Positions 1 to 58,342 of a stretch of DNA of 58,342 nt are shown here, in pieces. The DNA comes from a phage. The stretch lies in sequence record PZ445426.1; one strand, 5' to 3'. The translations under genes and the position numbers were made by a program. The notes beneath the pieces are model-generated. The model saw only the letters and a program-made list of their open reading frames with translations, had not been told where the DNA came from and did not search any database. The number at the start of each line of letters is the position of its first letter. Within the stretch, counting starts at the first letter, position 1.

Positions 1-1560
1 ATGGAGCTAAACCGACAACCTGATAACATGCCGCGAGTAGTCTGGAAGCCACATCCAGGTTCACAGACGCTCGCTTTATCCTGCCCTGCTGATATCATTT
101 TATACCACGGTACTCGCGGTCCTGGAAAGACGGACTGCCAGCTTATGCGTTTCCGTAAGAATGTTGGCGTAGGGTATGGTAAGTTCTGGAAGGGTATTAT
201 ATTCGACCGTGAATATAAAAACCTTGATGACCTTGTAACCAAATCACAGCGTTGGTTCCCCGAATTTAAAGATGGTGCTAAATTCCTTAGCTCCAAGTCT
301 GATTATAAATGGGTTTGGCCCACTGGGGAAGAATTGCTGTTCCGTGTTGCTTGCAAAGAAAAGGATTATTGGTCTTATCATGGTCACGAATACCCGTTTA
401 TCGGATGGAACGAATTAACAAAGTATCCGGACGGGCGTTTGTTTGAAGCAATGATGTCCTGTAACCGTTCATCGTTCCTACCAGAAGATAATCCAATTAT
501 CAATCCGGATGGTACTGTCACATATTTACCAGATATTCCTCTGGAAGTGTTCGCTACCAGTAACCCGTTTGGTGCGGGGCATAACTGGGTTAAGAAACGC
601 TTCATTGACGCTGCGCCGATGGGTAAAATACTCAGGAAAACTACGCGAGTGTTCAACCCGCGGACGCAGAAAGAGGAAGATGTGGTTACGACGCAATGCC
701 ATATCTTCGGATCTTATCGTGAGAACAAAAACCTAAGCCCAAAATATATTGCAGAGCTTATGTCTATCACAGACCCGAACAAACGCGCTGCATGGTTGGG
801 TGGTAGCTGGGATATTACTTCAGGTGGTATGTTCGATGACCTGTGGCGTAGCACGGTTCATAAAATACGCCCTTTCCCGATTCCAGCGAGTTGGAAGATC
901 ACACGTTCTTTCGACTGGGGTTCTTCAAAACCTTTCTCTGTTGGTTGGTGGGCTATTAGTGATGGTTCGGACGTTGTGCGTGAAGATGGTACTACATTCT
1001 CCACGGTCCGCGGTGACCTGTTTAGGATTAACGAATGGTACGGGACCAACGGTAAAACAAACGAAGGTCTACATTTGCTGGACTCAGAGATTGCAAGCGG
1101 TATACTGGAGCGGGAATTGGCCTGGGGTATACACGATCGTGTAGTTCCTGGACCTGCGGATAACTCTATTTGGGATCTGGAGAACAATAACTCTACCGCT
1201 GCAACAATGGCGAAGAAAATTCGTCTTAACGGGAAGTTATACGACGGTATACATTGGAAGCGTAGTGATAAGTCTGCTGGGTCACGTAAACGCGGATGGC
1301 AGAAAATGCGTGAGTTTCTTAAAGCTGCATTGCGGGAAGATGCAAACGGTAAGCCTTTGCCGGGACCACGTGAAAATCCAGCAATGTATGTTTTCGATAA
1401 CTGCAATTATTTCTTTGAACTTGTTCCAAGTCTTCCGCGCGATGAAGTAGATCAGGACGACGTTGATACGGAATGTGAAGACCATATGGGCGATGAAGTT
1501 CGTTATATGGTTCTGGATCAAGCTGTTTATACAGGTGTTGGCAAAACTATCGGTATTTAA
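1..1560 (+). CDS. terL: terminase large subunit
   Basis: 519-aa ORF; Walker A-like GTRGPGKT near N-terminus; first gene of the packaging/head block; terS-like ORF at window end. Start could be ATG at 28. Confidence 0.75.
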   Translation: MELNRQPDNMPRVVWKPHPGSQTLALSCPADIILYHGTRGPGKTDCQLMRFRKNVGVGYGKFWKGIIFDREYKNLDDLVTKSQRWFPEFKDGAKFLSSKSDYKWVWPTGEELLFRVACKEKDYWSYHGHEYPFIGWNELTKYPDGRLFEAMMSCNRSSFLPEDNPIINPDGTVTYLPDIPLEVFATSNPFGAGHNWVKKRFIDAAPMGKILRKTTRVFNPRTQKEEDVVTTQCHIFGSYRENKNLSPKYIAELMSITDPNKRAAWLGGSWDITSGGMFDDLWRSTVHKIRPFPIPASWKITRSFDWGSSKPFSVGWWAISDGSDVVREDGTTFSTVRGDLFRINEWYGTNGKTNEGLHLLDSEIASGILERELAWGIHDRVVPGPADNSIWDLENNNSTAATMAKKIRLNGKLYDGIHWKRSDKSAGSRKRGWQKMREFLKAALREDANGKPLPGPRENPAMYVFDNCNYFFELVPSLPRDEVDQDDVDTECEDHMGDEVRYMVLDQAVYTGVGKTIGI

Positions 1561-1571
1561 CTGGAGGGTAT

Positions 1572-3068
1572 ATGGGTATTGATGCAACTCACCCGCTATA
1601 TGACAAGTGGAAGGACGCATGGGTTAAGTGCAACGACTGCTATGAGGGTGAAGATAAAATTAAGGAAGAAGGTGTTAAATATCTACCACCTTTAGCTTCC
1701 ATGCTTATTGATGGGATGAATAATCCTAATGATCTGGGCTTTCAACGTTGGCTCGCTTATCGTCTGCGTGCTAACTTCCCTGACGATTATTCAAGTGCTG
1801 TTACAAACAATTTAGGTCTGCTGCACCAGAAGCCGCCTACAATCCAGCTTCCTCCTGAAATGGAGTACATGCGGGAGCTGTGTACTGCGGACGGTGAAGA
1901 CATTATTGCTCTGCTACGTCGCATCAACGAAATGCAGTTAAAAAATGGACGTTTGGGCCTGCTGCTGGACTTGCCAAAAGGTGAGGATGTAAATAACAGA
2001 CCGTATATTAGCGTTTATGATGCTTTATCCATTATCAACTGGGATGATGGTAAAGATGAACTAGGTAATATCAACTTGAACATGGTTGTACTGGATGAAA
2101 GCGGTCCTGTACGTGTTAATCAGTTTGACTGGAAAGAAGAGAAGCGTTATCGGGTTCTGCAATTAGGTCCGATGGACACAGATGAAGTTGCAGGTGGTGC
2201 GGTTTACTCCCAGCATCTATTTATCAACAATACCAATTATGATGAAGGGCAAATGATTGCTCCTTATTATAAAGGTAATACGCTGGACGAAATACCTTTC
2301 CAGTTTGTTAATACAACAGATATTACACCAGCACCGGAAGCGCCTCCATTGTTGGGGCTAGCTAACATCTGCTTAAGCATGTACCGAAGTGACGCTGATT
2401 ACCGTCAAAGTCTGCATATGCAGGGTCAGGACACGTTAGTTGTTGTTGGTGGCTCGGGTGAGAATGGAGATAAAGCCCCTCAGCGCATCGGTCCTGGAGC
2501 GGTCATTAACGTTGCTCTTGGGGGTGACGCTAAATATGTAGGCGTTAGCGGCGATGGTTTGTCCGAGCAACGCCTTGCATTGGCAGCGGATAAGCAGGAA
2601 GCTCAGATTAAAGCTGGGCAGATGGTAAACAACACCAAGAGCACGCAGGAATCAGGCGAAGCTATGAAAACGCGTATTGCTGCGCGTACCGCTAGCCTGA
2701 TTCGAATTGCGTATACTGGTGCGGCAGGTTTGGAAAACTTGCTGAAGGTCTGCGCTAAATGGATGGGTGCTGATCCAGAGAAAGTTGTGGTTAAGCCTAA
2801 TCTTGAATTTACCAAGAGCATGTTTAACGGTCAGGACTTTGTTCAAATTATTACTGCACGCAACCTTAAGGCTCCGATCAGCTTGCAGTCTATTCATGGC
2901 TGGCTTGTTGATCAGGGCTTAACCACACTAAGCTTTGAAGAAGAAATGGCAATTCTTGAAGAGGAGCTTAAGAAGTGGCCTCTGCCTGATGATGCTAAAG
3001 CTGATTTAAACGCAGAGCAGCAAGTAAACAAAGATCCTAAGGAAGACGACGCTTCCGATAAAGAATAG
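1572..3068 (+). CDS. putative portal protein
   Basis: 498-aa ORF directly after terL; GGAGGG RBS; call by size and position. Confidence 0.55.
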   Translation: MGIDATHPLYDKWKDAWVKCNDCYEGEDKIKEEGVKYLPPLASMLIDGMNNPNDLGFQRWLAYRLRANFPDDYSSAVTNNLGLLHQKPPTIQLPPEMEYMRELCTADGEDIIALLRRINEMQLKNGRLGLLLDLPKGEDVNNRPYISVYDALSIINWDDGKDELGNINLNMVVLDESGPVRVNQFDWKEEKRYRVLQLGPMDTDEVAGGAVYSQHLFINNTNYDEGQMIAPYYKGNTLDEIPFQFVNTTDITPAPEAPPLLGLANICLSMYRSDADYRQSLHMQGQDTLVVVGGSGENGDKAPQRIGPGAVINVALGGDAKYVGVSGDGLSEQRLALAADKQEAQIKAGQMVNNTKSTQESGEAMKTRIAARTASLIRIAYTGAAGLENLLKVCAKWMGADPEKVVVKPNLEFTKSMFNGQDFVQIITARNLKAPISLQSIHGWLVDQGLTTLSFEEEMAILEEELKKWPLPDDAKADLNAEQQVNKDPKEDDASDKE

Positions 3069-3098
3069 TTGCAACTTGCAAGTTGATCGGTTTATATT
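3069..3098 (+). promoter_or_regulatory. candidate sigma70-like promoter (TTGCAA-18-TATATT) overlapping a perfect 14-bp palindrome CAACTTGCAAGTTG (3072..3085)
   Basis: hexamers and palindrome read directly; lies between portal stop and next gene. Confidence 0.3.
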
Positions 3099-3163
3099 AA
3101 CGAACACGGGGCTGGGACGGCTCAGCTCCAAAAACGTCACACGGGTGACAACGGAGATAAGAA

Positions 3164-4036
3164 ATGAAAAAGAGTTCTGTAGCTATCAGTATTGGTCTTG
3201 CTCTAATTAATCCACGCGCTCGCGGTGAAGGTGATGTGGAATTGCAATACGAGTATGCATCTGCGGAAGAAATCCCGGCAGAATTTGCAACTCTTTACGC
3301 AGAGCAGGGCGGTAAATACGTTCTTGCAAAAGTCAAAGGTGTAGCACCTGCTGATAGCGTTCGTCGTCTGGAAAGTGCGTTAGCAAAAGAGCGTAACGAT
3401 CATCGTCAGGTGAAACAACAAATTAGCGCACTGGGACGTCCAGTTGAAGAAGTCCTGGCGGATTTGGATCGTATCCCTGAGCTGGAAGCTGCTGCTAACG
3501 GTAAAGGTAATCCGGAAGACATTGAGAAGATGGTCAAAGCCCGTCTTGCTCCGCTTGAGCGCCAATTGCAAACTGTTATCACCGAGCGTGACACGGTTAA
3601 GCAGGAAATTGAAGGCTACCGCACTCGCGAAACTAAAGCGAAGATTAAAGATGCAGTTATTGCCGCTGCATCCGGTGCTAAGCTGCGTCCGTCTGCTATT
3701 GAAGATGCGGTGACTTATGCACAGTTGCAAATGACAGTCGACGAGAACGGCAATGTGGTTACGAAAGATGGGGCTGGTGTAACTCCTTACCTGACTCCGG
3801 CGGATTGGCTGAACGAAATCCTTCCGAAACGTCCGCACTGGGTTGAAGGTTCTGCTGGTGGCGGTGCATCTGGTCCTGGCGCTGGCGGTCATCACGGTGA
3901 AGACCCGTACAGTCACGACGGTTGGAACATCTCTAAGCAGATGAATCTCTGGAAAACTAATCAATCTTTAGCTAAACGCTTAGCTGAAAAGAATGGCGTA
4001 GACCCGCTGAAGCCTGTACGTCCTGCTAAGAAATAA
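3164..4036 (+). CDS. putative scaffolding protein
   Basis: 290 aa; charged, coiled-coil-like middle and Gly-rich C-terminus; between portal and capsid genes; GGAG RBS. Confidence 0.4.
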   Translation: MKKSSVAISIGLALINPRARGEGDVELQYEYASAEEIPAEFATLYAEQGGKYVLAKVKGVAPADSVRRLESALAKERNDHRQVKQQISALGRPVEEVLADLDRIPELEAAANGKGNPEDIEKMVKARLAPLERQLQTVITERDTVKQEIEGYRTRETKAKIKDAVIAAASGAKLRPSAIEDAVTYAQLQMTVDENGNVVTKDGAGVTPYLTPADWLNEILPKRPHWVEGSAGGGASGPGAGGHHGEDPYSHDGWNISKQMNLWKTNQSLAKRLAEKNGVDPLKPVRPAKK

Positions 4037-4037
4037 G

Positions 4038-4083
4038 TTGACATCCCGACGTCCCTGATGTTAAGTTTCAACACATCAGGGAC
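4038..4083 (+). promoter_or_regulatory. TTGACA hexamer (4038..4043) followed by perfect 11-bp inverted repeat GTCCCTGATGT/ACATCAGGGAC (4051..4083) upstream of capsid gene
   Basis: read directly; no U-tract after the stem so not a classic terminator. Confidence 0.3.
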
Positions 4084-4158
4084 ACGGGTTCCTAAACAGC
4101 CTTCCACGGGGAAAGGCTACCAACAGTAAACAAATCAATCCTTTTCCTGGAGACAAGT

Positions 4159-5220
4159 ATGTCTAAATCTAAAATTATTCTACCATTTGGTCGTGGTGAA
4201 ACTGACCTGACTCGTTTGAAGGATGTCATTGTCCCTGAGATCTTCACTGGTTATGTGCAGACGCAGACTGCTGAACTTTCTGCTCTGATTCAATCCGGTG
4301 CGGTTGTAATGGACGAGCGTTTATCTGCTAACCTTGCTGGTGCAGGTCTGACTTTTAACGAGCCGTTCTATAACGACCTGAAAGATGAAGACGAAGATAT
4401 CGCGGTTGATAAAGGCAATCCGTCCAAACCGTCAAACATCACTACCGGATCTGAAGTTCAGGTTCGTATGAGCCGTTCGAAATCCTGGGGTTCTGCGGAT
4501 CTGGTATCAGCTTTGATTGGTAACGACCCAATGACCGCTATCGGTAACCGCGTGTCTGCGTGGTGGGTTCGCCGTCTGCAAGCTGCATACATCGCAACCT
4601 GGAAAGGCGTATTTGCTAATGCGAAGAAATCCCATAAGGATGATCTGACGTTCGATATTTCCGGTTCTTCATTTGTAAACAACCAGACCAACTTTACCGC
4701 GTCTAACTTCATCAACGCAACTGCAACGATGGGTGATGCTGCTCGTGGTCTGACCATGATTATGGTTCACTCTACCGTTCGTAACCGTATGCGTCAGCTA
4801 AACCTGATCGACTTCATTCCGGATGCTCGCGGCGAAACTCAGTTTGAGTATTATCAGGGTCTGCGTATTATTGAAGACGACTCCATGCCGCACGAACCGT
4901 CTACTGGTGTGTTTGAAAGCTGGCTGTTCGGCCCGGGCGCGACTGCAATGGGTGCTGGATCACCGAAAGTTCCGACCGCTGTGGTGCGTGACGAAGCCGC
5001 TAACCAAGGCGCTGGTGAAGAAGTTCTTCACAACCGTGTTGAATGGATTCTGCATCCGGTTGGCCATGCTTGGGCTGCTACTCAAACTGCTAAAGGTGGT
5101 CCGTCTAACGCTGCAACTACTAACAACCTGGCCCATGAAGATTCCTGGCGTCGTGCGTTCCCTGAGCGCAAGCAGCTTAAAGTTGCGCGCCTGATCACTC
5201 GTGAGTATCAGGGTTCCTAA
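4159..5220 (+). CDS. major capsid protein
   Basis: 353-aa ORF with GGAGA RBS after the scaffold-like gene and before an intrinsic terminator; call by position. Confidence 0.55.
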   Translation: MSKSKIILPFGRGETDLTRLKDVIVPEIFTGYVQTQTAELSALIQSGAVVMDERLSANLAGAGLTFNEPFYNDLKDEDEDIAVDKGNPSKPSNITTGSEVQVRMSRSKSWGSADLVSALIGNDPMTAIGNRVSAWWVRRLQAAYIATWKGVFANAKKSHKDDLTFDISGSSFVNNQTNFTASNFINATATMGDAARGLTMIMVHSTVRNRMRQLNLIDFIPDARGETQFEYYQGLRIIEDDSMPHEPSTGVFESWLFGPGATAMGAGSPKVPTAVVRDEAANQGAGEEVLHNRVEWILHPVGHAWAATQTAKGGPSNAATTNNLAHEDSWRRAFPERKQLKVARLITREYQGS

Positions 5221-5251
5221 GGCTTCACTCAACGCCGCGCTGTAGTATTTT

Positions 5252-5277
5252 GGGGACATTTATGTCCCCTCTTTTTT
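5252..5277 (+). terminator. rho-independent terminator (GGGGACA-ttta-TGTCCCC + T-tract)
   Basis: stem-loop and T-run read directly downstream of the capsid gene. Confidence 0.6.
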
Positions 5278-5289
5278 AGGAGAACAACC

Positions 5290-5613
5290 ATGCGTTATCA
5301 ACGTTATGAACGACATGACTTGATGGAAAAATCGTTGCAGGTGGAGCCAATTTCGATTACTCTCGATCCTGCTACGATTGACACCACAACTTCAGAAGTA
5401 AAAACGGTTACTGTTAAAATAAACTTTGTCCCAGGCGGAACTACAAACAAAGCGTATAGTGCGTCAGTTGACGGTTCCTCTGCTACAATTAAAGACAACG
5501 GGGACGGTACAATTACTGTGACCACAACCGCAAGCAGTGGTACTTCAAACTTGACAGTAACGTCCAAGGCAAAGGATAGTGTTACTGGTACATGTGTTAT
5601 TAATGTGACCTAA
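5290..5613 (+). CDS. Ig-like (Big_2-like) domain protein, possible capsid decoration protein
   Basis: 107 aa; Thr/Ser/Val-rich beta-strand pattern (GDGTITVTTTASSGTSNLTVTSKA) typical of bacterial Ig-like domains; AGGAGA RBS. Confidence 0.45.
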   Translation: MRYQRYERHDLMEKSLQVEPISITLDPATIDTTTSEVKTVTVKINFVPGGTTNKAYSASVDGSSATIKDNGDGTITVTTTASSGTSNLTVTSKAKDSVTGTCVINVT

Positions 5614-5630
5614 AAAATAAGGATTAAACA

Positions 5631-6284
5631 ATGAAGACATTAATTGAAGCATTGTTAGAACTTGATCCGGAGAACCCGAATCATTGGACCAGCGATGGCT
5701 TACCTAAAGTTGATGCTCTGCGTTTCGCTACCGCTAACCCGTCTTTAACCCGCGACGATATTACAACTGCTGCTCCGCTGTTTACCCGCGATAACCGCGT
5801 GCTGGAAGAGCCCGAGCCAGTGGAACCTGTTAAATCTGCTGATCCAGTTTTACATGAATCTGTCAAACAGGAGAAAGCTCATGAAGAACAAAAGAAAGTC
5901 GCGGTTGCAACGATGCAAATCGAAGTTAAGATTAGCGAAGCATTGCGTGCTCTTCTGGAGCCGGAAAAAATCGGTGACACTTCCAGCCTAAGCGATGAAG
6001 AGCTGAAAGCGAAGCGTGAAAAGCTTAGCAATGTGGTTAAAGAGATTGCCCACACTAAGCACGCGCTGGAGCTTGCTATTGCCGACGTTCAAGCGGATCT
6101 GGATAAGATTATCGTTGAGCAGGAAAGTCGTCGTCCTAAGTCCGGTCTTACTGCAACTCAAATGTATCTTGAAGCGCAGAAAAAACGTAAACCTGAAGAC
6201 ATGCTTTCTGACCATCGCTTCCAGAACCCTATTGACGATCCGGTCGCCCGTATGGTTGCACGTAATATGATGCGTCGAGGTTAA
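5631..6284 (+). CDS. hypothetical protein (head module)
   Basis: 217-aa ORF with AAGGA RBS; acidic/coiled-coil-like; no recognisable motif. Confidence 0.45.
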   Translation: MKTLIEALLELDPENPNHWTSDGLPKVDALRFATANPSLTRDDITTAAPLFTRDNRVLEEPEPVEPVKSADPVLHESVKQEKAHEEQKKVAVATMQIEVKISEALRALLEPEKIGDTSSLSDEELKAKREKLSNVVKEIAHTKHALELAIADVQADLDKIIVEQESRRPKSGLTATQMYLEAQKKRKPEDMLSDHRFQNPIDDPVARMVARNMMRRG

Positions 6285-6338
6285 CCATGGAAATGAGCCA
6301 TAGACAATATGTGTTGTGGCTCCTCCGACGTAATAGAA

Positions 6339-6368
6339 AACGGCGTCAAGAAGACGCCGTTTCTGTTC
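6339..6368 (+). terminator. possible weak intrinsic terminator (AACGGCGTC-aagaa-GACGCCGTT + tctgtt)
   Basis: 9-bp stem read directly; poor U-tract. Confidence 0.3.
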
Positions 6369-6422
6369 CTGAAGAAGAGCTCCCGCCGCTTATCCCTACA
6401 ACCATCGCAATGAGGAAGAAAG

Positions 6423-6929
6423 ATGGAGATTTCACTGATAGTTGAAGATGGTACTGGTGTACCGGATGCTAACAGTTATGTGACCATTGAACAAGTCCGC
6501 ATGTATGCCGCAATGCGAGGTATTGTACTTCCAAGTGAAGATGAAGATCTAAAGACAAAGATCTTCGACGCTATGGATTTTGTGGAAGGATACGGTCAAC
6601 GGTTTAAGGGTTACAAAATGGACCCACAGCAACCGCTAAATTGGCCACGCTACGGGGTGTTTGTGGATGGGTTCGAGCTACCCCAAAGCCCTTTACCAAA
6701 GGCGCTTATAAACGCGGTTTGCCAGCTTACAGCGGACTCAGCTACTGGCGGTCCCCTTAATGGGAAAACTACTGCATATGCAGTCAAAAGAACTAAAGTA
6801 GAAGGTCTTGAGATTGAATATGCAACTGGTAGCACAGCACAGTCAGGTCCAGCAAAAACATATGATAAAGCTATGACGTTTTTATCACCTTTGCTGGGTT
6901 ATCAAATGGGTAACAGATTAATACGGTGA
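6423..6929 (+). CDS. putative head-tail connector/adaptor protein
   Basis: 168-aa ORF; first of four short, translationally coupled genes between head and tail genes. Confidence 0.4.
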   Translation: MEISLIVEDGTGVPDANSYVTIEQVRMYAAMRGIVLPSEDEDLKTKIFDAMDFVEGYGQRFKGYKMDPQQPLNWPRYGVFVDGFELPQSPLPKALINAVCQLTADSATGGPLNGKTTAYAVKRTKVEGLEIEYATGSTAQSGPAKTYDKAMTFLSPLLGYQMGNRLIR

Positions 6930-6932
6930 TTT

Positions 6933-7313
6933 ATGAGCTTTCCTTATGAGCAGTTAGTTGAAGCTGCAAAGCAAATGATCAACGACGCTGGCGTGAACTG
7001 TACCCTTGTGGTTATGGAAAAAGGAGAAGGTCAAGATGAGTGGGACGATCCTAGTGTTGAAAAACGCTACCCATTTATCGGAGCTTTTCTTTCTCCGAAG
7101 GAAAAAATGATCGGTGGGAGCCTTGTTGCTACTGGCGAATTGAAAGTCTTAACCTATCCAATGACTCCGCCGCTGACACGTGATAAAGCAATGACTGCAC
7201 GTATTGAGCGCATGTCTCCCGACGGTGAGTTGGAAGTATGGACAATTAACGAGTTCGTTGATACAAGACCTGCTAATGTTTCTGTTCTTTATACTTTCAA
7301 GGTGACGCGATAA
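6933..7313 (+). CDS. putative head-tail joining protein
   Basis: 126-aa ORF; tightly packed with flanking genes. Confidence 0.4.
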   Translation: MSFPYEQLVEAAKQMINDAGVNCTLVVMEKGEGQDEWDDPSVEKRYPFIGAFLSPKEKMIGGSLVATGELKVLTYPMTPPLTRDKAMTARIERMSPDGELEVWTINEFVDTRPANVSVLYTFKVTR

Positions 7314-7720
7314 TGGGATTCGGGGCGGATATACGGCGTGCAAGTCAAAAGGTGCTTGTCCAGACTGGGGAGCAAGCCAAAAAGGTTGTTGTCAAGTTCA
7401 CGGAGAATGTAATTCAGGATACTCCTGTTAAAACCGGACGTACAAAAGGCGGTTGGCGTTCATCCATTGGTGCACCATATGCGACGGAAACTATCCGCCT
7501 CGATCCTACTGGGGAATTAGCTAAAGCGGAAGCTAGGGTTATCGTAAGACAGTTGCCATATGATAAAGACTGGACTTTCTACTTTAGCAACTTGACCCCG
7601 TATGCTCCGAAACTTGAATATCTTGGTTGGTCGCAGCAAGCGCCAAATGGCATGGTGCGTATTAACGTAGCGAAGCTTCCGATGTTGATACGCCAAGCTA
7701 TTGTAGAAGGAAAACTATAA
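7313..7720 (+). CDS. putative head-tail joining / tail completion protein
   Basis: 135-aa ORF; start overlaps upstream stop. Confidence 0.4.
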   Translation: MGFGADIRRASQKVLVQTGEQAKKVVVKFTENVIQDTPVKTGRTKGGWRSSIGAPYATETIRLDPTGELAKAEARVIVRQLPYDKDWTFYFSNLTPYAPKLEYLGWSQQAPNGMVRINVAKLPMLIRQAIVEGKL

Positions 7721-8169
7721 TGCTGGGATACGATTTTATCAATGACGCATTTAATAAGATGCTACGCGAAGCCGTTGGACCGGATATCGGTATAGCTTGG
7801 AAGAACAAGAAGTTTACACCCAAAGCGAATCAGATGTGGTTAAAGGCAATCAATGCACCTGCATCCACATACGCGGCAACGTTAGGTGACAACGGTCTGA
7901 ATGAAATTCCGGGATTCTATCAAGTCACAGTGTACAGTCCGTTAAACACTGGAACGTCTAAACAGAATCAAATCTTGGATTCCATTCGGAAAAAGTTTAA
8001 ACTGGGCTTGCGTATCCCGTGCCCGGATGACCACACGTTACGGATTGTCAGTTTAGACTTTTCGCAAGGTGGGCAAACTTCGCTGAACGATTTTACCAAA
8101 GGCGGGGTTGAAGATAACTGGGACGTTAACTTTATCACAATCTATTGGTCGGCTCGTGAGCCGAGGTAA
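7720..8169 (+). CDS. putative tail terminator / tail completion protein
   Basis: 149-aa ORF; start overlaps upstream stop; precedes major tail gene. Confidence 0.4.
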   Translation: MLGYDFINDAFNKMLREAVGPDIGIAWKNKKFTPKANQMWLKAINAPASTYAATLGDNGLNEIPGFYQVTVYSPLNTGTSKQNQILDSIRKKFKLGLRIPCPDDHTLRIVSLDFSQGGQTSLNDFTKGGVEDNWDVNFITIYWSAREPR

Positions 8170-8183
8170 GAGAGGATCTAAAT

Positions 8184-9107
8184 ATGGCTACAGGTTCACG
8201 TTATTCGTGTTATTACGTCAAAGAAGATGTGAGCAACATAACTCCAGCGAACGCAAAGTTTACCCCGTTTCGTGTAACGAGTTCCGGTCTGGATATTAAC
8301 ATCGCGACGCTGGAGTCTGAAGAGCTGCGCGATGACGCAGAAACCGCAGACTTCCGTCTTGGCGCTCGAAGCGTTGAAGGTACGGTAACAGGCGAAATGT
8401 CCTTCGGTACATTTGACGACCTCATTGCGGCAGCACTGCGCGGTGAATGGCAAGACAACGTCCTTAAAGGCGGTATTGTCCGTCAGTCATTTACTTTTGT
8501 AGACTATAACGCAGATCTGCCGTCAGGTAAATATACAATCTATCGCGGTTGTGAAGTTAATAGCATGACTTTCTCATTGTCTGCTGAAAACATGACCACA
8601 GTAGAGTTCGGTATTGTTGGTCGCTCGATGGAAATTGCGGAATCGCTCCCATCTGGTGCAACTATCAACCCGCGTACAACTACTTCTCCGATGGATGGCT
8701 TCTCTGGCTGCTTGCTGGAAGACGACAAAGAGATCAGCGTTATTACGGAAATCGGTCTTACCGTTGAAAACGATATCGCTCCGCGCTTCGTTGTTGGCTC
8801 AAAGTTCTCCATTGAACCGTCTGCTGGTCGCCGTGCTGTAACTGGTACAGCTAACGTTTACTTCCTGGATAACAAGCTGCGTATGAAGTATCTGGATGAA
8901 GTGGAAACTTCAATCAAGTTTGATCTGATTGACCCAAGCAATCCGGAACAAAAATACACTGTGGAAATTCCTCGCGTGAAATTCACTGAAGCTCCGCGTC
9001 CTATTGACGGTGAAGGGGATATCATGCTTAATATGGGCTACCGCGGATTGCTGGACCCAACAACCGCAAGTTCCATCAAAATTACCCGCGTTTTAGCGGC
9101 AGCATAA
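8184..9107 (+). CDS. putative major tail protein
   Basis: 307-aa ORF with strong RBS directly upstream of the chaperone/frameshift/tape-measure genes. Confidence 0.5.
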   Translation: MATGSRYSCYYVKEDVSNITPANAKFTPFRVTSSGLDINIATLESEELRDDAETADFRLGARSVEGTVTGEMSFGTFDDLIAAALRGEWQDNVLKGGIVRQSFTFVDYNADLPSGKYTIYRGCEVNSMTFSLSAENMTTVEFGIVGRSMEIAESLPSGATINPRTTTSPMDGFSGCLLEDDKEISVITEIGLTVENDIAPRFVVGSKFSIEPSAGRRAVTGTANVYFLDNKLRMKYLDEVETSIKFDLIDPSNPEQKYTVEIPRVKFTEAPRPIDGEGDIMLNMGYRGLLDPTTASSIKITRVLAAA

Positions 9108-9116
9108 GGATAAGAA

Positions 9117-9524
9117 ATGACCGACACCAAAAAAGGCAAAGTTGCAGTAGCTAAAAGCTTCCGTGATTTTAAAACTGTGAGCCGGGCAAACGACCCGGCA
9201 AACACTAAGCCCATGAATGTGGTTATTCCTGGTGTAGGCGACACTGGCGAAAAACTCTACATTCGTAGCCGTTATTGCACTGAGTACCGTGAAGCTGAAC
9301 TGAAAGCACAACGTCAATTGTTGGCTCTTATGCAGGGTAAAGACGGGGAAGTAACGGATGCTATGAAGGAAGACATCCTTACCCGTTCACTGTGTAACCT
9401 TGTAGCAGGTTGGACCTTTGATGAGCCGCCGACCGTTGACAACGTGTTTGAGTTCTTAACGGAGAACCCAACTGTTCGAGAAGACCTTAACGTATTTGCC
9501 GCCAAAGATAGTAATTTTTTCTAA
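9117..9524 (+). CDS. tail assembly chaperone (lambda G-like)
   Basis: 135-aa ORF before the tape measure gene; ends in slippery heptamer T_TTT_TTC just before its stop. Confidence 0.55.
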   Translation: MTDTKKGKVAVAKSFRDFKTVSRANDPANTKPMNVVIPGVGDTGEKLYIRSRYCTEYREAELKAQRQLLALMQGKDGEVTDAMKEDILTRSLCNLVAGWTFDEPPTVDNVFEFLTENPTVREDLNVFAAKDSNFF

Positions 9525-9922
9525 AAGCGCGCAGACAGTTAATTGATAAGAAGATTCTCCAATGGGAACTAAATAGTAAAGTCCCCGGCGGGGGATCTTC
9601 TTTATTATCGCAACTGCAAAAGGTTGAGGAACAGTCTGGTAAGACGCCGCCTAAGCTTAAAGAATATCGGGAAAAGGAAATACCAATCTGCTTTGAATAC
9701 TTGTCTACTTTATTTGATGACATTTACACCGGAGGAGATTTTAGTTATACAGAATTGCACAGCTATCAGGTAACGATGGGCCTACATCTTCAACCGTACG
9801 AATGCGAAATACTGCGGCAGCTATGGCTTGAAAAGCGCGTGTCTGAAGCTGAACAAAATGCTAAACTCATGGAAAGTCAAATGCAAAATCAGAATAAAGG
9901 TAGAAGGAAAAGGAGAAGGTAA
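9117..9922 (+). CDS. tail assembly chaperone frameshift product (lambda GT-like), programmed -1 shift at 9515..9521
   Basis: canonical X_XXY_YYZ heptamer TTTTTTC at 9515..9521; the -1 frame is open from 9521 to 9922 and ends where the tape measure gene starts. Confidence 0.5.
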
Positions 9923-12900
9923 TGGCCGAAACTGCTTCGCTAGTAATCAGGGTTGACGCGAAAGGGATTAGCACAGCGGACTCCATGCTGCGTAACCTTG
10001 CGCGTACAGGTGACACAGCGGAGCGTTCCGCTCAACGTGTCACATCCAGCTATAAGACATTGTCTAACACATCTAACGAACTTGCAACTGTCACAAGTCG
10101 TTTAGATGCTGCAATTGTAGGAATGATTAGCGTCGACACCATTAACCGTGTTATTTCTCTATCGGACTCCTGGACTATCCTCACCAACAAGCTTGAACTG
10201 GCTCGTACTGGTAATGAAACCGTTGCGGATGCGCAGCAACGCGTGTTTGATATTGCCCAGCGGTCACGTACAAGCTTGGAAGCAACTGCAACTCTATATT
10301 CCCGTCTCCAGCGTGCAATGAAGAATACTGGTATGACGGGTATGGAGCTTGGACGTATCACTGAAACAATTAACAAAGCGATGATTGTTTCCGGTGCAAC
10401 GTCACATGAAGCAAGTGCCGCCCTTATTCAGTTTTCGCAAGCAATGGCATCCGGTGTTTTGCGCGGGGATGAATTCCGTTCTGTTGCAGAACAAGGCCCG
10501 CGCTTAACTCAAATCATGTCCGATGCGTTAGGTGTTACCATTGGACAATTGCGTGAAATGGCGTACAGCGGCAAGTTAACCGCTGATGTGGTTATCAAAT
10601 CGTTGTCTGGTGCTGCGGATACAATTGATAAAGAATTCAGCCGCACTATGCCAACGTTCAACCAGCAATGGACAATTGCGACAAACAACCTAACTAAGTT
10701 TATGGGCGAATCCCAAAAGACTCAAGGTGCGGTTGCTGCATTGGGACAGACGTTTGTTGCATTATCCAAAAACTTAGGAACGGTTGTAACGGTTGGTTCA
10801 GCTTTAGCCACAGTGATTACTGCCCGTATTATTACGGCAATGCTTGCTAAGACTAAAGCGTCTATAGCTGCTGCAAAAGCATCACAGATGGAAGCTGCAC
10901 AAACAGCGGCAACTACTGCGGTGATGCAAAGCTCTATTGGCGTTACCGTGCAGAAAGCGGCTGCGGATCGTGCTGCTTCTCTTGCAGCGTTACAGGTTGC
11001 TCGCGGGTCATTAGCGGTTGCTAAAGGTACAGCAGCGGAAGCAGGTGCACGTCTTGCGCTTATTAACGCCACCCGTGCGCATTCTGCGGCAATTATGGCG
11101 GACGTACAAGCGCGGCAAGCGCTCAATGCTGCGCTTAATGCAACTGTACCAGCCGCAAGCCGGGCAGCTACAGCAATGAGCGTGCTGCGCGGTGCTATGG
11201 GGTTAATTGGCGGTCCTGTTGGTGTAGCAATGCTGGCAGCGGGTGCAATTTACTCCTATAAAGCATCGCTGGAAGCTGGTCGTGCGGAAAACAATCAGTT
11301 TGCGGATAGTGTTGATTCTGTACGCGAGAAACTGATGCAGATGACAGAAGCTCAGTTGGCAGCTAACGCAGTTAAAGCTCGCGCAATCCTCCCCGAACTT
11401 GAAGAGCAAATGAAGCGGGAGCAAACTGCTCTTAAATCTGCAACGGAAACGCAGAAGTTCTATGAAGCACAATTAAAACGTCGTGCTGCGTCCGGTCGTG
11501 ATACAGCTAGTGCCGAGAAAAATTTACAGATTGCTACGGATAACGTCAAGCTTGCTGCTGAACGTGCTGAAGAAGCTCAACGCCGTTACAACAATGTCTT
11601 AGAAATGACAAGCCCTGCTATCGAGAAGATAATTCCGTTAGCTCGTCAGCTTGCAGCGGATATGAAAGCAGTGCTTAATATCAAATCCGGTCCGCTTATT
11701 GACGAGAAAGTGCTTGATCGTTTTAAAGGTCAGTTAGGTGACGTTAACCGTGAGATTGATGTTAACACGGTTAAGGGTGCTGGCAATGCTCGCCAAGCTG
11801 CAATCCTTAGTGGACTGTATCAGACGCTGGGCAAGGATGCGGATACATACGGAAGTCTTATTCGCAAAGTAGCTATGGGCCAGGATGTTAGCTCTGAAGC
11901 AACAAGCGAGTCCGCAAAAGAACTTGTTAAATATGCTCAAGAGCTAGCGGAAGCTTACGGCAAGAATTATGATCTCGAGGAAGCGGAGAGGAACCGAACT
12001 AAAGCGACAAAAGACGGTATTAAAGCAGAACAACAGAACGCCAAAGTTATTGACGATTTACGCAACAAGCTTAACGAAGTAACTACAGGAGTTAAAGAAA
12101 ACGCTAAAGCTAAAGCGCAAGCTGTGGCACTTAATAAGCTCAATGCGTCTGCAACGGCTGCGGAAAAAGCGGAAGTTGTTAGTCTTGCTGCTGCAATTTA
12201 CGATGCAGAAGAAGCTCAAAAGAAACTGGACGAGCGTAAAAAGAATCGTAAGTTTGCTCAGGGTCTGTTAGATGAAGGTATGACAGACTATGAAAAAATC
12301 GCGTACGAGCAAAATACTAAGATTGCTGAGCTTACTGCTAAACAACGAGCGGATGACCTAGCTTACTATCAACTTTATGAGGATGCTAAAACTCAAGTCC
12401 TGAAGAAAGCAAGCATGGAAAGGGAAAATCTGGATAAAGTTCTTATGAACCGAATGATATCCTTTTCTCAGGAATCGTTGGGTATTATACTGTCAGGGCT
12501 GGAAGAAGGTGTTAGTAAACAGAACTTTATTTATAAGGCAATGTTTGCCGCACAGAAAGCAATGCAAATCCCGTCAATCCTTGCTAACACGGAAACGGCA
12601 GCATCCGCAGCGCTTGCATGGGGTACACAGCAAGGCGGTGCTACAATGGGCGCGGCTATGGCTGGAATTGTTAAAGCTATGGGTTATGCGTCCGCTGCTA
12701 CTGTGGGTGGCTTAGCAATCGCTGGCATGGCACACGATGGTATTGATAATGTTCCACGCGAAGGTACATGGTTATTGGATAAAGGTGAACGCGTACTTAA
12801 TGCTCCGTCTAATGACAAGTTAAACCGCTTCCTGGATAGCCAAGCTTCACAACAAGGTGGCGTGAATATGTCTGGTGGTGTTAGCATTGTCCAGTATATC

Positions 12901-13038
12901 ACGGTGCAAGGGAATGGCGATGCTGCACTCACGCAAGCCATGCAGCAAGCGGCTCGTGATGGTGCGGAGCAGGGATATAATAAAGTTCTTACAGACTTTG
13001 CATCCCGAGGAACAATTCGTAGAACTGCAATGGGGTAA
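9922..13038 (+). CDS. tail tape measure protein
   Basis: 1038-aa Ala/Gln-rich, largely helical protein after the chaperone pair; largest tail gene. Confidence 0.8.
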   Translation: MAETASLVIRVDAKGISTADSMLRNLARTGDTAERSAQRVTSSYKTLSNTSNELATVTSRLDAAIVGMISVDTINRVISLSDSWTILTNKLELARTGNETVADAQQRVFDIAQRSRTSLEATATLYSRLQRAMKNTGMTGMELGRITETINKAMIVSGATSHEASAALIQFSQAMASGVLRGDEFRSVAEQGPRLTQIMSDALGVTIGQLREMAYSGKLTADVVIKSLSGAADTIDKEFSRTMPTFNQQWTIATNNLTKFMGESQKTQGAVAALGQTFVALSKNLGTVVTVGSALATVITARIITAMLAKTKASIAAAKASQMEAAQTAATTAVMQSSIGVTVQKAAADRAASLAALQVARGSLAVAKGTAAEAGARLALINATRAHSAAIMADVQARQALNAALNATVPAASRAATAMSVLRGAMGLIGGPVGVAMLAAGAIYSYKASLEAGRAENNQFADSVDSVREKLMQMTEAQLAANAVKARAILPELEEQMKREQTALKSATETQKFYEAQLKRRAASGRDTASAEKNLQIATDNVKLAAERAEEAQRRYNNVLEMTSPAIEKIIPLARQLAADMKAVLNIKSGPLIDEKVLDRFKGQLGDVNREIDVNTVKGAGNARQAAILSGLYQTLGKDADTYGSLIRKVAMGQDVSSEATSESAKELVKYAQELAEAYGKNYDLEEAERNRTKATKDGIKAEQQNAKVIDDLRNKLNEVTTGVKENAKAKAQAVALNKLNASATAAEKAEVVSLAAAIYDAEEAQKKLDERKKNRKFAQGLLDEGMTDYEKIAYEQNTKIAELTAKQRADDLAYYQLYEDAKTQVLKKASMERENLDKVLMNRMISFSQESLGIILSGLEEGVSKQNFIYKAMFAAQKAMQIPSILANTETAASAALAWGTQQGGATMGAAMAGIVKAMGYASAATVGGLAIAGMAHDGIDNVPREGTWLLDKGERVLNAPSNDKLNRFLDSQASQQGGVNMSGGVSIVQYITVQGNGDAALTQAMQQAARDGAEQGYNKVLTDFASRGTIRRTAMG

Positions 13039-13041
13039 TAT

Positions 13042-13626
13042 ATGCTCACTTGGCCTGAAGAGCTTAGACCATCGGAAATGGAATGGTATCTAGTTTCAAA
13101 CGCTGTAGAATTTACAAGCCCCTTCAATGGGGCTTCCCAAACTGTGTCATATCCCGGATCTCGTTGGGAAGCGACACTGACATTTAGCAACTTAAATGAC
13201 TGGCAATCCAGAAAGCTTGAATCAACGTTAGCTAAACTTGATGGCAAAGCTGGTCGCATTATGCTTCAGGATTTTGGTCGCTGGGGTAGGCCTCCAATGG
13301 GATTACCTGTGGTTAATGGCGCAAATAACACTGGGACAACTTTATCAACTAAGGGTTGGACTCCTGACCGTAAGGTATTATGGGAAGGGGACTATATCGC
13401 AGTAAACAATGAATTAAAATTGATAACAGAAGATGCTTGGAGTGATTCTTCTGGTAACGTGATTTTAAATATTGCCCCAATGTTAAGAAGCATCCCTCCA
13501 AACGGTGCAAAGATTGAGACTCAGAAACCACAAGGATCTTTCCGTTTAGCCGAAAACACAAATGGAGTTAAACGTCAACCTGCATTTAATAACTCCTTTA
13601 CTTTAAAATTCTCGGAGGCGTTCTAA
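13042..13626 (+). CDS. minor tail protein (distal tail, by position)
   Basis: 194-aa ORF directly after tape measure. Confidence 0.45.
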   Translation: MLTWPEELRPSEMEWYLVSNAVEFTSPFNGASQTVSYPGSRWEATLTFSNLNDWQSRKLESTLAKLDGKAGRIMLQDFGRWGRPPMGLPVVNGANNTGTTLSTKGWTPDRKVLWEGDYIAVNNELKLITEDAWSDSSGNVILNIAPMLRSIPPNGAKIETQKPQGSFRLAENTNGVKRQPAFNNSFTLKFSEAF

Positions 13627-14210
13627 TGTTATTCAGTCCGTTTAGCGATAGCCTTCTTAGCGCAATGGAGCAACCAAACGTTGCGCTAGTGTTGGCAGCG
13701 GAAATAGACTTCCCTTCCGGTATCACTCGCGTGCATACTGGAACAGGAACTGTTATTATCAATGGTCAGACTTTTCTTGGTGTAGGTACTCTAGGGGATG
13801 TTGGATCGGTTACAGAAGAAAACAGCACAAGCTCAAGCACTATGTCCATGGCACTTAGCGGTCTGGATATGAGTCTTGTAGGGGAGACGTTAAACGAAGA
13901 AGTTATTGGCCGCAATGTTATTTGCTATCTTGCGGTTATGAACGATCAAGGCGTTGTCACTGGTGCAAACGTATTATTTGAAGGGTTTATTACAGATACA
14001 GCTTTACAAGCAGGGCAACAAAATGCTTTGAGCTATGTTATTGCCAATGTCTTTGAGCGTTGGTCACAAGGTTTACCGGATCGCTATACAGATGAAAGTC
14101 AACAACGTTTACATCCAGGTGATCGGTTCTTTAGATATGTTGCACAAATGGCTGAACGTTCAATCTTTTGGGGGAGTAAAAAAGATGCGCCAGGGTTCAC
14201 GTATGAGTAA
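13626..14210 (+). CDS. minor tail protein
   Basis: 194-aa ORF; GGAGG RBS; start overlaps upstream stop. Confidence 0.45.
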   Translation: MLFSPFSDSLLSAMEQPNVALVLAAEIDFPSGITRVHTGTGTVIINGQTFLGVGTLGDVGSVTEENSTSSSTMSMALSGLDMSLVGETLNEEVIGRNVICYLAVMNDQGVVTGANVLFEGFITDTALQAGQQNALSYVIANVFERWSQGLPDRYTDESQQRLHPGDRFFRYVAQMAERSIFWGSKKDAPGFTYE

Positions 14211-14619
14211 AATGCCAGGATGGCAAACACGTTTATTAACCACAGTAAAGGAGTTGGCATCGACTCCTTTTTCTTGGGGCGAAAACGATTGCTGTACGTT
14301 TGCCGCTAAATGTGTTGATGCACAATACAACACAAATATTTATAATCAGATAGCAGGTAAATATAGCACAGAGCTTGGAAGCAAGAGATTCTCAATTGAA
14401 AAAGTCGGGACAGCTTATCTTCCAACCTTGCTTGACGCTTACCTGAGTGAGCGTGTTGATAAGAACTTTGCACAAAGAGGAGATGTGGTTACATTTGAGG
14501 GAGCATTGGGCTTAACTGCTGGCATATTATGGACGGGATATGTATGGGCTATGGGTCCGAACGGTGTGGAAACTTTCCCGCTTAATAAGACCAAAATCAC
14601 GGATATTTGGAGGGTCTAA
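14185..14619 (+). CDS. tail assembly protein, possible NlpC/P60-like cysteine peptidase (lambda K-like)
   Basis: internal ATG at 14185 with GGGGAG RBS preferred over track start 14035; Cys-containing ENDCCTFAAKC segment; position before J-like gene. Confidence 0.35.
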   Translation: MRQGSRMSKMPGWQTRLLTTVKELASTPFSWGENDCCTFAAKCVDAQYNTNIYNQIAGKYSTELGSKRFSIEKVGTAYLPTLLDAYLSERVDKNFAQRGDVVTFEGALGLTAGILWTGYVWAMGPNGVETFPLNKTKITDIWRV

Positions 14620-17258
14620 TGCCACCAGCAATAATTGGAGCAGCAATAGCTTTAGGTGCTTCCGCTGCCGCTGCGGCGGGGTGGATTGCTACGGGTGTAG
14701 CTTTAGCTATTGGTATGGCTGCAACTGCGGCGGGTGCTCTTTTAACTAAGACACCTAATATGAACTTTAATGCTTATAAAGGTCAACAAGAGCGTAAACA
14801 GGTTTTACGAGCAGCCGCAGCGTCTCGAACAGTAGTGTATGGCACAACGGTCGCTTCCGGAGTTATGACGTTTGCTGAGGAGCAGCCTGGAGATCAGGAC
14901 GAAGACGAACTCCTGCATATGGCTCTTGTTGTAGCTTCACATCCATTGGAGGGAATTGGTGATATTTGGCTTGGGGATGACCTTGTACAGACTTTCGAAC
15001 AGTATGTTACTTGGGAATTCCATAACGACCGTCAGACTGTAGATCCATTTATGTTAAGCAATTGCCCTTCCTGGAAAGAGGATATGATCGGGAAAGGGAT
15101 TGCATGGCTTCGTATTAGCTTTAAATTTAATGCGGAAAAATTCCCGTCTGGTTTGCCAAATATTAAGCTTCTTAAAAGAGGTCGCCGTGTATATGATCCT
15201 CGTTCTGGTTATACCATATTTAGCGATAATGCAGCGTTAGTGATACTTGATTACTTCCGCACGTATTTAAAGCGCAAAGATGAAGATATTAACTGGGACC
15301 AATTCAAAGAAGCGGCTAACATCTGTGATGAATACGTCAATAACGCTGATGGTTCTACAGAGCGCCGTTATAAAATCAACGGTGAATTTGAAGTAGATGA
15401 AGCCCCATCCAAAATTCTGGATGCTATGTTGCAAGCTTGTGGTGGTGAGCTAACGTATGTAGCGGGTAAACACGGTCTTCTGGTTGGCGCATATTACGGC
15501 CCAGCAACAATGACGCTGGACGAAAGTTGTATTGCTGGGGATATTAAAATTGTTCCAGAGACTTCTTATAAGGAGCGCACCAACACCATCACAGGGACAT
15601 TTATTGATCCAAAGCAAAACTATGTTGAAGCGGACTTTCCTCCAGTTGTGGTTAAGGAATGGGTGGAAAAGGACGGCGGTGAAATAACGCAAGACATGGA
15701 TTTCCGATTTGTAACAAGTGAATATCAAGCCCAACGTTTGTCTAATATTATTCTACGTCGTAAACGTGTTGGCCGTACAATTGAAATTCCTTGTAACATG
15801 AAGGGTTATAAATTTCGTCCAGGAATGTATGTAAAAGTCACCATTACGCAGATTGGCATGAAGAATGTTGAAATGCGCGTTACTAAATGGTCTTTTAACC
15901 CTAAAGGTGGTGTTAACCTTACACTACGTCAAGATTTCCTGGAAATGTGGGACGATGCAATTGGTAAGCCTATGGACAGACCAGATCTTGTAGACTTGCC
16001 AAGTGGTGGTGTTGCCCAACCTCAAAATCTTCAATACCAGATATTGCAGATTAGTGATGTGGTACAGGGGGTATTATCCTGGACCAACATGGGGCAAGTT
16101 GCATATAACCGCGTAGCTGTGCGACAGGGAGGTGTCACTATTTGGACAGCACAAGTCCCCGGCCAAAGCGTTCGTGTCACTGGGTTGCTGCGTGGGTCGT
16201 ATACTGCGCACGTTCAAGCTGTATCGCACAGTGGCGCAATATCACCGGAAGCTTATCTGGAGTTTAATATTCAAGCCCCACCGCCGCCTTCATCTGTCGA
16301 AATACAGAACGGTTATTTTTCTTTAACTCTTATACCAAAGATTGCAGAGCTCACTAGTGTTAGCACACAATTTGATTTCTGGACGTCTGGTGAAACAAAA
16401 CTGCCGTCTGCTAATACAGATGTTGTTGAGCGCGATGCCACCCGTGAAGGTATGGGAACTATATGGCAGAAAAATAACTTACTCAATGACCACACTTATT
16501 ACTGGTATGTAAGAACTATCAATGCCTTTGGGTCGTCCTCGTTTGTGGAAGTTGAAGCTCGTGTATGGGCAGAAACTGCACAGATCATAGAAATTATGGA
16601 TAAAGAGTTTCAAGAAACTGAAACTTTCAAAAACCTCATGGAGACTGTGCAAAAGGTTGATGACGGTGTAACGGAATTGTCCAAAGTAGTTGAAGGACAA
16701 GCTACAAAAATTGAATCGGTTCAGAGTAGTGTGGGTGATGTTGTTGTTACCGTGCAAGAGCAATCGCAAGCACTAGCAGATCTTAATGGTAAACTTTCTG
16801 CTCAATGGGGACAAAAGGTTCAAATAGACAATAATGGTAACAAATATGTTGCAGGTATGCAGTTAGGTATTGAAGGTAGCGGAGGACAATTCCAGTCTTA
16901 CTTTATGGTGAGCGCGGATAACTTTGCTATTTATAATCCTGTAGCAGGAGCAGCACAGCTTGCATTCGCTATTAAAAACGGTCAAAGTTTCTTGCGAGAA
17001 GCGTTTATTGAAAACGGATCGATTACTAACGCTAAGATTGGTAATGTTATCCAGTCCAATAACTGGAATGGTAACGATCAAGGTTGGGCAATTACAAAAG
17101 ACGGTTATTGCGTATTTAATAACGTGACCGTCAGAGGGACCGTTGTTGCTAACGCTGGTCAATTTGGTTTCAATGGAAATGGAGGTATTACAATTGATAG
17201 TAACGGTATTCGTGTTCCGCTATCAGGTGGTGGTGTTGTCATAGTGGGACGATGGTAA
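14619..17258 (+). CDS. tail tip / host specificity protein (lambda J-like)
   Basis: 879 aa from ATG 14619 (GGAGGG RBS; track start 14607 is TTG); hydrophobic Ala/Gly-rich N-terminus, FN3-like segment, large size. Confidence 0.55.
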   Translation: MPPAIIGAAIALGASAAAAAGWIATGVALAIGMAATAAGALLTKTPNMNFNAYKGQQERKQVLRAAAASRTVVYGTTVASGVMTFAEEQPGDQDEDELLHMALVVASHPLEGIGDIWLGDDLVQTFEQYVTWEFHNDRQTVDPFMLSNCPSWKEDMIGKGIAWLRISFKFNAEKFPSGLPNIKLLKRGRRVYDPRSGYTIFSDNAALVILDYFRTYLKRKDEDINWDQFKEAANICDEYVNNADGSTERRYKINGEFEVDEAPSKILDAMLQACGGELTYVAGKHGLLVGAYYGPATMTLDESCIAGDIKIVPETSYKERTNTITGTFIDPKQNYVEADFPPVVVKEWVEKDGGEITQDMDFRFVTSEYQAQRLSNIILRRKRVGRTIEIPCNMKGYKFRPGMYVKVTITQIGMKNVEMRVTKWSFNPKGGVNLTLRQDFLEMWDDAIGKPMDRPDLVDLPSGGVAQPQNLQYQILQISDVVQGVLSWTNMGQVAYNRVAVRQGGVTIWTAQVPGQSVRVTGLLRGSYTAHVQAVSHSGAISPEAYLEFNIQAPPPPSSVEIQNGYFSLTLIPKIAELTSVSTQFDFWTSGETKLPSANTDVVERDATREGMGTIWQKNNLLNDHTYYWYVRTINAFGSSSFVEVEARVWAETAQIIEIMDKEFQETETFKNLMETVQKVDDGVTELSKVVEGQATKIESVQSSVGDVVVTVQEQSQALADLNGKLSAQWGQKVQIDNNGNKYVAGMQLGIEGSGGQFQSYFMVSADNFAIYNPVAGAAQLAFAIKNGQSFLREAFIENGSITNAKIGNVIQSNNWNGNDQGWAITKDGYCVFNNVTVRGTVVANAGQFGFNGNGGITIDSNGIRVPLSGGGVVIVGRW

Positions 17259-17268
17259 TGAAATATTT

Positions 17269-17290
17269 AAACGGGGCATGTGCCCCGTTT
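17269..17290. terminator. bidirectional terminator, perfect 22-bp palindrome AAACGGGGCATGTGCCCCGTTT
   Basis: read directly between convergent stops at 17258 (+) and 17292 (-). Confidence 0.6.
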
Positions 17291-17291
17291 A

Positions 17292-18293
17292 TTAATACAT
17301 ATTTGGTATAGCGATAGCTGGAGTAGGGATGATAATATTTCTTTCTGGTGGTCTTAAAGAAGGGGAATAGAAGTTACCAATCACTTTATTTCTTTCAGCT
17401 CTTACCTGATTATTATACATATAAACGCCATTATAACGAACATGGTCATACCCGCCATTATAGACGTTGCGCATACCGTAAAAAGCAAGCTGAATTAACC
17501 TGTTACCTATGTCTTGGTTACTTCCCGATAAAATTAAAGTCCTGTCGAATAAGAATGGTTTTCTCACTGTAGAAAATGTGACTTGCCCAATATTGTTTGT
17601 CATTGTAATACCGTCGCCAGGTGACGGTGGAGTATTATTAAAGATTACCAGCTCCATTGTAACGCTACCAGCAACGTCGTCTCGACCCGTATACGCAATG
17701 TTGCGGACTATAATGTTAGAACCATCAAAGCCAACAGAAACGTTTGGATCGCTCCATCTTGCAAACGGGATACCGGATACAGGTAGTTGCAGACTGCCAT
17801 TGACTGTAACCGTACCAGCGTATTGACAAGTCATTAGCTTTGCATTATTAGAGATTGCTGTAAAATCCGTAGAGTTAGATACATATAGACCTGTATTATA
17901 ATTGGCGGCAGGTAATACCTCCATAATTGAACCCGCCCATTGCGGTAGTTTTCCGGTATACCCAAAAGGATTACCACCCCTTAAGACAACTCCAGAATTA
18001 CCGTTCCTGGAAATAGAGGATATATAGAAAGGTGATGCGACAACTAAACCTTGATCGTAAACTTCAATAATTTCAACTGGCCTTGTTGGAATTACAAAAA
18101 TCTCAGACCCGTTAGTGAGAGGGGTATTAATGACTAACGTTTGATCGGATTGACAGCGCTGATCAAATTTAGCGCAAAAGGACAAGGCCCGTAAACCTGA
18201 TGTTATTTCCATTGCAGGTCTACCGTCATTGTAGTCTATATAAATACCCTCTGGCATAATTACTCCAACAATGTGGTTAAAGATGATAGACAA
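17292..18293 (-). CDS. hypothetical protein, inverted gene inside tail module
   Basis: 333-aa ORF on the opposite strand to all neighbouring tail genes; AT-rich divergent region upstream. Confidence 0.5.
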   Translation of the reverse strand: MSIIFNHIVGVIMPEGIYIDYNDGRPAMEITSGLRALSFCAKFDQRCQSDQTLVINTPLTNGSEIFVIPTRPVEIIEVYDQGLVVASPFYISSISRNGNSGVVLRGGNPFGYTGKLPQWAGSIMEVLPAANYNTGLYVSNSTDFTAISNNAKLMTCQYAGTVTVNGSLQLPVSGIPFARWSDPNVSVGFDGSNIIVRNIAYTGRDDVAGSVTMELVIFNNTPPSPGDGITMTNNIGQVTFSTVRKPFLFDRTLILSGSNQDIGNRLIQLAFYGMRNVYNGGYDHVRYNGVYMYNNQVRAERNKVIGNFYSPSLRPPERNIIIPTPAIAIPNMY

Positions 18294-18381
18294 TATTGTT
18301 TTATATTCTAATTTAATTTACCATATTTGTATGCCATAGTGCATCCATTAATTAATCAACTCTGCGAAACAAGAGGTAAAA

Positions 18382-20508
18382 ATGGCAACTCGTCTACATG
18401 GTATTCTGATGGATGGTTTAAATAAACCAATCATCAACGCTACAGTTGCTCTTATTGCTAAAGGGAACACAATTACCGTTCTTAATGGTAGTGAGGCTAT
18501 ATTTCGCACTGACGGATCCGGTGCGTATAATGTAACTGTCCAGACTGGTCATTATAAAGTAATCATCGGACCTCAAGGTATTGAGCCTTATAAAGCTGGG
18601 GAAATCGTCATTTATGGCGATAGTCCTGAAGGTTCGCTGAACGGATATTTAATTAACTGGGCACCGGAAGAATTAACTCCGGACGTTATTAAACAAGTCC
18701 AGCAACTTGTAGCTAACTCTGAGGAATACGCTCTGCAAGCTGGACGGTCTGCTGCTGCTGCAAACGCAGACGCTACAGACGCACGTAACAGCAAAGCGTC
18801 CGCTGCCTCTTCTGCAAGTGAAGCACTTACATATAAGAACGATTCTAAAGCTAACGCAGATGCAGCTAAACAAGCCCAGTCCAGTGCTGCGGGCTCTGCT
18901 AACACTGCAACCCAAGCTGTAACCACAATAACAAATCTCAAAAAGGATGTTGAAAAGTTAAAGTCGGATACACAGACTATTAAGAATAGTGCAGTAAGCG
19001 AGACGCAAGCAATTAAGGACACCGCTGTGTCCGAAACTACCGCGCTAAAAGACGCTGCTGCTGCTTCAGCTACGAAAGCAGCTAATAGCGCCACCGAAGC
19101 TGGAAAACAAGCAGGCAACGCAGGTACAAGCGCAACAAACGCTAAGAACCACGCAGACCGTGCAAAGACAGAAGCTGACCGTGCGGAAGCTGCTGCCAAC
19201 GATGCACCAGAAATCCAGCCGCTGCCTGATGTGTGGATACCATTTAACGATTCGCTGGATATGATTACGGGCTTTTCGCCATCATATAAAAAAATTGTTA
19301 TTGGTGACGATGAAATAACGATGCCTGGCGACAAGATTGTTAAGTTTAAACGTGCATCGAAAGCAACCTATATTAACAAATCTGGTGTGCTGACAGAGGC
19401 TGCCATTGACGAGCCACGATTTGAACGTGATGGTCTGCTTATTGAGGGGCAAAGAACAAACTACATGCTCAATTCGGAAAGTCCAGATTCTTGGGGTAAA
19501 TCTGCAAATATAAATGTCGCTGATGTTGGAACGGATAGTTTTGGTTTTACTTATGGAAAGTTTGTTTGTAATGATTCATTAATTGGGCAAAGTACAACCC
19601 TTAATATGGCATCAGTTTCAAACGCTGGGGCTGTCGATGTATCTGGCGATAATAAGTATGTGACAACATCGTTGAGATTCAAAACGGATGTTGAGCTCCA
19701 GTTAAGGATTAGGTTTGAAGCATTCGATGGCAGCACTACATCTAATCTTGGATATGTTATTGTTAATACACAGTCTTTATCAGTTAACATGAGCGGTGTA
19801 GCTGCCAGCAGGATTACCGCACGAGTCAACAAAGATGAAGCTACTGGTTGGATTTTTGTAGAGGCAACGATTCAAGCAATTGAAGAAATGTACATAACCT
19901 CTGCAATACAATATGTATCAAAAGCTGGTGGTGTTATTGAATCTGGTGACTATATTTATCTGGCCACTCCTCAGGTTGAGGATGGTTTGTGTGCATCATC
20001 TTTTATTATATCAGGAAAGACGGCGGCGACGCGCGCAAGCGATATGGTTACAGTTCCGATTAAGAATAATCTTTATAATCTTCCTTTTACGGTTCTTTGT
20101 GAGGTACATAAGAATTGGTACAAAACACCGAACGCAGCACCGCGAGTTTTTGATACTGGAGGTCATCAAACTGGAGCAGCAATCATTCTTGCATTTGGTT
20201 CTTCAGCAGATTACGATGGGTTTCCATATTGCGATATTGGTAGGTCTAACAGACGGATAAACGAAAATGCATCACTTGAAAAAATGGTTATGGGGATGCG
20301 TGTAAAGTCTGATCAGTCTACATGCGCAGTAAGTAACGGGCGTATATCTAGTGAAACAAAGACAACTTGGACTTATATTCAAAGCTCTGCAACCATTCGT
20401 ATTGGTGGTCAGACAACAACGGGGCAGCGTCATTTATTCGGGCATGTCAGAAATTTTCGAGTATGGCATAAAGCATTGACTGACCGTGAATTGAAGGAGT
20501 CTGTATGA
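18382..20508 (+). CDS. tail fibre protein
   Basis: 708 aa; N-terminal Ala/Ser/Thr/Asn-rich repetitive shaft-like region typical of side tail fibres; own RBS after AT-rich intergenic region. Confidence 0.6.
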   Translation: MATRLHGILMDGLNKPIINATVALIAKGNTITVLNGSEAIFRTDGSGAYNVTVQTGHYKVIIGPQGIEPYKAGEIVIYGDSPEGSLNGYLINWAPEELTPDVIKQVQQLVANSEEYALQAGRSAAAANADATDARNSKASAASSASEALTYKNDSKANADAAKQAQSSAAGSANTATQAVTTITNLKKDVEKLKSDTQTIKNSAVSETQAIKDTAVSETTALKDAAAASATKAANSATEAGKQAGNAGTSATNAKNHADRAKTEADRAEAAANDAPEIQPLPDVWIPFNDSLDMITGFSPSYKKIVIGDDEITMPGDKIVKFKRASKATYINKSGVLTEAAIDEPRFERDGLLIEGQRTNYMLNSESPDSWGKSANINVADVGTDSFGFTYGKFVCNDSLIGQSTTLNMASVSNAGAVDVSGDNKYVTTSLRFKTDVELQLRIRFEAFDGSTTSNLGYVIVNTQSLSVNMSGVAASRITARVNKDEATGWIFVEATIQAIEEMYITSAIQYVSKAGGVIESGDYIYLATPQVEDGLCASSFIISGKTAATRASDMVTVPIKNNLYNLPFTVLCEVHKNWYKTPNAAPRVFDTGGHQTGAAIILAFGSSADYDGFPYCDIGRSNRRINENASLEKMVMGMRVKSDQSTCAVSNGRISSETKTTWTYIQSSATIRIGGQTTTGQRHLFGHVRNFRVWHKALTDRELKESV

Positions 20509-20780
20509 AAGACTTAACGATGAAATTTAAGGATAAGAAAGCATTTGAAGATTTTCTTGTGGTTATTGATTGGGAAGGCAATGAAACTTTGCAAAATCAA
20601 ATAATGCTTGATGTCATAGGTTACACCTATGCCGAAGTTGAAAGTTTATCGGATGAACCAACACATATTCAAAATAAAGGATATTATGTAAACGTAAGGA
20701 TTATTGATGACTCATTTGATTTTACACAGTACAGTAACCACCGTGTCATTCTTGAGCAACCTTTAAGGGAGTGGGCATAA
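20505..20780 (+). CDS. hypothetical protein (possible tail fibre assembly factor)
   Basis: 91-aa ORF whose ATG overlaps the tail fibre stop (ATGA). Confidence 0.4.
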   Translation: MKDLTMKFKDKKAFEDFLVVIDWEGNETLQNQIMLDVIGYTYAEVESLSDEPTHIQNKGYYVNVRIIDDSFDFTQYSNHRVILEQPLREWA

Positions 20781-20782
20781 TT

Positions 20783-21937
20783 ATGGCTAAAACTATCACA
20801 AACATACCAAAAGATATCACTAACCTTAAAAACGGTAAGTTAGATAAGAGTGCAAACCTTAGCGACTTAGCAGATCGCGAAGTTGCCTGGTTAAACGTGC
20901 GTCCTATTGGACCTACTCCTCTTGCGGGGGATCCTGTGGACGACCTTGACGCAACTACAAAACGTTGGGTGCAGAATAAATTTGACAATGGTATCGCCAA
21001 TACATCATGGAGCGTAATAAACGCAGACCAAAGCGCGCCAGCAGTAGCCACCGTGGTTGTCGGCGGGAAAGTAGAGTCAAAATATACCAATCCTAGTTCA
21101 TCACAGTTTGCACGTCTGTACTCAAGTTCTTCATGGGGTTCTTCTAGTTATGCTGTTGTAGAGGCAGAGGGTTCTTCCAAGCACGCTTATAAATTCTATG
21201 AGAATGGCACAGTTGACTTCCGACAGTCAGGGAAGACCAACCCATTCCGCATGTATACAAATATTGGAACATGGAGTGACATAACGGACGCCACGGTATC
21301 CAACTTGACAACTAACGGAATGGACAGGGTGGCCATTTCGAGCGGCTCAGATACTCTGGTGCGCGGATATTCTATCAGCGCCACCAAACCTAATGGATAT
21401 CCAACAAAGGTTGGATATCACATGTATATTCCAGGCAATGATGCATTTGGTATAGCTTGCATGGTAATCGGTGGAGATAACGGAAAATTTTGCCGTTACT
21501 TTTTTGACATTGATGGTCAAATATATGGTTCGACCGATTACGGGAACTTCAGTTATACGAAAAATGGCACTTCTGACTCACGTGTAAAACACGGCATCGC
21601 CCCTGTTGGAGTTGACAAATCATACTCTAATATTAAAGGGCTGGAATTTGTAGAGTTCATTTATGATAATGACGAACAAAATCGAGTTCGGCATGGCGTG
21701 ATTGCACAGCAAGCAGAGGTTGTTGAGCCTTTATATGTCAAGACGCGCAAATATGTTGGCAATAATCCAGGAGAGATTGTTGAACAAAAGGAACTTGACA
21801 CAACACCTATGCTTTTGGACACTATGCATGTCGTGCAAGAACTTATAAAACGGATTGAATCTTTGCAAGAAGATAATAAGAAACTAAAAGAACTCATTTC
21901 TAATCTAAACAATTCACAGACTACAGATCTTCCATAA
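20783..21937 (+). CDS. tail fibre/spike protein with C-terminal S74-type intramolecular chaperone-like domain
   Basis: ATG 20783 preferred over track GTG 20771; SDSRVKHGI motif (Ser...Lys five residues later) followed by a helical C-terminus, resembling the self-cleaving chaperone domain of endosialidase/L-shaped fibre proteins. Confidence 0.55.
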   Translation: MAKTITNIPKDITNLKNGKLDKSANLSDLADREVAWLNVRPIGPTPLAGDPVDDLDATTKRWVQNKFDNGIANTSWSVINADQSAPAVATVVVGGKVESKYTNPSSSQFARLYSSSSWGSSSYAVVEAEGSSKHAYKFYENGTVDFRQSGKTNPFRMYTNIGTWSDITDATVSNLTTNGMDRVAISSGSDTLVRGYSISATKPNGYPTKVGYHMYIPGNDAFGIACMVIGGDNGKFCRYFFDIDGQIYGSTDYGNFSYTKNGTSDSRVKHGIAPVGVDKSYSNIKGLEFVEFIYDNDEQNRVRHGVIAQQAEVVEPLYVKTRKYVGNNPGEIVEQKELDTTPMLLDTMHVVQELIKRIESLQEDNKKLKELISNLNNSQTTDLP

Positions 21938-21953
21938 CCACATCTAACTTCCT

Positions 21954-21980
21954 CAGCGCGTCTTCGGGTGCGCTTTTATT
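21954..21980 (+). terminator. possible intrinsic terminator (AGCGC-gtcttcggGT-GCGCT + TTTTATT)
   Basis: short GC stem and T-tract read directly after the tail fibre gene. Confidence 0.4.
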
Positions 21981-22107
21981 GGCTGTCAATCCTAATTTAC
22001 AAAATCTTTACATTTGGATCATTGTAAAAAGCATGTTAAGGGGTATGCTTTACTTCGTAACCAGTTGGTTACATCCGCTTAACAAATCCATATATGGAGA
22101 TTTTCCT

Positions 22108-22698
22108 ATGTCTGACATGACTCTTTTACCTACTAATCTCGGTGGCGACGGTTTCGGCGGTGAAGCTGGTGCGGCCGGTATTGGTGGCGCGATCGGTGGC
22201 TTAATTGGTTCCTGGATCGGTAATGGTTGGGGTGGCAATGGTGGTTGGGGTGGTCGCGGTAACTTCGCTGGCCCGGTGGAAGTGCAAGCTTCTGTTGACA
22301 CCAACGCAATTCTGCAAGCTATCAACAACGGTACTCTTCAGACCATTCAGGGGCAGAACGGCACTAACCTGACTGTTGAGCGCTCCGCTGCTTCTACCTA
22401 TAACGGCATCACTCAGCAGAACACTCAGAACATGCTGGCTTCCGTTCAGGGCTTTGCTGGTCTGAACACACAGATCCAGGGCGGCACCAGCCAAGTGCTC
22501 GCGGCTCTGTGTAACAACGAAGCAGCTAACATTACCCGTTCCTTCCAGGCGCAGCTAGAAGCTCAGAAGTGTTGCTGCGAAACCAACCTGAACATCGAGC
22601 GTCAAGCAGAAGCTACTCGTGCGCTCCTGCGCGATCAGCACGCACAAGCGCATAATCATAGTTATTCCAACAAAAGAAATAAGTCATTGCTGCAATAA
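22108..22698 (+). CDS. glycine-rich (glycine-zipper) protein with C-terminal Cys cluster
   Basis: 196 aa from ATG 22108 (GGAG RBS); N-terminus MSDMTLLPTNLGG then long GxxxG-rich stretch; KCCCET near C-terminus. Confidence 0.5.
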   Translation: MSDMTLLPTNLGGDGFGGEAGAAGIGGAIGGLIGSWIGNGWGGNGGWGGRGNFAGPVEVQASVDTNAILQAINNGTLQTIQGQNGTNLTVERSAASTYNGITQQNTQNMLASVQGFAGLNTQIQGGTSQVLAALCNNEAANITRSFQAQLEAQKCCCETNLNIERQAEATRALLRDQHAQAHNHSYSNKRNKSLLQ

Positions 22699-22730
22699 CT
22701 GCACCAATTACAAAATACATAACCACATAT

Positions 22731-22919
22731 TCATGCATCGGTAAACTCCCAAATCAGATTATAATTATTTCCCGCTGGTACATAGCGCCCTGGACGTGGA
22801 TCGAAGCTTTTCACTGAAAACTCCAGCGTTCCAGCGCTATATAGTTGCACCTTTTGTCCGTCCCACGGTCCGCCTATCAATTTAAAAGTCTGTCGATAAC
22901 CTTTTGCAGCTCTAGCCAT
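22731..22919 (-). CDS. hypothetical protein
   Basis: ATG at 22919 with AAGGAG RBS (track start 22925 is GTG); last gene of minus-strand block. Confidence 0.45.
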   Translation of the reverse strand: MARAAKGYRQTFKLIGGPWDGQKVQLYSAGTLEFSVKSFDPRPGRYVPAGNNYNLIWEFTDA

Positions 22920-22930
22920 GCTCACTCCTT

Positions 22931-22956
22931 AAATACCCGCGCGAACGCGGGTATTT
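22931..22956. terminator. GC-rich hairpin AAATACCCGCG-cgaa-CGCGGGTATTT (terminator-like on the plus strand)
   Basis: perfect 11-bp stem read directly; T-rich tract follows on the plus strand. Confidence 0.45.
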
Positions 22957-22961
22957 CTTTG

Positions 22962-23168
22962 TTACGCTTCCGGTGTTTCCGGTGATGGTTCATCAGGAAC
23001 AACAATAACGTCGGCTAAAACTTTTAACGCTTCTTGTTGCTCCGCGGTCATATTATTCCAGTAATAGACGTGAATGTAAACTACTGGTTTGTCACCATGT
23101 TGCCACGGTTCGCGACTTACTACATCCGCAGCTAAATCGCTTGCTACGCTCTTTTCTTTACCAGCCAT
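22962..23168 (-). CDS. hypothetical protein
   Basis: 68-aa ORF in minus-strand operon. Confidence 0.4.
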   Translation of the reverse strand: MAGKEKSVASDLAADVVSREPWQHGDKPVVYIHVYYWNNMTAEQQEALKVLADVIVVPDEPSPETPEA

Positions 23169-23200
23169 GCTAATGTACCCCTTTAAGGTTTTACACGCGG

Positions 23201-23494
23201 CTAACCCCCAAAAGTACCCCTATGATCAAGGGTTCTAATGCGCTGCTCCAGCCAACGTGCGTTCTTTTCAAAATGTTTATTGGTGCGCGCTGCTTTGCAC
23301 GCATCAATAATACCTAACTCACATCCAAGCTGCGTTTGGCCCATCACGTAAGAATGGGTTAACATGCTGGATACAAGTTCTTCACATTGTAACTTAATAG
23401 GATGGTCTTGGCATAGTTTCTTTGCTGCATCCTTTAAATCCACAGCTTGGACGCCAGGCGCTATCAGCAAAGCTACGAGTAATAAACGTTTCAT
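23201..23494 (-). CDS. secreted Cys-containing protein (Sec signal peptide)
   Basis: N-terminus MKRLLLVALLIAPGVQA looks like a cleavable signal peptide; start overlaps upstream stop. Confidence 0.5.
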   Translation of the reverse strand: MKRLLLVALLIAPGVQAVDLKDAAKKLCQDHPIKLQCEELVSSMLTHSYVMGQTQLGCELGIIDACKAARTNKHFEKNARWLEQRIRTLDHRGTFGG

Positions 23495-23778
23495 TATGCT
23501 TTCCCTTTACGACATAAGGCTTGAAGTTCCAGAAGCGCATCAATGTCTTCCTGTGGAGTTACACCAACGTGAATTGGATATTTAGCGCGACATTCGTTGC
23601 CAACTTCAACAGTGTGGTTAATGTAGCCGTAAACACATCCCCCAATAACAGTGAAGATAAGCGCAACAATCATTGTAAGGTATTTACCTTGTTTGCGTTC
23701 TTCATTTTGTTTATTAAGCTGACGGTTAAGTTCCACCGCGTCGATTTTACCTTTGTTGTAATCGTCTACTAAGCTCAT
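23494..23778 (-). CDS. small single-pass membrane protein
   Basis: ATG 23778 with GAGGAG RBS; one hydrophobic helix (LTMIVALIFTVIGGCVYGYI). Confidence 0.45.
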   Translation of the reverse strand: MSLVDDYNKGKIDAVELNRQLNKQNEERKQGKYLTMIVALIFTVIGGCVYGYINHTVEVGNECRAKYPIHVGVTPQEDIDALLELQALCRKGKA

Positions 23779-23841
23779 TTTGCATCTCCTCTTGTTGTAT
23801 ACATATATTAAAACAGACCCGCGAAGGGTCTGCAAGTAGAA

Positions 23842-25827
23842 TTAGGCGTATCCCATGTCTTCGAGATACTTCTCTGCCTTAGCTATATAAGCATCATAAT
23901 CTATGTCGTCCGGTATTTTATCCGGTAGCGTCATGATTGGGACACCTCCCGCGCTACCAGCTACACGGTTGCCCGAGTTAGCATAGATTATTTCAGGGGT
24001 TTCTTCATTGGTGCTTAAATACCAGCGTACAACCTTACCCAAAAATTCGCCATTCCATACCGCGCCACCTTTCACCGCACGTAGGATAATGAATTTTCTA
24101 ATATCGTTGCAATTGCGTATAGTACGAGAAACAGGCGTACCGTGGGCCAAACATTCACATACAGCTTCCATAATAATTTCACCAGTACAGTTCTTTTGAA
24201 GTCCTGTCTTGGCAAACCAGCCCTTACGCTTAACTTCAACGTTACCTTCTGCATCAGGTTCTTTGACAGCTACATAGTTGTTAACGTTCGCGCTATATAG
24301 CTTGTCATAATAAGTGGATTCCATTTCAAAACCTGTGACGGATTCCCACCACTTGATCATGTTATCAACGAAGTCCTGCATGTGGTCGGGATACTTAACC
24401 ACAATACCATCGGTATTCGCTGAAATTACTTTAACACCGTTCAGCTCAAATGCTTCAATAAGCATTAACAGTGATAGTTGCCCTGTGATAGTTACCTGTA
24501 TCAATAATTGCGGCGCGTACAGTACGGACCACATAGACCCTAACTTACCGAACGATCCGTTGATTACGATCTTCAGCGTGTTGGCTGTGTTCTTGTCCCC
24601 TGAGTGCTTAGCTGCAATACGGCGATCTACAATACTTTTATAAACACGAAGGAACGCTGGTCCCAACTGCTCAGGGTATAATCCCTGATTAAGAATAATT
24701 GAAGGGTAATAAGACGTTACGTCAATGTCCCGCTTCTTAATACCAGGCTCTTTACCGTGACCAGCACACTCTTCGGAGCTATGCAAACCGCCAATACCCA
24801 TACGGTAGACACCGTCCGCAATCTTGATTTCAAGACCTGTTAACGCTGGGGGCAAGCTAACGCCACCGTTATCGCTAACAACAAAACGGCAGTCCCGAAC
24901 AATATCCAAAACACTATTCATCAGAGGTGTTTGAAAACGAATAAAGTCCGGTATGTTATACGCATACTTTGTTCCAGGATAAACTTGGGGACGCTGGGGA
25001 CGCACACCAGTTAATGCTTGAATTTCGTGTTTAATTACGTCTTCTGCAATCTGCGCATCAGAACGTGAACGCAGATCCACACCGTATTCTTGCGACATAA
25101 TTTCACGAAGGTGCAAAGGTTCTTGTAATGCAATAAAACATTCTTCTGTCTGTACAAGGTCGTTAATACAGTACCAGCGTACAATTAACATCTGGTCCTG
25201 CGTCAACATTGTATTTGGCTTGAACGGTAAATCCTGCATACGGCGAGTATGTACACGTCCGCCATATTGTTTCAAACCACCAGATCCAGGCAGAACTTCC
25301 ATAATATCAATGTGGTTAACGTTCTGCATACGCTTAAGGCGGTAACTCTTCAACACATCGGAAGGACGCCAATCTTCCACGATTATCTTATCGGTTGCGT
25401 GTTTAAGCTGCGCATTAGAACAGCCGTTAAGCGCAAGCGTAGCAATGGGCATATCGTACCCATTACCGTTAAAGCTTACGATAAGGAAGTTTGTCATTAC
25501 CCAGTTAAGTAACAAGCAATTTAAACTGCAACCGTGATACATTTCAAAGTAGACAACTTTCTTAGTTCGTACTCCGCGGAATGCGATCAAGAAATAGTTT
25601 GGATAACATTCGATATCATATACAAGCGGTTCGCGGTTGATCCATGCTTGAATGAGTTCGTCCTGAGTATACAGGTTATATTGGAAGTTTCGAGCTTCCT
25701 CTAGATTTGGCAAATAATCCGGGCGCTCCCAAGTGCGCTCCGGCGGTAAACGCTTAACCTTTTCTTTCTTCACTTTTGGCTCAGGCGGCAAGTCCTGCCA
25801 AAAGAAACCAATAGCATCGGTCCGCAT
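23842..25827 (-). CDS. DNA polymerase, family-B-like, with 3'-5' exonuclease domain
   Basis: Exo I-like YDIE; DVTSYYPSIIL (motif A DxxSLYPS-like); KIVINGSFGKLG (motif B-like); ATG 25827 overlaps upstream stop (TAATG). Confidence 0.7.
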   Translation of the reverse strand: MRTDAIGFFWQDLPPEPKVKKEKVKRLPPERTWERPDYLPNLEEARNFQYNLYTQDELIQAWINREPLVYDIECYPNYFLIAFRGVRTKKVVYFEMYHGCSLNCLLLNWVMTNFLIVSFNGNGYDMPIATLALNGCSNAQLKHATDKIIVEDWRPSDVLKSYRLKRMQNVNHIDIMEVLPGSGGLKQYGGRVHTRRMQDLPFKPNTMLTQDQMLIVRWYCINDLVQTEECFIALQEPLHLREIMSQEYGVDLRSRSDAQIAEDVIKHEIQALTGVRPQRPQVYPGTKYAYNIPDFIRFQTPLMNSVLDIVRDCRFVVSDNGGVSLPPALTGLEIKIADGVYRMGIGGLHSSEECAGHGKEPGIKKRDIDVTSYYPSIILNQGLYPEQLGPAFLRVYKSIVDRRIAAKHSGDKNTANTLKIVINGSFGKLGSMWSVLYAPQLLIQVTITGQLSLLMLIEAFELNGVKVISANTDGIVVKYPDHMQDFVDNMIKWWESVTGFEMESTYYDKLYSANVNNYVAVKEPDAEGNVEVKRKGWFAKTGLQKNCTGEIIMEAVCECLAHGTPVSRTIRNCNDIRKFIILRAVKGGAVWNGEFLGKVVRWYLSTNEETPEIIYANSGNRVAGSAGGVPIMTLPDKIPDDIDYDAYIAKAEKYLEDMGYA

Positions 25828-26780
25828 TAGACACGTTCTCCAATTAATACACCGCGAAGATTTTCCCCAAAGAATGCGCAAGGTTGCGGATACAAACTAA
25901 AGTCCGCGGTCTTAACCACTTTTTCAAGCAATAGCAGGATATCAATATTGTACACTCCCGTTATTGTTCGGTCCTGTAATACGAAGCTTGCACCTTCTGC
26001 ATCGTCATAATGGGTACGCGCCAGACCGTTTTCAATATATACACGAGGTCTGTCTTCAGCGAAAGGTTTGATTTTATGCAAGCCTTCAAAAAGACCTGGA
26101 TCAACAGGATGTGCATTGCATTGAACATTTAAAATACGACGTATATCGGGCCACTCCGCATCAATAAGCTGTGTCCGCAACCAGCGACCTTCCGGATAAT
26201 GAAACGTCACATTGTTCTTGCTAACCTGAATATGTGTCGGGTTAGCTTTAATGCGCAGTATTTCTTTGATAGCAACAGACGGTATTATGCAGTCAATAGG
26301 GAATTGATTACCAAACCAGTATTCCGCAATTGTGACGTTATTTGTAGCAAACAGGCTACCGTTATTGATCAGGATACCGCAAGCCCAAGGACGGGATGCG
26401 TCTGAGCCTACAAACGGGGCAACAGATTTCACACCATGTACGAAGCGAGCACCGTCTATTTCGTATAAATCGCCTTCAGGGAATACGTGAGGCGTTTCTT
26501 TATCAATACAGCGTATAGCAACACGAAACGGACCTGACTTAATATTCAGCTTACCGTTGGCCATCATTGTTAGCTGTACTGTTTCGTCGCAGTTTGAGAT
26601 AGCTTTAATCATAGGCCCAGCTTCGGGCTTACAATCAATATTCAGCTCAATAGGGCTACCCAGTGCAATAACACCGTTAAAGCCCTGTACCTGCCCGTCA
26701 CGAATAAGAAAACTGGTAAGCCCTTCTACCAGTTCCTTTTTAGCAACGGAGCCTTGAACAAATTTAAGAGCGTCTAACAT
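25827..26780 (-). CDS. hypothetical protein
   Basis: 317-aa ORF, GAGGA RBS, translationally coupled to the polymerase gene; no motif recognised. Confidence 0.5.
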   Translation of the reverse strand: MLDALKFVQGSVAKKELVEGLTSFLIRDGQVQGFNGVIALGSPIELNIDCKPEAGPMIKAISNCDETVQLTMMANGKLNIKSGPFRVAIRCIDKETPHVFPEGDLYEIDGARFVHGVKSVAPFVGSDASRPWACGILINNGSLFATNNVTIAEYWFGNQFPIDCIIPSVAIKEILRIKANPTHIQVSKNNVTFHYPEGRWLRTQLIDAEWPDIRRILNVQCNAHPVDPGLFEGLHKIKPFAEDRPRVYIENGLARTHYDDAEGASFVLQDRTITGVYNIDILLLLEKVVKTADFSLYPQPCAFFGENLRGVLIGERV

Positions 26781-27007
26781 TAGCGATCCTCGATTGCTCT
26801 AATTGTGGTTAAATCTAATTCACAAGTGGGAGGGTATCCATAAAGTCCCATTTGTTTCCCTTGTGCATTAAACCATGTACCTGACGGATCCTGCCACTGC
26901 TTAGGTGTCTTGTGGAGGAATACTACTCTGTTTTCACCGTAATAATTAATTCTTACGCCTGTGTGAGTATATTTACGTTTACCTTTTGGTCTTCTTAAGT
27001 TAGCCAT
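26780..27007 (-). CDS. hypothetical protein
   Basis: 75-aa basic ORF; overlapping start/stop with neighbours. Confidence 0.4.
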   Translation of the reverse strand: MANLRRPKGKRKYTHTGVRINYYGENRVVFLHKTPKQWQDPSGTWFNAQGKQMGLYGYPPTCELDLTTIRAIEDR

Positions 27008-27927
27008 CAGAACAACTCCATTACACGATCACGGAATGTGCCGTCATGGGTAGCGTTAATGTTTGCAGCAATTACACCATACGCCCATAAGTTGAAGGCG
27101 GCACGTGATTCATAGATTGTTGATAAACGTTCGTAAGTGAAACCGTTTTGCTCAAGGTATTTAAGGACAGCGTCTTGTTCAATTTCAGTTAATGTTGAAA
27201 CATGCTTACCAAAATGATGGCGGTCCGACGACTTATCTGATACGCGCATTGGTCCCCAGGGAGGAGTAACCACACTTCCAAACGCTGCCGCTTGAATCCA
27301 GGAAGATGAGTCACAGCTATACCACGGGTAACGTTCCATAATGGTAGTGGACGTAATACCAAATGCATGAAGCTTAATCTTAGGACGACCGCTACCATCG
27401 CAAATATATTTGTCCCACATACGGTCAAGCCATGTTTTAAGCGTGTCCGTTGAACGCCCTACCATGCCACCAATCGTGATATATTCGTAGTTCTTCATGT
27501 AATATTCAAGATAGCGGAAGTCCTCACCAAAGTGAAAGCAAGGTAACGGTTTAGCACCGCGTGCTTCCATTTCAAGCTGGTTACGGTAGGTTTGCAGTGG
27601 ATCACCGATACCATCGAGCACCGACGCCATTACTGCACCATCTTCTACGCGAAGGATGTCTTTGTTGCGCTTAATGTATTCGCAGTATTCAACAATATCA
27701 ATGTGAGCACCCAAAGAGTGCGCGGAGAATGCACCGGAGTCGAGAAACACTTTAGCCCCGTCCGCACGCATCTGATCAACATACTTCTGACGCCCAACGT
27801 AGTGGTATGATTCCAAAATATGGGGCAGATTGCGCGTGATATTTTTCTCATGCTCGGACAACTTTTCATAACGCTGCTGACCAGGCATATATCCGTTCGT
27901 GTAAACTGCTGCCATAAAAACGTTCAT
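27007..27927 (-). CDS. dpdA: DpdA-like DNA-guanine transglycosylase (TGT fold)
   Basis: 306 aa; FLDSGAFS motif resembling the TGT catalytic DSG motif; GGAGG RBS; adjacent to the folE/queD/queC/queE cluster. Confidence 0.5.
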   Translation of the reverse strand: MNVFMAAVYTNGYMPGQQRYEKLSEHEKNITRNLPHILESYHYVGRQKYVDQMRADGAKVFLDSGAFSAHSLGAHIDIVEYCEYIKRNKDILRVEDGAVMASVLDGIGDPLQTYRNQLEMEARGAKPLPCFHFGEDFRYLEYYMKNYEYITIGGMVGRSTDTLKTWLDRMWDKYICDGSGRPKIKLHAFGITSTTIMERYPWYSCDSSSWIQAAAFGSVVTPPWGPMRVSDKSSDRHHFGKHVSTLTEIEQDAVLKYLEQNGFTYERLSTIYESRAAFNLWAYGVIAANINATHDGTFRDRVMELF

Positions 27928-28130
27928 TTTTGGAACGGTCCTCCAAACTGATCAATTAGTTCTAAAGTACGCCACGCTTCATTAAATGCTTCGTCCGCGC
28001 GATGTTTAGCGTCAATAAGCTGCTGCTTTAAGACATCTGTAGGCGCATCATTCTGTATTGCAGAGCAAGCATCCGCAGTACCTGCTTTAAGCTGGTAGAA
28101 TGCTGTCTCTAAGATTAGTTGTCTTGACAT
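27924..28130 (-). CDS. hypothetical protein
   Basis: 68 aa from ATG 28130 with GGAGGAAAT RBS; stop overlaps dpdA-like start. Confidence 0.4.
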   Translation of the reverse strand: MSRQLILETAFYQLKAGTADACSAIQNDAPTDVLKQQLIDAKHRADEAFNEAWRTLELIDQFGGPFQK

Positions 28131-28150
28131 ATTTCCTCCAATGACTAAAA

Positions 28151-28182
28151 AGCCCATACCAGTATTATGACCGATATGGGCT
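28151..28182 (-). terminator. intrinsic terminator-like hairpin (AGCCCATA...TATGGGCT + U-tract) downstream of folE
   Basis: 8-bp stem read directly; plus-strand A-run gives a U-tract on the minus strand. Confidence 0.4.
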
Positions 28183-28201
28183 TGATCTGTAAAGCTATCT
28201 A

Positions 28202-28816
28202 TTATTTACAAGCTTCAAGGAACTCCCGCCGCCAATAAGCACCCATATCGGTTCCCCCAAGTCCTGCGCGTGCGGTGCAACCACGGAATGCTTTAGTAAT
28301 AGTAGAGCTGCCGCATACCTGCTTAACTCCTCGCGACTCCATGCACATATGCTTGGCGTCAATATAAACACATACAGCTTTCGGATTCAGGTGCTCCTGG
28401 ATAGCGTCAGCAATCTGGTTAGTAAGACGTTCCTGAACTTGCAGTCGACGACTAAAAGCATCCACAACGCGAGACAGCTTACTAAGCCCAACAATCTTCC
28501 CATTGGGGACATAACCCACAACAGCATGCCCGATAATAGGAGCCATGTGATGCTCGCAATGACTGTATACAGGAATATCACGGACAATGACCATTTCATC
28601 CGTACCTTCCGCACCATCTTCAAAGGTTTTAAACAATCCAGCAATATTGACATCATAACCGCCGAACCATGTAGCATAAGCTTTTGCTACACGCGCTGGA
28701 GTTTCCTCCAGCCCTGGGCGCAGAACCGCGCTAACTTCAATTTGGGATAGTAAAGTACGCACAGCGTTAGCAATACGGAATTGAACACCTTCACTATTAA
28801 TACTATATTTAGACAT
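28202..28816 (-). CDS. folE: GTP cyclohydrolase I
   Basis: HCEHHMAPIIGHAVVGYVP and GLSKLSRVVDAFSRRLQVQERLT motifs; ATG 28816 (AGGAAA RBS) preferred over 28849. Confidence 0.8.
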   Translation of the reverse strand: MSKYSINSEGVQFRIANAVRTLLSQIEVSAVLRPGLEETPARVAKAYATWFGGYDVNIAGLFKTFEDGAEGTDEMVIVRDIPVYSHCEHHMAPIIGHAVVGYVPNGKIVGLSKLSRVVDAFSRRLQVQERLTNQIADAIQEHLNPKAVCVYIDAKHMCMESRGVKQVCGSSTITKAFRGCTARAGLGGTDMGAYWRREFLEACK

Positions 28817-28850
28817 GGTTTGCAGTTTCCTTGTTGTTAATGTGGTCATA

Positions 28851-29360
28851 TTACAGGCTATAGTTTACGTGACATTTCGAAGTTTCTTCGATGGTGCATT
28901 CTACAAGTTGAACGCCATGTTCGTCAAGCAGTTGCGGCCCAATTACGTTTACCATATATGCAGCCAGATTTTCAGCTGTCGGGTTGAACGGTAAAGATAC
29001 CAGCGAGTTGTCAAAGTCCCTTACATCTTGACCCGTAGTTTCGTCACAAAGTTCACAATCAACCTGAAGAGCTTTAATCAAAGGATCTTCTTCCCAATGC
29101 AGGAATTTATGATCCCAGTTGTCTTCCAGCCATTGACAGAGTGTAGTTTTAACCACACTAAAGTCGATCACACGCCCAACTTCGTCCAGTTGCTTAAGGG
29201 ACGCAAATTCGGCTTCGTCCATGACTGTATAAGGGACTTTGGGCGCAACCTTAAAGTGAAACTTATAGTTGTGACCGTGGAGGTGGCGACATTTGCTTTC
29301 GTGACCTACAACACGATGCCCAGCGCAAATCTCATGCGAACGAATTACTGTATAGCTCAT
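28851..29360 (-). CDS. queD: 6-carboxy-5,6,7,8-tetrahydropterin synthase
   Basis: CAGHRVVGHESKCRHLHGHNYKF (Cys-His-His-Glu zinc/catalytic pattern of the PTPS/QueD family). Confidence 0.75.
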   Translation of the reverse strand: MSYTVIRSHEICAGHRVVGHESKCRHLHGHNYKFHFKVAPKVPYTVMDEAEFASLKQLDEVGRVIDFSVVKTTLCQWLEDNWDHKFLHWEEDPLIKALQVDCELCDETTGQDVRDFDNSLVSLPFNPTAENLAAYMVNVIGPQLLDEHGVQLVECTIEETSKCHVNYSL

Positions 29361-29361
29361 T

Positions 29362-29631
29362 TTAACCCTCTTCTACTCTATTCATAAATTCCAAATGACG
29401 ACGCATAGTTTCTTCTTTTGTGGAAGAATTAAAATGCGACCAACCGTTATCTAACGAATAACCCCAGTAATACTCACCATACTTCTTCCGCATAGCTGGG
29501 ATGGGGCATTTCCTTCTTTCAAGCTTAGGATTCTGCGATCTTATATACGCTTGTTTTTCTTTAAGGCTTAATGCTTCAAACCAATCAGCTTGCTCGTGTG
29601 GCTTTAAATGCTTTGGAGGTACAGGAATCAT
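29362..29631 (-). CDS. hypothetical protein
   Basis: 89-aa ORF with AAGAGG RBS inside the que cluster. Confidence 0.4.
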   Translation of the reverse strand: MIPVPPKHLKPHEQADWFEALSLKEKQAYIRSQNPKLERRKCPIPAMRKKYGEYYWGYSLDNGWSHFNSSTKEETMRRHLEFMNRVEEG

Positions 29632-30224
29632 TTTAACACCTCTTTAGACTGTTCAATTTCTAACGCACGCTGTGCGGATGCAATAATATCTTTCAAGTCT
29701 TCTACCAGACTTTTATGACCGCGTTCGCCCGGCTGCAACGCCTTTTTAATTAAATGTTGTAAAGCTGGGTTAGTTGTTTTCCAAGCTTCCAAGACATCAT
29801 ACACGTCCACGATGCATTTTACAACATTGCCGTTTTGATCTTTACCATAAATAATTTTCTGATATTTATTCATGGGAATTTTAGATGGTTCATCTTTCGT
29901 AAAAATTGCGGTTTTATCAGTTCTCCAATCGGGCAGATTTGCTTCAATAGATTGTTTGACATAATCATCCGCAACAATATATCGCCAGGCTATAATATCT
30001 TGAACTTTATAAGGGCTATTCTCATCCATAGCTGAACGCCCTTCCATAGCCCAATCCCATCCATGTAATAGATTCTTAACGTGTGTGCCGTTGCGTAAAC
30101 GAACTTCAAACTTCTCATTACGAAGAAAAATAGGCATTCCTTTACCGTCGTGTTGGTGCCAAATTTTATTCAAATTATCTTTCATTTTACGCTCTCGCTG
30201 TACGTGAATGAACTTCGTAAACAA
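29628..30224 (-). CDS. hypothetical protein
   Basis: 198-aa ORF inside the que cluster; true start may be a downstream Met. Confidence 0.4.
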   Translation of the reverse strand: MFTKFIHVQRERKMKDNLNKIWHQHDGKGMPIFLRNEKFEVRLRNGTHVKNLLHGWDWAMEGRSAMDENSPYKVQDIIAWRYIVADDYVKQSIEANLPDWRTDKTAIFTKDEPSKIPMNKYQKIIYGKDQNGNVVKCIVDVYDVLEAWKTTNPALQHLIKKALQPGERGHKSLVEDLKDIIASAQRALEIEQSKEVLK

Positions 30225-30666
30225 CCCAAAGGATGGCAGATGCTGTGAACTTACTTAAGCTCATTGCTACCATTGATCCCGGATTAACAATACCTATAAT
30301 ACTTAAGAAGACAATAGAGTCAATTGGTACAGCTACCAAAGAGCTGATAAATACGCGTTGATGAAAAGGCTTCTTCGTAATCGTGTATACCGCATAGTCC
30401 GCAAACTCGCTAAGGGCGAAGGACGCAACGGATGCAACTACAACCGCAGGATCCCCGAACACCCAGCTAAGGATGCAACCGACAATCATTGCAGGAATAA
30501 CGCCTTTACCAGCGTTACGCTGTGCGTAGTCACGCAACACAAAGATAATACCTACAAAGAAAGCCATCATGGGGACTACGCCAAGAGGCGTGTTAAGCAT
30601 CGGAAGGTAGGAAAAGCCCAGGTTTACGAATGTAATTGCAGCCAGATAAGCAACGATAAATTTCAT
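30187..30666 (-). CDS. YhhQ-like queuosine-precursor transporter
   Basis: ATG 30666 with GGAGAA RBS; about 160 aa, multiple hydrophobic helices; lies between queD and queC. Confidence 0.5.
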   Translation of the reverse strand: MKFIVAYLAAITFVNLGFSYLPMLNTPLGVVPMMAFFVGIIFVLRDYAQRNAGKGVIPAMIVGCILSWVFGDPAVVVASVASFALSEFADYAVYTITKKPFHQRVFISSLVAVPIDSIVFLSIIGIVNPGSMVAMSLSKFTASAILWVVYEVHSRTARA

Positions 30667-30786
30667 ACTTTTGTTCTCCAGTTTTAACAGCGTTATTCGC
30701 TGGTTGTTGGGTTTAAAAGCTTTAGTAGTATAGTTGGGTCCCCGCACCCTAAACAATGCGCTAGCGGTGCGGTTTTCGCGGTAAGA

Positions 30787-31494
30787 TCAAGCTTTGCTAA
30801 TAAATTCGCTGTACCCTTTAGCACGCAGTTTGCACGCAGGACATTCACCGCAACCATATCCCCAGTCATGCAGAGTGCGACGGACGCCATTATAGCAAGT
30901 ATGGGACTGTTCAATTACTGTGGTTAAGAAACCAACCTTATCCGCCAGTTCAAACGTTTCCGCTTTGTTTAAACGCATAAGGGGGGTAACAAAATGAATA
31001 TCTGTTTCATATCCAACGTTTAACGTAGCTTCAAGGAGATCAACAAACTGCTGGCGACAATCCGGATAACCGCTATAGTCTGTTTCACAAACGCCTGTAA
31101 CCACATATCGGGCTCCAACCTTCTGCGCGTAGGCGTGCGCTGTAGTCAGGAAAAGCGCATTACGGTTTGGCACAAAGCTTGCCGGAAGGTTGTTGTGCTG
31201 TTCGTGGTGTTCGTTAACATCGCCTTCGTTCCCAATTAAAGCACTATTGCCAATCTGTTTCAAAGCAGGTAATTCAAAGACAACAAACGGGACATTGTGC
31301 TCTTTACATATCTGTTCAGCGCAAGCCAATTCCACAGTGTGACGTTGACCGTATGCAAAACCAATAGCGTAAACCTTATCATAGTTATTAAGTGCAAGAC
31401 CTAAACAGGTCACGCTGTCCTGGCCGCCAGACAGGACGACAACGGCGGAGTTATGATTTTTTACAGGGAATACCAGTTTATCTAATTTATTCAT
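30787..31494 (-). CDS. queC: 7-cyano-7-deazaguanine synthase
   Basis: N-terminal PP-loop VVVLSGGQDS; C-terminal Cys cluster (CYNGxxxxxxxGYGCGECPAC); 235 aa stand-alone. Confidence 0.8.
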   Translation of the reverse strand: MNKLDKLVFPVKNHNSAVVVLSGGQDSVTCLGLALNNYDKVYAIGFAYGQRHTVELACAEQICKEHNVPFVVFELPALKQIGNSALIGNEGDVNEHHEQHNNLPASFVPNRNALFLTTAHAYAQKVGARYVVTGVCETDYSGYPDCRQQFVDLLEATLNVGYETDIHFVTPLMRLNKAETFELADKVGFLTTVIEQSHTCYNGVRRTLHDWGYGCGECPACKLRAKGYSEFISKA

Positions 31495-31495
31495 T

Positions 31496-31684
31496 TTAGA
31501 AACCTTTAAGACTAATATTAAGGTTAATGACTACTTGTTCCACCACCGCTTCAGATGTTACCTGACGCTGGTGTATCTCAAGCTCCGAATGTATTTTCTT
31601 TGATGCAGCGCGGCAAATAGCGTCATTCAACTCGTCCTGTAAACGTTGGATTTTCTGCATAAGAATTACAGTTTCTTCATTCAT
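31496..31684 (-). CDS. hypothetical protein
   Basis: 62-aa ORF between queE and queC. Confidence 0.35.
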   Translation of the reverse strand: MNEETVILMQKIQRLQDELNDAICRAASKKIHSELEIHQRQVTSEAVVEQVVINLNISLKGF

Positions 31685-31889
31685 CTTCTACACCTTTAAT
31701 ATCACAAGGATTGATTGTTACATTTGACATCACAATTGGATGATTGCGTGCCCCAATTGTGCTAACGTGATTAATATCTAATTCTACATGCACGCCCTGC
31801 ATAGTAGCATGAGCAATTGAAGAATTAAGTTTTTCTACCAGCTCAGTGATCATTTCCTGATGCTGTTTCGCTTCTTCCAAAGTGATCAT
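31677..31889 (-). CDS. hypothetical protein
   Basis: 70-aa ORF; start overlaps queE stop. Confidence 0.35.
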   Translation of the reverse strand: MITLEEAKQHQEMITELVEKLNSSIAHATMQGVHVELDINHVSTIGARNHPIVMSNVTINPCDIKGVEDE

Positions 31890-32596
31890 TATTCCACCCC
31901 GATATATTTATGAACCTGAAGCTGCAACGTGTAACCGTGTTTCATACAGCTTTGGACAACCGCTTGGATATTGCTGTGGTTAAGGTCTTCATCCTGCTCG
32001 TCCATTGGCTGTAAATATATCTTACCCTTGAACCCCTTCGGAGGTCTAGCGATAAATGGCGTAGCTTGATGATCTAATGCTTGAAGAGGTAAACCATCTT
32101 CCACGTTTACACAGCACGCTTTAAGTACATATTTAAATGCATTAGCGCGGCGCAGCACAGAAGGATGAATCTTTGAGGTCTTGGGACTACATACAATCAC
32201 AGGTAACTGGGAAAAGTTCTTAGGTAAAGGCATAGATCCATTAGTTTCAATTTGCACCAAATACCCGCGCGATAACAGTTGTTCAATAAACGGGTTAATT
32301 TGCTGACGGAACGGTTCACCCCCAGTGATAACCACAAGTGAGGTGCTATTGCCTGATTCCAGCTTACGGCTTTCGATTAAACGCATAATATCGACAATAT
32401 GATAAAGACTACGACCAACAGTATAATCTGTATCACAGCCAGGGCATTGCAGATTACACCCAGCAAGACGCACAAATACAGCAGGTTGGCCGCAGAATGG
32501 ACCTTCACCCTGAATGGTAGAGAATACCGAATGGACGTCTAAATACATATCGTTTTCTTTAGAACGGGACTCGGGAGCTTGTTGATTAATATTCAT
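31889..32596 (-). CDS. queE: 7-carboxy-7-deazaguanine synthase (radical SAM)
   Basis: VFVRLAGCNLQCPGCDTDY (QueE-type CxxxCxxC cluster); GAGGA RBS. Confidence 0.8.
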   Translation of the reverse strand: MNINQQAPESRSKENDMYLDVHSVFSTIQGEGPFCGQPAVFVRLAGCNLQCPGCDTDYTVGRSLYHIVDIMRLIESRKLESGNSTSLVVITGGEPFRQQINPFIEQLLSRGYLVQIETNGSMPLPKNFSQLPVIVCSPKTSKIHPSVLRRANAFKYVLKACCVNVEDGLPLQALDHQATPFIARPPKGFKGKIYLQPMDEQDEDLNHSNIQAVVQSCMKHGYTLQLQVHKYIGVE

Positions 32597-32618
32597 CTTA
32601 AATCCTCTAGTGAAAAAG

Positions 32619-32640
32619 AAAGCGCCTCATTGGGCGCTTT
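32619..32640 (-). terminator. intrinsic terminator hairpin (AAAGCGCC-caatga-GGCGCTTT + CUUUUUC) immediately upstream of queE
   Basis: read directly; TTGTAA-18-TATAAT promoter-like hexamers abut it at 32642..32671. Confidence 0.5.
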
Positions 32641-32665
32641 CATTATAACGTGATATGTTTTGATA

Positions 32666-33469
32666 TTACAAGCCGTTCAGGGCTTCCGGTACTGGCATAG
32701 GCACACGACCAGTTACACCATTGAACTTCTTCCAACGTGCATACTGAGTTTTAACAGTATCTTCGTTCAGACCGTGACGACCTGCCAGATTCAGAACATA
32801 AGAGATCGGAGCAGGCTGACCCAGCGTAGCGCTAATCTGATCCATCAGAGCCCAGGCACGACCGCAGGAAGTTTCCGGTTGCGGACGGCGAACACCGTTC
32901 TGTTCAGGCATACGATTAGCTTCTTTTTCTTTCTCGCGGAGCTCTTTAGCGCGTGCTTTTTCCGCTTCTTTTTCTGCCTGTTTTGCAGCACGAATCTTGT
33001 CTTTGAAGCCTTTAATAGTAGCTTCCAGACCATCCACCAGACCCTGAGCAGAAGTTACAGCACCGGACAGGTCTTCACCTTTAGACTTCTTAACGACAGC
33101 TTTCAGCTCTTTCAGAGCTTCTTTAATGGTCTTCAGGTTTGCAGATCCCTGAGTTCCTGCTTCCGTGATCTGTTCAACAGTGCTTTCGTCGGTGACGGTA
33201 GCCAAAGAGTTTTTCAGGATTTCAGCAGCGTTAGCAATCGCATTAAATTTGTTTTCCGCTTCAATGCGGATTTCAGCTTGTTTCTTTTCAGCGGCAGCTT
33301 TTTTCTCTGCTTCTTTTTTCTCTTTTGCTACGCGTGCAGCTTCAGCAGCAGCGGCTTTCTTAGCTTCTGCATCATTCACAGTAGCTTCTTTCTTTGCAGG
33401 TTTAGCAGATTTTGCAGCGGCAGCAGCGGCAGCAGCGGCAGCGGCTTTTTTATCTTCAATGTTGCTCAT
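32666..33469 (-). CDS. Lys/Ala/Glu-rich histone-H1-like protein with poly-Ala tract
   Basis: ATG 33469 with GGAG RBS (track start 33478 is GTG); N-terminal KKAAAAAAAAAAAAK and KAAAEKK repeats; globular C-terminal 90 aa. Confidence 0.45.
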   Translation of the reverse strand: MSNIEDKKAAAAAAAAAAAKSAKPAKKEATVNDAEAKKAAAAEAARVAKEKKEAEKKAAAEKKQAEIRIEAENKFNAIANAAEILKNSLATVTDESTVEQITEAGTQGSANLKTIKEALKELKAVVKKSKGEDLSGAVTSAQGLVDGLEATIKGFKDKIRAAKQAEKEAEKARAKELREKEKEANRMPEQNGVRRPQPETSCGRAWALMDQISATLGQPAPISYVLNLAGRHGLNEDTVKTQYARWKKFNGVTGRVPMPVPEALNGL

Positions 33470-33596
33470 TCTCTTCACTCCGAATTGTTATGGGTTCGTT
33501 TGTTACCAACGGGGTTAAATGTACCAAAGGATTTTGTGACACGCAACCCCTTATCTGAACATTTTTAAAAATATTTTTGATCAAGCTTAGAACTTA

Positions 33597-34091
33597 CTAG
33601 CTCTTTGCCCCTCTTCCCGGCGTCCATGCAGCTTGCAATGCGGGTTGTTCACAAACGACCCGGGCACCGGAAATAATACCACCCTCCCGTTCAGCATCGT
33701 ATTTGACACGGGCAGGTTTCCAAAGTCCTTCATCCATTGACGGTACATATTGCCCAATTTGAGGTGAGCAAAAGCCTTGGATATCGTATTCCACACAGAA
33801 TTCGGCTTGTGCGCTGATTTGGGCGTGATCCAGGATTGTTTCTGGAAGTTGAGTAAAGTAATCAAACAAAATGCGCTCAACAATTTCCCGTTCATAAGGT
33901 GCAGCTCCTAAGTTTTCTGTCAGGTTAATATAAAGCATTTGAAGATCAACATCTTCAAGATCTTTTAAATCGTTTACTGGTGTTACCAGTGTTGACTCTG
34001 GACAACAAATAATTCCAAGTTGGTGTAGTGTCAGCCAATTGGGATGCTTTGCCAAGAGTTCAAATTTATCTGTATCAATCAGGACGTACAT
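33597..34091 (-). CDS. hypothetical protein
   Basis: 164-aa ORF in minus-strand operon. Confidence 0.45.
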   Translation of the reverse strand: MYVLIDTDKFELLAKHPNWLTLHQLGIICCPESTLVTPVNDLKDLEDVDLQMLYINLTENLGAAPYEREIVERILFDYFTQLPETILDHAQISAQAEFCVEYDIQGFCSPQIGQYVPSMDEGLWKPARVKYDAEREGGIISGARVVCEQPALQAAWTPGRGAKS

Positions 34092-34150
34092 TGCGATCCC
34101 CTATAAATAAGTAATGCCCCAATAGTAGGGGCATTAGATGTTGAAGTCAA

Positions 34151-36127
34151 TTAGAAAGGAACGTAATCCGGATCATCTACTTGTACAGGGTTAACCACAT
34201 TGTTCACCGTTATACCTTGCGTATTCTGCGAAACAATATCGTCCCAGCTTACATCATCGTTATAGCTCGGACCTTCTGTTGTTCCATCCTGCCCGTATAC
34301 TTTAATCTGAATAGCTTCGTCGTCCTGTGGAGCTTCAAACTTACCGAAACAAGTACCATCATAATCATAGTTCAATATCTCAGGCCATTTCTTATTGGTA
34401 TGAACTTTGATGTATTTTGGTGTTTTAAGCATTGCAGCAACATCAAGGGCTTCTTCAATAGTTTGTGGTAAAGGTAAATGTGTCCTTTTCTTCCACCATG
34501 CCACCGCTTTACGACCCGCCCAGTCACCATGAAGTAGAGCTACCCATTCGCTGAATATTTTACTACCGCAATAATAAGTCACCTTCATTGTTGGAGGTTT
34601 GGAGCTGTCATTGCGTTTAGTGTGCTTCGCATAAGTAACATGCGTAACTTTAAAGTCTTCAACTACAGGAATGTCCTGCTTGATCAGGGCTTCCGTACTT
34701 GCAGCTTTCTTGAGTTTGGTCTGGAACTTAAACTCATGGCCGCAAAAGCCTTCTTTAACGTAATCCGTCCCGCGTAGCCTAAAACCTTTCAGATATAATT
34801 GTTGAACTTGTTCCTGTGTGACGCTGTCCATTGGGATTGGTGCGAAGCCACCGCAATAGCGAGCGGATGCATGATTATACGACCCACATACATCGCATTC
34901 TTTAACCGGAGCAGTGCCAGCACCTTTTTCGCCCGGGCGCTTGGGTTTAACAGGGTCGTTAATAGGGCCCAAACGGCGCGTATTACCGCTGAAATCCAGT
35001 ACAAGGCAGTTCTGCTTGGGGCTTGCCGCAATAGCTTGTAAGCGTCCCTCCTGCGTGGAAAGATCAAAGCCCTCCGCGTACACCGGACGCGTACCGCGAC
35101 CCAGCATCTGAACCCATAACACCGCCGACGCAGTGGGGCGAAGCATGATAATCAGATCAAGCATTGGATGGTCGAAACCTGTGGTTAAGACGTTGTTGTT
35201 CGTTAACGCACGAAATTCACCGCGCTTGAACTTTTCAATAATCTCGTCACGCTCTTTTGCATCAAGCTTTGAGTGAATACATCCGCAACTAATACCCATA
35301 TCATTCAGCATATCACACGCATCTTTAGCGTGTTCAATACCAGAACAAAATATAAGCCAGCTTTGACGGTCTTCACCACATTCAATGGCTTCCTCAAGTG
35401 CGCGGAGTGTTGCGTCGTCGCGATTTACCGCACTTTGCAGCTCACTTTGAATAAACTCACCACCGCGTTTCCCTACCCCGTTGAGGTCCAACTCCATCTT
35501 TGTACGCTTCGGCACAACCGGAAGCAAATAACCTTGCTCCAGGAACCAGTTAAAGGCTTCAGGGGTAGTTGCATCAAACGTTACTTTATCAAATAAAGCA
35601 TCATCGTCTTCGTTTTCCTTAACAATTGAGCCGTAACCCAGTCGATAAGGTGTAGCGGTAAGACCGATAATTTTTAAATACGGGTTAACTTCACGCAATG
35701 CTGCAAAGAACTTCTTATACATTGTTGCATCACGCGGACTAATAAGGTGCGCTTCATCCACAAAGATTAGATCAACCTTGCCAAACTTTTTAGGATGCTT
35801 AGCAACAGATGCAATCCCCGCAAATGTGATAAGATTATAAACTTCTTTACGCTTCAAACCTGCGCTGTAAATACCTGCTGGCGCTTCAGGCCAGACTTTC
35901 ATTAATTTATCATAGTTTTGCGCAATCAACTCTTTGACGTGAGTTAACATCATTACGCGCTGGTTTGGATACCATTTATAAAGCAGATCGAGGAACCCCG
36001 CGATAACGAGCGATTTTCCTGTCCCTGTTGGTAACAGGATCAAAGGGTTCCCCGCGTTACCCTTTTCAGCATCAAAATAGCGGAATACGCTATAAACTGC
36101 TTCCTGTTGATAATCTCTTAATTTCAT
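34151..36127 (-). CDS. SF2 DEAD/DEAH-box helicase
   Basis: motif I LLPTGTGKS, motif II DEAH, motif III TATP, motif VI QMLGRGTR; C-terminal Cys-rich extension. Confidence 0.8.
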   Translation of the reverse strand: MKLRDYQQEAVYSVFRYFDAEKGNAGNPLILLPTGTGKSLVIAGFLDLLYKWYPNQRVMMLTHVKELIAQNYDKLMKVWPEAPAGIYSAGLKRKEVYNLITFAGIASVAKHPKKFGKVDLIFVDEAHLISPRDATMYKKFFAALREVNPYLKIIGLTATPYRLGYGSIVKENEDDDALFDKVTFDATTPEAFNWFLEQGYLLPVVPKRTKMELDLNGVGKRGGEFIQSELQSAVNRDDATLRALEEAIECGEDRQSWLIFCSGIEHAKDACDMLNDMGISCGCIHSKLDAKERDEIIEKFKRGEFRALTNNNVLTTGFDHPMLDLIIMLRPTASAVLWVQMLGRGTRPVYAEGFDLSTQEGRLQAIAASPKQNCLVLDFSGNTRRLGPINDPVKPKRPGEKGAGTAPVKECDVCGSYNHASARYCGGFAPIPMDSVTQEQVQQLYLKGFRLRGTDYVKEGFCGHEFKFQTKLKKAASTEALIKQDIPVVEDFKVTHVTYAKHTKRNDSSKPPTMKVTYYCGSKIFSEWVALLHGDWAGRKAVAWWKKRTHLPLPQTIEEALDVAAMLKTPKYIKVHTNKKWPEILNYDYDGTCFGKFEAPQDDEAIQIKVYGQDGTTEGPSYNDDVSWDDIVSQNTQGITVNNVVNPVQVDDPDYVPF

Positions 36128-36636
36128 AAAGGTCTCACTGTTCTATGATTCTTGTTAAACCCGTATGTAATTTCAGCCTCTTTTCTTGTCTTTATTGCGT
36201 CTTGTAGACTTTCAAAATAACCAAGATGCAGCCGAATACCGTATACATCAATCTGAGCTTTCCATTTCTTATTTGCCTTAGCCCACGTTACTCCAGGACA
36301 ACCGCTCTTATTATTCGATGGTAGTTTTCTATTATGGTTGTTATGGTATTTATTACTTTTATTTAGATTAGTTTTCCAATTATGCGTACCGTCACCATCA
36401 TCATGATCAATATATTCTGGTTCTTCGTTATAGAGCATTTTCCAGATTATACGATGTGCGTAATAATTAAGACCGTTCATAAAAACCATAATATAGGTTT
36501 TACCATGACTAAAAGTAACTTCACTCCCTGCAATTTGACCGTTATGGTTCCAGAATAAGTTACCGCTATCTTCGCTATAGCTAAAAATCCTATTGAGTTC
36601 TTCTTGCGTCGGTAGCGGCAACCTTTTCATAATCAA
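36124..36636 (-). CDS. HNH homing endonuclease with AP2 DNA-binding domain
   Basis: HRIIW...IDHDDGDGTHN (HNH) followed by GVTWAKANKKWKAQI...LGYFES (AP2-like). Confidence 0.65.
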   Translation of the reverse strand: MIMKRLPLPTQEELNRIFSYSEDSGNLFWNHNGQIAGSEVTFSHGKTYIMVFMNGLNYYAHRIIWKMLYNEEPEYIDHDDGDGTHNWKTNLNKSNKYHNNHNRKLPSNNKSGCPGVTWAKANKKWKAQIDVYGIRLHLGYFESLQDAIKTRKEAEITYGFNKNHRTVRPL

Positions 36637-37541
36637 TCTTTCCCGTAATAATTAGCTACTTGATAGTTTTGACAACCAACTTTCTGTCCTTGCGTATCCA
36701 CTGAGGCGGAATGGAAATTGCAATACCATGTTCCATCTTCTTTTGGTTCAAGGAATTGACATGTGCGGCAGTTTACTTCCGGCATAGTTTTACGCCAGCA
36801 TAGTGAGGAGTGATCGCACCATTTACATTCGAAGAAAGTGGAATCTTTAAACGCGCGGTCCGGAATATCTGTAGCAATAGCAATCTGCACACCACGATCA
36901 ATATACATGTCCGCGGTAACAGGATCAAACGGAATAATTTCTGCGTAAACTTCATCGTCATTCTTGTTTACAGCAAGATATAACGCTGCGCCAAGACCTA
37001 GTTTTCGCATGTACACGTTCATCTGTACATAGTGCTCAGGTTTGGCTTCTTTGACACCTTTAGCTTTCAGCTTTTTAAAAGACTTATCGTTATGGGTTTT
37101 CATTTCGGTAAGCACAGGCATCCCAGGCTGCACGTCCGGACAACCTATAACCACACCATCGCAGGAACCGCCAAAGTGTCCGCCAGCTTCGCTGATACGG
37201 AACTGGTGTCCGTTTTCATCCTGCTGGTAGACCTGCATACCTGCCGCAAGAAGCATAGCAATAAAGCGCGCTTCTTCCAGATGTCCGCGGTTAAACAGTC
37301 GAAGCTGGCGTCCGTCAAACTCTTTGCGTGTAGCCCAGCGATATCCATAGAAAAGCTTTCGTGCGCATTGTTGACCAATAAGGGAAGCGCCTAAGTGACT
37401 GCGGTTACCGCTTTCAGGACGATAAGCGTCTTCAATTGTGGGAATAACTACGCCAAGATACTTACGGTAAGTCCCACCCTGATCTTTTTGCACACCATCA
37501 TTGATCGCTTGAAGTGTTTTTTCTGCAATATAAATAGCCAT
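36633..37541 (-). CDS. PD-(D/E)xK nuclease (Cas4/RecB-like exonuclease) with C-terminal Cys cluster
   Basis: D...EMK core, QMNVY motif, four C-terminal cysteines (CKWCDHSSLC...CRTC) consistent with an Fe-S cluster. Confidence 0.55.
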   Translation of the reverse strand: MAIYIAEKTLQAINDGVQKDQGGTYRKYLGVVIPTIEDAYRPESGNRSHLGASLIGQQCARKLFYGYRWATRKEFDGRQLRLFNRGHLEEARFIAMLLAAGMQVYQQDENGHQFRISEAGGHFGGSCDGVVIGCPDVQPGMPVLTEMKTHNDKSFKKLKAKGVKEAKPEHYVQMNVYMRKLGLGAALYLAVNKNDDEVYAEIIPFDPVTADMYIDRGVQIAIATDIPDRAFKDSTFFECKWCDHSSLCWRKTMPEVNCRTCQFLEPKEDGTWYCNFHSASVDTQGQKVGCQNYQVANYYGKD

Positions 37542-37606
37542 TGGAATACCTTAGAAAAATAAGCCGTCTTTCGACGGCTTATGGACACTACAGAGGGAGG
37601 GTTAAC

Positions 37607-38488
37607 TTACTGCTGCCACGGCGGGACTGCTGCTTGTGCCGGATGCGGTTCAGCTTGCTGCTGAGGCTGAGCTTGCTGCTGAGGTGCTGCTGCCTGGCCT
37701 GGCTGTGCTACCTGCTGCGCCCACGGCTGCTGAGCTGCTTCCGGTGCTACTGGCTGTTGTACCGGAGCTTGCTGCACTGGCTGCTGTGGTGCTGCATTTT
37801 GAGCAGGATTATCCCACGGCTGCGGTGCGGCGTTCTGCCACGGTTGAGCTGCTGCGCCCTGCTGCGGTGCTGGTTGCTGCACAGGCTGCTGAACTGGCTG
37901 CTGTTGCTGCACCGGAGCTTGCTGCTGTACAGGTGCTTGCTGTTGCTGAGCAAACGGGTTAGCTGCTGGTTGCCGAGGTGCTGCGCCCGGGAAAGCTGGC
38001 TGCTGTGCTGGAGCACCTGCACCAAACGGGTTAGCTACTGCTGGAGCACCCATTGATGAAGCCTCTGCTGCTTTTTCTGCATATTTAACCGGATCGTTGA
38101 TGTTAGCGTAACCGTTAGGCTCGTTGCTGTCTTCATAACCTTCCTGAGAACGAACTTTCAGACGCAGGTTCAGCGGAATGTTATGCAGCTGAGCAGGGGT
38201 ATCCCAGCGAATTACACCAACCGCATGGGACAGAGCACCCAGTTGCTCGTAAGCGATGCGTACAGTATCTTCGTTGTCGTTAATGACGTTATAACGAGCA
38301 AAGATTTTACGCCCTTTAGCAAAACCGTCAATGATGCTAAACGTTACCTGGATCGCCATACCGCCGTTTTTGGTCGGTTTAAATTCAGATGCTTCAATTA
38401 CTGCTTTATACCAACCTTTCGGCAATGCGCCGTAAGAAGGTGCTTGATAGCTGCTCGCGTCAAAGTGGAAATTAGTTGGCATAGTCAT
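37607..38488 (-). CDS. putative ssDNA-binding protein with long Gln/Pro/Ala-rich low-complexity tail
   Basis: about 140-aa globular N-terminus then about 150 aa of PVQQ/AQQ repeats; directly downstream of Sak4-like ATPase. Confidence 0.45.
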   Translation of the reverse strand: MTMPTNFHFDASSYQAPSYGALPKGWYKAVIEASEFKPTKNGGMAIQVTFSIIDGFAKGRKIFARYNVINDNEDTVRIAYEQLGALSHAVGVIRWDTPAQLHNIPLNLRLKVRSQEGYEDSNEPNGYANINDPVKYAEKAAEASSMGAPAVANPFGAGAPAQQPAFPGAAPRQPAANPFAQQQQAPVQQQAPVQQQQPVQQPVQQPAPQQGAAAQPWQNAAPQPWDNPAQNAAPQQPVQQAPVQQPVAPEAAQQPWAQQVAQPGQAAAPQQQAQPQQQAEPHPAQAAVPPWQQ

Positions 38489-39216
38489 TAGTTGATACCT
38501 TTCATTTTGTTGATAACAGAACCTAAGTGTGGGACTTCAACCGCATCTAAACGTCCCGAACGATCCTTAGCGATTGTATTAAAGTCCGGTTGAGTTTGCA
38601 AGTAACGATACGAGTTACCTTGCTGATCCTTATTTACATTCAGACGAAATACTTCGTCGAAGAAATAAGGGAGCATTTGCCCCAATTTGGACCCAGGCAT
38701 TGATGGAGCATACGCGGTAACACCGGAGACTTCATCTTTGTCTTTGCCCATTTTAGCAGACATATAAACATGTTTGCCAGGAATATCGCGAAACTTACGG
38801 ATTAGATCTTGCATCTTTTCAAGCAAAGTACCATAAGCTTGACGAGGATCTTTCGTTCCCTTTTTCGCGTTGTTTAAACATTGTTCAGCAATTTCGCTCA
38901 AGCTGTCAAGCGCAATAGAATCGAAATACTGCTGGTTAGCTGGAGTTACGCACCACTGATAAGCCGCTTCAACGTCTTCCAGACATTTCACTTCAATTAC
39001 CGGAATATCGTAAACGATGGGTAAACCCATGTTACCATAAACACGGTTAAGGTTTTCCGCTGCAATAGACAACAGACCGGATTCTGCGCTGATTAAAATT
39101 GGTTTAGGTAATGTGGCTACAAGGCTGGTTTTACCCATACCCGCTTCACCGTAAACCAGAATTTTAACACCTGTGTCCTGCACAACTTGTGAAGACATTT
39201 TAATTTCAATGGCCAT
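38488..39216 (-). CDS. Sak4-like RecA-fold ATPase
   Basis: Walker A YGEAGMGKTS near N-terminus; 242 aa; paired with SSB-like gene. Confidence 0.6.
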   Translation of the reverse strand: MAIEIKMSSQVVQDTGVKILVYGEAGMGKTSLVATLPKPILISAESGLLSIAAENLNRVYGNMGLPIVYDIPVIEVKCLEDVEAAYQWCVTPANQQYFDSIALDSLSEIAEQCLNNAKKGTKDPRQAYGTLLEKMQDLIRKFRDIPGKHVYMSAKMGKDKDEVSGVTAYAPSMPGSKLGQMLPYFFDEVFRLNVNKDQQGNSYRYLQTQPDFNTIAKDRSGRLDAVEVPHLGSVINKMKGIN

Positions 39217-39281
39217 TTAACGCCTCTCTTTTAAGTTCGCGCTCATTGTAACGTAATATACTTTGAACCCTCAATTACTTT

Positions 39282-40196
39282 TTAATCTAAAGCCTGATCA
39301 CTTTCATCGCGGAAATGCATAAAGTTTGCAAAACGCGGTTTATCTTTCACGCCATGAGGGAAGTGTTTATATGAAATAGTCCGACCTTTAATTTTGTCAG
39401 GGTTATTCCAATAATAAATCTTATCCTCTTGCGTTAGTTTACCAGGACTAACGTTGATTGTATTACCCGTCTTAACGTCTTTACAAACCAACGTCCCAAT
39501 CATACCGTTAGGAACTTTATTTTCCTGATGCGAAGATCGTGTAGTCCTGCCCAGCTCGTTAACAGTAGCTTCATTAAGGTTAGTTTCGCCCTCAATAATA
39601 TCAAGGACAATAGCGTCTTCCTGAATAAAGCGTTTAATACGAAGATATCCACCTTCACGAACTGTGCCGCGCCCATGTTTATAAGGCTTGTCAGGATCAC
39701 GGATAATAATACCTTCATAACCCATATCAAGCCAGATATTTTCCCAGTAGAGCAGCTCTTGTAAAGACTTAACCACATACATTGGCACAACTTGCAGGTC
39801 GAGCAATTCACCTTTCGCGTGCTGTGTGGTTATAAAATCTTTCATCATGTTGTAGCGGGCTTCATAGCCCAGCTCTGCAACACTCTCAGCGCACAGATCA
39901 AAGATGTGCCATTTCAGGAACGGTTCACCTTCAATTGTGTTTACCGCACTGGTTGTTTTACGACACAGGTCTGGATCTGTTTCCACCCCTGCCGCAAGCT
40001 CACCGTCATAGCCCATGTATTGAGAACCGCTGAAAATTGCGCTGGTATGGCGGTTTTTAAACAGCTTTAAGCTTCGCCCTACTATCTGCCCGTCCGGATT
40101 TAAACCGCGTACACCGTCGATTTTAGGCAGTATACAGCACGGAAACTTAATCTTTTCTTCAACCGCGTCAGTCGCTAAATGTGGTTTAAATGCCAT
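39282..40196 (-). CDS. ATP-dependent DNA ligase
   Basis: motif I KxDG (LPKIDGVRG); ATG 40196 with GAGG RBS. Confidence 0.7.
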   Translation of the reverse strand: MAFKPHLATDAVEEKIKFPCCILPKIDGVRGLNPDGQIVGRSLKLFKNRHTSAIFSGSQYMGYDGELAAGVETDPDLCRKTTSAVNTIEGEPFLKWHIFDLCAESVAELGYEARYNMMKDFITTQHAKGELLDLQVVPMYVVKSLQELLYWENIWLDMGYEGIIIRDPDKPYKHGRGTVREGGYLRIKRFIQEDAIVLDIIEGETNLNEATVNELGRTTRSSHQENKVPNGMIGTLVCKDVKTGNTINVSPGKLTQEDKIYYWNNPDKIKGRTISYKHFPHGVKDKPRFANFMHFRDESDQALD

Positions 40197-40204
40197 TGTT
40201 AACC

Positions 40205-40828
40205 TCATTCATAATAATCATGTTGATGAGAACTGCCACGTATACCGCAACGTTCTAAAAGTATTGCAGCTTTTTGAGCTTTCTCTTTCATACGGGTATT
40301 ACGGTGTAAATGTCCGCTACCCTTTTTAGGTCTATTTTCCTTTTTCTTTGCTTCGGAAATAAGCTCTTTGCATTCCTGCAAACGGATCTTGCTTCTTTCC
40401 AATCGCATAGCAGAACGCGCACGTTCATCGCAAAATCTTTGGGCTTTACTACGCTGGTCCTGATTACTTGTATGACCTTTAACGTGGCGAAACTCAATAG
40501 TAAGATTATATTTACGAAGTTGATCGTTCAACCATTTGAAAGCTACACCTTCCTGTTCACTTTTCCAGCTTGCCTCTTTATACACTTTAATAGCAGTTGA
40601 ACAATCTGTTTGCACAATTAAATGATCGCCTGGATGGATTAATTTAGCCTTCATTCCCTCCCAAATAACATTACAGATTGCCATTGTTTCAGCTGCATTA
40701 TTATCAGGAGCTCCACGTAACGGTCCACCGTTAGCGTTATTTCCACGGTTACACACTACCCATCCACCGTATCCCGCGGCTTTTGTATTTGGACAAAAAC
40801 TTGCATCGGATATAATTGTTACTCGCAT
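40205..40828 (-). CDS. ribonuclease H
   Basis: ATG 40828 with AGGAG RBS; IISDASF, AAETMAI, IVQTDCS and HVKGHTSNQD match RNase H DEDD/HxxGH pattern. Confidence 0.6.
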   Translation of the reverse strand: MRVTIISDASFCPNTKAAGYGGWVVCNRGNNANGGPLRGAPDNNAAETMAICNVIWEGMKAKLIHPGDHLIVQTDCSTAIKVYKEASWKSEQEGVAFKWLNDQLRKYNLTIEFRHVKGHTSNQDQRSKAQRFCDERARSAMRLERSKIRLQECKELISEAKKKENRPKKGSGHLHRNTRMKEKAQKAAILLERCGIRGSSHQHDYYE

Positions 40829-40871
40829 AATAACTCCTGTTAAAAAGGGGTCTACTGACCCCTTTAGTTTA

Positions 40872-41663
40872 TTACAGTTTGTCTTTGAACTCTTCGATAT
40901 ATTGCTCGATCGGATACTGCTTACGCTTGAAACGATCAAACAAGATTTTAGCTGCGGTTACGTCTTCTTTATTCTCCTTATTTGCGCCAGGAGCCATAAA
41001 ATCACGCCACGTGAAACCGTTCAAAGTATGCATGTTTGCAATGTGTTTATTGTAACGACTTTCCCAGTCCACACGCGGACCTTCTATCTTGCGCAAACCG
41101 CGTCCAAGAACTTGTACATATAAATCTTTCTGATGTTGTACAGCTTCGCTATTATAAGGTCCGGTTTTAAACTCAACAACACTACCGTTAAGATCTACAC
41201 CATCCGCAAAGTTGTGTAGCATAGTTTCAATAACGTCATTCAATGTTGGAACCATCACTTTGCCCTGGGCAATACCTGCCAAATAACCGACATTTTCTTC
41301 ACCGTACAACTCGATCAGTTCTTTCTTGGTCGCTTCTGCTTCTTTGTTTGCGGACAAAGCCAACATCTGTTGTTCGAACATATGTTCCTGTTCCAGGAAG
41401 TGAGCATAACGCTCTTTGTCTACTTTGCACACAATCCATTTATATTCGACATCCTTGCTGAAGTCCGGATACTGATCCACTTCTACTACTTCCGTAGTAA
41501 AAAACTTGCCGTTATATTGAATAACAACAGTATCGCCCGGTTGTAATTCGTCGCTTTCCAGGGCACGGTAGGTATAAAGACGACCACCTGCTTCAAACTT
41601 AACTTTGACAGTTACAACACCTTTTAACAGGGCATGATAAGCTTTCTGAAATTCTTTACGCAT
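40872..41663 (-). CDS. hypothetical protein
   Basis: 263-aa ORF in replication module. Confidence 0.45.
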   Translation of the reverse strand: MRKEFQKAYHALLKGVVTVKVKFEAGGRLYTYRALESDELQPGDTVVIQYNGKFFTTEVVEVDQYPDFSKDVEYKWIVCKVDKERYAHFLEQEHMFEQQMLALSANKEAEATKKELIELYGEENVGYLAGIAQGKVMVPTLNDVIETMLHNFADGVDLNGSVVEFKTGPYNSEAVQHQKDLYVQVLGRGLRKIEGPRVDWESRYNKHIANMHTLNGFTWRDFMAPGANKENKEDVTAAKILFDRFKRKQYPIEQYIEEFKDKL

Positions 41664-41704
41664 TTTAGTTTCCTCTTGGGCGGTTGATCCGCCCGTTAAT
41701 GTGG

Positions 41705-42115
41705 TTAAGCTTTATTTGGAACGATTTCCAGTGACGCAGATCCAACTTTAGATTCAACGCACTGGTTGAAGACTGCGGCTTGCTCCGCTGTAAGTTTACG
41801 CCAAGCCGCGACTTTCAATACAGGTTTATTTTCCACAAGCTGATCAACGTTAACACCAACTTTAATCAGATCGCCCAGGATCCCGTTAAGGCTTGGAAGA
41901 TCAATCTTACGATCAATCTTGTGGGTCATTTTCATAACCCCGCCAGTAATTTCAACTTTATTAGTCCCTTCAGATGGAGCAGGGAAATAGGACTTAATAA
42001 TCTTTTCGCGTAGTGCTCGCTCGCGAGCTTGAAGCTTTTGTAATTCTGCTTTAGTTTTATACCACTCAATTACATCTGCTTCTGTTGCTTGTACTGCTTT
42101 ATCTGCGTCGAACAT
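41705..42115 (-). CDS. hypothetical protein
   Basis: ATG 42115 with GAGGA RBS preferred over track start 42175. Confidence 0.4.
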   Translation of the reverse strand: MFDADKAVQATEADVIEWYKTKAELQKLQARERALREKIIKSYFPAPSEGTNKVEITGGVMKMTHKIDRKIDLPSLNGILGDLIKVGVNVDQLVENKPVLKVAAWRKLTAEQAAVFNQCVESKVGSASLEIVPNKA

Positions 42116-42178
42116 TTTTCTGTCCTCTGTTGTGTTTCGATATATGTATAGTAGCACATCCATGTGCTTAGGCAAGAC

Positions 42179-42772
42179 TTATTTTTTATCTAAATGACGT
42201 GAAGTCATGATCGGATGCGTAGCAGCTTCTTCCTCTGCTGTAACCACATTGGCAGACGTGCCAGTAGACCCGAAGCCGTTAGCACCGCGCTCAGTAGTTT
42301 TGAGCTCGTCTACTTCTACCAGTTGCACGCAAGGCACCTTAATAAGCATAGCTTGCGCAATACGATCACCATGACTAACGGTAAAACTACCATCATGATC
42401 AATAGTAAGCTTAACTTTAACTTCGCCAGTGTAATCGCTATCAATAACGCCCACGCAGTTTGCCAAACGCACGTCATTTTTGAATCCGTGTCCACTACGG
42501 GAATAGACCATAAGCGCATACCCTTTAGGAATATCAAACGCTAGCCCTGTGCGGAATATGTACTCGTTATAGAAATTTATTTGGTCGCAATCGTCTTCGC
42601 TTTTAAGATCCGCGTGCAGGTCAAAACAAGCTGCCCCGGCAGTAGCGAACGCTGGTAGAATTGCGGTGTCTGTTAAGAGCTTCACACCGACCGGAATTGT
42701 GCTTAATGATGCAGCAAGTTTTTCAACATCAATTGCAAAAGAACTTTCTGTGTTATTTAATACGTCAGTCAT
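42179..42772 (-). CDS. dut: dUTP diphosphatase
   Basis: dUTPase motifs: AGAACFDL, YSRSGHG, GVIDSDYTGEV. Confidence 0.8.
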   Translation of the reverse strand: MTDVLNNTESSFAIDVEKLAASLSTIPVGVKLLTDTAILPAFATAGAACFDLHADLKSEDDCDQINFYNEYIFRTGLAFDIPKGYALMVYSRSGHGFKNDVRLANCVGVIDSDYTGEVKVKLTIDHDGSFTVSHGDRIAQAMLIKVPCVQLVEVDELKTTERGANGFGSTGTSANVVTAEEEAATHPIMTSRHLDKK

Positions 42773-42784
42773 AATTTCACCTTA

Positions 42785-43249
42785 TTAAGAATATGTGCCT
42801 GTTTGCACAATGTGATTAATAGCATGTGCTCTGAAGATTTCTCTAAAATCTTCAAGTTCTATTGTGGCACGAATTGGTTCCTTTTTAATATAATGATTGA
42901 ACTCATTAATATCAAAGACGGAAGGGTTCATACATATAACAACTTTCCAACCCGCTCTAGGAATCTTATACATTAAGACCGGGATTTTATTACATTCCTG
43001 TGCAGACTTAACAGTTTGCTTCCACCATGTGTTAACAGCAAGAGTTGCATGGTTTTTAATCTCTACACAATATTGGCAAGTATTATCAATATCCGCACCA
43101 CCTACAGCGGATTGATTTTGTCGCCTTTGTGCAATAGGTTTAGGTGGTAACGGTTTACCAATAAGCTTATGCACTTCAGCATAAATATCGTTGAAAAAAT
43201 CGCAGGCTTCCCTTTCAGCTCTCTGACCTTTTTGACGTATGTTGACCAT
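42785..43249 (-). CDS. putative PD-(D/E)xK resolvase-like nuclease
   Basis: ATG 43249; GADIDNTCQYCVEIK resembles a D...E.K nuclease core; weak call. Confidence 0.3.
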   Translation of the reverse strand: MVNIRQKGQRAEREACDFFNDIYAEVHKLIGKPLPPKPIAQRRQNQSAVGGADIDNTCQYCVEIKNHATLAVNTWWKQTVKSAQECNKIPVLMYKIPRAGWKVVICMNPSVFDINEFNHYIKKEPIRATIELEDFREIFRAHAINHIVQTGTYS

Positions 43250-43727
43250 GATTTGCAAATTCCTTATGTAATTCCAATCTTTTAGCTCTAACCCAAGCTT
43301 TAGCAGCTTGTAAACCTTCAGGTGTAAATTCAAAATATTTTGATACCAGAACACCTCTTACATGTAAGTTTGCATAGTAAACTTGAATACCGTTATGTTT
43401 TGTAATGGTTACACACTTGACACCAGTTTTTGAGTCTTTACGAATAACCATATTATAATTGTTCTGTGAACGATCAGCCAGTCTAAGATTTTCTATTCTG
43501 TTATCGTCTCGAACTCCATTAATATGATCAATTATCATGCCTTCGGGGATATCACCATTGAAGTATTGCCATATTAATCTGTGAGCAAAATAAAATTTCT
43601 TATCAATCTTACCTTGGATATAACCATCCTGACGTCTTGTACCAAATGGTCTTTTATTATATCCGTTTTTATTTCTTTGAAATAATTTGCCATCTATATA
43701 AATAAAACGATCGTTTACATTGATCAT
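43215..43727 (-). CDS. HNH homing endonuclease
   Basis: ATG 43727 with AGGAGG RBS; HRLIWQYFNG...IDHINGVRDDNRIENLRL; preceded by a terminator. Confidence 0.65.
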   Translation of the reverse strand: MINVNDRFIYIDGKLFQRNKNGYNKRPFGTRRQDGYIQGKIDKKFYFAHRLIWQYFNGDIPEGMIIDHINGVRDDNRIENLRLADRSQNNYNMVIRKDSKTGVKCVTITKHNGIQVYYANLHVRGVLVSKYFEFTPEGLQAAKAWVRAKRLELHKEFANHGQHTSKRSES

Positions 43728-43774
43728 ATTTACCTCCTTTATACATATTTTAATATGAAGTAAAATCAATCTCA

Positions 43775-43806
43775 ATAAAAAAGCGCAACGTTTTCACGCT
43801 GCGCTT
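43775..43806 (-). terminator. intrinsic terminator (AAGCGCA-loop-TGCGCTT + UUUUUUAUU)
   Basis: read directly in the intergenic region upstream of the HNH gene. Confidence 0.55.
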
Positions 43807-43907
43807 AGTTTAAATAAGGTACTTGACTATTCAGCTTCCCTTATTTCCGGTAAATTGTACAGCCTCGCCAAAGGCTGGTGACGGTTTGGTACATCTGGCG
43901 CCGTCGC

Positions 43908-44072
43908 GTTAAACATCGTTCACATCGTTCAGTAAGTTGCGGGTTTACCCTGTCCGCTCCAGGAAGCCCAGCGAAAGTAGTTGCTGTAAGGAGGTACAGC
44001 TACCGCTTTCAAGGGCTTGAGTTAAACATCGTTCACTAAGTTAATGTTGTTAAATTGTTAAACCTCGTTAAC
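43908..44072. repeat. three copies of GTTAAAC(A/C)TCGTT(C/A)AC (43908..43923, 44021..44036, degenerate 44057..44072) flanking a nested stem-loop region
   Basis: read directly in a 384-bp non-coding gap. Confidence 0.5.
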
Positions 44073-44111
44073 TGTGGTTATCTTAAAGGATGCAGTCTTG
44101 AATGGCAAGCT

Positions 44112-44426
44112 TCAATTTTGCGCGGTTCCCTTTGCCGCTTTTGGTGCTAAAGTACCATCGTTTAACATCAACTCAAAACCTGTTACTTGATCGGTTGGAA
44201 CAATAGGGTAATTCATAATAGCCATGTGGATACGATGCCCTCCGTCACATTCATCGATGTATTCATTGCCCCAATAGTATAAATGCCCATCTCTTCGGAT
44301 ATCCATTGCCGTCGGGAAATCTACAAGAATTCTTTTGATTTCTTTTCGTCCTTCTTTATGCAGATTAGTTTCAATACGGATAAGCTCCGCATAAATTGCT
44401 TCACAGATAGTATTTACAATTCCCAT
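44112..44426 (-). CDS. hypothetical protein
   Basis: 104-aa ORF; ATG 44426. Confidence 0.4.
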   Translation of the reverse strand: MGIVNTICEAIYAELIRIETNLHKEGRKEIKRILVDFPTAMDIRRDGHLYYWGNEYIDECDGGHRIHMAIMNYPIVPTDQVTGFELMLNDGTLAPKAAKGTAQN

Positions 44427-44478
44427 CACCAGTCCGCCTTTTCTGTTTCGTTAATACATTGTATAAGTTGATCAATAC

Positions 44479-44733
44479 TTACAGCTTAAACTTGACTACT
44501 GTTCTATATCTAGAAAGCTGTGCAATACATTTATTCAATTCACTTATACGGTGTTTAATCCTGAGCGTTTTGCGCAATTGCCCAATATTATTAATTTTCA
44601 GTTTTTCTAACTCTTTTGTTAAATGGTTGAGAAGACTTAATTGGTACTCTAAGATGAACCCTATTCTGAAATATGTGCTAGTAGACTTAGACGGCATCAC
44701 TCTAGGCAACACAGGAAAATCTTTAATGTTCAT
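44479..44733 (-). CDS. hypothetical protein
   Basis: 84-aa ORF with GAGGTG RBS; preferred over overlapping plus-strand ORF 44459..44746. Confidence 0.35.
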   Translation of the reverse strand: MNIKDFPVLPRVMPSKSTSTYFRIGFILEYQLSLLNHLTKELEKLKINNIGQLRKTLRIKHRISELNKCIAQLSRYRTVVKFKL

Positions 44734-44973
44734 TCACACCTCATAATATATACATAAACCAGAAATAACCAGCTACGAAAATAGCACCCGCAAATAATTT
44801 TAAAAGCTCGAACATTGTTCCCTCCGTTAACTTTATGATGTAAGTATAGCAAGACTTACGATGTATGCAACAACTTTAGACTTGAAATACATCTATGAAA
44901 TAGCACGATTTGCCTTTACCTCTGATCCGTCTAGCTGTACTATTAACCCATAAACAGAGCGGAGGATTACAAA

Positions 44974-45198
44974 ATGGTCATGCTGAATAAAGTATATAGC
45001 ACAATGGGCGCGGATTATAAAGTTGTACGTCACCCGCGTACTGGCAAATTTGAAGCATATATCCGTCCAATGGGTGAAGGTTGGATGTATTACGGCACTT
45101 ATGACGACGCTGAGCAAGCTTATGAAGAAGCGGAAAGTGCGGCGGAAGCATCCGAAATTATGGCAAGGTACGACGTCGATGATTACTATCTCAACTAA
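44974..45198 (+). CDS. hypothetical acidic protein (lone plus-strand gene inside minus-strand block)
   Basis: 74 aa; GGAGGA RBS; followed by a bidirectional terminator. Confidence 0.5.
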   Translation: MVMLNKVYSTMGADYKVVRHPRTGKFEAYIRPMGEGWMYYGTYDDAEQAYEEAESAAEASEIMARYDVDDYYLN

Positions 45199-45202
45199 CA
45201 AT

Positions 45203-45230
45203 AAAGGGCCGAAAGGCCCTTTATTTATTT
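45203..45230. terminator. bidirectional terminator (AAAGGGCC-gaaa-GGCCCTTT + T-rich)
   Basis: read directly between convergent genes 44974..45198 (+) and 45225..47561 (-). Confidence 0.6.
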
Positions 45231-47561
45231 GCTTAAGTCTTTGAAAACACTCTCAATTGACTCGTCTATATACCATCCCAACCCCCTGAAATTACGCTTC
45301 AATGCATCCTCACGCGTAACCGGAACAAGCGCGCCCATATCTACAAGTTGTTTGATAGTGAGGTCTGTTGCAGTACCTGCTCCCATCCTGTGATTCTTGA
45401 ATGCTGCTAGCCCGTAGGTTCTGCGTGTGATAGTTGCCTTCGGAATAATACCGTCAACGCGCAGCTCCTTACGATCACATGCAATTTTACCGCCAAGATA
45501 GTCTTTGCAGACCTGACAGATAGCCTTCACACGCGTTTCATCATCACCGCCAATAGTACCTTTTTCCCATGCGTTGATCATGATGTCCTGCCCATGCGTG
45601 ACAAAATCTACCGCCCATTGCATGTGATTGGGTTGAACGACAGGATTGATCCAGTTTTCCCCCACTGCTAACAGGGAGGCGAGACGCAGAGCTTTAAGGT
45701 GAGCACGGTTCCACGGCTGACGAATTGCTTCGTCTTTTGTTGCGTTAATGTGTTCATCGCACAACAAGTTAAACTCCCGCTCAATCCTTGCAGCTTCCGG
45801 GCTTAACTGGACGGTAACGGTCTGAAACTTTGCCATTGTCACTAACGTGTGGTTAACAAGATGACAGACCATGTCCTTTAATTGTTGGGGCATTGTAATT
45901 TCAGGATTCTCGTTTGCAGGAACACGATCCCCTTCATATTGCACAATGTGGAAACGGGACAAGAAACCGTCTTCCATCATTTCACGTGTTAACGCTTCAA
46001 AGAAGGTGTCTGGTGTTGTTTCGCCCAGCACGCTGAACGCCACCCCTTCCATCGTTTTGGTATTATTAGCCTTATCAGAATATCCGATACCGCCAACAAC
46101 ATCCATCGCACCAGATTTTTGATACACATCTGTGATAGTTTGCTTCAGGGTATAGTTTGCAGTGCCAGGTTGAGCCGTTGCCATACCTTTAATGGTTTTA
46201 CCAAACTCACCGTTAATATTCACAAACGAAGTGTGATCCGCAAAACTTTTACGCAAGGCAGGACCGGAAGCATAGTTAGTCATGTCTACAAATTCATGCA
46301 CTTGCGGTAATTGCTCCCCTACTTGCTTACAGATATAGCTGGGCCCAGCGTGAAGCATTTCTTTGCCCACACCTGATCGGGCAATGAGCACAAAGTAACC
46401 GTTCAACCCTGTGTTGGTGATAGTATTCCATACCTTACCGCACACACCAGACAGAAATGCTAACGATGCGGTGATTGCAATTTCTTTAACCGGACGTTGC
46501 GATGCTTTGTAGATGTACTTCGCAAGCTCCCCAGCAAGCCCCGGCGGCCACTCAATAGCGGTTGCATCAATAGACGTACTTTCTGCGACCACTATTTCAC
46601 CAGAAGGGCTAACTGTGGTTACAGGCATCTCTGTTACTTGCTGCATTGTGCTGTGTGCTGCTTGCATACGGGCAGCGTAATCCCGCGCCAGCGCCGCTAC
46701 GTTTTCCTGGGCAATGCGCTCACGCTCCATGCGACCTCGACACATACGCAAGCAACGGTCAATATGAACATTGTTCTTATTAGCCTTCTCACGTTTGCCC
46801 AGTGCACTGTAACGAAATAAACGGCGACATTGCTCATTACTTTCCGTGTAGAATGCATACATAGAAATAAGGGCAAGGTCTGCTTCAGACTGGGAGGGGA
46901 ATCCCATTTCAACCCATTCACCATTAAATAACCGCGCATACTTATCGCCGTTATCTGCTTCAAGTGCACGCTGGTGAATAGTTGCATCATCTTCTACCGG
47001 ATCTTTTTCTACCAGTTCAATTTCATATGTCTTGCGCTGAAGATCAATTTCATTCACAAGCATAGTAAGGTAATGATCACGTTCTGCAACTGGTTTGTTG
47101 TAGACGGGATTACCCGTGCAGATAATAAAACGCTCCTGACTATAAACCTCGACACCATCACGTCGACGACCTTTACCGATGTTACCTCTTAACCACAGGT
47201 GAACACCCAAGCCTGAGCGACTCACTTCGGTGTAAGTATCGAACGCAGTCATGATCTGTTCGAAGCGGCGCAACTGCTCCGGCGTCGTGTGCTTCTTGGG
47301 ATCAGGTTCATTGGTTGCATTCTTCACATCCAGGTCGATGCAGGTGAACGGGTCTTGTGCAGTAAGCACGAAGCCAATATAAGGTTTATTGAAATGAGCG
47401 GCGCAACCTTTGGCAGCTTCAAACGTCATAAGGATATCCGGATCGGTAACGTCCGCCGCCATCAAACGTCCGATATCGTTGTCCCATACAAGCGGCTTTT
47501 TATCCGCATCGGCCACCGCCCATTGTGGGAAAGCTTTAATTTCAGCGGGAAACAGTTCCAT
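45225..47561 (-). CDS. primase-polymerase (Prim-Pol, AEP superfamily) with C-terminal extension
   Basis: Prim-Pol motifs: CIDLDV (DxD), SRSGLGVHLWL (SGxGxH), ERFIICTGN; 778 aa. Confidence 0.65.
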   Translation of the reverse strand: MELFPAEIKAFPQWAVADADKKPLVWDNDIGRLMAADVTDPDILMTFEAAKGCAAHFNKPYIGFVLTAQDPFTCIDLDVKNATNEPDPKKHTTPEQLRRFEQIMTAFDTYTEVSRSGLGVHLWLRGNIGKGRRRDGVEVYSQERFIICTGNPVYNKPVAERDHYLTMLVNEIDLQRKTYEIELVEKDPVEDDATIHQRALEADNGDKYARLFNGEWVEMGFPSQSEADLALISMYAFYTESNEQCRRLFRYSALGKREKANKNNVHIDRCLRMCRGRMERERIAQENVAALARDYAARMQAAHSTMQQVTEMPVTTVSPSGEIVVAESTSIDATAIEWPPGLAGELAKYIYKASQRPVKEIAITASLAFLSGVCGKVWNTITNTGLNGYFVLIARSGVGKEMLHAGPSYICKQVGEQLPQVHEFVDMTNYASGPALRKSFADHTSFVNINGEFGKTIKGMATAQPGTANYTLKQTITDVYQKSGAMDVVGGIGYSDKANNTKTMEGVAFSVLGETTPDTFFEALTREMMEDGFLSRFHIVQYEGDRVPANENPEITMPQQLKDMVCHLVNHTLVTMAKFQTVTVQLSPEAARIEREFNLLCDEHINATKDEAIRQPWNRAHLKALRLASLLAVGENWINPVVQPNHMQWAVDFVTHGQDIMINAWEKGTIGGDDETRVKAICQVCKDYLGGKIACDRKELRVDGIIPKATITRRTYGLAAFKNHRMGAGTATDLTIKQLVDMGALVPVTREDALKRNFRGLGWYIDESIESVFKDLSK

Positions 47562-47842
47562 TATTTACCTTCGTTAGCAATCACTTTTAACAGGGATGTA
47601 ATCACATCCTTAACTTTATCAACAGTGCTGAAAGCTGTATCTAACGTGGCATAGGTGCCAATGTACTGATATTCATCCATGACTCTGATAAATGCGCGGT
47701 ATTGTGTATTTCCACCTTTTAATTCTGCCTCCTGATCCACAGGTTCAAAATAAGCGCATACATCCTCAAATTGTCCTTCTCCCAGCCATGGAGCAGGGAA
47801 TCGAATCATCTCTTTACCTATAAATGGAATTTTTCTAGCCAT
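47561..47842 (-). CDS. hypothetical protein
   Basis: ATG 47842 with GGAGG RBS; stop overlaps primase start. Confidence 0.4.
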   Translation of the reverse strand: MARKIPFIGKEMIRFPAPWLGEGQFEDVCAYFEPVDQEAELKGGNTQYRAFIRVMDEYQYIGTYATLDTAFSTVDKVKDVITSLLKVIANEGK

Positions 47843-48134
47843 AAATCTGTTTCCTCCGCCATTCTTCATATGCTGAATTATTTGCATCGTATACTTCGCA
47901 AGCGTCTTTCATGCTGTCATACAGTCCAAGGAAAGTTCGCCTTGTTTCTCCGCCTACGTCTACCCATGTTAATCGGGCGAGCCATTTACCCGTTTTGTGA
48001 TCGAAAGTAACGCCCTCACGCCCGCTTACATTTTCCCGCGGCACTCGGGGCTTTCGGCGTGCGAGCCCACGACCTTTGAAATTACTGCCCGGGACAGTCC
48101 TGCACTTACGACCCACGACCAACCTCCGGCACAA
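47835..48134 (-). CDS. AP2-like DNA-binding domain ORF (no ATG start; possibly fused to upstream HTH ORF)
   Basis: GVTFDHKTGKWLARL...LGLYDS resembles an AP2 domain; track start is TTG and overlaps the HTH ORF in another frame. Confidence 0.3.
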   Translation of the reverse strand: MCRRLVVGRKCRTVPGSNFKGRGLARRKPRVPRENVSGREGVTFDHKTGKWLARLTWVDVGGETRRTFLGLYDSMKDACEVYDANNSAYEEWRRKQIYG

Positions 48135-48321
48135 CCCGACCAGCGTGCAACATCAAGATAGGTTCTGCAACTTCGCGCACGTAAACGTAAACGTTAGCAA
48201 TCTTAACTTCGCCCGGCAGCTTACCGCGAAGCGAACATAATTTGCGACGGCTAAGACCGAAGCGGTTTTCAATTTCTGATGTGGTTATGTATTTAAGATC
48301 AAATTCTTTTTGATGGTCCAT
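48106..48321 (-). CDS. helix-turn-helix DNA-binding protein
   Basis: 71 aa; ITTSEIENRFGLSRRKL resembles an HTH; AGGAGG RBS. Confidence 0.45.
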   Translation of the reverse strand: MDHQKEFDLKYITTSEIENRFGLSRRKLCSLRGKLPGEVKIANVYVYVREVAEPILMLHAGRVVPEVGRGS

Positions 48322-49155
48322 ATCTACCTCCTAACAGCACTATACACAATACATAGTAAGACAGCCACAATTATTCCACACGAAGTTATGATGTGAGCGG
48401 ATTGTTAATATATAACCACATGTGATGGAAAGTTTTGGGTAGGAATAGTTGGTGCTCCACAGTTTGCACAATGTGACGGAAAGTTTTGTGAGTTTTGCGA
48501 AGTTTTGCGAAGTTTTGTGGTGCCACTGTTGCTAAAAACTTTAATAAAAACAATAAGTTGGTGCAGTAAGTTTTTGCGTTTTGGGGTAAAACGCATTTTT
48601 TACCCTAACACCCAAATCCCGACTGTTAGTAAAAAACGTATATAAATCAATAGGATAGATACTAAATGAATAGTGGATGGAATGGGTAGAAATCCAAATG
48701 ATGGAAGTGGAATAATTTATTCCTACTTGATAGAATAATGGAATCGGTACTCCAGAGCGCAAAAACCTAAAACTTTCAGTCAACAGACTAAAAACGGATA
48801 GAAACTAAAAGTTAATAAGTAATACCATAAATATATATAAAATAAGGATTTATTAGTAATGTATATAGTACCTATTGGTATTATTTGAATGTTTTTGGGT
48901 CACTGTTAAAAAGTCCCAAAACTCACAAAAAGTGAAAGAATACAATTCGTGACAGGATTGTTAATGAAATATGGTGTATGGATATACAGTATTATTCCAG
49001 ATTCCGGAATAATTGGAATAATGGAATAAATTATTGAACTATTGTAATCGGAAGGTATATCAAGCTATAATGCGCTTAATCGCGGGATATTGGAGGAGGA
49101 CTTTATTGCGCGGTTAACCGGACCAGTAGGAGGGCTGGCCCGGAGAAGTTAGAAT
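48322..49155. promoter_or_regulatory. 830-bp AT-rich non-coding region with iteron-like and inverted repeats (candidate replication origin / early control region)
   Basis: no credible ORF; multiple short direct and inverted repeats read directly. Confidence 0.45.
48427..48520. repeat. array of five (G)AAGTTTTG(C/T)G direct repeats
   Basis: GGAAAGTTTTGGG, GGAAAGTTTTGTG, AGTTTTGCG, AAGTTTTGCG, AAGTTTTGTGG read directly. Confidence 0.6.
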
Positions 49156-49332
49156 TTATTTGCGGACGAATACAGAGCCGACAAATAATGTTGACTGAGT
49201 AGCAGCTTGCTCGATTAATTCGCCAACAAGCTGGGACTGCGTCAGAGGTTTAAGGCCTTCTTTGGCGCGTGCTTCATTTACACGGCGCTGAAGGTCTTTT
49301 AGGTATTGAGTTGCGAAGCTGTCTAATTGCAT
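49156..49332 (-). CDS. small hypothetical protein (58 aa, below ORF-track cutoff)
   Basis: ATG with perfect AGGAG RBS; hand translation MQLDSFATQYLKDLQRRVNEARAKEGLKPLTQSQLVGELIEQAATQSTLFVGSVFVRK. Confidence 0.4.
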   Translation of the reverse strand: MQLDSFATQYLKDLQRRVNEARAKEGLKPLTQSQLVGELIEQAATQSTLFVGSVFVRK

Positions 49333-49378
49333 TTTCGTTACTCCTAGGGCTCCCGCAGAAGCCCGTTGGTTGATGTGG

Positions 49379-49513
49379 TTATAGAACGCGCCAGTTAGTT
49401 ATTAAACCTTGTGCGAGCATAAACTTGCCAGTTTGCTCCGCGTCGTAGAGGTTATCGAAAAGTTCTTCTACTTCCCAACCGCTACCGAAATATTTTATTT
49501 CTAAAGTGAACAT
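49379..49513 (-). CDS. small hypothetical protein (44 aa, below ORF-track cutoff)
   Basis: ATG with AGGAG RBS; hand translation MFTLEIKYFGSGWEVEELFDNLYDAEQTGKFMLAQGLITNWRVL. Confidence 0.35.
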   Translation of the reverse strand: MFTLEIKYFGSGWEVEELFDNLYDAEQTGKFMLAQGLITNWRVL

Positions 49514-49566
49514 ATTAAACTCCTTTGCTGTTAATGATATAATTATAGGTCAGTTTAAAGGAAAGA

Positions 49567-50112
49567 TCAAGCATCTAAACCATTATACTTGCGCCAGGCG
49601 TAGAACTGAATGGCGACCGTTGTCCCGTTGTAAGAAGGCATTGCCGCTTTCATTTCTTTCAGCTCCGGCGTGCGGCCCAGTTCGGCTAAAAGTTTATCGC
49701 CCATTGCCCACACTTCGGCGGTTTTTCCTTTGAGAGGCTTGCGAGCGCCATTTTTGAAATCACAGCGAGCAGCTTTTGCGTGTTTCATATCTTTCTCTTC
49801 CTCCTGCTCCAGAGCTTCGAGGCAGCTTTTGACGATTTCCGGATTTACCATCGGGCGCAGTACCGAGACGCTGGCAGCTGGCGCGGCGGTCGGTGCCGGG
49901 ACTTTCTGCTCCGGCTGTTGCGCTTTTTTATAGTCGCGCAGTACCTGAAGCACTTCCTTCTCGACGATGTAAAAACCAATCTCATCCTGATGGATTAACT
50001 GCTCGTGTGCATCGCGTGCAACCTGGCCCCAGCGGGTCTTAAGGGCGCGGCGTGCATTCGTTTTCATGGTGTAACGCATTTTATCCTGTTCGCGGTGAGT
50101 TACTTTAGACAT
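49567..50112 (-). CDS. hypothetical protein
   Basis: 181-aa ORF near the start of the minus-strand early operon. Confidence 0.45.
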   Translation of the reverse strand: MSKVTHREQDKMRYTMKTNARRALKTRWGQVARDAHEQLIHQDEIGFYIVEKEVLQVLRDYKKAQQPEQKVPAPTAAPAASVSVLRPMVNPEIVKSCLEALEQEEEKDMKHAKAARCDFKNGARKPLKGKTAEVWAMGDKLLAELGRTPELKEMKAAMPSYNGTTVAIQFYAWRKYNGLDA

Positions 50113-50198
50113 GGTATATTCCTTCTGTTAGATTGTTTAGTAGTCTTGTTAAGTTGTACTTATTATTGCCCACTAAGTTGAAGTAGGCAAGATATAAA

Positions 50199-50762
50199 TC
50201 AACTATTTCTGATATTCTTTAGAGCTTGTGTACAAAAGAAAACATCCAGCAAAACAAGTTTTCCGTCTTTTACCGCCACATTGCGGGGACTGATTTCAAA
50301 CCACATTTGCGGACCAATATTAGCGCAAGCATCCAAAGCTTCCAGGAGCACATCTTTAATGTCTTGAGCCAGGTCGCTATTACTGAAAGCATCATATAGA
50401 TAGCTATAGTTGTCATATGTGTTACGCGGCATCTCTAACCCTGCGCACAAGCTGCGGAGTTGTTTATAGAGTGCGTATTGCTCAGGTTGTAAAGCGCTTT
50501 TTAAGCTGCGGACACGAGGGTAATACTCCATTTCGTAGACACCTGTGTCTATCATTGTGACATGGGGAAATAATTCATGCTCAGGAAACCATCCCCATGC
50601 CATGCATTCTTTAATAGGGTCGCAAGATTTTAGAAGTACGCAACCTGAGTCCAGAAGGTATGCCTTAGTGAAAGCGCCCTTGCCAATTAGTTTAGTAGCC
50701 ATGTTGTGCTCATTAATGTGGTTAAGCAGTATTGCTTTGTTGAAGTAATAATAGCCTTGCAT
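50199..50762 (-). CDS. hypothetical protein
   Basis: 187-aa ORF; first gene downstream of the divergent control region; start uncertain. Confidence 0.45.
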   Translation of the reverse strand: MQGYYYFNKAILLNHINEHNMATKLIGKGAFTKAYLLDSGCVLLKSCDPIKECMAWGWFPEHELFPHVTMIDTGVYEMEYYPRVRSLKSALQPEQYALYKQLRSLCAGLEMPRNTYDNYSYLYDAFSNSDLAQDIKDVLLEALDACANIGPQMWFEISPRNVAVKDGKLVLLDVFFCTQALKNIRNS

Positions 50763-51160
50763 CGTGATATTGAATAGGCCAAAAGTGCTATTTTAGATCA
50801 CTATTACATCTACAGCTTTGCAGTAACGCTACGCTAAAAATGCAAAGTCTTACGTTTGCTAAACATGTAGATTTTGTGCACATCACTCTTAGTACGTATA
50901 ACGTCTATTATGTTAAATAGCTAAGTTATTGATTTATGGTAAATCTTGTATCAATTCGGACGTTATAGGCGTCTAACATATTGATTTATAAGGATGTAGA
51001 ATTTTGCTGTTTGTAGCGCATAAAAAGGAACAAACCGGGATGTCATAAAATGACATGTGTTTTGTCAGTATAGATGGCACGTTTGGGCTAGACATAGATC
51101 AAGTCATGGCGTACTATATAGTCAAAGGAAAGATAAAGCCGAAAGGCGGAGGAAAATAAA
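50763..51160. promoter_or_regulatory. divergent intergenic control region with 17-bp palindrome ATGTCATAAAATGACAT (51040..51056)
   Basis: about 400 bp between divergently oriented gene blocks; palindrome read directly. Confidence 0.45.
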
Positions 51161-51310
51161 ATGAGAAAGTTTAAAGTCATGTACTACGGTAACTATATTG
51201 GGGACGTTAAAGCTCCGAACCGTGCAGAAGCAGAAGGTTTCGTTCGCGCAGAGATGCGACTTGGAATCGCCGATTTTGCAGCTATTATTGAACTGGTAGA
51301 GGTATTCTGA
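51161..51310 (+). CDS. small hypothetical protein (49 aa)
   Basis: ATG with GGAGG RBS; first plus-strand early gene; below ORF-track cutoff. Confidence 0.4.
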   Translation: MRKFKVMYYGNYIGDVKAPNRAEAEGFVRAEMRLGIADFAAIIELVEVF

Positions 51311-51311
51311 T

Positions 51312-51455
51312 ATGGCACGCAAATATTCGCTTACACGCGCACAGCACGCGTTATTATTGCAGGTTATGCGCATGGAGTACGAAGAGACTACATGGGCGCA
51401 AGCCATGCAAACTGGGCGCGAGTTCTACGCGCAACTAATAGCACAAAATGCCTAG
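51312..51455 (+). CDS. small hypothetical protein (47 aa)
   Basis: ATG 2 nt after the upstream stop; hand translation MARKYSLTRAQHALLLQVMRMEYEETTWAQAMQTGREFYAQLIAQNA. Confidence 0.3.
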   Translation: MARKYSLTRAQHALLLQVMRMEYEETTWAQAMQTGREFYAQLIAQNA

Positions 51456-51514
51456 ACAACATGATCGGTCTGGTGGATACTACACACATCAACAACGCAA
51501 CGGGGAAAAACAAA

Positions 51515-51700
51515 ATGTTAATCTTAATCATGATGGTCATCGCAGTAGTAAGTCCACTGGTAGCACTGATCGTTAGCGAAGTAATGGATGCGAAGTGGGA
51601 TCGTCAATACAACGAAGTAATGGAACAGCGGTATGCAGAGCGCCGCGCACGAAATGGGGAACAGCGCTATAACGCACACAGCGCCACGCTAGCGAGCTAA
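51515..51700 (+). CDS. small membrane protein
   Basis: internal ATG of ORF 51392..51700; hydrophobic helix MLILIMMVIAVVSPLVALIV. Confidence 0.35.
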   Translation: MLILIMMVIAVVSPLVALIVSEVMDAKWDRQYNEVMEQRYAERRARNGEQRYNAHSATLAS

Positions 51701-52098
51701 TGTACAAAGGTAATGGTAATGCATTAGCTCGGGCAAAACAGGCGCACAGCGTCGCGCACAGCTCGCACAGCGCACACAGACCCACGCAGGTCCAGCCGCG
51801 CGACCCGACCCATCCTTTTCCAGGTACTTGGATCGCTGGGGCGTGCCCTGTCTATCCTGATAGTAAGTCCACGCCTAAATCTCACCTGTCACATAGCCCA
51901 TCCACCTACATCCATGACCCCACCTACCTTCTTTTTGAATATATTGCGCTCATCCTTTCTAAATATATGGATTTTGGTAGTAAATTCTGAGTCGTCAACG
52001 TATAATTCGTCTTGTAGCTGCTCCATAGCTACCATCTTTAAGCGGATGCAACCAATTTCTATCAATTCACACCTGTTTTAGAGCATCAAGGAGGTATT

Positions 52099-52350
52099 AT
52101 GTGCAACTCCAGTGCAAGCGCTACACCCAGTACCTCCAGCAATGTGGTTACAGAGGTAAATGCAATGCGATTAGGTCCATATCGCGGCTATTATGGTCGT
52201 GCTGCATGGAATGACGCTACTCAACGTTTTGAAGGCTGGATTATCTGCCCGGAACGTGTTAAATTTCACTCCGTAAAAGAGAAAAATATCGTTCTTAATT
52301 TTCAAAAATGTGTCACTAAATATGTAGAGGAGCAAGAAGAATGCGTGTAA
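52099..52350 (+). CDS. hypothetical protein
   Basis: 83 aa; AAGGAGG RBS. Confidence 0.45.
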   Translation: MCNSSASATPSTSSNVVTEVNAMRLGPYRGYYGRAAWNDATQRFEGWIICPERVKFHSVKEKNIVLNFQKCVTKYVEEQEECV

Positions 52351-52583
52351 AAGACGAGCAAAAGACAGTCGAATACTTCGGAATGCAAATTGTTGTTCCG
52401 GAATGGGTTAAATGGCTTGCTGTCGATGGTAACGGCAAATTATTCGGTTATGAATGTGAGCCCGACATTTTAGTTGATGAAGATTGGGATGAATGGTACA
52501 GCGAAGAAGGCAAATGCCGCTGCATTACAGAAGTCATCCTTGAAGAAGAACATTGGTCACAAACCTTAGTGGAGCTTTTTTAA
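52341..52583 (+). CDS. hypothetical protein (paralog of 52681..52983)
   Basis: 80 aa; shares motif W-x-W-[LI]AVDG-x-GK-x-x-Y-[ED]-x-x-P with the next gene. Confidence 0.45.
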   Translation: MRVKDEQKTVEYFGMQIVVPEWVKWLAVDGNGKLFGYECEPDILVDEDWDEWYSEEGKCRCITEVILEEEHWSQTLVELF

Positions 52584-52680
52584 AATGCATATGGCACATT
52601 ATTGACCCAATTTCCTGGAAGAAGTATAATTATCAATCTATAATGGACTCTACGGAGCCCTTAATTATCTGGAGGTTGTT

Positions 52681-52983
52681 ATGCTGTATTTAGGAATGGA
52701 CGAAACTGGACACGCAATTCCTTCTGTTAACAAGGAGACGCAAGTATTTACTAACTATTACGGGTCTGCTGTCCCTGTTGAGCCCTGGGCTAACTTTATC
52801 GCTGTAGACGCAGACGGTAAAGTTCATTGTTATGACGCTAAACCTTCTTGCTATGAATCTGGTAAGCAATGGATGCTTGGAGTATACGGTTTGCATGTCC
52901 GCTACTGCGGTGAAGTTGACATTGAAGGTATGGACTGGCGCGATACGCTAAGGGAAATCAGAGAATATAGGCTTAACCCATGA
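52681..52983 (+). CDS. hypothetical protein (paralog of 52341..52583)
   Basis: 100 aa; GGAGG RBS; shared motif with the previous gene. Confidence 0.45.
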   Translation: MLYLGMDETGHAIPSVNKETQVFTNYYGSAVPVEPWANFIAVDADGKVHCYDAKPSCYESGKQWMLGVYGLHVRYCGEVDIEGMDWRDTLREIREYRLNP

Positions 52984-53201
52984 AAATATTCATAATACTA
53001 GGCGTTATACTTGCCTTTGTTGTATTTGCAATCGTAGACTCCAAAGAAATGGAGCAGCAAAACTGTCAACGTACTGGTAACAGCCGGGAATATATTGTTT
53101 GGAACAATATTTACGATGCAAAAGGTAATTTTATGTCAATGTACCCACAGTTTATTACTGAGTATGAATATAAATGTGATGACTATAACAGGTGGAGATA
53201 A
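52980..53201 (+). CDS. small membrane-anchored protein
   Basis: 73 aa; N-terminal hydrophobic helix MKIFIILGVILAFVVFAIV. Confidence 0.4.
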   Translation: MKIFIILGVILAFVVFAIVDSKEMEQQNCQRTGNSREYIVWNNIYDAKGNFMSMYPQFITEYEYKCDDYNRWR

Positions 53202-53203
53202 TA

Positions 53204-53746
53204 ATGAGCTGTCAAAAATGTAACGGAACGGGAATGGTTGATAGTGGTGGAGTTCAACCGTGGGGTGAGCCTATTCTGGTGGAGTGCGATTGTTTATATC
53301 GTGAGCGTGATGCTTGGGAGCTGGATCGAGCTGGAGGTTATTACTCCCGTCATGTTATGGCAATGACATCCGAAGGTTTGCACAGCAAAGGTGATATTGC
53401 TGCGGAACTGGGTTATCGTGATATGCGGATTGACCAGTTAGAAGCTGAATGGCGTGCTCAGGAAGAACGTGCAGAAAATGCTGAGACGGATCTTGTCGAC
53501 ATGCGTGCTGCTGAGCACGCTCTATCCGATTCTTATATTCGTTTGCGTCAAATTGTTGGTGCAATGAATCCGCCTGGTGTGAGCAGCGAAGAGGTGTGGG
53601 CGCATACCGAGAAGAAGGCTCAAGAGTTGCGTGATCGCTGCGAAGCTCTGGAAGCTATAGCAAAGGACTTCCTGCGTCGTAATAAATATGGTCCTTTGTT
53701 CTATCGTGATTTGTATAACCGTTTTAAGGAGGTTATTGGTGATTGA
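53204..53746 (+). CDS. zinc-finger (CxxCxGxG) coiled-coil protein
   Basis: ATG 53204 (track start 53192 is GTG); N-terminal CQKCNGTG...ECDC. Confidence 0.45.
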   Translation: MSCQKCNGTGMVDSGGVQPWGEPILVECDCLYRERDAWELDRAGGYYSRHVMAMTSEGLHSKGDIAAELGYRDMRIDQLEAEWRAQEERAENAETDLVDMRAAEHALSDSYIRLRQIVGAMNPPGVSSEEVWAHTEKKAQELRDRCEALEAIAKDFLRRNKYGPLFYRDLYNRFKEVIGD

Positions 53747-53809
53747 AGAAAATATCAAATATTGGAAAGGTTTTATTGATGAAATGTTGAAACCATTGGA
53801 GAAGAAATA

Positions 53810-54202
53810 ATGCTATTAGTCGTCACCGGAGGTCGAGATTTTAAGCATGTGGAGTATATTTACTCTCAATTGGATAAGCTGCATATGCAAAGAAGGATAA
53901 CCACACTTCGCCACGGTGACGCTGACGGTGTTGACCGGATTTGCGCACATTGGGCAGAGCGCAACGGTATTAAGACAGAAGCGTTCCCTGCCCCGTGGGA
54001 CAATCTTTCCTTACCAAATACCAAGATACGGTATAACGCCAAAGGTGCTTATAATGCACAAGCTGGCTCTTACCGCAATCAATTAATGCTGGATACCGAT
54101 CCTAAACCAGATCACGCTATTGTGTTTCCTGGCGGAGCTGGTACTATGGATATGTACAGACGGATTAAAGCATCCGGTATTCCTTACACTTTAGCGGAGT
54201 AA
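53810..54202 (+). CDS. LOG/SLOG-like Rossmann-fold protein
   Basis: 130 aa; VVTGGRDF and FPGGAGT match the GGxG / PGGxGT signatures of LOG/DprA-type nucleotide-binding proteins. Confidence 0.4.
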   Translation: MLLVVTGGRDFKHVEYIYSQLDKLHMQRRITTLRHGDADGVDRICAHWAERNGIKTEAFPAPWDNLSLPNTKIRYNAKGAYNAQAGSYRNQLMLDTDPKPDHAIVFPGGAGTMDMYRRIKASGIPYTLAE

Positions 54203-54235
54203 ATAATAGCTGATGTTAAAACTATTGTTGATGCA

Positions 54236-54676
54236 ATGGACGAGTCCAAAGACTGCCAGTTGAAGAAGTCGTTTGAAGTAAAACAGGTTACAGAGACTCA
54301 GTTGGTCTGTAATTTTGCGCGTTATTGTGGACTGGGGCGCGGGAAAGACTGGAACGGGCTTATTGTTATGCCTACATCACAGATCCTTGTCTATGTCCGT
54401 AATGTTGTAGAAGATCTTTTACGTCTTCAAATAGATATTGGTGACGTAGAAATTAACATGACCGCAAGTTCCACCATTGTGGTTAAATGGCAGTCGGGCG
54501 AGACACTTCGTTTGGAAGCGTGTCATTGTGCTAAGAGCTTGCACCACCTGCGCGGTTGTCACTACCAGTTTGTTGGGTTTGTGCATCCGCAAGGGTTAAG
54601 CGAGCGTACGGCGCTGGTAGCGCGTTTGCTGCTGCGTCCTTATAATAACGAGCCGGAAGTTATATACGAGGCATAA
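54236..54676 (+). CDS. hypothetical protein
   Basis: 146-aa ORF. Confidence 0.45.
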   Translation: MDESKDCQLKKSFEVKQVTETQLVCNFARYCGLGRGKDWNGLIVMPTSQILVYVRNVVEDLLRLQIDIGDVEINMTASSTIVVKWQSGETLRLEACHCAKSLHHLRGCHYQFVGFVHPQGLSERTALVARLLLRPYNNEPEVIYEA

Positions 54677-54677
54677 G

Positions 54678-54884
54678 ATGGAAACTCCATTGGCTAAACA
54701 AATGATAGAGCGTGCTGATCGGGACGGTTTGCCTGAAGACCATGCTATGCGTCGAACTGCACAAGCGTTTGACGAAATTAGCGTTAATTACGCTATGGGA
54801 AAGAGCACGCCTAAAGGCTTACTGGGCGCATGGGCTCGCGCTCGTCGCTGCTGGTGCAACTACACCGGAGAACCGCTTGTATGA
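54678..54884 (+). CDS. hypothetical protein
   Basis: 68-aa ORF; stop overlaps next start. Confidence 0.4.
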   Translation: METPLAKQMIERADRDGLPEDHAMRRTAQAFDEISVNYAMGKSTPKGLLGAWARARRCWCNYTGEPLV

Positions 54885-55303
54885 TTAAACATGTCAAGCA
54901 ACCAACGTTGAATACATGCGTTTCTGCGTGTTTGGCAATGATCCTTAATAAACCTGTTGAGAAGGTGATTGAGGAATTTCATAGTCGTTATTATAACAAC
55001 TGGGAAATCACTATCAGCGAATATTTGACTAAAAACGGCGTCCAGCATCATTGTTCAGAAGGTGGTGGGCGCGAAACTTTGCATATGGGAGGTTTGTTCC
55101 TGTGCACGGTGCCAAGTCTTAATATTCCGGGCGCATTGCACCAGATTGTGATTGATATGACAGATCACAAGTTTATTGTGCATGATCCAATTAAAGGATG
55201 GGAAGGTAAAAAGTTCTATGTTGGTCCGGATCAAGATCCTGAAGAGCCTGGAGCTTTCATCATTCATACTTGGGTCAAAGACGTTGAAATCCTGCCTTAT
55301 TAA
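54881..55303 (+). CDS. C39-like papain-fold cysteine peptidase
   Basis: ATG 54881 (ATGA overlap); KQPTLNTCVSACLAMIL matches the C39 Q-x5-C-x2-ACLAMI active-site signature; later IVHDP supplies a candidate His/Asp. Confidence 0.55.
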   Translation: MIKHVKQPTLNTCVSACLAMILNKPVEKVIEEFHSRYYNNWEITISEYLTKNGVQHHCSEGGGRETLHMGGLFLCTVPSLNIPGALHQIVIDMTDHKFIVHDPIKGWEGKKFYVGPDQDPEEPGAFIIHTWVKDVEILPY

Positions 55304-55364
55304 TTTTCTTGCTATCACATAACCCTTCATTGTATTGTGTACCCATCAAATAGAGGGGTACACA

Positions 55365-55550
55365 ATGACCAAACTATACGCCGGATTGTTTTTATTTGCG
55401 ACGTTAATGTTCGCTGGGCTTTATACCTATACAGTAGTCGAACAACCTTCCACGGTTATCCGAATCTTTGCAAGTACAGGGCTTTGTATCTGTCTTATTC
55501 TATTTGTTTTATGCATTGTTATTATCCAAGACCAAAGGAAAATTAAATGA
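55365..55550 (+). CDS. small two-helix membrane protein
   Basis: ATG 55365 with AGAGGGG RBS; two hydrophobic segments. Confidence 0.4.
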   Translation: MTKLYAGLFLFATLMFAGLYTYTVVEQPSTVIRIFASTGLCICLILFVLCIVIIQDQRKIK

Positions 55551-56008
55551 CCACAATTGCGTTTGATGGGAAAGTATTAGCTGCGGACCGTGGAGTTATG
55601 CGCGGGGAAGTTGTGACTGCTTATAAGAAAGTTCATAGCGTAAATGGACATCGTGGACGGTTTTTACTGGGCTTGTGCGGCCTTACAGCATTTACCGATC
55701 AGGTGTTGCGTTATTTTAATAGCGCGGAACCTGTTAAGTTCCCTGATATTAAGCTTTACAGCAAAGATGATTACGGGCAAACTTGCGGTCTTGCGGTTAC
55801 TCCGGAAGGTACTTGCCATTTTATTTATAATGATGGTACTTTGAGCGAACCCATGCTGGACGGATGGGGATCTGAGGGTAGCGGTTGTGTGTTTGCTGCT
55901 GGCGCGTTAGCTGCTGGTGCAAGTGCGAGCGAAGCTATTGAGTTAGCAATTAAACACACCACATGCGCATTCCTGGGAGTTGATACAATATCATTTGAGG
56001 GTTTTTAA
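55547..56008 (+). CDS. HslV-like / proteasome beta-type Ntn-hydrolase protease
   Basis: N-terminus MTTIAFDGKVLAADRG (Thr directly after Met), KKV, and GSEGSGCVFAAGALAAGASASEAIELAI resembling the HslV GSGG...AL...A.DIAE.A region. Confidence 0.55.
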   Translation: MTTIAFDGKVLAADRGVMRGEVVTAYKKVHSVNGHRGRFLLGLCGLTAFTDQVLRYFNSAEPVKFPDIKLYSKDDYGQTCGLAVTPEGTCHFIYNDGTLSEPMLDGWGSEGSGCVFAAGALAAGASASEAIELAIKHTTCAFLGVDTISFEGF

Positions 56009-56269
56009 ATGACTACATTCAGTCATCTGATCCCACCTGCTTATCATAGTAAGGTAGTTGACCACGGGACTCATGTTGTAATTGGTGGCGAAATCTTTAT
56101 CACAGATAACGAGGAAATCGCCATTGCAATTATTGACAGCACTCAGCATGACTTTATGGTTATCCTGCAACACGAACCCGATAACTTCACTTTTTACTCC
56201 AGCTACGGGGTCGATAAAGGTGGAAAAGATCTTGTTAGCTGGTACATTAGCGAGTGGTTTGACGGGTAA
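56009..56269 (+). CDS. hypothetical protein with HslV-like N-terminus
   Basis: 86 aa; starts MTT and has GTHVVIGGE like the HslV N-terminal strand; too short for a full fold. Confidence 0.35.
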   Translation: MTTFSHLIPPAYHSKVVDHGTHVVIGGEIFITDNEEIAIAIIDSTQHDFMVILQHEPDNFTFYSSYGVDKGGKDLVSWYISEWFDG

Positions 56270-56351
56270 TCTCCTTAGATCAATTCTCCTTGCGCCGTAT
56301 CAAGTTTCTCTGTTACCCTTGAGTGGTTCATGTCAAGCGGAGGAACTCGAT

Positions 56352-56789
56352 ATGGCACTTCAACCTCGTGGTATTCGTAATAACAATCCAGGCAATATTC
56401 GCTGGGGTGACAATTGGCAGGGCTTAGTTCCTGCTGATAAGCGGACCGATAAATCTTTTGCTCAATTCACGCAACCGATTTACGGCATTCGTGCACTAGC
56501 GAAAATCCTGACAAACTACACCAAACGTGAAGGCCTGCCAAATGTGGGTAAGAAAAACATCGACACTGTACGTGAAATTATCGCTCGCTGGGCACCGCCT
56601 AACGAAAACGATACGGAAGCGTATATTCGCTCTGTTGCCAAAGCAATTGGTGTTCAACCCAACGATCCAATTAATGTCTTTGACAAGGCAATTATGTCAG
56701 GATTGGTGAAAGCAATCATTCGTCATGAAAATGGCATGATGCCCTATACCGACGACGTAATTAACCGCGCTATTGCAATGGTACTTTAA
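56352..56789 (+). CDS. putative endolysin (by position only)
   Basis: ATG 56352 with GGAGG RBS inside ORF 56082..56789; GIRNNNPGNIRWGD motif; immediately upstream of holin/spanins but separated by a terminator. Confidence 0.35.
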   Translation: MALQPRGIRNNNPGNIRWGDNWQGLVPADKRTDKSFAQFTQPIYGIRALAKILTNYTKREGLPNVGKKNIDTVREIIARWAPPNENDTEAYIRSVAKAIGVQPNDPINVFDKAIMSGLVKAIIRHENGMMPYTDDVINRAIAMVL

Positions 56790-56794
56790 CTGAC

Positions 56795-56816
56795 GGGGCG
56801 TTAGCCCCTTTTATTT
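56795..56816 (+). terminator. intrinsic terminator (GGGGC-gtta-GCCCC + TTTTATTT)
   Basis: read directly between 56789 and the holin start. Confidence 0.5.
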
Positions 56817-56825
56817 GGAGGGAGC

Positions 56826-57170
56826 ATGTTCAATTCACCCAACGAACATTGGGCAGTTCTAGCGGGGTTTGCGTTTATCTCCCTTATTGGGGGAGCTCTC
56901 GGTTATGTCATGCGTACAATAGACGCTGGTAAGAAAGTAAGGGCAAGCATTGCATTTCTTGAAGGCTTATCCGCCGCTTTCTTTGGTGTTATAATGTATG
57001 CGATCTACAGGGAGTTTAACATCAGCCTTTGGTTCGCTTTTGGCCTTGCTGGCCTATTTGCTTGGGCAGGTTCACGTGCTACGCTAAAAGCCCTAACGTC
57101 GCTTATAGCTTCACGGACAGGGATCAAACTCGATTCAGGGGACTGCAAACATGAAAACGATTCTAAATAA
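56826..57170 (+). CDS. holin (three transmembrane helices)
   Basis: 114 aa; three hydrophobic helices and charged C-terminus; GGAGGGAG RBS; followed by spanin pair. Confidence 0.6.
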   Translation: MFNSPNEHWAVLAGFAFISLIGGALGYVMRTIDAGKKVRASIAFLEGLSAAFFGVIMYAIYREFNISLWFAFGLAGLFAWAGSRATLKALTSLIASRTGIKLDSGDCKHENDSK

Positions 57171-57624
57171 CTTCTTCGGTTTTATAAAAACTAAACCGCG
57201 TCTGTTTATCGAGTATTTGATGATTGGCGCGGTTGTGTTTTTATGCGGGGTGGCCGCCTACTTGTGGTCACAGAACGAGCTCAGCAAAACTAATTTAAAT
57301 CATGCTGAGCAAAGACTAACCGTTGTAGAACAGGACAATGCAAAGCTGGGCGAAGCTGTTGTATTTCTTGCTTCCCAACGGGAGAAGGATACTGAATCTT
57401 ATCGAAAATTGGCTTCAGCAATTGAAAGTGAGCAACATAACCACAGGTTGCTTCAGGACAAATTAAAAGCACTGGAGAAAAGCAATGCCGACGTCAAAGC
57501 TTATCTTAATGAGCGTGTTCCTGATGATTTGCGCAGGCTGCTCGACGGAGATACAACCACCACCACCGCAGATAGTGAAGATAAAACTTCCAGCTCATCT
57601 GTTGGTAGAATGTCGGGAAGTTGA
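57151..57624 (+). CDS. i-spanin (Rz-like)
   Basis: N-terminal TM helix then coiled-coil periplasmic region; overlaps holin stop and o-spanin start. Confidence 0.6.
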   Translation: MKTILNNFFGFIKTKPRLFIEYLMIGAVVFLCGVAAYLWSQNELSKTNLNHAEQRLTVVEQDNAKLGEAVVFLASQREKDTESYRKLASAIESEQHNHRLLQDKLKALEKSNADVKAYLNERVPDDLRRLLDGDTTTTTADSEDKTSSSSVGRMSGS

Positions 57625-57787
57625 TAAATATCCTTTGGTTTATACGAGGGATATTATCCAACGTTTGCAGGATACAGAAACAGCTCTGACTGAATGTAAA
57701 CTGAGGGTTAAGGAAATCATACGCTATGAAGCTGAAAATGTTTCGCTTGATTTTGTAGGATCAAGCAATTATATTCAGCCTAAATAG
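57485..57787 (+). CDS. o-spanin (Rz1-like outer-membrane lipoprotein)
   Basis: signal peptide with lipobox-like ICAGC, Pro-rich QPPPPQ; begins in +1 frame inside the i-spanin gene and extends beyond it. Confidence 0.6.
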   Translation: MPTSKLILMSVFLMICAGCSTEIQPPPPQIVKIKLPAHLLVECREVDKYPLVYTRDIIQRLQDTETALTECKLRVKEIIRYEAENVSLDFVGSSNYIQPK

Positions 57788-57807
57788 CAATAAGAAAGGG
57801 GGCTTCC

Positions 57808-58342
57808 ATGAACGGGGCAAGTCAAGAGCAATATGATCGTGACTGGACGAATTACATCCAGTATGCAAATAGCTTGTCCGCTGACGAGATGGCAATACGT
57901 GACAAAGTTGTTGCTGAGTATATGTTCGACTACAATTGGACTAACGCTTGCATGAGATGCGGGTTCAATGCTATGTTTGCACAGGAGCTTGGCCAACGCT
58001 TTGCCACGGACTGTTACGTTCGATGGAAGCTCAAGGAGATTGAAAGATCCCGTGTTCAACGTACTTCTGAGCAAGCTAACATTGAAGCAGACCTAGAGCG
58101 TCAGCATATCATTGAAGCATTAAAACGTGAAGCTCATTATACAGGACCGGGATCTTCTCAAGCTGCTAGAGTAGCCGCATTGGGCAAGCTTGCACAAATT
58201 TATGATTTGGATGCTCCCAAGAAGGCTAAAATTGATGTTACTAACAGAGGCGGCGTAATGATAGTCCCTGCTGTAGCAAATATTGACGAATGGGAAAAAA
58301 CTGCATCCGAGTCTCAACAACTGCTAGTTAAAGAGACTGAAG
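57808..58342 (+). CDS. putative terminase small subunit (3' end outside window)
   Basis: ORF with GGGGG RBS runs to the window end; directly upstream of terL if the genome is circularly permuted. Confidence 0.4.
   Translation, partial: MNGASQEQYDRDWTNYIQYANSLSADEMAIRDKVVAEYMFDYNWTNACMRCGFNAMFAQELGQRFATDCYVRWKLKEIERSRVQRTSEQANIEADLERQHIIEALKREAHYTGPGSSQAARVAALGKLAQIYDLDAPKKAKIDVTNRGGVMIVPAVANIDEWEKTASESQQLLVKETE

What the first reader, a model, noticed from the sequence alone, without database searches (positions are those of the whole stretch)
52341..52983. Tandem paralogous small early proteins
Seen: adjacent ORFs 52341..52583 and 52681..52983 share PEWVKWLAVDGNGKLFGYECEP versus EPWANFIAVDADGKVHCYDAKP. 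Inference: a local duplication of a small domain of unknown function, a pattern often seen in anti-defence gene families.
Basis: partly seen in the sequence, partly recalled or inferred. Interest (0 to 1): 0.4.

Follow-up and report, generated by a model that had tools for sequence, protein, structure and literature searches.

The report
Two divergent copies of orphan phage domain
Two neighbouring small genes of this E. coli phage do encode related proteins, but they are old, very divergent members of a large phage-only protein family of unknown function rather than a fresh local duplication, and nothing yet shows what they do.

Summary
ORF A (52341..52583, 80 aa) and ORF B (52681..52983, 100 aa) exist, and both are real genes under purifying selection (dN/dS 0.15 and 0.20). 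They are significantly similar: BLASTP E=3e-8, Smith-Waterman z=12, and both match phrog_1972.

The "local duplication" inference is not supported.
- Each protein has more than 150 non-orthologous family members closer to it than its neighbour.
- The two genes share no DNA similarity.
- B is present in 19/19 Seuratvirus genomes examined. A is present, diverged or absent.
- An unrelated gene separates A and B in all A-carrying relatives except one, SA80RD.

The window is almost certainly phage VogelGryff (Bas25).

Function is unknown. My best inference is a non-catalytic binding module acting on a host or phage macromolecule. Anti-defence is possible for the accessory copy A but untested. "Early" timing is unproven. 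A near-consensus sigma-70 promoter lies just upstream of B.

The parts
52341..52583 (+). ORF A. An 80-aa single-domain member of the phrog_1972 family. Identical to bas25_0074 of phage VogelGryff. Strongly acidic (net charge -13, pI 4.2) with 5 Trp. An accessory gene within Seuratvirus.
   Evidence: identity to P0185/QXV85496.1; charge; dN/dS 0.15; presence/absence; AF2 pLDDT 92
52681..52983 (+). ORF B. A 100-aa member of the same family, with a conserved N-terminal extension (MLYLGMD...). Present in all 19 Seuratvirus genomes and contigs examined. pI 4.9.
   Evidence: dN/dS 0.20; AF2 pLDDT 83
52584..52680 (+). 97-bp A-B spacer. It holds the promoter-like site, a 5' leader hairpin and B's ribosome-binding site (GGAGG at 52671..52675). 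From about 52607 onward it is nearly invariant among relatives. Upstream of that point homology is lost.
52602..52630 (+). Sigma-70-type promoter-like site, TTGACC-17 nt-TATAAT (11 of 12 matches). It is the only 11/12 match on either strand of the 58-kb window. The -35 hexamer lies at the homology breakpoint and is not conserved in Seurat, CAjan or RCIP0359. The -10 is invariant in those relatives.
   Evidence: the same spacer is annotated as a promoter in SA80RD
52645..52660 (+). Hairpin GGACTC-TACG-GAGCCC in the leader of B. It has a UACG tetraloop, and in the window one A.C mismatch. It is a perfect 6-bp stem in Seurat, CAjan and RCIP0359.
   Evidence: annotated as a 'terminator' in SA80RD. 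Its function is not tested.
52980..53201 (+). Downstream 73-aa predicted membrane protein (phrog_8826). Its start overlaps B's stop (ATGA). It follows B in the Seuratvirus genomes whose downstream gene I compared (Seurat, CAjan), but not family members in other genera.
52099..52350 (+). Upstream 83-aa ORF (phrog_24875, unknown function). Its end overlaps A's start by 10 nt. It is not a family member.

Best explanation
A and B are two anciently diverged members of one large protein family that appears to be phage-borne. It corresponds to phrog_1972 and satellite PHROGs, and has no Pfam model.

**The domain.** It is about 75 residues long, acidic, tryptophan-rich and all-beta. It is found as a stand-alone small protein, as several separate genes per genome, or as 2-9 tandem repeats within one polypeptide.

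**The two copies.** In this phage (VogelGryff/Bas25-like Seuratvirus) the copies came to lie side by side through the mosaic gain and loss of small genes in a variable slot, not through a recent duplication. B is a core Seuratvirus gene. A is an accessory gene occupying that variable slot.

**Inferred mechanism.** The domain is a non-catalytic binding module made in the cytoplasm. It acts stoichiometrically by binding a host or phage macromolecule, as in host take-over or counter-defence. The two divergent copies would recognise different partners.

**What is shown:** homology, family size and architecture, purifying selection, predicted fold, and distribution.

**What is inferred:** the binding-module function, cytoplasmic location, and early expression.
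For: **Homology:**

**Ancient divergence rather than duplication:**

**Family size and repeat architecture.**
- The search found 1029 representatives at E<=1e-3. Most are 75-100 aa.
- Many proteins carry 2-9 matched stretches, for example P0021 (1003 aa, 9 domains) and P0019 (794 aa, 8).

**Phage context.**
- P0021 lies in a 166-kb phage-like contig of unidirectional small ORFs.
- tblastn hits fall in Seuratvirus, Nonagvirus, Klebsiella siphophages, Wifcevirus, jumbo phages and others.
- BFVD structural hits are all uncharacterised phage proteins.

**Core versus accessory status:** B is in 19/19 genomes. A or a diverged A' is in 9/19.

**Purifying selection:**

**Non-catalytic character.**
- The nearly invariant positions are G, A, D, G, P, W, L, W and L. 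No conserved His, Cys, Ser, Lys or Arg appears in the family consensus.
- No fused Pfam domain was found in the 20 multi-domain members scanned.

**Acidity and Trp richness:**

**Confident common fold for A and B:**

**Promoter-like site and RBS:**
Against: - No experiment, named homologue, conserved gene neighbour across genera or domain fusion points to any partner or pathway.
- B is core and under purifying selection (dN/dS 0.20). No window exceeds 0.61. This looks less like an arms-race anti-defence gene and more like a conserved phage-physiology function.
- The conserved D-x-(D/N)-G turn could bind a metal or ligand, so a small-molecule role is not excluded.
- 'Early' expression is unproven. 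The gene block continues into the lysis genes. The -35 of the promoter-like site is not conserved in most relatives.
- The family HMM used for the window and relative scans included A and B themselves. The PHROG hits are independent of this.
Confidence: 0.5

Rival explanations
1. Recent local tandem duplication followed by rapid divergence. The pair would be an expanding gene family within this phage lineage, driven by an arms race.
For: The two genes are adjacent and co-oriented in the window. They are homologous. Several copies per genome recur in the family: two in 9g and three domain-bearing genes on the 166-kb contig.
Against: - Each copy has more than 150 non-orthologous relatives closer than its neighbour.
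- There is no DNA similarity between them.
- An unrelated gene (phrog_27099) separates A and B in the A-carrying relatives, except SA80RD.
- B occurs alone in 10 of 19 genomes.
- dN/dS is well below 1.
Confidence: 0.05
2. Anti-defence proteins. A, B or both would inhibit a bacterial immune system by binding its sensor or effector, possibly as acidic protein or DNA mimics.
For: - They are small, acidic proteins (A has net charge -13 in 80 aa).
- They lie in a block of small unknown genes.
- A is variably present, absent or replaced by a 47%-identical allele in the same slot.
- The family is spread patchily over unrelated virulent phage groups.
- The B region at residues 52-73 is the most variable part.
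Against: - There is no homology to any characterised anti-defence protein that I could test.
- B is strictly conserved and under purifying selection.
- No window has dN/dS above 1.
- Papers using Bas25 report nothing at these genes. The escape mutants map elsewhere, for example to gp44.
Confidence: 0.2
3. Accessory factors of the phage's own DNA metabolism or 7-deazaguanine modification, or of replication, rather than host-directed effectors.
For: - A third family member sits inside the deazaguanine gene cluster, directly after queE, in SLUR63. tblastn also finds one next to 7-carboxy-7-deazaguanine synthase in ChristophMerian.
- In 9g, WFC and HJK1 the members lie near primase or replication genes.
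- B is core in the genus.
Against: - The family is also found in phage groups for which no deazaguanine genes were seen here, such as Klebsiella siphophages, jumbo phages and Wifcevirus.
- There is no conserved neighbour across genera.
- The window itself has no copy in its modification cluster.
Confidence: 0.15
4. The ORFs are not functional genes, and the similarity is chance or compositional.
For: The proteins are short and annotated only as hypothetical. No Pfam model exists.
Against: - Smith-Waterman z=12.
- PHROG E-values of 1e-21 and 1e-28.
- 1029 family clusters.
- dN/dS of 0.15-0.20.
- Strong ribosome-binding sites.
- Confident AF2 models.
Confidence: 0.01

Closest known systems
PHROG family phrog_1972, with weaker matches to phrog_26007, 23941, 11307, 15430, 21375 and 19703. 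All are 'unknown function'.
   Same: Both A and B match the phrog_1972 profile over essentially the whole domain (E=1.8e-21 and 2.7e-28). The members are small phage proteins.
   Different: The PHROG entry carries no function, fold or description. The repeat-forming behaviour and the size of the family (1029 clusters) are not captured by a catalogue name.
Orthologues in Seuratvirus phages: CPT_Seurat73 (A) and CPT_Seurat75 (B); bas25_0074 of VogelGryff.
   Same: A is 100% identical to bas25_0074 and 80% to Seurat gp73. B is about 94% identical to Seurat gp75.
   Different: In Seurat, an unrelated gene 74 (phrog_27099) separates the two. All are annotated as 'hypothetical protein'.
Small acidic phage inhibitor proteins (a general class; for example Ocr or ArdA-type mimics, named from my own knowledge).
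   Same: Small size, strong negative charge (A: pI 4.2), and location among small genes of a virulent phage.
   Different: There is no sequence or fold relationship. Ocr and ArdA are helical, whereas this domain is predicted to be all-beta. No functional data exist. The resemblance is one of class only.
Beta-propeller blades (Kelch, YWTD, WD40) and the beta-trefoil (FGF1).
   Same: - The motif 'hydrophobic-A-x-D-x-D-G-x-hydrophobic-x-x-Y' resembles blade or trefoil strands.
- A profile search of PDB sequences gives FGF1 at E=1.2.

Membership tests
phrog_1972 (uncharacterised phage protein family) | Significant profile-HMM match covering the domain | tested here: met
   A matches at E=1.8e-21 (residues 6-79) and B at E=2.7e-28 (residues 4-97).
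Recent tandem gene duplicates | Adjacent and co-oriented in the genome | tested here: met
   There is a 97-bp spacer in the window. This adjacency is shared only with SA80RD among the relatives examined.
Recent tandem gene duplicates | The two copies are each other's closest relatives | tested here: not met
   B ranks 193rd among A's hits, and A ranks 196th among B's hits, out of 309 family domains.
Recent tandem gene duplicates | Residual nucleotide similarity, or duplication junctions | tested here: not met
   blastn of A against B with word size 7 finds nothing better than 9-12-nt chance matches.
Anti-defence (counter-immunity) proteins | Homology to a characterised anti-defence protein, or demonstrated inhibition of a defence system | not testable with these tools
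   No anti-defence library was available. PADLOC (defence-side models) gives no hit. No literature covers these genes.
Anti-defence (counter-immunity) proteins | Accessory, variably present gene with signs of diversifying selection | tested here: inconclusive
   A is variably present or replaced by a diverged allele. B is core (19/19). dN/dS is 0.15-0.20, and the highest window reaches 0.61.
Pfam DUF5111 (the UniRef label on Seurat gp73) | Score above the Pfam gathering threshold | tested here: not met
   A and B give no hit at E<=1. Only 3 of 102 family members match weakly, with a best E of 0.017.
SUKH-1 / SMI1_KNR4 immunity-protein superfamily | Score above the Pfam gathering threshold; alpha+beta SUKH fold | tested here: not met
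   There is a single sub-threshold hit in P0019 (19.3 bits against a cut-off of 25.4). The predicted fold is all-beta.
Early (host-RNAP-transcribed) phage genes | Transcription early in infection from a host sigma-70 promoter | not testable with these tools
   There is only a consensus match: TTGACC-17-TATAAT at 52602..52630, the best in the genome. I found no transcriptome for Queuovirinae.

The most novel reading that the evidence does not exclude
The domain is a previously undescribed protein fold. It would serve tailed phages as a portable, repeat-capable protein-binding module. Single-domain versions such as A would be interchangeable accessory inhibitors of host immunity or host physiology. 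The multi-repeat giants would be avidity versions of the same thing. Bas25 would then offer a tractable model, with one core copy and one accessory copy, for defining a new class of phage effector.
Probability: 0.15. Interest if true: 0.7.

Novelty: new member of a known kind. Interest (0 to 1): 0.3.

Why it matters
As first described, a tandem duplication hinting at anti-defence, the finding is mostly ordinary. Phage genomes are full of small paralogous genes of unknown function, and here the duplication is ancient or the two copies were acquired separately.

What deserves some attention is the family itself.
- It comprises about a thousand 50%-identity clusters across unrelated phage groups.
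- It has no Pfam, NCBIfam or PADLOC model.
- Its confidently predicted all-beta fold has no solved structural neighbour.
- It can be concatenated up to nine times in one protein.

The window is the BASEL model phage Bas25 or a near-identical genome. It infects E. coli K-12 and is already used in defence-system screens, so deletion, expression and pull-down experiments are straightforward. These could assign a first function to a widespread orphan domain.

Tried and rejected
**Family libraries.**
- Pfam, NCBIfam and PADLOC scans of A, B, multi-repeat members and other multi-domain members found no family above threshold.
- The UniRef label 'DUF5111' and a weak SUKH-1 hit were checked and rejected.

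**Structure comparisons.**
- A profile search of PDB sequences returned only FGF1 at E=1.2. I rejected the beta-trefoil and beta-propeller leads.
- Foldseek against BFVD returned only uncharacterised phage proteins.
- The AFDB library was not available.

**Gene context and selection.**
- I compared the flanking genes of members in WFC, 9g, HJK1 and SLUR63 with those in the window. No neighbour is conserved across genera.
- Sliding-window dN/dS on 17 B orthologues found no window above 0.61, so there is no evidence of positive selection.
- A search for further copies in the window found none.

**Model phage and literature.**
- I searched phage T4 (148 of 169 kb, six frames) for a named family member. 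The best hit had E=2.1, so there is none.
- Literature searches for the PHROG id, locus tags, pVOG ids, Bas25/VogelGryff and Queuovirinae transcriptomics found nothing on these genes.
- The word-indexed protein search added few sequences beyond close relatives.

Full report
**What the window is.** The 3.5 kb around the finding is 92-96% identical at the DNA level to Seuratvirus phages (Queuovirinae) such as Seurat, CAjan, SLUR75 and Greed.
- ORF A is 100% identical to bas25_0074 (QXV85496.1) of Escherichia phage VogelGryff (Bas25). Its contig length on record, 58342, equals the window length. The window is therefore almost certainly the complete VogelGryff genome, or something nearly identical.
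- The layout is as follows. Terminase and structural genes lie on the + strand from 1 to about 22.7 kb. A - strand block from about 23.5 to 50.8 kb sits where relatives carry replication and 7-deazaguanine genes. A + strand block of small genes runs from about 51.1 kb into the lysis genes near 56-57.6 kb.
- The two ORFs lie in this last block.

**The observation.** A (52341..52583, 80 aa) and B (52681..52983, 100 aa) exist as described.
- BLASTP aligns the whole of A to residues 18-93 of B, with 30% identity and E=3e-8.
- The Smith-Waterman score is 12 standard deviations above shuffles, and 0 of 2000 shuffles reach it.
- Among 787 six-frame ORFs of the window, each protein finds only the other, at E of about 1e-6.
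- Independently, both match phrog_1972 at E=1.8e-21 and 2.7e-28.
- A family HMM finds exactly two copies in the window.
- Both have strong Shine-Dalgarno sequences.
- Orthologue comparisons give dN/dS = 0.15 for A (6 sequences) and 0.20 for B (17 sequences).

**Not a recent local duplication.** Four results argue against it.
- *Rank among family members.* I ranked 309 domains by BLASTP. They were cut from the family representatives, the cluster members fetched, and the two window proteins. B is the 193rd best hit of A, and A is the 196th best hit of B. After removing the roughly 19 and 31 orthologues, more than 150 domains from other 50%-identity clusters are closer to each copy than its neighbour.
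- *DNA similarity.* There is none between the two genes.
- *Distribution across 19 Seuratvirus genomes and contigs*. These are the window, 13 isolates and 5 metagenomic contigs.
  - B is present in all 19.
  - An A-type gene is present in 6: the window, Seurat, slur01, KS_S4, SA80RD and one contig.
  - A 47%-identical A' allele occupies the same slot in 3: RCIP0359, SD04 and one contig.
  - Nothing of the family lies within 1.5 kb upstream of B in the other 10.
- *Adjacency.* Where A or A' is present, one or two unrelated genes separate it from B. In Seurat this is gene 74, which matches phrog_27099. Only the window and SA80RD have A directly next to B.

The side-by-side arrangement is therefore a product of gene gain and loss in a variable slot. 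B is a core gene of the genus, and A is an accessory one.

SLUR63 carries a third member inside the deazaguanine cluster, next to queE. The Nonagvirus 9g has two members about 800 bp apart.

**The family.** An exhaustive profile search of 1.84 billion cluster representatives found 1029 proteins at E<=1e-3 and 104 at E<=1e-10.
- Most are 75-100 aa and consist of the domain alone.
- Many carry 2, 3 or 5-9 copies in tandem. Examples are P0022 (437 aa, 5 matched stretches), P0019 (794 aa, 8 matched stretches) and P0021 (1003 aa, 9 domains).
- P0021 lies on a 166-kb phage-like contig among unidirectional small ORFs. Two further genes there also carry the domain.
- tblastn finds members in Seuratvirus, Nonagvirus, Klebsiella siphophages, Wifcevirus, jumbo phages (GAP32, CBB), phAPEC8-like phages, 9NA and Proteus phages.
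- The family consensus is: V-x-Y-F-G-x(4)-V-P-x-W-A-x-Y-I-A-x-D-x-D-G-x-V-x-x-Y-x(3)-P ... W ... D-L-E-G-x-D-W-x-x-T-L-x-E.
- The nearly invariant positions are Gly, Ala, Asp, Gly, Pro, Trp, Leu, Trp and Leu. No conserved His, Cys, Ser, Lys or Arg appears in the family consensus.
- Domains are acidic (median pI 4.9) and Trp-rich (3.9%). A has net charge -13 and pI 4.2.
- No Pfam, NCBIfam or PADLOC model matches A, B or the multi-repeat members tested. Ten further multi-domain members also have no Pfam hit.
- In a Pfam scan of 102 single-domain members, the only family hit by more than one member was DUF5111, and that only weakly (3 members, best E 0.017).
- The 'DUF5111' label that UniRef puts on Seurat gp73 is therefore not reproducible.

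**Structure.** AlphaFold2 gives the following.
- B: pLDDT 83, pTM 0.78, from a 19-sequence alignment.
- A: pLDDT 92, pTM 0.80, from a 102-sequence alignment.
- Both have the same order of seven beta-strands, followed by a short helical turn.

The fold has no solved relative detectable here. I could not search the AlphaFold database, and I could not run HHsearch against Pfam or PDB70.

**Expression signals.** The 97-bp A-B spacer contains TTGACC-17 nt-TATAAT at 52602..52630.
- This is the only 11/12 sigma-70 match on either strand of the whole window.
- The -10, a second TATAAT, a hairpin and B's RBS are invariant in Seurat, CAjan and RCIP0359. The hairpin is GGGCTC-TACG-GAGCCC, with one mismatch in the window.
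- The -35 lies exactly at the point where homology to those phages ends, and it is not conserved there.
- The authors of SA80RD annotated a promoter and a 'terminator' in the same spacer.

This fits B being transcribed by host RNA polymerase, but it is a consensus match only. I found no transcriptome for Queuovirinae. The same transcriptional direction continues into the lysis genes. 'Early' therefore remains an inference.

**What it most likely does.** No experiment, named homologue, domain fusion or conserved neighbour across genera gives a function. From the anatomy, the best-supported reading is a non-catalytic binding module acting on a host or phage macromolecule, with different copies having different partners. 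The anatomy in question is:
- small and cytoplasmic (no signal peptide or transmembrane segment visible in the sequences);
- acidic and aromatic-rich;
- no conserved catalytic-type residues;
- able to be repeated many times in one chain;
- several divergent copies per genome.

I give this about 0.5. Within it, an anti-defence role is plausible for the accessory, replaceable copy A (about 0.2 overall). It is less so for B, which is core and under purifying selection, with its most variable stretch (residues 52-73) reaching only dN/dS 0.34. A role tied to the phage's own DNA metabolism or modification is a lesser alternative (about 0.15). It is prompted by the third copy next to queE in some relatives.

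**Novelty and verdict.** The genes are already annotated as hypothetical, and the family is catalogued as a function-less PHROG. The finding is therefore a new member of a known but uncharacterised kind. The tandem-duplication and anti-defence interpretation is not what the data show.

The family is nonetheless a sizeable orphan domain with a confident predicted fold and no solved neighbour. It sits in a genetically tractable model phage, which makes a first functional assignment feasible. Interest: 0.3.

Noticed in passing
window 52602..52630 (+): TTGACC-17-TATAAT is the only 11/12 sigma-70 consensus match on either strand of the 58-kb genome. Its -35 hexamer lies exactly at a homology breakpoint with related phages, whereas the -10 and the whole leader are invariant. 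Loss of the intervening gene seems to have created or improved a promoter for B.
   Followed up: partly
window 52645..52660 (+): There is a conserved leader hairpin with a UACG tetraloop just upstream of B's ribosome-binding site. It is GGGCTC-TACG-GAGCCC in relatives, and the window has one A.C mismatch. It is annotated as a terminator in SA80RD. It could be an attenuator, a stabiliser or an RNase site.
   Followed up: no
L004 3968..4267 (SLUR63); also ChristophMerian (hit H94): Some Queuovirinae carry a third family member (100 aa) inside the 7-deazaguanine gene cluster, immediately downstream of queE. The window has no copy there.
   Followed up: partly
L005 8001..11012 (P0021); P0019; P0022: Giant versions of the domain exist. 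P0021 has 9 tandem copies in 1003 aa, P0019 has 8 in 794 aa, and P0022 has 5 in 437 aa. They lie on phage-like contigs. The 166-kb contig also has two further genes with the domain (L005 16931..17812 and 16144..16590).
   Followed up: partly
L010 4635..4877 (phage 9g): A second family member (81-aa ORF, E=4e-14) lies in a stretch of phage 9g that has no annotated CDS, between 9g_00027 and 9g_00026.
   Followed up: no
window 53810..54202 (+): This 130-aa protein has a YAcAr (YspA/cpYpsA-related SLOG) domain (Pfam E=1.2e-17). It is labelled 'GTP-binding domain' or 'putative DNA binding protein' in relatives. It is a possible nucleotide-binding protein in the same small-gene block.
   Followed up: no
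window 52980..53201 (+): The stop codon of B overlaps the start (ATGA) of a 73-aa protein with an N-terminal hydrophobic segment (phrog_8826). It follows B in the Seuratvirus genomes I compared (Seurat, CAjan). This suggests translational coupling within this genus only.
   Followed up: partly
window 56082..56789 (+): This is a 235-aa ORF between the gene labelled 'peptidase HslV family' (55547..56008) and the holin (56826..57170). Its C-terminal 150 residues match endolysin or transglycosylase PHROGs (phrog_873, E=2e-63). It is preceded by an ~85-residue N-terminal part with no match. Seurat's endolysin gene is only 438 bp.
   Followed up: no
B orthologues, residues 52-73 (window 52834..52899): This stretch, the predicted beta5-beta6 region, is by far the most variable part of B among Seuratvirus orthologues, with up to 5 residue types per column. 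It is flanked by almost invariant segments. dN/dS rises to 0.34-0.61 there but stays below 1.
   Followed up: yes
search_dna_similar 'phages' collection: VogelGryff itself did not appear among the megablast hits, although the window matches its length and its gene bas25_0074 exactly. That record seems to be absent from the phage collection searched.
   Followed up: no

Follow-up and report, generated by a model that had tools for sequence, protein, structure and literature searches.

We find that a small gene in the accessory region of a Seuratvirus genome, here called B, encodes a degenerate paralogue of the ATPase domain of the phage's own large terminase (TerL). The window analysed, the 58,342 nucleotides of record PZ445426.1, is the complete genome of a Seuratvirus, an E. 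coli phage of known type, and shares about 96% identity with the phages Greed, CAjan and DruSM1 over the region under study, a run of seven open reading frames (A to G) between positions 53,810 and 56,269. We consider it probable (about 60%) that this region is a mosaic of accessory genes that are distributed independently of one another, in which A, B and C form an anti-defence islet with B as a putative TerL mimic, and D to G are older and conserved within the lineage. The orthologue of A was already known as an anti-defence gene, and the PPH family, in which F is placed, had been described; B as a TerL paralogue is new.

A tightly packed run of seven genes

As originally predicted, the seven genes are co-directional. 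All lie on the plus strand, closely packed through ATGA or TAAATG junctions, and together they form the distal portion of a single compact rightward run that ends with the endolysin gene. Consensus scans place the best sigma-70-like promoter match upstream of the run at 52,602–52,630 (plus strand; TTGACC-17-TATAAT, 11 of 12 matches) and a terminator-like GC hairpin with a T-run just past the endolysin gene (56,795–56,808, plus strand); both features rest on these scans only. From the run to the packaging genes downstream, terS followed by terL, the distance is about 2 kb. TerL itself (1–1,560, plus strand; 519 amino acids) was recognized from its open reading frame and its Walker A motif (GTRGPGKT). 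Scanning all of the open reading frames with PADLOC and NCBIfam yielded no significant match, and neither did single-sequence or profile searches of the PDB with A, B and D. Six of the seven features in the original prediction stand, the exception being an HslV-like identity for the 86-residue protein G. The knockout and complementation results cited below come from a preprint and concern orthologues in the related phage DruSM1 that are 96–99% identical to the proteins described here.

A terminase-derived protein beside an anti-defence gene

The first gene, A (53,810–54,202, plus strand), encodes a SLOG/YAcAr LOG-like Rossmann protein of 130 amino acids (phrog_289) and is the orthologue of DruSM1 ORF83. 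Its proposed LOG/SLOG-like character was confirmed by a match to the Pfam YAcAr/SLOG family PF10686 (E = 1.2e-17; 63.9 bits against a cut-off of 28.2) and by the presence of PGGAGT. In A, the LOG motif PGGxGTxxE reads PGGAGT followed by MDM, without the terminal Glu, and D114 lies one position earlier. The EVADES 2025 preprint describes a LOG-like fold for ORF83 with the AMP-site residues R89, N90, T112 and D114, and aligns D114 with the LOG Glu. In DruSM1, ORF83 was identified as an anti-AVAST type III gene by a knockout phenotype that was complemented in trans (Ojima et al. 2024 preprint). A matches ORF83 at 125 of 130 residues (96.2%), occupies the equivalent genomic position and has homologues in 800 phage records. 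It is predicted to be a nucleotide-binding protein of LOG/SLOG fold, the near-identical orthologue of which neutralizes AVAST type III, an Avs STAND/NLR-like sensor; it possibly acts through AMP binding or phosphoribohydrolysis.

The next two genes, correctly listed at the outset as unknowns, both belong to conserved families. B (54,236–54,676, plus strand; 146 amino acids; phrog_25149) is the orthologue of DruSM1 ORF84. It aligns only to residues 44–137 of TerL, a segment that lies between Walker A and Walker B and is the apparent source of B. Homology is supported by sequence comparison with controls and, independently, by structural comparison. In absolute terms the similarity in sequence is low (28% identity; hhalign probability 81–92%); the predicted structure of B has an ASCE fold like that of terminase ATPase domains, in models of moderate confidence (best pLDDT 77; the other four 53–69). 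The catalytic features of the parent are gone, with KQVT at the site of the TerL Walker A motif and FVGFVHP at the site of TerL FIGWNE, which removes the Walker B catalytic Glu. Because it lacks the P-loop, the catalytic Glu and the nuclease domain, B cannot be an active terminase and is a derived fragment. It is confined to Seuratvirus-type phages (34 records), whereas the TerL family is broader.

A possible role for this fragment is suggested by what Avs receptors recognize. Binding of the TerL fold triggers Avs1–3, and monomers of the target proteins appear to be what Avs senses. In DruSM1, four knockouts, that of ORF83 included, were sensitized to AVAST type III; the strongest effect was that of the ORF84 knockout, with a reported loss of plating of four orders of magnitude. 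The AVAST type III plasmid may correspond to Avs1 or to Avs3 (later papers equate AVAST type N with AvsN); either mapping leads to a terminase sensor within Avs1–3. Given that these receptors sense the TerL fold and that deletion of ORF84 gave the strongest sensitization to AVAST type III, we tentatively propose that the phage uses B, a shortened and catalytically dead derivative of the protein being sensed, to jam or evade terminase-sensing Avs receptors. Such a mimic may occupy the Avs sensor unproductively, as a decoy; alternatively, it may pair with TerL monomers and hide them, as a shield. Seuratvirus TerL is sensed by Avs2; against the proposal, KpAvs2 still senses Seuratviruses through TerL although they carry B.

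Cloning of ORF84 failed, which leaves its knockout phenotype uncomplemented; the deletion may therefore act through polarity on ORF83 or ORF85, a kind of effect that the authors of the knockouts themselves warn of. This bears on a different role for B, as a TerL-derived packaging regulator that modulates the assembly, amount or timing of TerL, with sensitivity to AVAST type III arising indirectly through free TerL or from polarity on A. An origin in the part of TerL between the two Walker motifs is consistent with such a regulator. Likewise, if Avs senses monomers, shifts in the TerL monomer pool would alter sensing, and the gene next to the uncomplemented ORF84, ORF83, is a validated anti-AVAST gene. 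We nevertheless regard regulation of packaging as improbable: B is non-essential in DruSM1, its restriction to Seuratvirus-type phages within a broader TerL family is the pattern of an accessory gene, and the effect of deleting ORF84 reportedly exceeds that of deleting ORF83, which simple polarity on ORF83 does not readily explain.

C (54,678–54,884, plus strand; phrog_27185) encodes a basic protein of 68 amino acids, the orthologue of DruSM1 ORF85, and at its 3′ end the stop codon overlaps with the D start. Its distribution is patchy: 13 Seuratvirus-type records carry it and others, CSP1C among them, do not, and homologues also occur in Xanthomonas, Vibrio and Loktanella phages. Knockouts of ORF84 and ORF85 were sensitized to AVAST type III and/or QatABCD, with the ORF85 knockout at 1e-4 on QatABCD; the cloned gene was inactive in trans. 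C is a mobile small gene, and the Qat phenotype of its deletion may stem from polarity on D.

The TerL mimic proposed above would speak to a general problem. Avs and other NLR-like sensors detect conserved, essential phage proteins, and escape that leaves those proteins unaltered is largely unexplained. A dead TerL paralogue that is costly to lose on an Avs host offers a concrete, testable mechanism of escape. Small uncharacterized proteins of B-like fold are also found in Gordonia and Mycobacterium phages, a hint that a strategy of this kind may be widespread.

Two predicted proteases in a probable mosaic of accessory genes

D (54,881–55,303, plus strand; 140 amino acids; orthologue of DruSM1 ORF86) is a stand-alone C39-like cysteine peptidase. 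The proposed C39 type is borne out by the fold, papain-like as in C39 peptidases and with the catalytic Gln, Cys, His and Asp in place, although the Pfam PF03412 score of D is below the gathering threshold (13.4 bits against 22, covering only 22 residues); 13 of 122 relatives of D match PF03412 at E ≤ 0.01, the best at 2.4e-6. Homologues occur in 196 phage records, and the family as a whole, which is uncharacterized, comprises 570 clusters at 50% identity. In longer relatives the only fused domains are a zinc ribbon and, once, a YunG-like domain, which are uninformative. No signal or membrane segment was detected in D, no ABC transporter lies near it in the window or in related loci, and no convincing substrate with a double-glycine leader was found, G being the one sequence inspected by eye; its VVIGG/E stretch fits the leader consensus poorly. 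With its Gln-Cys-His-Asp set intact, D is predicted to be a cytoplasmic protease that would probably cleave after small residues in a phage or host substrate. Deletions of its orthologue and of ORF87, the orthologue of E, were not obtained in DruSM1; this classification reflects a cut-off of ≤10 plaques on one host and could be technical. D draws attention to a very large family of phage enzymes of this stand-alone C39-like type, in which one representative has resisted deletion. The absence of an annotated prohead protease, together with a DruSM1 deletion of G plus the endolysin gene that was reported viable, led us to consider D as a prohead protease or second endolysin; neither was adopted, given its replication/nin-type setting in lambdoid-type contigs and its lack of an export signal.

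F (55,547–56,008, plus strand; 153 amino acids) is a short proteasome/HslV-like Ntn hydrolase of the PPH type and the orthologue of DruSM1 ORF88. The HslV-like assignment held up well: F belongs to phrog_1040, annotated as 'peptidase HslV family' (E = 3e-32), and its family profile matches HslV 4hnz at E = 3.5e-12. BPH and the beta subunits of proteasomes are likewise among the matches of that profile, and 221 PDB sequences score at E ≤ 1; the single-sequence PDB search gave no significant match, and the single-sequence Pfam score fell below the cut-off (15 against 22.4). Among 16 sequences of the F family, T2, D14, K28, G45, G111 and G113 are invariant, and these include the nucleophilic Thr and the equivalents of Asp17, Lys33 and the GSG motif. 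F would be a PPH-type threonine protease, the Thr1 of which would be exposed by mere removal of the initiator Met. Relatives number 205 in IMG/VR, and homologues occur in 58 phage records. In DruSM1, ORF88 could be deleted, with no phenotype on the defence library.

Two further proteins complete the run. E (55,365–55,550, plus strand; 61 amino acids; phrog_22841) has two hydrophobic helices and a charged C terminus, and hydropathy windows at residues ~3–24 and 31–58 agree with the two-helix membrane protein foreseen; it is restricted to Seuratvirus loci. G (56,009–56,269, plus strand; phrog_23528) is an acidic protein with 13 Asp or Glu against 3 Lys or Arg, and is found only in Seuratviruses and Hafnia phage yong3. 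An HslV-like N terminus had been attributed to it, a claim that fails: the tripeptide MTT is all that G has in common with F and its family (BLASTP E = 3.6; hhalign probability 0.3%).

D to G could have late functions linked to lysis or to the head and packaging rather than to defence, with F acting on virion or packaging proteins and D and E required for a productive burst. In IMG/VR, 45 of the 80 loci that carry an F-like gene have terminase, portal, head-morphogenesis or connector genes within 3 kb. In this phage F directly precedes the lysis cassette, some 2 kb from terS–terL, and Seuratviruses have a scaffold protein and no annotated prohead protease. Moreover, D and E resisted deletion, and the size, paired helices and charged tail of E are typical of holin-like proteins. 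However, phages with a separate scaffold protein often do without a protease, and F is dispensable for plaque formation. D, for its part, has no signal or membrane segment, and in lambdoid-type contigs it lies among replication, NinB-like and NinG-like genes (names assigned from reading the sequences) rather than with lysis or head genes. On balance, we judge a shared late role to be unlikely.

The notion of counter-defence that accompanied the original prediction divides in two. For part of the run it is supported, by the complemented anti-AVAST type III activity of ORF83 and the sensitized knockouts of ORF84 and ORF85. What is not supported is the union of two proteases with the SLOG protein as one system, and the view of the region is corrected to one in which both proteases lie outside the anti-defence function shown so far. 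An obligate D–F protease pair is rejected on reciprocal neighbourhood analysis: D lies within 6 kb in only 4 of the 80 IMG/VR loci with an F-like gene, and just 9 of 58 D loci (gathered with 14 closer sequences) have an F-like gene, 4–5.5 kb away in the non-Seuratvirus contigs. Adjacency is limited to the group of Seuratvirus, Nonagvirus, Providencia phages and Vid5. A single host-takeover or counter-defence system in which, for example, the nucleotide-sensing domain controls the two proteases is accordingly very unlikely: translational coupling of the co-directional genes, the contiguity of D, A and F in Pantoea phage Vid5, where their stops and starts overlap, and the closeness of D and F in Nonagvirus and Providencia phages despite only ~35% identity all speak for it, but A complements its own deletion by itself, deletion of F has no defence phenotype and D differs again in not having been deletable, the two proteases rarely share loci and D–F synteny is confined to that one group (the overall gene order being common to its members where examined), the genes occur independently outside Seuratvirus, Nonagvirus and Vid5, record counts are unequal (800 for A, 196 for D and 58 for F), and 87 kb separates A from D in the Ackermannviridae phage ISTP3.

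Relation to known systems

The components of the mosaic resemble known proteins to different degrees. A and DruSM1 ORF83 have in common the SLOG/YAcAr domain, PGGAGT and the proposed AMP-site residues, and nothing among the sequence features compared distinguishes them; anti-AVAST activity is known from ORF83 alone. D differs from the C39 domains of bacteriocin/PCAT ABC transporters (PCAT1, ComA and LahT) in being stand-alone, cytoplasmic and phage-encoded, with neither an ABC transporter nor an identifiable double-glycine leader substrate. F was placed by family description with PPH (Proteasome homologue of Phages and their Hosts), which is related to HslV and BPH (Fuchs, Alva and Lupas 2021). 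Both are phage-borne proteins of ~140–155 amino acids with an MTT N terminus and the catalytic residues of the proteasome. No HslU-like ATPase gene adjoins F; host HslU could be the ATPase partner.

Compared with terminase ATPases (D6E 5oe8, HK97 6z6d, Sf6 4idh and the phage's own 519-residue TerL), B is without the P-loop, catalytic Glu, C-motif region and nuclease domain. If B is indeed a TerL mimic, it would be, within the literature searched, the first viral decoy to be built from the protein being sensed and directed against a bacterial pattern-recognition receptor. Ksap2 of phage Bas60 works with the opposite sign: it is an activator of KpAvs2 that triggers the sensor, whereas it is the loss of B that sensitizes the phage.

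Setting of the A–G run

The sequence is a complete Seuratvirus genome (Queuovirinae) of 58,342 bases, permuted so as to begin with the start codon (ATG) of the gene for the large terminase. Rightward small ORFs lead into the A–G run, which is followed by the endolysin, holin and spanin genes and then by terS, which runs off the window end. As first described, the run is co-directional: all seven ORFs (A, 53810–54202; B, 54236–54676; C, 54678–54884; D, 54881–55303; E, 55365–55550; F, 55547–56008; G, 56009–56269) lie on the + strand almost without gaps, and their junctions overlap as ATGA or TAAATG. As to the proposed early expression, the only hints come from a consensus scan, which placed a sigma-70-like site at 52602–52630 (+) and a terminator-like hairpin at 56795–56808 (+), after the endolysin gene.

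The A–G region shares 94–97% DNA identity with Greed, SA80RD, KurtStettler, Dru_SM1, CAjan and Seurat. Of 34 matching phage records, 30 extend over 80% or more of its length, and GenBank already contains this set of genes in many records. The stretch 53700–56400, 2.70 kb long in the window, is indel-prone: in some relatives it holds an HNH homing endonuclease or additional small ORFs, with matched spans of 2.97–3.45 kb, and others lack C. Directly upstream of A, a 184-aa ORF (53192–53746) begins with a CxxCxGxG...CxC motif that resembles the zinc finger of DnaJ and continues into an extended acidic, helical region; its matches are confined to PHROGs of unknown function (phrog_34533). In the record of phage CSP1C (PQ202980.1, 2378–5539), product names are apparently displaced by one gene: the labels 'DprA', 'T3SS chaperone', 'cysteine protease', 'HslV' and 'endolysin' are all attached one gene later than they should be.

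Individual genes and the question of a single module

In the related Seuratvirus DruSM1, Ojima et al. attempted the deletion of each of 105 ORFs, obtained 73 mutants and tested their plating on a defence-system library; they warn that their criterion for essentiality is imperfect and that complementation may fail because of polar effects (10.1101/2024.04.14.589459). From the published primer and clone sequences, ORF83–88 correspond to A–F (96–99% protein identity) and ORF89 to G.

The assignment of A as LOG/SLOG-like was borne out by matches to Pfam YAcAr ('YspA, cpYpsA-related SLOG family', E = 1.2e-17, well over the cut-off) and phrog_289. Its orthologue ORF83, assigned by HHpred to Smf/DprA, is deletable; its loss makes the phage sensitive to AVAST type III, and complementation in trans works ('Anti-AVAST typeIII') (10.1101/2024.04.14.589459). 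The EVADES preprint modelled ORF83 as LOG-like, with Cg1261 and TT1465 as the closest PDB matches, and predicted an AMP site at R89, N90, T112 and D114 (10.1101/2025.06.06.658234); A has each of these residues. By way of this orthologue, the function of A is already published.

Deletion of ORF85 (C) is tolerated and gave 1e-4 on QatABCD, and the cloned gene was inactive in trans (10.1101/2024.04.14.589459). C is limited to 13 Seuratvirus-type records plus unrelated Xanthomonas, Vibrio and Loktanella phages. In Xanthomonas phages Olaya, Usaquen and others (MW802488 etc.), its homologues (54% identity) adjoin or overlap the annotated terminase large subunit gene.

D bears all the hallmarks of a C39-like protease that is active; no transporter partner or recognisable substrate was identified for it. 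E, proposed to be a two-helix membrane protein, does contain two hydrophobic segments and ends in a charged tail. Deletion phages for ORF86 (D) and ORF87 (E) were not recovered (10.1101/2024.04.14.589459), and D is retained, at about 35% identity, throughout the group of Seuratvirus, Nonagvirus and Vid5, which together suggest an important function; the cause of non-recovery may also be technical or polar.

F is HslV-like, as proposed: it matches phrog_1040 ('peptidase HslV family', E = 3e-32), and a profile of 16 relatives found, among PDB sequences, HslV (4hnz, E = 3.5e-12), BPH and beta subunits of the proteasome. Thr2, Asp14, Lys28, Gly45 and a G-S-G motif are invariant among those relatives, and F bears all the hallmarks of an Ntn Thr protease that would be active once the initiator Met is removed. 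Its family is already published, and ORF88 is deletable without a defence phenotype (10.1101/2024.04.14.589459). Short HslV/PPH-like genes are mostly found within or alongside the module for packaging, head and connector: a terS, terL, portal, head-morphogenesis, connector or adaptor gene lies within 3 kb of the F-like gene in 45 of 80 IMG/VR loci, which hints at a late, virion- or terminase-related role, against which stands the dispensability of F for plaque formation.

G, read originally as a second HslV-like ORF, has nothing in common with F beyond 'MTT'. Its occurrence is confined to Seuratviruses and Hafnia phage yong3, and it is strongly acidic (13 D/E versus 3 K/R in 86 aa), a composition like that of small DNA-mimic/anti-restriction proteins. 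In a different frame, a 235-aa TTG-initiated ORF (56082–56789) overlaps G and extends into the endolysin. Where GenBank records give this longer version as the endolysin gene, as in Dru_SM1 (645 bp), G goes unannotated. The combined deletion of ORF89&90 (G and endolysin, window 56009–56789) is listed as recovered, whereas holin and spanin deletions gave no phage (10.1101/2024.04.14.589459); a viable mutant is unexpected for an endolysin.

We searched the flanks of 80 IMG/VR loci encoding F-like proteins and 58 encoding D-like proteins. Of the 80 F loci, just four had D within 6 kb, those of three Seuratviruses and of Pantoea phage Vid5, and an F-like gene was present in 9 of the 58 D loci, five of which, on contigs of neither Seuratvirus nor Vid5, had one of a different subfamily 4–5.5 kb away. 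In lambdoid-type contigs, the usual neighbours of D-like genes were repressor, replication, NinB-like and NinG-like genes (named by reading the sequences). Homologues of A, D, F and B occur in 800, 196, 58 and 34 phage records, respectively, and A and D are 87 kb apart in the Ackermannviridae phage ISTP3. D and F stay together upstream of the lysis genes within the wider Seuratvirus-related group: the order is D–gp79–F in Nonagvirus JenK1, D, A and F are contiguous in Vid5, and D adjoins F in Providencia phages. This togetherness is conserved synteny in phages whose overall gene order, where examined, is alike, rather than independent co-occurrence, and two proteases plus a SLOG protein acting as one system is not supported. 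The original prediction was largely right in what it observed, G excepted, and partly correct in its interpretation: a counter-defence role is real for A and genetically indicated for B and C, and neither protease, D or F, has a demonstrated role.

Gene B as a terminase-derived fragment

No homologues of B were found outside Seuratvirus-type phages. Using hhalign, its family profile matched the phage's own large terminase, TerL (1–1560, +), with E = 1.2e-5, 81% probability and 28% identity (B residues 19–116 to TerL residues 44–137). Among all 91 window ORFs of at least 100 aa, TerL was the sole non-self match (runner-up E = 0.016), and TerL 1–260 scored 42.5, compared with 13.2 ± 2.8 for 100 shuffles (maximum 21.8). 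A related TerL from an environmental contig scored better still (E = 5.7e-7, probability 92%), and TerLs of other families gave E = 0.12–0.66 (n = 8). When B proteins and the two TerL segments were aligned with plain MAFFT, 14 columns were invariant, and these fall in three common blocks, roughly T-x-x-Q, F...G-x-G-x-G-x-x-W-x-G-x-I and W-x-x-G-E-x-L.

The aligned stretch of TerL spans the last Walker A residue to Walker B. B lacks the P-loop (KQVT where TerL has GTRGPGKT), the catalytic Glu (FVGFVHP where TerL has FIGWNE) and all regions downstream of Walker B, including the nuclease domain. With this homology and these losses, B is a dead fragment paralogue of the phage's own TerL.

In other Seuratviruses, B starts 10 codons further upstream (MADVKTIVDA-MDESK). 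That codon reads ATA, not ATG, in the window (54206–54238), which probably moves the start of B to 54236 and shortens the protein by 10 residues. The structure of B was predicted with moderate model confidence. The predicted fold recurs in several uncharacterised actinophage proteins of 122–155 aa in BFVD (target-normalised TM-score 0.53–0.75), from Gordonia phage Hedwig (A0A1C9EHN3), NancyRae (A0A7T0Q392), Mycobacterium phage Catdawg (S5Y8Z1) and Ryadel (A0A345MEX9), which might be further mini terminase-like proteins.

A candidate mimic of the Avs target

ORF84 (B) is deletable; its knockout has the strongest AVAST III effect (1e-4), with 1e-2 on QatABCD, and the gene could not be cloned (10.1101/2024.04.14.589459). 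Avs1–3 become active when they bind the TerL fold directly, and sensing is apparently aimed at monomers of the target proteins (PMC13581612). Seuratvirus TerL is sensed by KpAvs2 (PMC11564622). Because Avs1–3 bind this fold and loss of B costs a reported four orders of magnitude on AVAST III, the TerL-derived B is the obvious candidate mimic. It might occupy the sensor without activating it, or pair with TerL monomers and shield them. The uncomplemented knockout phenotype could also be polar in origin. Any of Avs1–3 as the 'AVAST type III' sensor would fit mimicry by B; KpAvs2 is evidently not stopped by B.

We found no earlier proposal of a B-like TerL mimic against Avs in the papers searched, and B as a terminase-derived candidate Avs mimic is the sole new and testable element of the region. 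The opposite case to B is Ksap2 of Bas60, a small protein with weak resemblance to the terminase ATPase that activates KpAvs2 (PMC11564622).

Follow-up and report, generated by a model that had tools for sequence, protein, structure and literature searches.

A phage-borne family of minimal stand-alone C39-like proteins, predicted to be cysteine peptidases and possibly directed at a conserved host protein

Introduction

C39 peptidases are processors of leader peptides and are joined to exporters. DNA of an E. coli phage (sequence record PZ445426.1) encodes a protein of 140 residues that the initial annotation described as a C39-type double-glycine leader peptidase domain standing on its own, which raises the question of what such a domain would cut when it is not part of a transporter. 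The phage had been proposed to process a leader-bearing substrate of its own, or to interfere with peptide maturation in the host. To our knowledge, free C39 domains acting as toxins that cut host topoisomerases were shown only in 2025–2026. We have analysed the protein, its family and the surroundings of its gene by computation; all coordinates refer to the window, i.e. the whole stretch of DNA that was analysed (58,342 nucleotides).

Results

Genome setting and the open reading frame

Over the ~2.5 kb around the peptidase gene, identity to Escherichia phage Greed is 96%, and phages CAjan and Seurat show ~96% identity across ~92% of the same 2.5-kb stretch. CAjan is classified in the genus Seuratvirus, subfamily Queuovirinae. 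Given these matches, the window appears to cover nearly all of a siphophage genome of ~58 kb. The + strand carries terminase and tail genes from 1 to 22.7 kb, the − strand those for helicase, primase, ligase and other replication proteins. The peptidase gene belongs to a rightward block of small ORFs (~51–56.8 kb), which terminates in endolysin, holin and spanin genes.

The coding sequence (54881..55303, + strand) yields a 140-aa product, MIKHVKQPTLNTCVSACLAMILNKP...GALHQIVIDMTDHKFIVHDPIKGW..., which we describe as a stand-alone C39-like cysteine peptidase of PHROG 4049. The ATG at 54881, and not that at 54830, was taken as the start codon because a GGAG at 54867–54870 precedes it by 8–11 nt, because it overlaps the stop codon of the preceding 68-aa ORF (54678..54884) in an ATGA, and because the N-termini of homologues coincide with it. 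The GGAG is part of a Shine-Dalgarno-like GGAGAA, read from the sequence at 54867..54872 (+ strand), 8 nt 5' of the ATG. The Q-x5-C-x2-ACLAMIL signature reported previously is present exactly, as Q7-x5-C13-VS-A16-C17-LAMIL, and so is the downstream His-Asp pair, as H87-x14-D102. The absence of ABC-transporter domains was likewise borne out: the protein measures 140 aa, and no ABC-transporter match was obtained for six window ORFs of more than 600 aa, a set that does not include the 1038-aa ORF at 9922..13038.

The product carries no transporter or carrier domain and has no immunity partner. Some 1 kb separates its gene from the downstream lysis genes (endolysin, holin and spanin), a position in which a lysis-associated amidase or endopeptidase acting on the cell wall could be expected. 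However, no signal peptide or transmembrane segment is visible in the 140-aa sequence, a cell-wall-binding domain is missing, the protein gives no match to the C39_2 (PF13529), CHAP and NlpC/P60 models, and in other phages the gene resides in replication or early modules rather than in lysis modules. We consider a role in lysis very unlikely.

Relationship to C39 peptidases

The relationship to C39 peptidases was assessed at three levels: the single sequence, the family and the predicted structure. On its own, the window protein stays below the gathering threshold of the Pfam Peptidase_C39 model (PF03412), with an E value of 0.05 and 13.9 bits (cutoff 22) over residues 3–24 only, and searches of NCBIfam and PDB sequences gave noise, as did a comparison of a 15-sequence profile with the PDB. 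The single-sequence result is equivocal, since the C39 match is not significant. The protein matches PHROG 4049 over its full length (E 1.2e-58, 198 bits, residues 1–139 of 140); this is its own family and is without functional annotation. A word-indexed search retrieved 21 relatives. An exhaustive profile search yielded 1072 cluster representatives (E ≤ 1e-3), of which 670 reached E ≤ 1e-10. At 50% identity the family comprises ~1000 clusters. Stand-alone proteins of 135–160 aa make up nearly all of the best 150 among the 1072 representatives. Rare members are fused to a YunG-like domain or show a weak, sub-threshold match to a zinc ribbon.

Profile matches become clearer within the family. 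PF03412 was matched at E ≤ 0.1 by 39 of 146 members, with a best E value of 2.4e-6. Matches to C39_2 were weak (E 0.04) and restricted to three of the 146, and three family members matched PF03543 (C58) weakly. The profile search that the initial annotation had put forward as a check therefore has a mixed outcome: family members do match PF03412, but for the single sequence C39 remains sub-threshold and C39_2 is not matched at all.

Residue equivalence was assessed with hhalign. Against single C39 sequences the probabilities were 2.9% (PCAT1) and 73% (LahT), confined to the N-terminal motif. A small C39 alignment was then used, in which the LahT150 and PCAT1 domains were rebuilt from PDB alignments and combined with PCAT1-like domains; it is shallow, because the word-indexed search gave only 12 close PCAT1-like relatives. 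The 146-member family alignment matched it with a probability of 84.6% and an E value of 6.8e-6 over 102 columns. The pairing places Q7, C13, H87 and D102 of the window protein on Q7, C13, H87 and D103 of the C39 segment, which are Gln21, Cys27, His101 and Asp117 of LahT, the catalytic residues defined by crystallography (PMC6363468). The distance from Cys to His is 74 residues in both proteins. Thus, the Cys and His, and also the Gln and Asp, are positionally equivalent to the catalytic residues of LahT, and the C39 assignment, which had been made dependent on the equivalence of Cys and His, is not refuted. Overall, the family alignment and the match to the LahT residues support, at the superfamily level, the view that the protein is a stand-alone cysteine peptidase domain of C39 type (clan CA), the Pfam threshold not being reached.

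Predicted active site and structure

An AlphaFold2 model built from a 15-sequence alignment had a pLDDT of 93.3 and a pTM of 0.89. The predicted nucleophile Cys13 (codon 54917..54919, + strand; LahT Cys27) opens a helix (residues 13–22) in the model, the predicted catalytic His87 (codon 55139..55141, + strand; LahT His101) opens a strand (86–92), and Asp102 (codon 55184..55186, + strand; LahT Asp117), the predicted third residue of the triad and part of an invariant D-P motif, follows just after strand 99–101. Gln7 (codon 54899..54901, + strand; LahT Gln21), six residues before the nucleophile, would provide the oxyanion hole. The arrangement is that of a papain-type enzyme, as far as the active-site geometry can be predicted from alignment and secondary structure. 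Cys17 (codon 54929..54931, + strand) is the second, non-catalytic cysteine of a C-x3-C motif, also found in PCAT1 and as Cys187 in StbD-CT; PCAT1 carries DCGAAC at the nucleophile motif, and in PCAT1 entry 7n87 the residue aligned with Cys13 is mutated from Cys to Ala.

H87, D102 and P103 are invariant in the 146-sequence alignment, and Q7, C13, C17, A19, M20, V77, S79, L80, N81, G106 and Y113 are at least 90% conserved. On the basis of this alignment, conservation in the family is highest at the putative catalytic residues; the family in addition has motifs of its own, TVPSLN ahead of the His and DP-x-G-x-x-GK-x-YY behind the Asp. That the protein is a catalytically dead domain with a purely binding role, as the C39-like domain of HlyB has, is extremely unlikely, since Gln, Cys, His and Asp are all kept and are the best conserved positions of 146 diverse members.

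The closest solved structures are C39 domains that process leader peptides, with PCAT1 as the top match in Foldseek; the PCAT domains are structurally slightly closer to the model than the toxins Cpe1 and StbD-CT, which are discussed below. Matches in BFVD were confined to uncharacterised phage proteins (TM up to 0.90). The C39 domains (PF03412) of LahT, PCAT1, ComA and CvaB share with the phage protein the Gln-x5-Cys(-x3-Cys)...His...Asp layout and the ACLAM motif after the nucleophile. However, fusion to a transporter is a defining property of the PCAT and AMS domains, whereas the phage protein is neither fused to an ABC transporter nor encoded near one. It is also more divergent, falls below the Pfam threshold, is phage-borne and lacks an accompanying gene for a Gly-Gly-leader substrate. 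Among the effector proteases of clan CA, of YopT/C58 type and others (PfhB2, AvrPphB and AvrRpt2), PfhB2 resembles the family in its His-Asp half, with SINLEGGSH...FFDPNFG against SLN..G..H...DPnkG in the family.

Papain-fold enzymes with a Cys-His-Asp triad also include deamidases, transglutaminases and acyltransferases (PMC3482391; PMC10318531), and one family member weakly matches phytochelatin synthase. The phage protein could in principle modify its target rather than cleave it. We hold this to be quite unlikely, since true C39 peptidases provide both the nearest structures and all significant profile matches, and the conserved Gln-x5-Cys fits them as well. The protein is apparently a minimal cysteine endopeptidase that stands alone, belongs to the C39-like branch of the papain superfamily and is catalytically competent, its activity being predicted from the features described above.

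Distribution and gene neighbourhoods

The family was found by tblastn in 196 phage records, most frequently those of Vibrio (53), Escherichia (45), Salmonella (34) and Pseudomonas (18), and its bearers include Seuratvirus, Nonagvirus, Ackermannviridae and Vibrio Enhodamvirus. Almost all records label the proteins hypothetical, and we found no publication on this phage protein family in the literature. A pattern-limited scan of the genomes of 185,579 species yielded 2 bacterial loci, and 2 plasmids carried the gene. Set against the 196 phage records, these counts indicate that the family is essentially phage-borne.

Neighbouring genes were analysed for 58 loci, representing 32 lineages at <60% identity. 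No partner gene is conserved: no neighbour family occurs in more than three of the 32 lineages, and transporters were not seen in the annotated related loci. Recurrent neighbours are SF2/SNF2 helicases, a RepB-like primase, N6/N4 and C5 DNA methylases, Lar-like proteins, dUTPase and ligase. The neighbourhoods are thus of an early, DNA-metabolism or anti-restriction type. The gene of one Methylophaga MAG lies between the portal gene and the next gene of the head module, which we take to be MuF-like.

Leader peptides as proposed substrates

The nearest solved structures process leader peptides, are of the same minimal domain size and, in the case of LahT, have the same Cys-to-His spacing; these points speak for the proposal that the protein removes a Gly-Gly leader from a phage product or interferes with the maturation of host bacteriocins or quorum peptides. 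We scanned all plausible phage ORFs, alternative starts included, with a position-weighted score for Gly-Gly, Gly-Ala and Gly-Ser leaders. No credible leader was found at a true N-terminus, the top scores belonging to internal starts of large proteins or to a transmembrane segment of the holin. An ABC exporter was not found either among the six scanned ORFs of more than 600 aa.

The Gly-rich protein encoded at 22108..22698, named in the initial annotation as a weak candidate substrate, starts with MSDMTLLPTNLGG. This N-terminus has a hydrophobic residue at −3 instead of −4 and lacks the acidic residue at −8. The protein belongs to phrog_9288, and its gene lies just downstream of a tail-fibre gene. 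Its conserved core (residues ~56–182) occurs in T5-like and other phages that are absent from the peptidase matches, the Gly-rich N-terminus is limited to close Seuratviruses, and many phages with the peptidase family lack the phrog_9288 protein; the two do not co-occur across phages. The 68-aa ORF upstream of the peptidase gene (...PKGLLGA/WARARR...), which is translationally coupled to it, had a leader score below the cutoff. Gene sizes indicate that CAjan lacks an equivalent of this ORF and has a gene of 156 aa immediately before that of the peptidase. A substrate encoded in cis is not seen in the wider family, as no neighbour is common to more than three of the 32 lineages. Taken together, the null leader scan, the distribution of phrog_9288 and the poor score of the 68-aa ORF leave the idea of a self-encoded substrate unsupported, and a bacteriocin-like precursor of the phage is an unlikely target. 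Host peptides with Gly-Gly leaders are strain-specific accessory traits, which makes them a poor fit with a family present in 196 phage records. Leader processing, of phage or host peptides, is in our estimate decidedly improbable.

A host protein as probable substrate

A protease without a travelling partner most simply acts on something that every host or phage already has. Since no substrate gene accompanies the peptidase in any lineage, a conserved host protein is the most probable target; a universal phage protein is less likely. The mechanism that we consider most likely, with a probability of a little over one half (about 0.55), is that of a cytoplasmic protease that cleaves a conserved host protein in trans. 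The enzyme would be made in the cytoplasm of the infected cell from the rightward block of small genes and, to judge from its solved relatives, would act in trans on a protein substrate, probably cutting behind a Gly-Gly-type motif. We infer the proteolytic activity, the Gly-Gly specificity and the host target from these relationships.

The main alternative target is a host defence protein. The phage protein could cut an immune protein, or could undo the ubiquitin-like or cGAS-type conjugates, formed through a C-terminal Gly, of the Bil or type II CBASS systems. Several lineages have the gene in early accessory regions beside orphan DNA methylases and Lar-like restriction-alleviation genes, and a phage-borne family in variable context is typical of anti-defence genes; a counter-defence role fits the methylase and Lar neighbourhoods equally well. 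The structural similarity to deubiquitinases is, however, lower than that to C39 domains, PADLOC returned no matches, and the gene appears to be conserved, not patchy, in the Seuratvirus records examined and in Ackermannviridae. We regard such a role as unlikely.

Among conserved host proteins, the type II topoisomerases deserve separate treatment. Cpe1, a C39 toxin of the E. coli type VI secretion system (T6SS), cleaves GyrB and ParE (PMC12136450), and so does StbD-CT, a CdiA-like C39 toxin of C. rodentium (bioRxiv 10.64898/2026.05.07.723447). Both cut after the conserved Gly-Gly of LHAGGKF in GyrB and ParE (PMC12136450; bioRxiv 10.64898/2026.05.07.723447). Like the protein envisaged here, they are C39 domains that are free in the cytoplasm of the target cell and act on folded proteins, not on leader peptides. 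The StbD-CT residues Gln177, Cys183, His258 and Asp275, together with a second cysteine, Cys187 (bioRxiv 10.64898/2026.05.07.723447), mirror Q7, C13, H87, D102 and C17 of the phage protein. Unlike the toxins, the phage ORF comes without a carrier (PAAR, VgrG, Rhs or CdiA), an entry domain or an immunity gene. Neither in sequence nor in structure is the family closer to the toxins than to the PCAT domains; the StbD-CT entry 8ssm gave no match in the PDB sequences at E ≤ 10, and a specific affinity to the toxins was not detectable.

Gene order supplies a further link to topoisomerases. Two Ackermannviridae genomes were examined (Ag3 and Maynard), and in both the topoisomerase II genes, gp39-like and gp52-like, directly flank the homologue, with stop and start codons that abut or overlap. 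The Ag3 enzyme has LYAGSNF where GyrB has LHAGGKF, the positions being equated by motif and not by alignment. Pentapeptide-repeat proteins include the gyrase-binding Qnr and MfpA, and in one environmental phage a pentapeptide-repeat protein gene is immediately downstream of the homologue. In the phmmer neighbour search, adjacency to topoisomerase II genes and to pentapeptide-repeat genes was each confined to one of the 32 lineages, and no topoisomerase was found among the window proteins scanned, which represent part of the proteome.

The topoisomerase data can be combined into a tentative proposal. The phage family would cut the ATPase subunits GyrB and ParE of the host at the conserved Gly-Gly, as Cpe1 and StbD-CT do, and in Ackermannviridae the protease would be co-expressed with a resistant phage topoisomerase II, with LYAGSNF in place of LHAGGKF, that replaces the host enzymes. 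Destruction of host gyrase could be costly to a phage without an enzyme of its own, because it may need that of the host. The data weakly support GyrB and ParE as the leading specific candidates for the target, and on the present comparisons we judge cleavage of these subunits by the family to be rather unlikely.

Discussion

PHROG 4049 appears from its sequences to be a large family, carried almost only by phages, whose members are minimal C39-like proteases that stand alone and keep their catalytic residues. If the members are merely accessory enzymes, PHROG 4049 still gains a defensible annotation. If they cleave a host protein, be it a topoisomerase or a component of the immune system, they would represent a new class of phage effectors of host takeover or counter-defence, and a compact, sequence-specific protease tool as well. 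Should GyrB and ParE prove to be the substrates, a phage protease that destroys host topoisomerases would be known for the first time, and the family would provide an evolutionary tie between interbacterial toxins and the early genes of phages.

Genes surrounding the C39-like peptidase

The C39-like peptidase gene (54881..55303, + strand) is translationally coupled, by an ATGA overlap, to an upstream ORF of 68 amino acids (54678..54884, + strand; phrog_27185). The stretch around this ORF is matched over its full length in Greed-like genomes and to only ~92% in CAjan and Seurat; going by the sizes of its genes, CAjan lacks an equivalent of the ORF. The C-terminal part of its product (...PKGLLGA, WARARRCWCNYTGEPLV) weakly resembles a Gly-Ala leader. 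Further upstream, a YspA/cpYpsA-related SLOG-domain protein is encoded at 53810..54202 (+ strand; PF10686, E 1e-17), relatives of which are labeled 'GTP-binding domain' in GenBank.

On the downstream side, a stand-alone peptidase of the HslV family (Ntn-hydrolase) is encoded at 55547..56008 (+ strand). The assignment was made with PHROG 1040 (E 3e-32), and a Pfam search gave no match. The product starts with MTTIAFDG, in which Thr2 would be available as a putative nucleophile. No HslU-like ATPase that could partner the peptidase was seen among the window proteins scanned. The synteny of the HslV-family and C39-like genes is kept in Seuratvirus and in Pantoea phage Vid5. Two orphan proteases, one C39-like and one of the HslV family, are thus encoded no more than 700 bp apart.

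The lysis genes follow at 56352..57624 (+ strand) in the order endolysin, terminator-like hairpin, LydA-type holin and Rz-like spanin. The hairpin (GGGGCGTTAGCCCC, with a T run after it, at 56795..56808) is strong, and its position between endolysin and holin suggests that the endolysin may be transcribed together with the upstream block of small genes and not with the holin.

Glycine-rich segments and domain fusions

Residues 61–63 of the peptidase itself are Gly-Gly-Gly (55061..55069, + strand), located in the only loop modeled with lower confidence (mean pLDDT of 75 for the block of residues 61–70). The triplet is kept in the Seuratvirus-like members of the family and is not conserved in distant ones. 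By analogy with the interbacterial toxin StbD-CT, of which an autoprocessing site is a feature, it may be a candidate site of autoprocessing.

The Gly-rich protein that the initial annotation put forward as a substrate (22108..22698, + strand; phrog_9288) is encoded directly downstream of a tail-fibre gene. Its C-terminal core is common to T5-like and other phages; the Gly/Trp-rich residues 1–55 were found in close Seuratviruses only.

Fusions are rare among the members of the C39-like family. P0046 carries a Phage_YunG-like domain at the C-terminus, P0107 has a weak, sub-threshold zinc-ribbon match, and P0114 and P0169 have unannotated N-terminal extensions of ~115 amino acids bearing MazG-like EExxE motifs.

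Homologues in other phages and elements

In the Ackermannviridae Shigella phage Ag3 (L002, 1574..5268) and Salmonella phage Maynard (L005, 1565..5251), the C39-like homologue is flanked by the topoisomerase II large-subunit gene on one side and a gp52-like gene on the other, with stop and start codons that abut or overlap those of the topoisomerase II genes. Whereas GyrB contains LHAGGKF, the motif cleaved by Cpe1 and StbD, the Ag3 enzyme has LYAGSNF at the position equated by motif.

An environmental phage contig (L027) encodes a 179-residue pentapeptide-repeat protein (6566..7105; PF00805, ANLSS/ADLRS repeats) directly downstream of the C39-like gene; N6/N4 and C5 DNA methylase genes border the two. 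In an element from a Methylophaga MAG (L008, 4505..7672), the C39-like gene lies between the portal gene and a 415-residue gene, which we take to be MuF/SPP1-gp7-like; this placement hints that some members of the family may be virion-associated or ejected effectors.

Follow-up and report, generated by a model that had tools for sequence, protein, structure and literature searches.

Results

A PPH-family peptidase homolog upstream of the lysis genes

ORF1, a reading frame of 153 codons in a phage DNA of 58,342 nucleotides (PZ445426.1; "the window" below means this whole stretch as analysed), encodes a genuine homolog of the proteasome-beta/HslV superfamily of Ntn hydrolases, with a likeness well beyond chance. 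We put a probability of roughly 0.75 on the reading that ORF1 is a late-expressed threonine peptidase of the PPH family, activated by loss of Met1, probably homo-oligomeric and unfoldase-free, and that the adjoining ORF2 is an unrelated, lineage-specific protein. The initial annotation had proposed an HslV-like protease lacking an HslU partner, followed by a truncated paralog; the Ntn peptidase homolog in a genome without HslU stood, and the truncated paralog did not. The features discussed are collected in Table 1.

Table 1. Features around ORF1 and ORF2 in the window, and residues of the ORF1 active site (conservation among 144 family members)
Feature	Coordinates	Strand	Basis or remark
ORF1, PPH-family proteasome/HslV-like Ntn threonine peptidase homolog, 153 aa	55547..56008	+	homology, model, catalytic residues
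ORF1 Thr2 (Met = 1), equivalent to HslV Thr1	codon 55550-55552	+	95% Thr, remainder Ser
ORF1 Asp14, equivalent to HslV Asp17	codon 55586-55588	+	100% conserved
ORF1 Lys28, equivalent to HslV Lys33	codon 55628-55630	+	99% conserved
ORF1 Gly45, equivalent to HslV Gly48 (oxyanion-region Gly)			99% conserved
ORF1 Gly111-Ser112-Gly113, equivalent to HslV Gly123-Ser124-Gly125	55877-55885	+	100/83/100% conserved
ORF2, phrog_23528, 86 aa	56009..56269	+	start adjoins ORF1 stop; unrelated to ORF1
phrog_4049 protein, 140 aa (157 aa from ATG 54830)	54881..55303 (probable start 54881)	+	QPTLNTCVSACLAM motif
61-aa hydrophobic (membrane-type) protein, phrog_22841	55365..55550	+	stop overlaps ORF1 start (ATGA)
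AGGA Shine-Dalgarno-like motif	55536..55539	+	7 nt 5' of ORF1 ATG
Endolysin, phrog_873	56352..56789	+	downstream of ORF2, apparent transcription unit common to ORF1
Terminator-like GC stem-loop, then T-run	56795..56808	+	directly 3' of endolysin

ORF1 begins MTTIAFDGK and contains GSEGSGCVFAAGALAAGASASEAIELAI; its HslV-like segment contains GWGSEGSGCVFAAGALAAGASASEAIELAIKH. Gene calls for ORF1 and ORF2 are identical in the records of Seurat, CAjan and Hafnia phage yong3. Among PHROGs, ORF1 matched phrog_1040 ('peptidase HslV family') with E = 3.3e-32. As a single sequence it reached only E = 0.02 and 15 bits against Pfam Proteasome, under the 22.4-bit cut-off; no HslV model and nothing else relevant was matched in NCBIfam, and the PDB yielded nothing significant. 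Only a family profile, built from 19 ORF1 homologs, succeeded against the PDB, matching HslV (4hnz, 3.8e-12), BPH (5ovu, 3.9e-8), H. influenzae HslV (9.1e-8) and many 20S beta subunits. The AlphaFold2 monomer model of ORF1 (pLDDT 93.6, pTM 0.88) retrieved HslV, BPH and 20S beta structures from the PDB with Foldseek at probability 1.0, BPH giving the best TM-score (0.71-0.72). By DSSP, the model forms one helix (47-58) and then a loop (59-78) over the region that holds helices H1 and H2 in HslV. The initial description of ORF1 as an HslV-like protein of 153 residues starting MTT was thus borne out: it had named a missing HslV or proteasome match together with a missing Ntn sandwich as the outcome that would overturn it, and what was obtained was significant profile matches and a confident model resembling HslV, BPH and 20S beta.

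The predicted active site

Active-site conservation was read from an alignment in which E. coli HslV (from the MG1655 genome) was set against 144 family members. In this alignment the complete catalytic set is conserved, namely the Thr1 nucleophile, Asp17, Lys33, the oxyanion-region Gly and Gly-Ser-Gly (HslV numbering; Table 1). Thr1, Lys33 and Gly-Ser-Gly, the positions at which a comparison with HslV had been called for, are all present in ORF1 and conserved in the 144 relatives. A start with Met-Thr or Met-Ser was found in >95% of 162 compiled family members (150 best representatives plus the first-round homologs; median length 148 aa), indicating that the family has no propeptide. E. coli methionine aminopeptidase cleaves Met preceding Thr. 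Host methionine aminopeptidase would then strip Met1 from ORF1, as it does for E. coli HslV, and free Thr1 as the N-terminal nucleophile. With these residues in place, PPH may cleave peptide bonds by the classical proteasomal Thr1/Lys33/Asp17 mechanism.

Assignment to the PPH family

Fuchs et al. (2021) describe PPH as a family of ~140 residues found in Caudovirales and prophage regions, placed in group I, which radiates from BPH and HslV, and represented by WP_042125023.1; helix H2 is given there as missing only in PPH and RPC, of which RPC has a C-terminal extension. In ORF1 the proteasome-like Ntn fold is accompanied by Thr/Ser1, Asp17, Lys33 and the oxyanion Gly; at 153 residues the protein carries neither a propeptide nor an insertion nor a C-terminal domain, and it is predicted to lack H2, according to DSSP on its model and to family gaps opposite HslV 63-74. 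It comes from a Seuratvirus-like genome and has relatives in 208 viral contigs, in keeping with a tailed-phage or prophage origin. Since ORF1 has no C-terminal extension, RPC is ruled out. By the published description, ORF1 belongs to the PPH family.

The family is large, with 11,908 cluster representatives (50% identity) at E ≤ 1e-3 and 8,065 at E ≤ 1e-10. Proteasome-like folds are also common in BFVD (38 entries at E ≤ 1e-3), and ORF1 itself was found in 58 phage records by tblastn. The feature is already known: the family is published and the ortholog is annotated. Its labels are 'peptidase HslV family' in CAjan RefSeq, Seurat RefSeq and KS_A3, 'putative protease' in the GenBank entry for CAjan, 'ATP-dependent protease' for yong3 and 'proteasome subunit alpha type-2' for ECP2304. 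In PQ202980.1 (Escherichia phage CSP1C, locus L001 2500-5900) the product names seem to be shifted by one gene: the ORF2 homolog bears 'ATP-dependent protease subunit HslV', a holin-sized gene bears 'endolysin' and the 61-aa membrane protein bears 'cysteine protease'. Besides Fuchs et al. (2021), the literature searched contained no functional study of PPH or of HslV-like proteins from phages, and neither enzymatic nor genetic results for a PPH member; papers on Seuratvirus comparative genomics and on BASEL make no mention of a protease.

Search for an unfoldase

At the level of sequence comparison, no AAA+ unfoldase gene was detected in the ORF1 genome or near PPH in other phages, and the initial remark that the window holds no HslU-like gene was confirmed. 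The annotation of the collinear relative KS_A3 lists none, and when ten ORFs of the window, chosen as large or as ATPase candidates, were scanned with Pfam, the matches were confined to a Sak4-type AAA_24 recombination ATPase, an SF2 helicase and a primase. Four E. coli queries (HslU, ClpX, Lon and ClpP) compared by phmmer with six-frame translations gave nothing at E ≤ 0.01, either in the window or in 80 viral PPH loci (0.85 Mb in total, ±6 kb around PPH). No partner gene family was conserved across these 80 loci, in which the neighbours were varied packaging/head/neck genes or unknowns; the ORF picker used for this survey recovered the PPH gene in 56 of the 80.

An unfoldase might be borrowed from the host, as had been suggested initially. 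PPH would then dock on HslU (or ClpX), an AAA+ unfoldase of the host, and the resulting hybrid would be an ATP-dependent protease by which host proteolysis is redirected. The E. coli host carries hslVU, so HslU would be available, and the catalytic core of ORF1 is HslV-like; moreover, the discussion of Fuchs et al. (2021) makes PPH exclusive to proteobacteria, though Table 1 of that paper also marks other phyla. The docking site itself argues against such an arrangement. ORF1 lacks helix H2 in its model. HslV forms the pocket for the HslU C-tail from Phe54, Phe57, Gln114 and Ala79/Lys80 (PMC6429459); opposite Phe54, Phe57, Gln114 and Lys80, ORF1 has Asp, Leu, Pro and Asp. Across the family the pocket positions are variable except position 57, which stays hydrophobic; position 79 is Pro in 94% of members, and the position of HslV Lys28 is deleted in the alignment. 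BPH, likewise a descendant of HslV and likewise without a partner unfoldase, became HslU-independent (PMC5777263). With H2 missing and the published pocket residues not conserved, we consider the use of a host unfoldase very unlikely.

The basic pore residues of HslV (Arg86, Arg89 and Lys90; PMC5777263) aligned mostly with Asp or Glu in the PPH family, in a region where the alignment is uncertain. These positions (window 55740-55780, ORF1 residues ~65-78) recall the acidic pore loop of BPH, subject to the same alignment uncertainty.

PPH would probably be a homo-oligomer acting without an ATP-dependent unfoldase, as has been proposed for BPH. BPH, the characterised homolog closest in structure, bound epoxomicin, yet no peptidase activity was seen in standard assays (PMC5777263); an intact active site is therefore no guarantee of general protease activity.

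ORF2 is a lineage-restricted small protein

ORF2 is present as first described, beginning MTTFSHL and containing GTHVVIGGE. The proposal that it is a truncated paralog would make ORF1 and ORF2 a catalytic plus degenerate regulatory Ntn pair, like alpha/beta subunits. ORF2 does start MTT in the window's phage, the two genes abut (TAAATG, the ORF1 stop directly followed by the ORF2 ATG), and their adjacency is retained in Hafnia phage yong3. Comparison of the two proteins gave no sign of kinship, however (BLASTP E = 3.6; hhalign profile-profile probability 0.7%), and the candidate paralogy was rejected. The residue after Met varies among ORF2 homologs (T, A or S), 86 aa are too short for an Ntn fold, and searches of Pfam, NCBIfam, PADLOC and, with a profile, the PDB returned no match. 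Homologs are confined to Seuratvirus-like phages, in 31 phage records (versus 58 for ORF1), and within the 80 viral PPH loci the ORF2 family occurs only in the Seuratvirus-like ones. A paralogous pair is on this evidence scarcely credible, although ORF2 could still be a binding partner of non-homologous origin.

ORF2 is instead a lineage-restricted small protein. That it is a real gene follows from its persistence as a separate ORF at 41% identity in yong3; metagenomic homologs are 67-98% identical. Its AlphaFold model is poor (pLDDT 57). In KS_A3-type records ORF2 is omitted and a 213-aa 'endolysin' is called from inside it (window 56082-56789; PP627278.1, locus L087, 1640-2281), whereas the Seurat, CAjan and yong3 records retain ORF2 together with an endolysin of ~145 aa, and the PHROG endolysin match spans the short form only. 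The 213-aa call is probably an annotation artefact. In yong3 (OM868075.1, L088) a 146-aa gene at 2850-3290, between the ORF2 homolog and the holin, is labelled 'capsid protein'; this label at the endolysin position is probably a mis-annotation.

Late-gene context in Queuovirinae

The 2.4 kb around ORF1 and ORF2 are 92-98% identical to 33 sequenced phages of the genus Seuratvirus (subfamily Queuovirinae), among them Escherichia phages Greed, KS_A3, KurtStettler, CAjan and Seurat, and the gene order of the whole window is collinear with KS_A3 (58,418 bp). The first gene of the window is terL and the last an open terS frame, so that it represents essentially one complete, permuted phage genome. 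Locally, genes for a SLOG/YAcAr protein, a 146-aa unknown, the C39-like protein, the 61-aa membrane protein, PPH, ORF2 and the endolysin follow one another, continued by the terminator, holin, spanins, terS and terL. All the way from the 61-aa membrane protein to terL, PPH and the late genes around it point in one direction and lie close together. The Seurat depositors annotated a ribosome-binding site at the place equivalent to the AGGA motif of ORF1, and the Seurat record has a terminator at the same position as the stem-loop of Table 1, the first terminator-like site 3' of ORF1.

This arrangement bears on a possible part for PPH in the Queuovirinae lysis programme, for example in processing a lysis regulator or membrane protein, or in cleaving cell-wall peptides after the holin opens the membrane. 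PPH and endolysin share an apparent transcription unit with a terminator only after the endolysin, the PPH start codon overlaps the stop codon of the 61-aa membrane protein gene, and the position upstream of the lysis cassette recurs in Vid5 and yong3. Outside Queuovirinae, by contrast, no identified lysis gene was seen beside PPH, in surroundings where many neighbours are unannotated, and no signal sequence is apparent in ORF1. We know of no precedent for proteasome-family enzymes acting on peptidoglycan, which also counts against this role. A lysis function is accordingly highly improbable.

The phrog_4049 protein (window 54830-55303), with its QPTLNTCVSACLAMIL motif, may be a second, cysteine-type peptidase in the cluster. 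Its match to Pfam Peptidase_C39 is weak (E = 0.07) and a PDB search gave no match, so the C39-like assignment is only a lead. A homolog is encoded near PPH in Pantoea phage Vid5 (locus L077, 5172-5639), where PPH again lies upstream of the lysis cassette and adjoins C39-like and SLOG genes, in a different order. Window 53810-54202 encodes a SLOG-superfamily YAcAr/YspA-like protein (PF10686, E = 1.2e-17), and its Vid5 homolog (L077 5636-6004) lies immediately 5' of PPH with a 4-nt overlap. Further upstream, window 53192-53746 encodes a 184-aa protein with an N-terminal CQKCNGTG resembling the DnaJ-type CxxCxGxG zinc finger.

It is conceivable, though unlikely, that PPH, the C39-like peptidase, the 61-aa membrane protein and ORF2 of Queuovirinae constitute a dedicated late, unfoldase-free 'two-protease' module. 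Equally speculative is the target of such a module, which would be a specific host or phage protein (e.g. a defence protein or a lysis regulator) cut just before lysis and packaging. If true, the module would give a viral proteasome homolog a biological role for the first time.

PPH genes in other phages

In distant phages the PPH gene occupies varied slots among late genes: between terL and a P22-type portal gene; between Ad1 and Neck1; after a T7-type portal gene and a small ORF and before scaffold-like and major capsid genes; between portal and MuF genes; and next to terS or terL. Among 46 non-redundant loci, a labelled packaging/head/neck gene was the immediate neighbour of PPH in 13 and lay within five genes in 27, an apparent enrichment of modest size. 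Flanking genes were on the same strand in 69/91 cases. In one lineage (IMG/VR contigs L008, L009, L023 and L071), PPH lies between the T7-type portal and the scaffold-like/major capsid genes.

The slot between portal and scaffold/major capsid genes is the usual place of prohead proteases. The presence of PPH inside the packaging/head module of many phages (T7-type portal to major capsid, terL-PPH-P22-type portal, Ad1-PPH-Neck1) could mean that it is a virion-morphogenesis enzyme, processing prohead or scaffold proteins, or a protein packaged in the virion. Against this, PPH changes its slot from lineage to lineage, a pattern more in keeping with a mobile accessory gene than with a morphogenetic component of fixed position; its apparent enrichment near structural genes is small, and in the window's phage ORF1 precedes lysis genes. 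PPH is also absent from the virion proteins identified by LC-MS/MS that the main text of the Vid5 paper gives (PMC6266253). We hold a morphogenetic or virion role to be quite improbable. The varied slots, together with the lack of a conserved partner family, speak more for a mobile accessory gene with late expression than for a fixed part of morphogenesis, and PPH would then be made late in infection as an accessory enzyme.

Discussion

As a discovery the finding adds nothing new; PPH is nevertheless abundant, with >8,000 representatives after clustering at 50% identity. Growth on E. coli K-12 would make Seuratvirus phages (CAjan, BASEL members) a convenient system for learning the role of PPH, as a minimal proteasome homolog without an unfoldase, during infection.

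HslV (ClpQ) is the best sequence-profile match of PPH in the PDB, and the two share the Ntn fold; the Thr that follows Met aligns between them, as do Asp17, Lys33 and Gly-Ser-Gly. ORF1 is nevertheless not a canonical HslV. It has the catalytic Thr1, Lys33 and Ser124 of Gly-Ser-Gly, but it is ~25 residues shorter, scores below curated family thresholds (Pfam Proteasome 15 versus 22.4 bits; no HslV match in NCBIfam), has no gene for an HslU AAA+ unfoldase partner in its genome, and shows neither the H1-H2 pair nor the pocket for the HslU C-tail. Whereas HslV has the H1-H2 helix pair, PPH is predicted from the model to lack H2, and the HslV segments ~63-74 and 133-141 correspond to gaps in most of the family. 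HslV assembles as a dodecamer of two hexameric rings.

The 20S beta subunits have the same fold and catalytic triad as PPH and gave many significant profile and fold matches; unlike them, PPH has no propeptide, alpha-ring partner, H2 or C-terminal S12/H5 elements. BPH is the closest in structure (best TM-score, see above) and, like PPH, has no partner unfoldase; both tentatively carry acidic rather than basic residues in the pore-facing region. BPH differs in being bacterial and chromosomal where PPH comes from phage, and in its ~190 aa, its retained H2, its elongated acidic pore loop and its tetradecameric assembly; ORF1, with 153 aa, has no such insertion.

PPH is a minimal proteasome-beta/HslV Ntn fold of ~150 residues without H2, propeptide or C-terminal extension. 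In the lineage of ORF1 the gene precedes the lysis cassette and has those of a C39-like peptidase and a SLOG protein as neighbours, a setting that the accessible text of Fuchs et al. (2021) does not mention. As far as that text describes PPH, no difference from ORF1 was detected: the two agree in their length of ~140-155 aa, in having no propeptide, C-terminal extension or H2, in Thr1, Asp17, Lys33 and Gly, in their Caudovirales origin, and in standing nearest to BPH and HslV.

Follow-up and report, generated by a model that had tools for sequence, protein, structure and literature searches.

Lysis Cassette of the Phage

The analyzed window, a stretch of 58,342 nt of phage DNA (sequence record PZ445426.1), comes from an E. 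coli phage, a Seuratvirus with 97.9% nucleotide identity to phages SLUR25 and SLUR63. Four ORFs encoding proteins of 145, 114, 157, and 100 aa were found in the region considered here and were assigned to an endolysin, a holin, an i-spanin, and an o-spanin, respectively (Table 1). The identities of these proteins and the geometry of their genes are established. A first-pass annotation made from the same sequence had read the region as a lysis cassette, and the order of endolysin, terminator-like hairpin, holin, and overlapping i- and o-spanins is supported; re-checking of the ORFs, the hairpin, and the overlaps showed that all of its coordinates were correct. The region is probably the canonical holin–endolysin–spanin lysis cassette of Seuratvirus, with two cis elements apparently shaping its expression.

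The cassette as such is ordinary, and its genes and terminator have already been annotated in near-identical phages. The endolysin of phage Seurat (KM236243/NC_027378) is 100% identical at the protein level and is annotated as “similar to ENC34 endolysin”. In the records of Seuratviruses from the BASEL collection (e.g., WildeMaa, MZ501112), the putative endolysin, holin, i-spanin, and o-spanin are all named. The hairpin located in the leader of the endolysin gene is annotated in none of the Seurat and BASEL-collection records. Searches with Rfam (positions 55500–58342, leader included) and PADLOC gave zero matches.

Table 1. Features of the lysis region, with positions in the window and the evidence used for their assignment.
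Feature	Position	Strand	Evidence
Conserved non-coding leader	56279..56351	+	97.3% identity to STP-SP5
Predicted 20-bp RNA hairpin	56294..56356	+	Folding energy, start occlusion, invariant pairs
Endolysin, Enc34-type (PHA02564) catalytic domain alone, 145 aa	56352..56789	+	7Q47, phrog_873, catalytic residues
Intrinsic-terminator-like hairpin	56795..56816	+	5-bp stem, GTTA loop, T-tract, conservation, Seurat annotation
Holin, LydA-like, 114 aa	56826..57170	+	PF16083, phrog_785
i-Spanin, 157 aa	57151..57624	+	phrog_5975, phrog_89, hydropathy
o-Spanin, 100 aa	57485..57787	+	PF23793, NF038368, lipobox
Sigma-70-like promoter candidate, TTGATT-17-TATATT	57747..57775	+	Scores 9/12

Holin and Spanins

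The holin matched the PF16083 family with 39.8 bits (cut-off 28.4) and phrog_785 (“holin”) at 8e-25. In our reading of its hydropathy, the sequence contains two strong hydrophobic segments and a weaker third one. The protein is 93.9% identical to the holin of CSP1, which has been studied experimentally (PMC13577005). The ribosome-binding site GGAGGGAG is located at 56817–56824, followed by the ATG at 56826. A longer structure, in which this ribosome-binding site would pair with the final part of the endolysin gene, was also considered and was rejected (z = −1.29; the pairs are lost in relatives).

The i-spanin gene overlaps the holin gene by 20 nt. The encoded protein has an N-terminal membrane helix (approximately residues 16–41) followed by a long cysteine-free periplasmic domain, and it showed similarity with phrog_5975 (1.2e-61) and phrog_89 “Rz-like spanin” (6.3e-12). 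Its match with the LysB family TIGR03495 was weak (37.8 bits, cut-off 92.75). As the first-pass annotation had described, the o-spanin gene starts within the i-spanin gene, with its ATG in the +1 frame, and continues 163 nt past the end of the latter after an overlap of 140 nt. The o-spanin begins with the signal peptide MPTSKLILMSVFLMICAG, after which come Cys19, Ser at +2, a proline-rich stretch, and two more cysteines. It scored above the cut-offs of both PF23793 LysC (46.8 bits, cut-off 27) and NF038368 P2_Rz1 (27.4 bits, cut-off 27). With Cys at −3, the lipobox (C-A-G-C) does not follow the [LVI][ASTVI][GAS]C consensus; the ICAGC lipobox, like the signal peptide, is kept in five relatives, including the divergent phage STP-SP5, and spanins with non-consensus lipoboxes are known to function (PMC6139136).

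The membrane helix of the i-spanin, the lipoprotein signal of the o-spanin, the reading frame, and the overlap are those of overlapped two-component spanins. The first-pass annotation had implied that spanins that overlap rather than nest are unusual, but the overlapped arrangement is the commonest two-component spanin architecture (228 of 528 systems; PMC6139136). In the prototype of this arrangement, LysB/LysC of phage P2, the o-spanin gene likewise begins within the i-spanin gene, shifted to the +1 frame, and runs past its end. P2 LysB and the i-spanin of the window are only weakly alike, with a score below the family cut-off, whereas the o-spanin passes the LysC cut-offs. As for the database records, the long o-spanin called in the first pass is better than most of the existing annotations. 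The o-spanin is missing from the Seurat record because the latter was opened inside the gene, and in others of the Seurat and BASEL-collection records it is truncated to 61 aa, without the signal peptide. Most GenBank records of the genus omit or truncate this gene, the correct product of which is a lipoprotein of 100 aa.

Terminator-like Hairpin between the Endolysin and Holin Genes

The GGGGC-gtta-GCCCC hairpin with a T-tract that the first-pass annotation had placed, as a terminator, between the endolysin and holin genes is present, and it carries a “terminator” annotation in the Seurat record (KM236243, 55944–55957). The hairpin begins 6 nt past the endolysin stop codon and consists of GGGGC (56795–56799), the gtta loop, and GCCCC (56804–56808), followed by TTTTATTT (56809–56816). 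The sequence has the features of an intrinsic terminator, namely, a 5-bp stem composed of G-C pairs only, a 4-nt loop, and seven U among the next eight nucleotides. The stem is invariant in seven Seuratviruses and the loop varies (GTTA, GTCA, TTCG); in STP-SP5, the 36-nt endolysin–holin region is 75% identical overall and the stem is identical at 10 of 10 positions. The combination of an invariant stem with a variable loop is consistent with a termination function.

Strict sites, defined as perfect stems of 5 bp or more that include four or more G-C pairs and are followed by eight bases of which six or more are T, were found 11 times in the window, compared with 0.93 ± 0.96 in Markov shuffles (more than 10-fold enrichment). 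Seven of these sites lie between crude ORF calls; of the remaining four, two (on both strands) are within a 52-aa ORF that is likely spurious, and one is within an opposite-strand ORF. The hairpin at 56795, with a predicted energy of −10.0 kcal/mol, is the second weakest among the 11. In the strict scan, it is also the first plus-strand terminator-like site after the start of the rightward unit near 51.4 kb. A looser scan of terminator-like sites showed no enrichment (13 vs. 9.7 ± 3.4).

With a stem of 5 bp, the hairpin could be inefficient or could only stabilize the 3′ end of the mRNA. It is rather unlikely that it is a mere 3′-end stabilizer, a processing barrier, or a neutral leftover and not a regulatory terminator. 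Such a role would agree with the shortness of the stem, with the roughly chance frequency of the sites found in the looser scan, and with the requirement that the terminase and structural genes downstream be well expressed. However, the loop and flanks vary around a conserved stem and T-tract, the sites found under the strict definition are enriched, and a candidate promoter located shortly before the small terminase gene could drive the structural genes independently. This sigma-70-like candidate lies within the last part of the o-spanin coding sequence, at a distance of 34 nt from the downstream ATG (57809) of the small terminase subunit. In STP-SP5, both hexamers are unchanged and the spacer has four substitutions, and the stretch is non-coding there through a frameshift; since this conservation comes from one divergent sequence, it is suggestive only.

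In Nonagvirus, the spacer between the endolysin and holin genes is 13 nt long, and a hairpin with a U-run lies directly before the endolysin AUG instead.

Predicted Leader Hairpin of the Endolysin Gene

The leader of the endolysin gene is 82 nt long. Its identity between the window and STP-SP5 is 97.3%, compared with 75.9% and 79.2% for the flanking genes. The leader is predicted to fold into a hairpin with the 5′ arm at 56294–56314, an apical loop at 56315–56335, and the 3′ arm at 56336–56356, and its 20-bp helix is interrupted by one 1 × 1 mismatch. The 3′ arm holds both the GGAGG ribosome-binding site (56339–56343) and the AUG (56352–56354) of the endolysin gene. The predicted minimum free energy is −28.7 kcal/mol (z = −3.5), and z-scores of −3.8 and −5.3 were obtained for the leaders of relatives. 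According to the calculated opening energy of the start region (−22.3 kcal/mol), the endolysin start is the most occluded among 87 ORFs (median −5.9, SD 3.8). All 20 main pairs are invariant in seven phages, with every variable column located outside the stem. The presence of both this predicted hairpin and the terminator-like one in the sequence, and their conservation, are established; within Seurat-type sequences, compensatory base changes were found in neither stem, because the stems never vary.

Phage slur01 has a different leader and an identical endolysin protein, and its ribosome-binding site and AUG are again paired (opening energy −20.8 kcal/mol). Two further unrelated hairpins with the ribosome-binding site in the 3′ arm were found in Nonagvirus-like phages. 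Opening energies of −14.7 kcal/mol or stronger were obtained for 11 of 11 distinct Queuovirinae leaders, and values of −15 kcal/mol or stronger for 5% of 175 control starts. Across the whole endolysin family, 67 distinct leaders showed no difference in occlusion from controls (p = 0.24); in the smaller prophage-like homologues, the median opening energies were about −4 to −7 kcal/mol. Occlusion of the start site is specific to certain clades and is not general to the endolysin family. A pattern scan of IMG/VR for more leader variants gave only about 100 chance matches and three already-known Seuratvirus contigs. A conserved hairpin predicted to cover the endolysin ribosome-binding site and start codon appears to be new, as no earlier description of it was found.

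The presence of unrelated hairpins at the same position in related phages recalls the control of the T4 lysozyme. In T4 gene e, the ribosome-binding site and the AUG of the lysozyme are held within a helix of the leader (PMC3014915). The start sites of both genes are located in a leader helix (a predicted one in the window), and both genes end a long upstream transcription unit. The present phages are, however, unrelated siphoviruses, and their enzyme belongs to a different family. In addition, T4 has a late promoter (TATAAATA) inside the segment of DNA that specifies the 5′ strand of its helix, whereas none is recognizable here. No sigma-70-like promoter was found on the plus strand between 56160 and 57747, the leader hairpin included, and a T4-like relief would therefore operate without its key element.

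One other way of relieving the hairpin was considered, in which it would be an RNase III site, as in the lambda N leader and T7 gene 0.3, with cleavage activating endolysin translation and with no internal late promoter. The length of a minimal RNase III substrate is about two helical turns, which is also the approximate length of the 20-bp helix with its single mismatch, and the hairpin contains no promoter-like sequence. Nevertheless, this reading is not very probable, because the hairpins of the Nonagvirus-like phages have only 11–12 bp, which is too short for RNase III, and are terminator-like with a U-run.

Endolysin

In the first-pass annotation, the endolysin call was said to rest on position only, and the true endolysin was thought to be possibly elsewhere. 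The call is in fact supported by similarity. [quoted passage not shown] Pfam and NCBIfam gave no match, since neither library models the PHA02564/Enc34-type family. A supposed identity of 7Q47 with the lysin Pae87 turned out to be wrong; the entries of Pae87, a member of another family (PF11860), are 7q4s and 7q4t.

The GIRNNNPGNIR motif of the protein is the N-terminal hallmark of the PHA02564/Enc34-type muralytic domain. The catalytic residues are established as well: W80, Y91, and E126 (Trp79, Tyr95, and Glu131 of Enc34) are invariant in an alignment of 10 diverse carriers of the domain, which include Enc34, M4Lys, JBD69 gp25, CR8 gp16, the D6 Sit-like protein, and Bp-AMP1 gp40. The roles of Glu131, Trp79, and Tyr95 in the catalytic site of Enc34 have been described (PMC8943055). 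The catalytic domains of ORF39 of the Hafnia phage Enc34 (7Q47) and of M4Lys of the Salmonella phage BSPM4 are 51–52% identical to the endolysin and have in common with it the GIRNNNPGN motif and the Trp/Tyr/Glu signature; Enc34 also has overlapping spanins, as in the window. Judging by homology, the protein is a soluble peptidoglycan glycosidase of the Enc34/PHA02564 family, presumably a glucosaminidase or a muramidase like Enc34. From the 52% identity to 7Q47, we infer a six-helix, all-helical fold. A single-sequence AlphaFold2 model also contained six helices and zero strands, but its mean pLDDT of 42 makes it unusable.

Enc34 and M4Lys have a C-terminal two-helix membrane domain, and cell lysis by them is possible without a holin. 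This domain of the full-length architecture is absent from the 145-aa endolysin, the C-terminus of which coincides with the start of the M4Lys linker; its peak 19-residue hydropathy of 0.92 indicates that it is without a transmembrane segment. Since it has no such membrane domain, the endolysin should be soluble and holin-dependent. As it stops 19 residues past the catalytic Glu, it resembles the engineered catalytic-domain truncation of Enc34, which is soluble, non-toxic, and lytic on outer-membrane-permeabilized E. coli (PMC8943055). This natural Enc34-type lysin consisting of the catalytic domain alone suggests an accessory role for the membrane domain present in Enc34 and M4Lys, which matters for lysin engineering, and indicates that the Enc34-type domain also serves the classical holin-dependent pathway. 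The endolysin of CSP1 is 96.6% identical to that of the window, and the CSP1 endolysin and holin genes have been co-expressed in E. coli for lysis-suppression assays, in which the suppression was overridden by holin overexpression (PMC13577005).

A reading in which 56352–56789 encodes a virion or structural component and another gene encodes the true endolysin is highly improbable. Several GenBank records do name its orthologue “structural protein P5” or “capsid and scaffold protein”, the silence of Pfam and NCBIfam would fit this reading, and the domain is not confined to endolysins. Among its homologues in 791 phage records are endolysins as well as domains of internal virion or tail-injection proteins. 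In other phages, the domain forms part of tape-measure proteins, of P1 Sit-like tail-injection proteins, and of the gp16-like internal virion protein D; in the PDB, it was also found at the N-terminus of a 1295-aa protein (9vvp Gp29). However, the protein encoded here is free-standing, its gene lies directly beside those of the holin and spanins, its close homologues include the muralytic enzymes Enc34 and M4Lys (the latter as reported in PMC8943055), and its CSP1 ortholog served as the endolysin gene in the published lysis assays. In addition, no other muralytic domain was found in about 40 other structural or unassigned ORFs of the window, and no other muralytic enzyme is present in the Seurat annotation.

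An N-terminally extended, SAR-like (signal-anchor-release) endolysin made from an upstream in-frame start, with ribosomes reading through the hairpin, is equally improbable and was rejected: the frame is open for 231–270 nt upstream in all Seuratviruses, including slur01 with its unrelated leader, and the extension is hydrophobic, but the open frame is unremarkable, because when the upstream gene was shuffled synonymously, 31% of the shuffles were open to the same extent. In addition, the in-frame starts of the extension all lack a ribosome-binding site, the frame closes after 18–42 nt upstream in Nonagvirus, and the endolysin ATG used in the first pass is also that of the curated records of Seurat and of the BASEL collection.

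Transcription and Proposed Control of Lysis

No convincing promoter element common to the intergenic regions emerged from a search of k-mers and motifs, and the window contains no homologue of the “late transcriptional activator” of the Klebsiella phage Kpn2-P2. No transcriptome study of any Queuovirinae phage was found in a literature search, and the timing classes used below are therefore assumptions. The terminator-like hairpin lies only 9 nt before the holin ribosome-binding site. No promoter would fit between the two, and transcripts of the holin and spanin genes must therefore arise by read-through or start at a promoter located before the hairpin.

We infer the efficiency of termination, the timing of transcription, and the relief of the leader hairpin. 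The leader hairpin would probably keep the endolysin untranslated on long read-through transcripts, as in T4 gene e, and the terminator would most likely insulate the holin gene, which is lethal and sets the timing of lysis, from the long and presumably early rightward unit upstream, or attenuate its transcription from that unit. The endolysin, once made, would accumulate in the cytoplasm until the LydA-like holin opens the inner membrane, and the overlapping i-spanin/o-spanin pair, similar to P2 LysB/LysC, would then disrupt the outer membrane.

More tentatively, siphoviruses of the Queuovirinae may time lysis by two RNA-level safeguards that evolved independently of T4. The first would be the leader hairpin silencing the endolysin on long early transcripts, present in at least four unrelated versions (Seurat-, slur01-, 9g-, and Kpn2-P2-type), and the second a terminator always placed between the upstream transcription and the holin; a late event (an internal start, RNase III cleavage, or antitermination) would relieve both. 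Together, the leader hairpin and the terminator offer a simple, testable case of lysis-gene insulation in easily manipulated phages of E. coli K-12 (BASEL collection).

A comparison with the late operon of phage lambda (pR′-tR′, S, R, Rz/Rz1, terminase) shows both differences and likenesses. Unlike in lambda, the endolysin gene of the window precedes that of the holin, the terminator is located inside the cassette, and no Q-like antiterminator was identified. In both phages, late transcription must pass a terminator, and the lysis cassette is located directly upstream of the terminase genes.

Identification of the Endolysin

All four ORFs were found where the first-pass annotation had placed them, and its reading of the region as a lysis cassette holds. 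It had called the endolysin by position only and allowed that the true enzyme might be encoded elsewhere. A profile search gave no matches for the product in Pfam or NCBIfam, which accounts for this doubt, but assigned it to the PHROGs family phrog_873 "endolysin" (4.7e-63). Among solved structures, the product matched 7Q47 (E 7e-34); this entry is the endolysin catalytic domain of Hafnia phage Enc34 and belongs to family PHA02564 (PMC8943055). The isolated Enc34 domain is soluble and non-toxic, and is muralytic on E. coli, P. aeruginosa, and H. alvei with permeabilised outer membrane; its Glu131, Trp79, and Tyr95 are the proposed catalytic-site signature, common to the GH73 and GH23 glycosidase families (PMC8943055).

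Ten carriers of the domain were aligned, namely, the window protein, Enc34, BSPM4 M4Lys, two Nonagvirus-like endolysins, STP-SP5 (a divergent relative), Casadabanvirus JBD69 gp25, CR8 T7-like gp16, D6 P1 Sit-like protein, and Bp-AMP1 gp40. W80, Y91, and E126 of the window protein (Trp79, Tyr95, and Glu131 of Enc34) are invariant in all ten; N12, G14, and N15 in the GIRNNNPGNIR motif do not vary either. The family and structure matches and these conserved residues speak against a location of the enzyme elsewhere. No second muralytic domain was detected by Pfam or PHROGs scanning of ~40 further structural or unassigned ORFs, and the curated annotation of phage Seurat lists none either, so no rival ORF for the muralytic role emerged.

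Annotations of this cassette already exist for near-identical phages, and the enzyme family is backed by a solved structure and by experiments. The Seurat endolysin is 100% identical to that of the window and is labelled in GenBank as "similar to Enterobacter phage ENC34 endolysin"; the CSP1 endolysin is 96.6% identical. For lysis-suppression assays, E. coli was made to co-express the endolysin and holin of CSP1, and the suppression exerted by the phage was overridden by overexpression of the holin but not of the endolysin (PMC13577005). M4Lys runs on into a membrane domain, whereas the window endolysin ends 19 residues past the catalytic Glu and has no hydrophobic segment. Before the endolysin ATG, its frame contains no stop codon for 270 nt (231–270 nt in all Seuratviruses), giving a 235-aa TTG ORF; this opening is unremarkable, since 31% of synonymous shuffles equal it.

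Features of the window and of related sequence records
Sequence	Feature	Position	Strand	Remark
Window	DUF6453/"membrane protein" gene	17292-18293	-	between tail-tip and tail-fibre genes, opposite strand
Window	Homologue of CSP1 holin-binding protein	22108-22698	+	phrog_9288
Window	HNH homing-endonuclease genes	36124-36636; 43215-43775	-	replication region
Window	Hairpins with T-tracts on both strands	6340-6360; 45202-45223		second lies between convergent genes
Window	Crude ORF calls, probably spurious	6287-6445; 44893-45201
Window	157-aa ORF	54830-55303	+	N-terminus faintly peptidase C39-like (E 0.07)
Window	HslV-like peptidase gene	55547-56008	+	phrog_1040, 3e-32; two genes upstream of endolysin
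Window	Open frame upstream of endolysin	56082-56351	+
Window	Leader	56279-56351	+
Window	Leader hairpin (predicted)	56294-56356	+
Window	Endolysin	56352-56789	+
Window	Terminator-like hairpin	56795-56816	+	GGGGC 56795-99, GTTA, GCCCC 56804-08, TTTTATTT 56809-16
Window	Holin	56826-57170	+	ribosome-binding site GGAGGGAG, then ATG 56826
Window	i-spanin	57151-57624	+
Window	o-spanin	57485-57787	+	ATG 57485
Window	Sigma-70-like promoter candidate	57747-57775	+	TTGATT-17-TATATT; inside o-spanin 3' end, upstream of small terminase gene
L003 (CSP1)	In-frame ATG before holin	1797-1832		window equivalent 56793-56825
L001 (BASEL collection)	o-spanin as called	5109-5294		61 aa, TTG start
L003; L007 (CSP1 clade)	o-spanin as called	2642-2794; 2539-2691		50-aa fragment
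L018 (slur01-type)	HNH gene	upstream of 2501		directly upstream of endolysin
L005; L006 (Nonagvirus-like)	Regions of overlapped spanin pair and small membrane protein	1827-2358, 3209-3445; 1661-2390

Predicted Leader Hairpin over the Endolysin Start

The sole feature for which no description was found among the consulted records and publications is a predicted leader hairpin, located just beyond the first-pass coordinates. Nowhere in the region is conservation higher than in the 82-nt spacer that precedes the endolysin: the leader is 97.3% identical between the window and STP-SP5, and the flanking genes 75.9% and 79.2%. The predicted fold is a 20-bp helix (8 bp, a 1x1 mismatch, and 12 bp) whose 3' arm holds the ribosome-binding site GGAGG and the AUG, with a minimum free energy of -28.7 kcal/mol (z -3.5; -3.8 and -5.3 in relatives). 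Opening the endolysin start (-18 to +6) would cost 22.3 kcal/mol, the highest value among 87 window ORFs (median 5.9, sd 3.8). Across seven phages, none of the 20 main pairs varies and changes are confined to columns outside the stem; there is therefore no covariation, which neither proves nor disproves the helix. Comparison with Rfam gave no matching family.

Independent support for a start-occluding hairpin comes from relatives with other leaders. Phage slur01 encodes an identical endolysin and differs in both leader arms, yet its ribosome-binding site and AUG are paired again (20.8 kcal/mol). In the slur01 type, an inserted HNH endonuclease gene has replaced the leader sequence. The 9g-type Nonagviruses have a 12-bp hairpin with GGAG in its 3' arm, followed by U6 immediately 5' of the AUG, and in the Kpn2-P2 type U5 follows an 11-bp hairpin that is unrelated to the others. 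The opening cost is at least 14.7 kcal/mol in all 11 distinct Queuovirinae leaders, while only 5% of 175 control starts reach at least 15; a GC-rich clade (records L026-L029) shows similar occlusion. The smaller prophage-like homologues do not share this behaviour, and the family as a whole does not differ from controls (p = 0.24); the occlusion is thus confined to particular clades.

The nearest known parallel is gene e of phage T4: on its early read-through transcripts a helix reduces translation of lysozyme about 100-fold, and translatable mRNA comes from late promoters within the DNA that encodes this helix (PMC3014915). Unlike in T4, no promoter was found inside the leader hairpin of the window. 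Relief could equally come from cleavage of the two-turn leader helix by RNase III. Together with the terminator, the leader hairpin would, as a proposal, form a coherent model for avoiding premature lysis.

Terminator-Like Hairpin and Transcription of the Holin

The terminator-like hairpin reported by the first-pass annotation between endolysin and holin has the sequence it described, and the call is supported. A permissive built-in terminator scan showed no enrichment (13 sites vs 9.7 +/- 3.4). Under a strict definition (perfect stem ≥5 bp long that includes ≥4 G-C pairs, with ≥6 T among the next 8 bases), the window contains 11 sites vs 0.93 +/- 0.96 in Markov shuffles; seven lie between crude ORF calls, and three of the remaining four in a likely spurious 52-aa ORF or an opposite-strand ORF. 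The hairpin (-10.0 kcal/mol) belongs to this enriched set and, in the strict scan, is the first such site on the + strand downstream of the start of the rightward unit near 51.4 kb. Its ten stem bases are unchanged across seven Seuratviruses; the loop is GTTA, GTCA, or TTCG, the tail is variable, and the whole 36-nt spacer is 75% identical between the window and STP-SP5.

The gap between the T-tract and the holin ribosome-binding site spans just 9 nt, too short to hold a promoter. Holin transcription must therefore rely on read-through or on a promoter that precedes the hairpin. We infer that the hairpin insulates or attenuates the holin, a lethal timing gene, from upstream transcription; its role may instead be limited to mRNA 3' end stabilisation.

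No terminator was found between the o-spanin and the small terminase gene. As for the promoter candidate in the o-spanin 3' end, both hexamers are intact in the single divergent sequence of STP-SP5, with four spacer changes in a stretch that is non-coding after a frameshift, which weakly suggests a real promoter. In that case the structural genes would be independently driven, and the holin and spanins would be left to read-through of the hairpin.

Holin and CSP1-Type Lysis Suppression

The holin exceeds the cut-off of the LydA family PF16083 (39.8 bits, cut-off 28.4), also matches phrog_785, and overlaps the i-spanin gene by 20 nt. In the CSP1 clade (CSP1, phiG7, OddieOddie), a C-to-T change together with the GTCA loop yields an in-frame ATG, and the first base of the terminator stem supplies its G. 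A possible 11-aa N-terminal extension (MGRQPLFIGGN) results, annotated as the holin start in two records. This geometry resembles the dual start of lambda S107/S105, without an obvious ribosome-binding site. The extended form is impossible in the window because the GTTA loop gives an in-frame TAG.

The window encodes a homologue of the CSP1 holin-binding protein (97% over 182 aa), whose C-terminus differs from that of its counterpart (196 vs 235 aa). The CSP1 protein is reported to bind the holin and to act as an antiholin together with two partner genes (369 and 531 bp, located after it). Neither partner has a homologue in the window; therefore, CSP1-type lysis suppression is probably absent from this phage.

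Spanins and Their Annotation

The o-spanin starts in the +1 frame of the i-spanin gene, overlaps it by 140 nt, and extends 163 nt beyond its stop codon. The first-pass description of spanins that overlap rather than nest was right in geometry, but the rarity it implied does not hold: overlapped genes are the most frequent architecture of two-component spanins (228/528), with 182 embedded (PMC6139136). The i-spanin has a single N-terminal membrane helix and a cysteine-free periplasmic domain, and it matches the LysB family model weakly, under the cut-off. The o-spanin exceeds the LysC/Rz1 cut-offs in both Pfam and NCBIfam; its signal peptide ends ICAG|C, with Ser at +2, and two additional cysteines are present. 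Its N-terminus is conserved in WildeMaa, CSP1, phiG7, OddieOddie, and the divergent STP-SP5. In the latter phage, a 1-nt insertion cuts the o-spanin short.

The o-spanin is the gene that gene callers most often miss or start wrongly (PMC6139136), and most GenBank Seuratvirus records shorten it or split it over record ends. BASEL-collection records give a form without the signal peptide, those of CSP1, phiG7, and OddieOddie a fragment; the Seurat record was opened within the gene, and in record L002 it lies at the record end. The full-length lipoprotein ORF (100–101 aa) with its signal peptide is kept in all of these, and the o-spanin coordinates of the first-pass annotation are the correct ones.

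In Nonagvirus-like relatives, by contrast, the spanins come first, as an overlapped pair ahead of the endolysin. The spacer from endolysin to holin measures 13 nt and lacks a hairpin, and the small terminase gene has a strong terminator before it. A small membrane protein follows the holin, and its N-terminus weakly resembles that of the Seuratvirus i-spanin (11/26 identical, pairwise E 1e-4). The spanin position and this resemblance indicate that the lysis module was rearranged between the two genera.

Genome Identity and Layout

The last 2.8 kb of the window are 97.9% identical to Escherichia phages vB_Eco_SLUR25 and SLUR63, 97.8% to Greed, and 92–98% to ~30 other Seuratvirus genomes (subfamily Queuovirinae). 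The first base of the window falls within the large terminase gene and its last within the small one, so that almost the whole genome is covered. The rightward unit comprises ~20 small genes of unknown function. Two HNH homing-endonuclease genes lie in the replication region, two hairpins with T-tracts on both strands look like bidirectional terminators, and the DUF6453 gene looks like a moron (inserted accessory gene).
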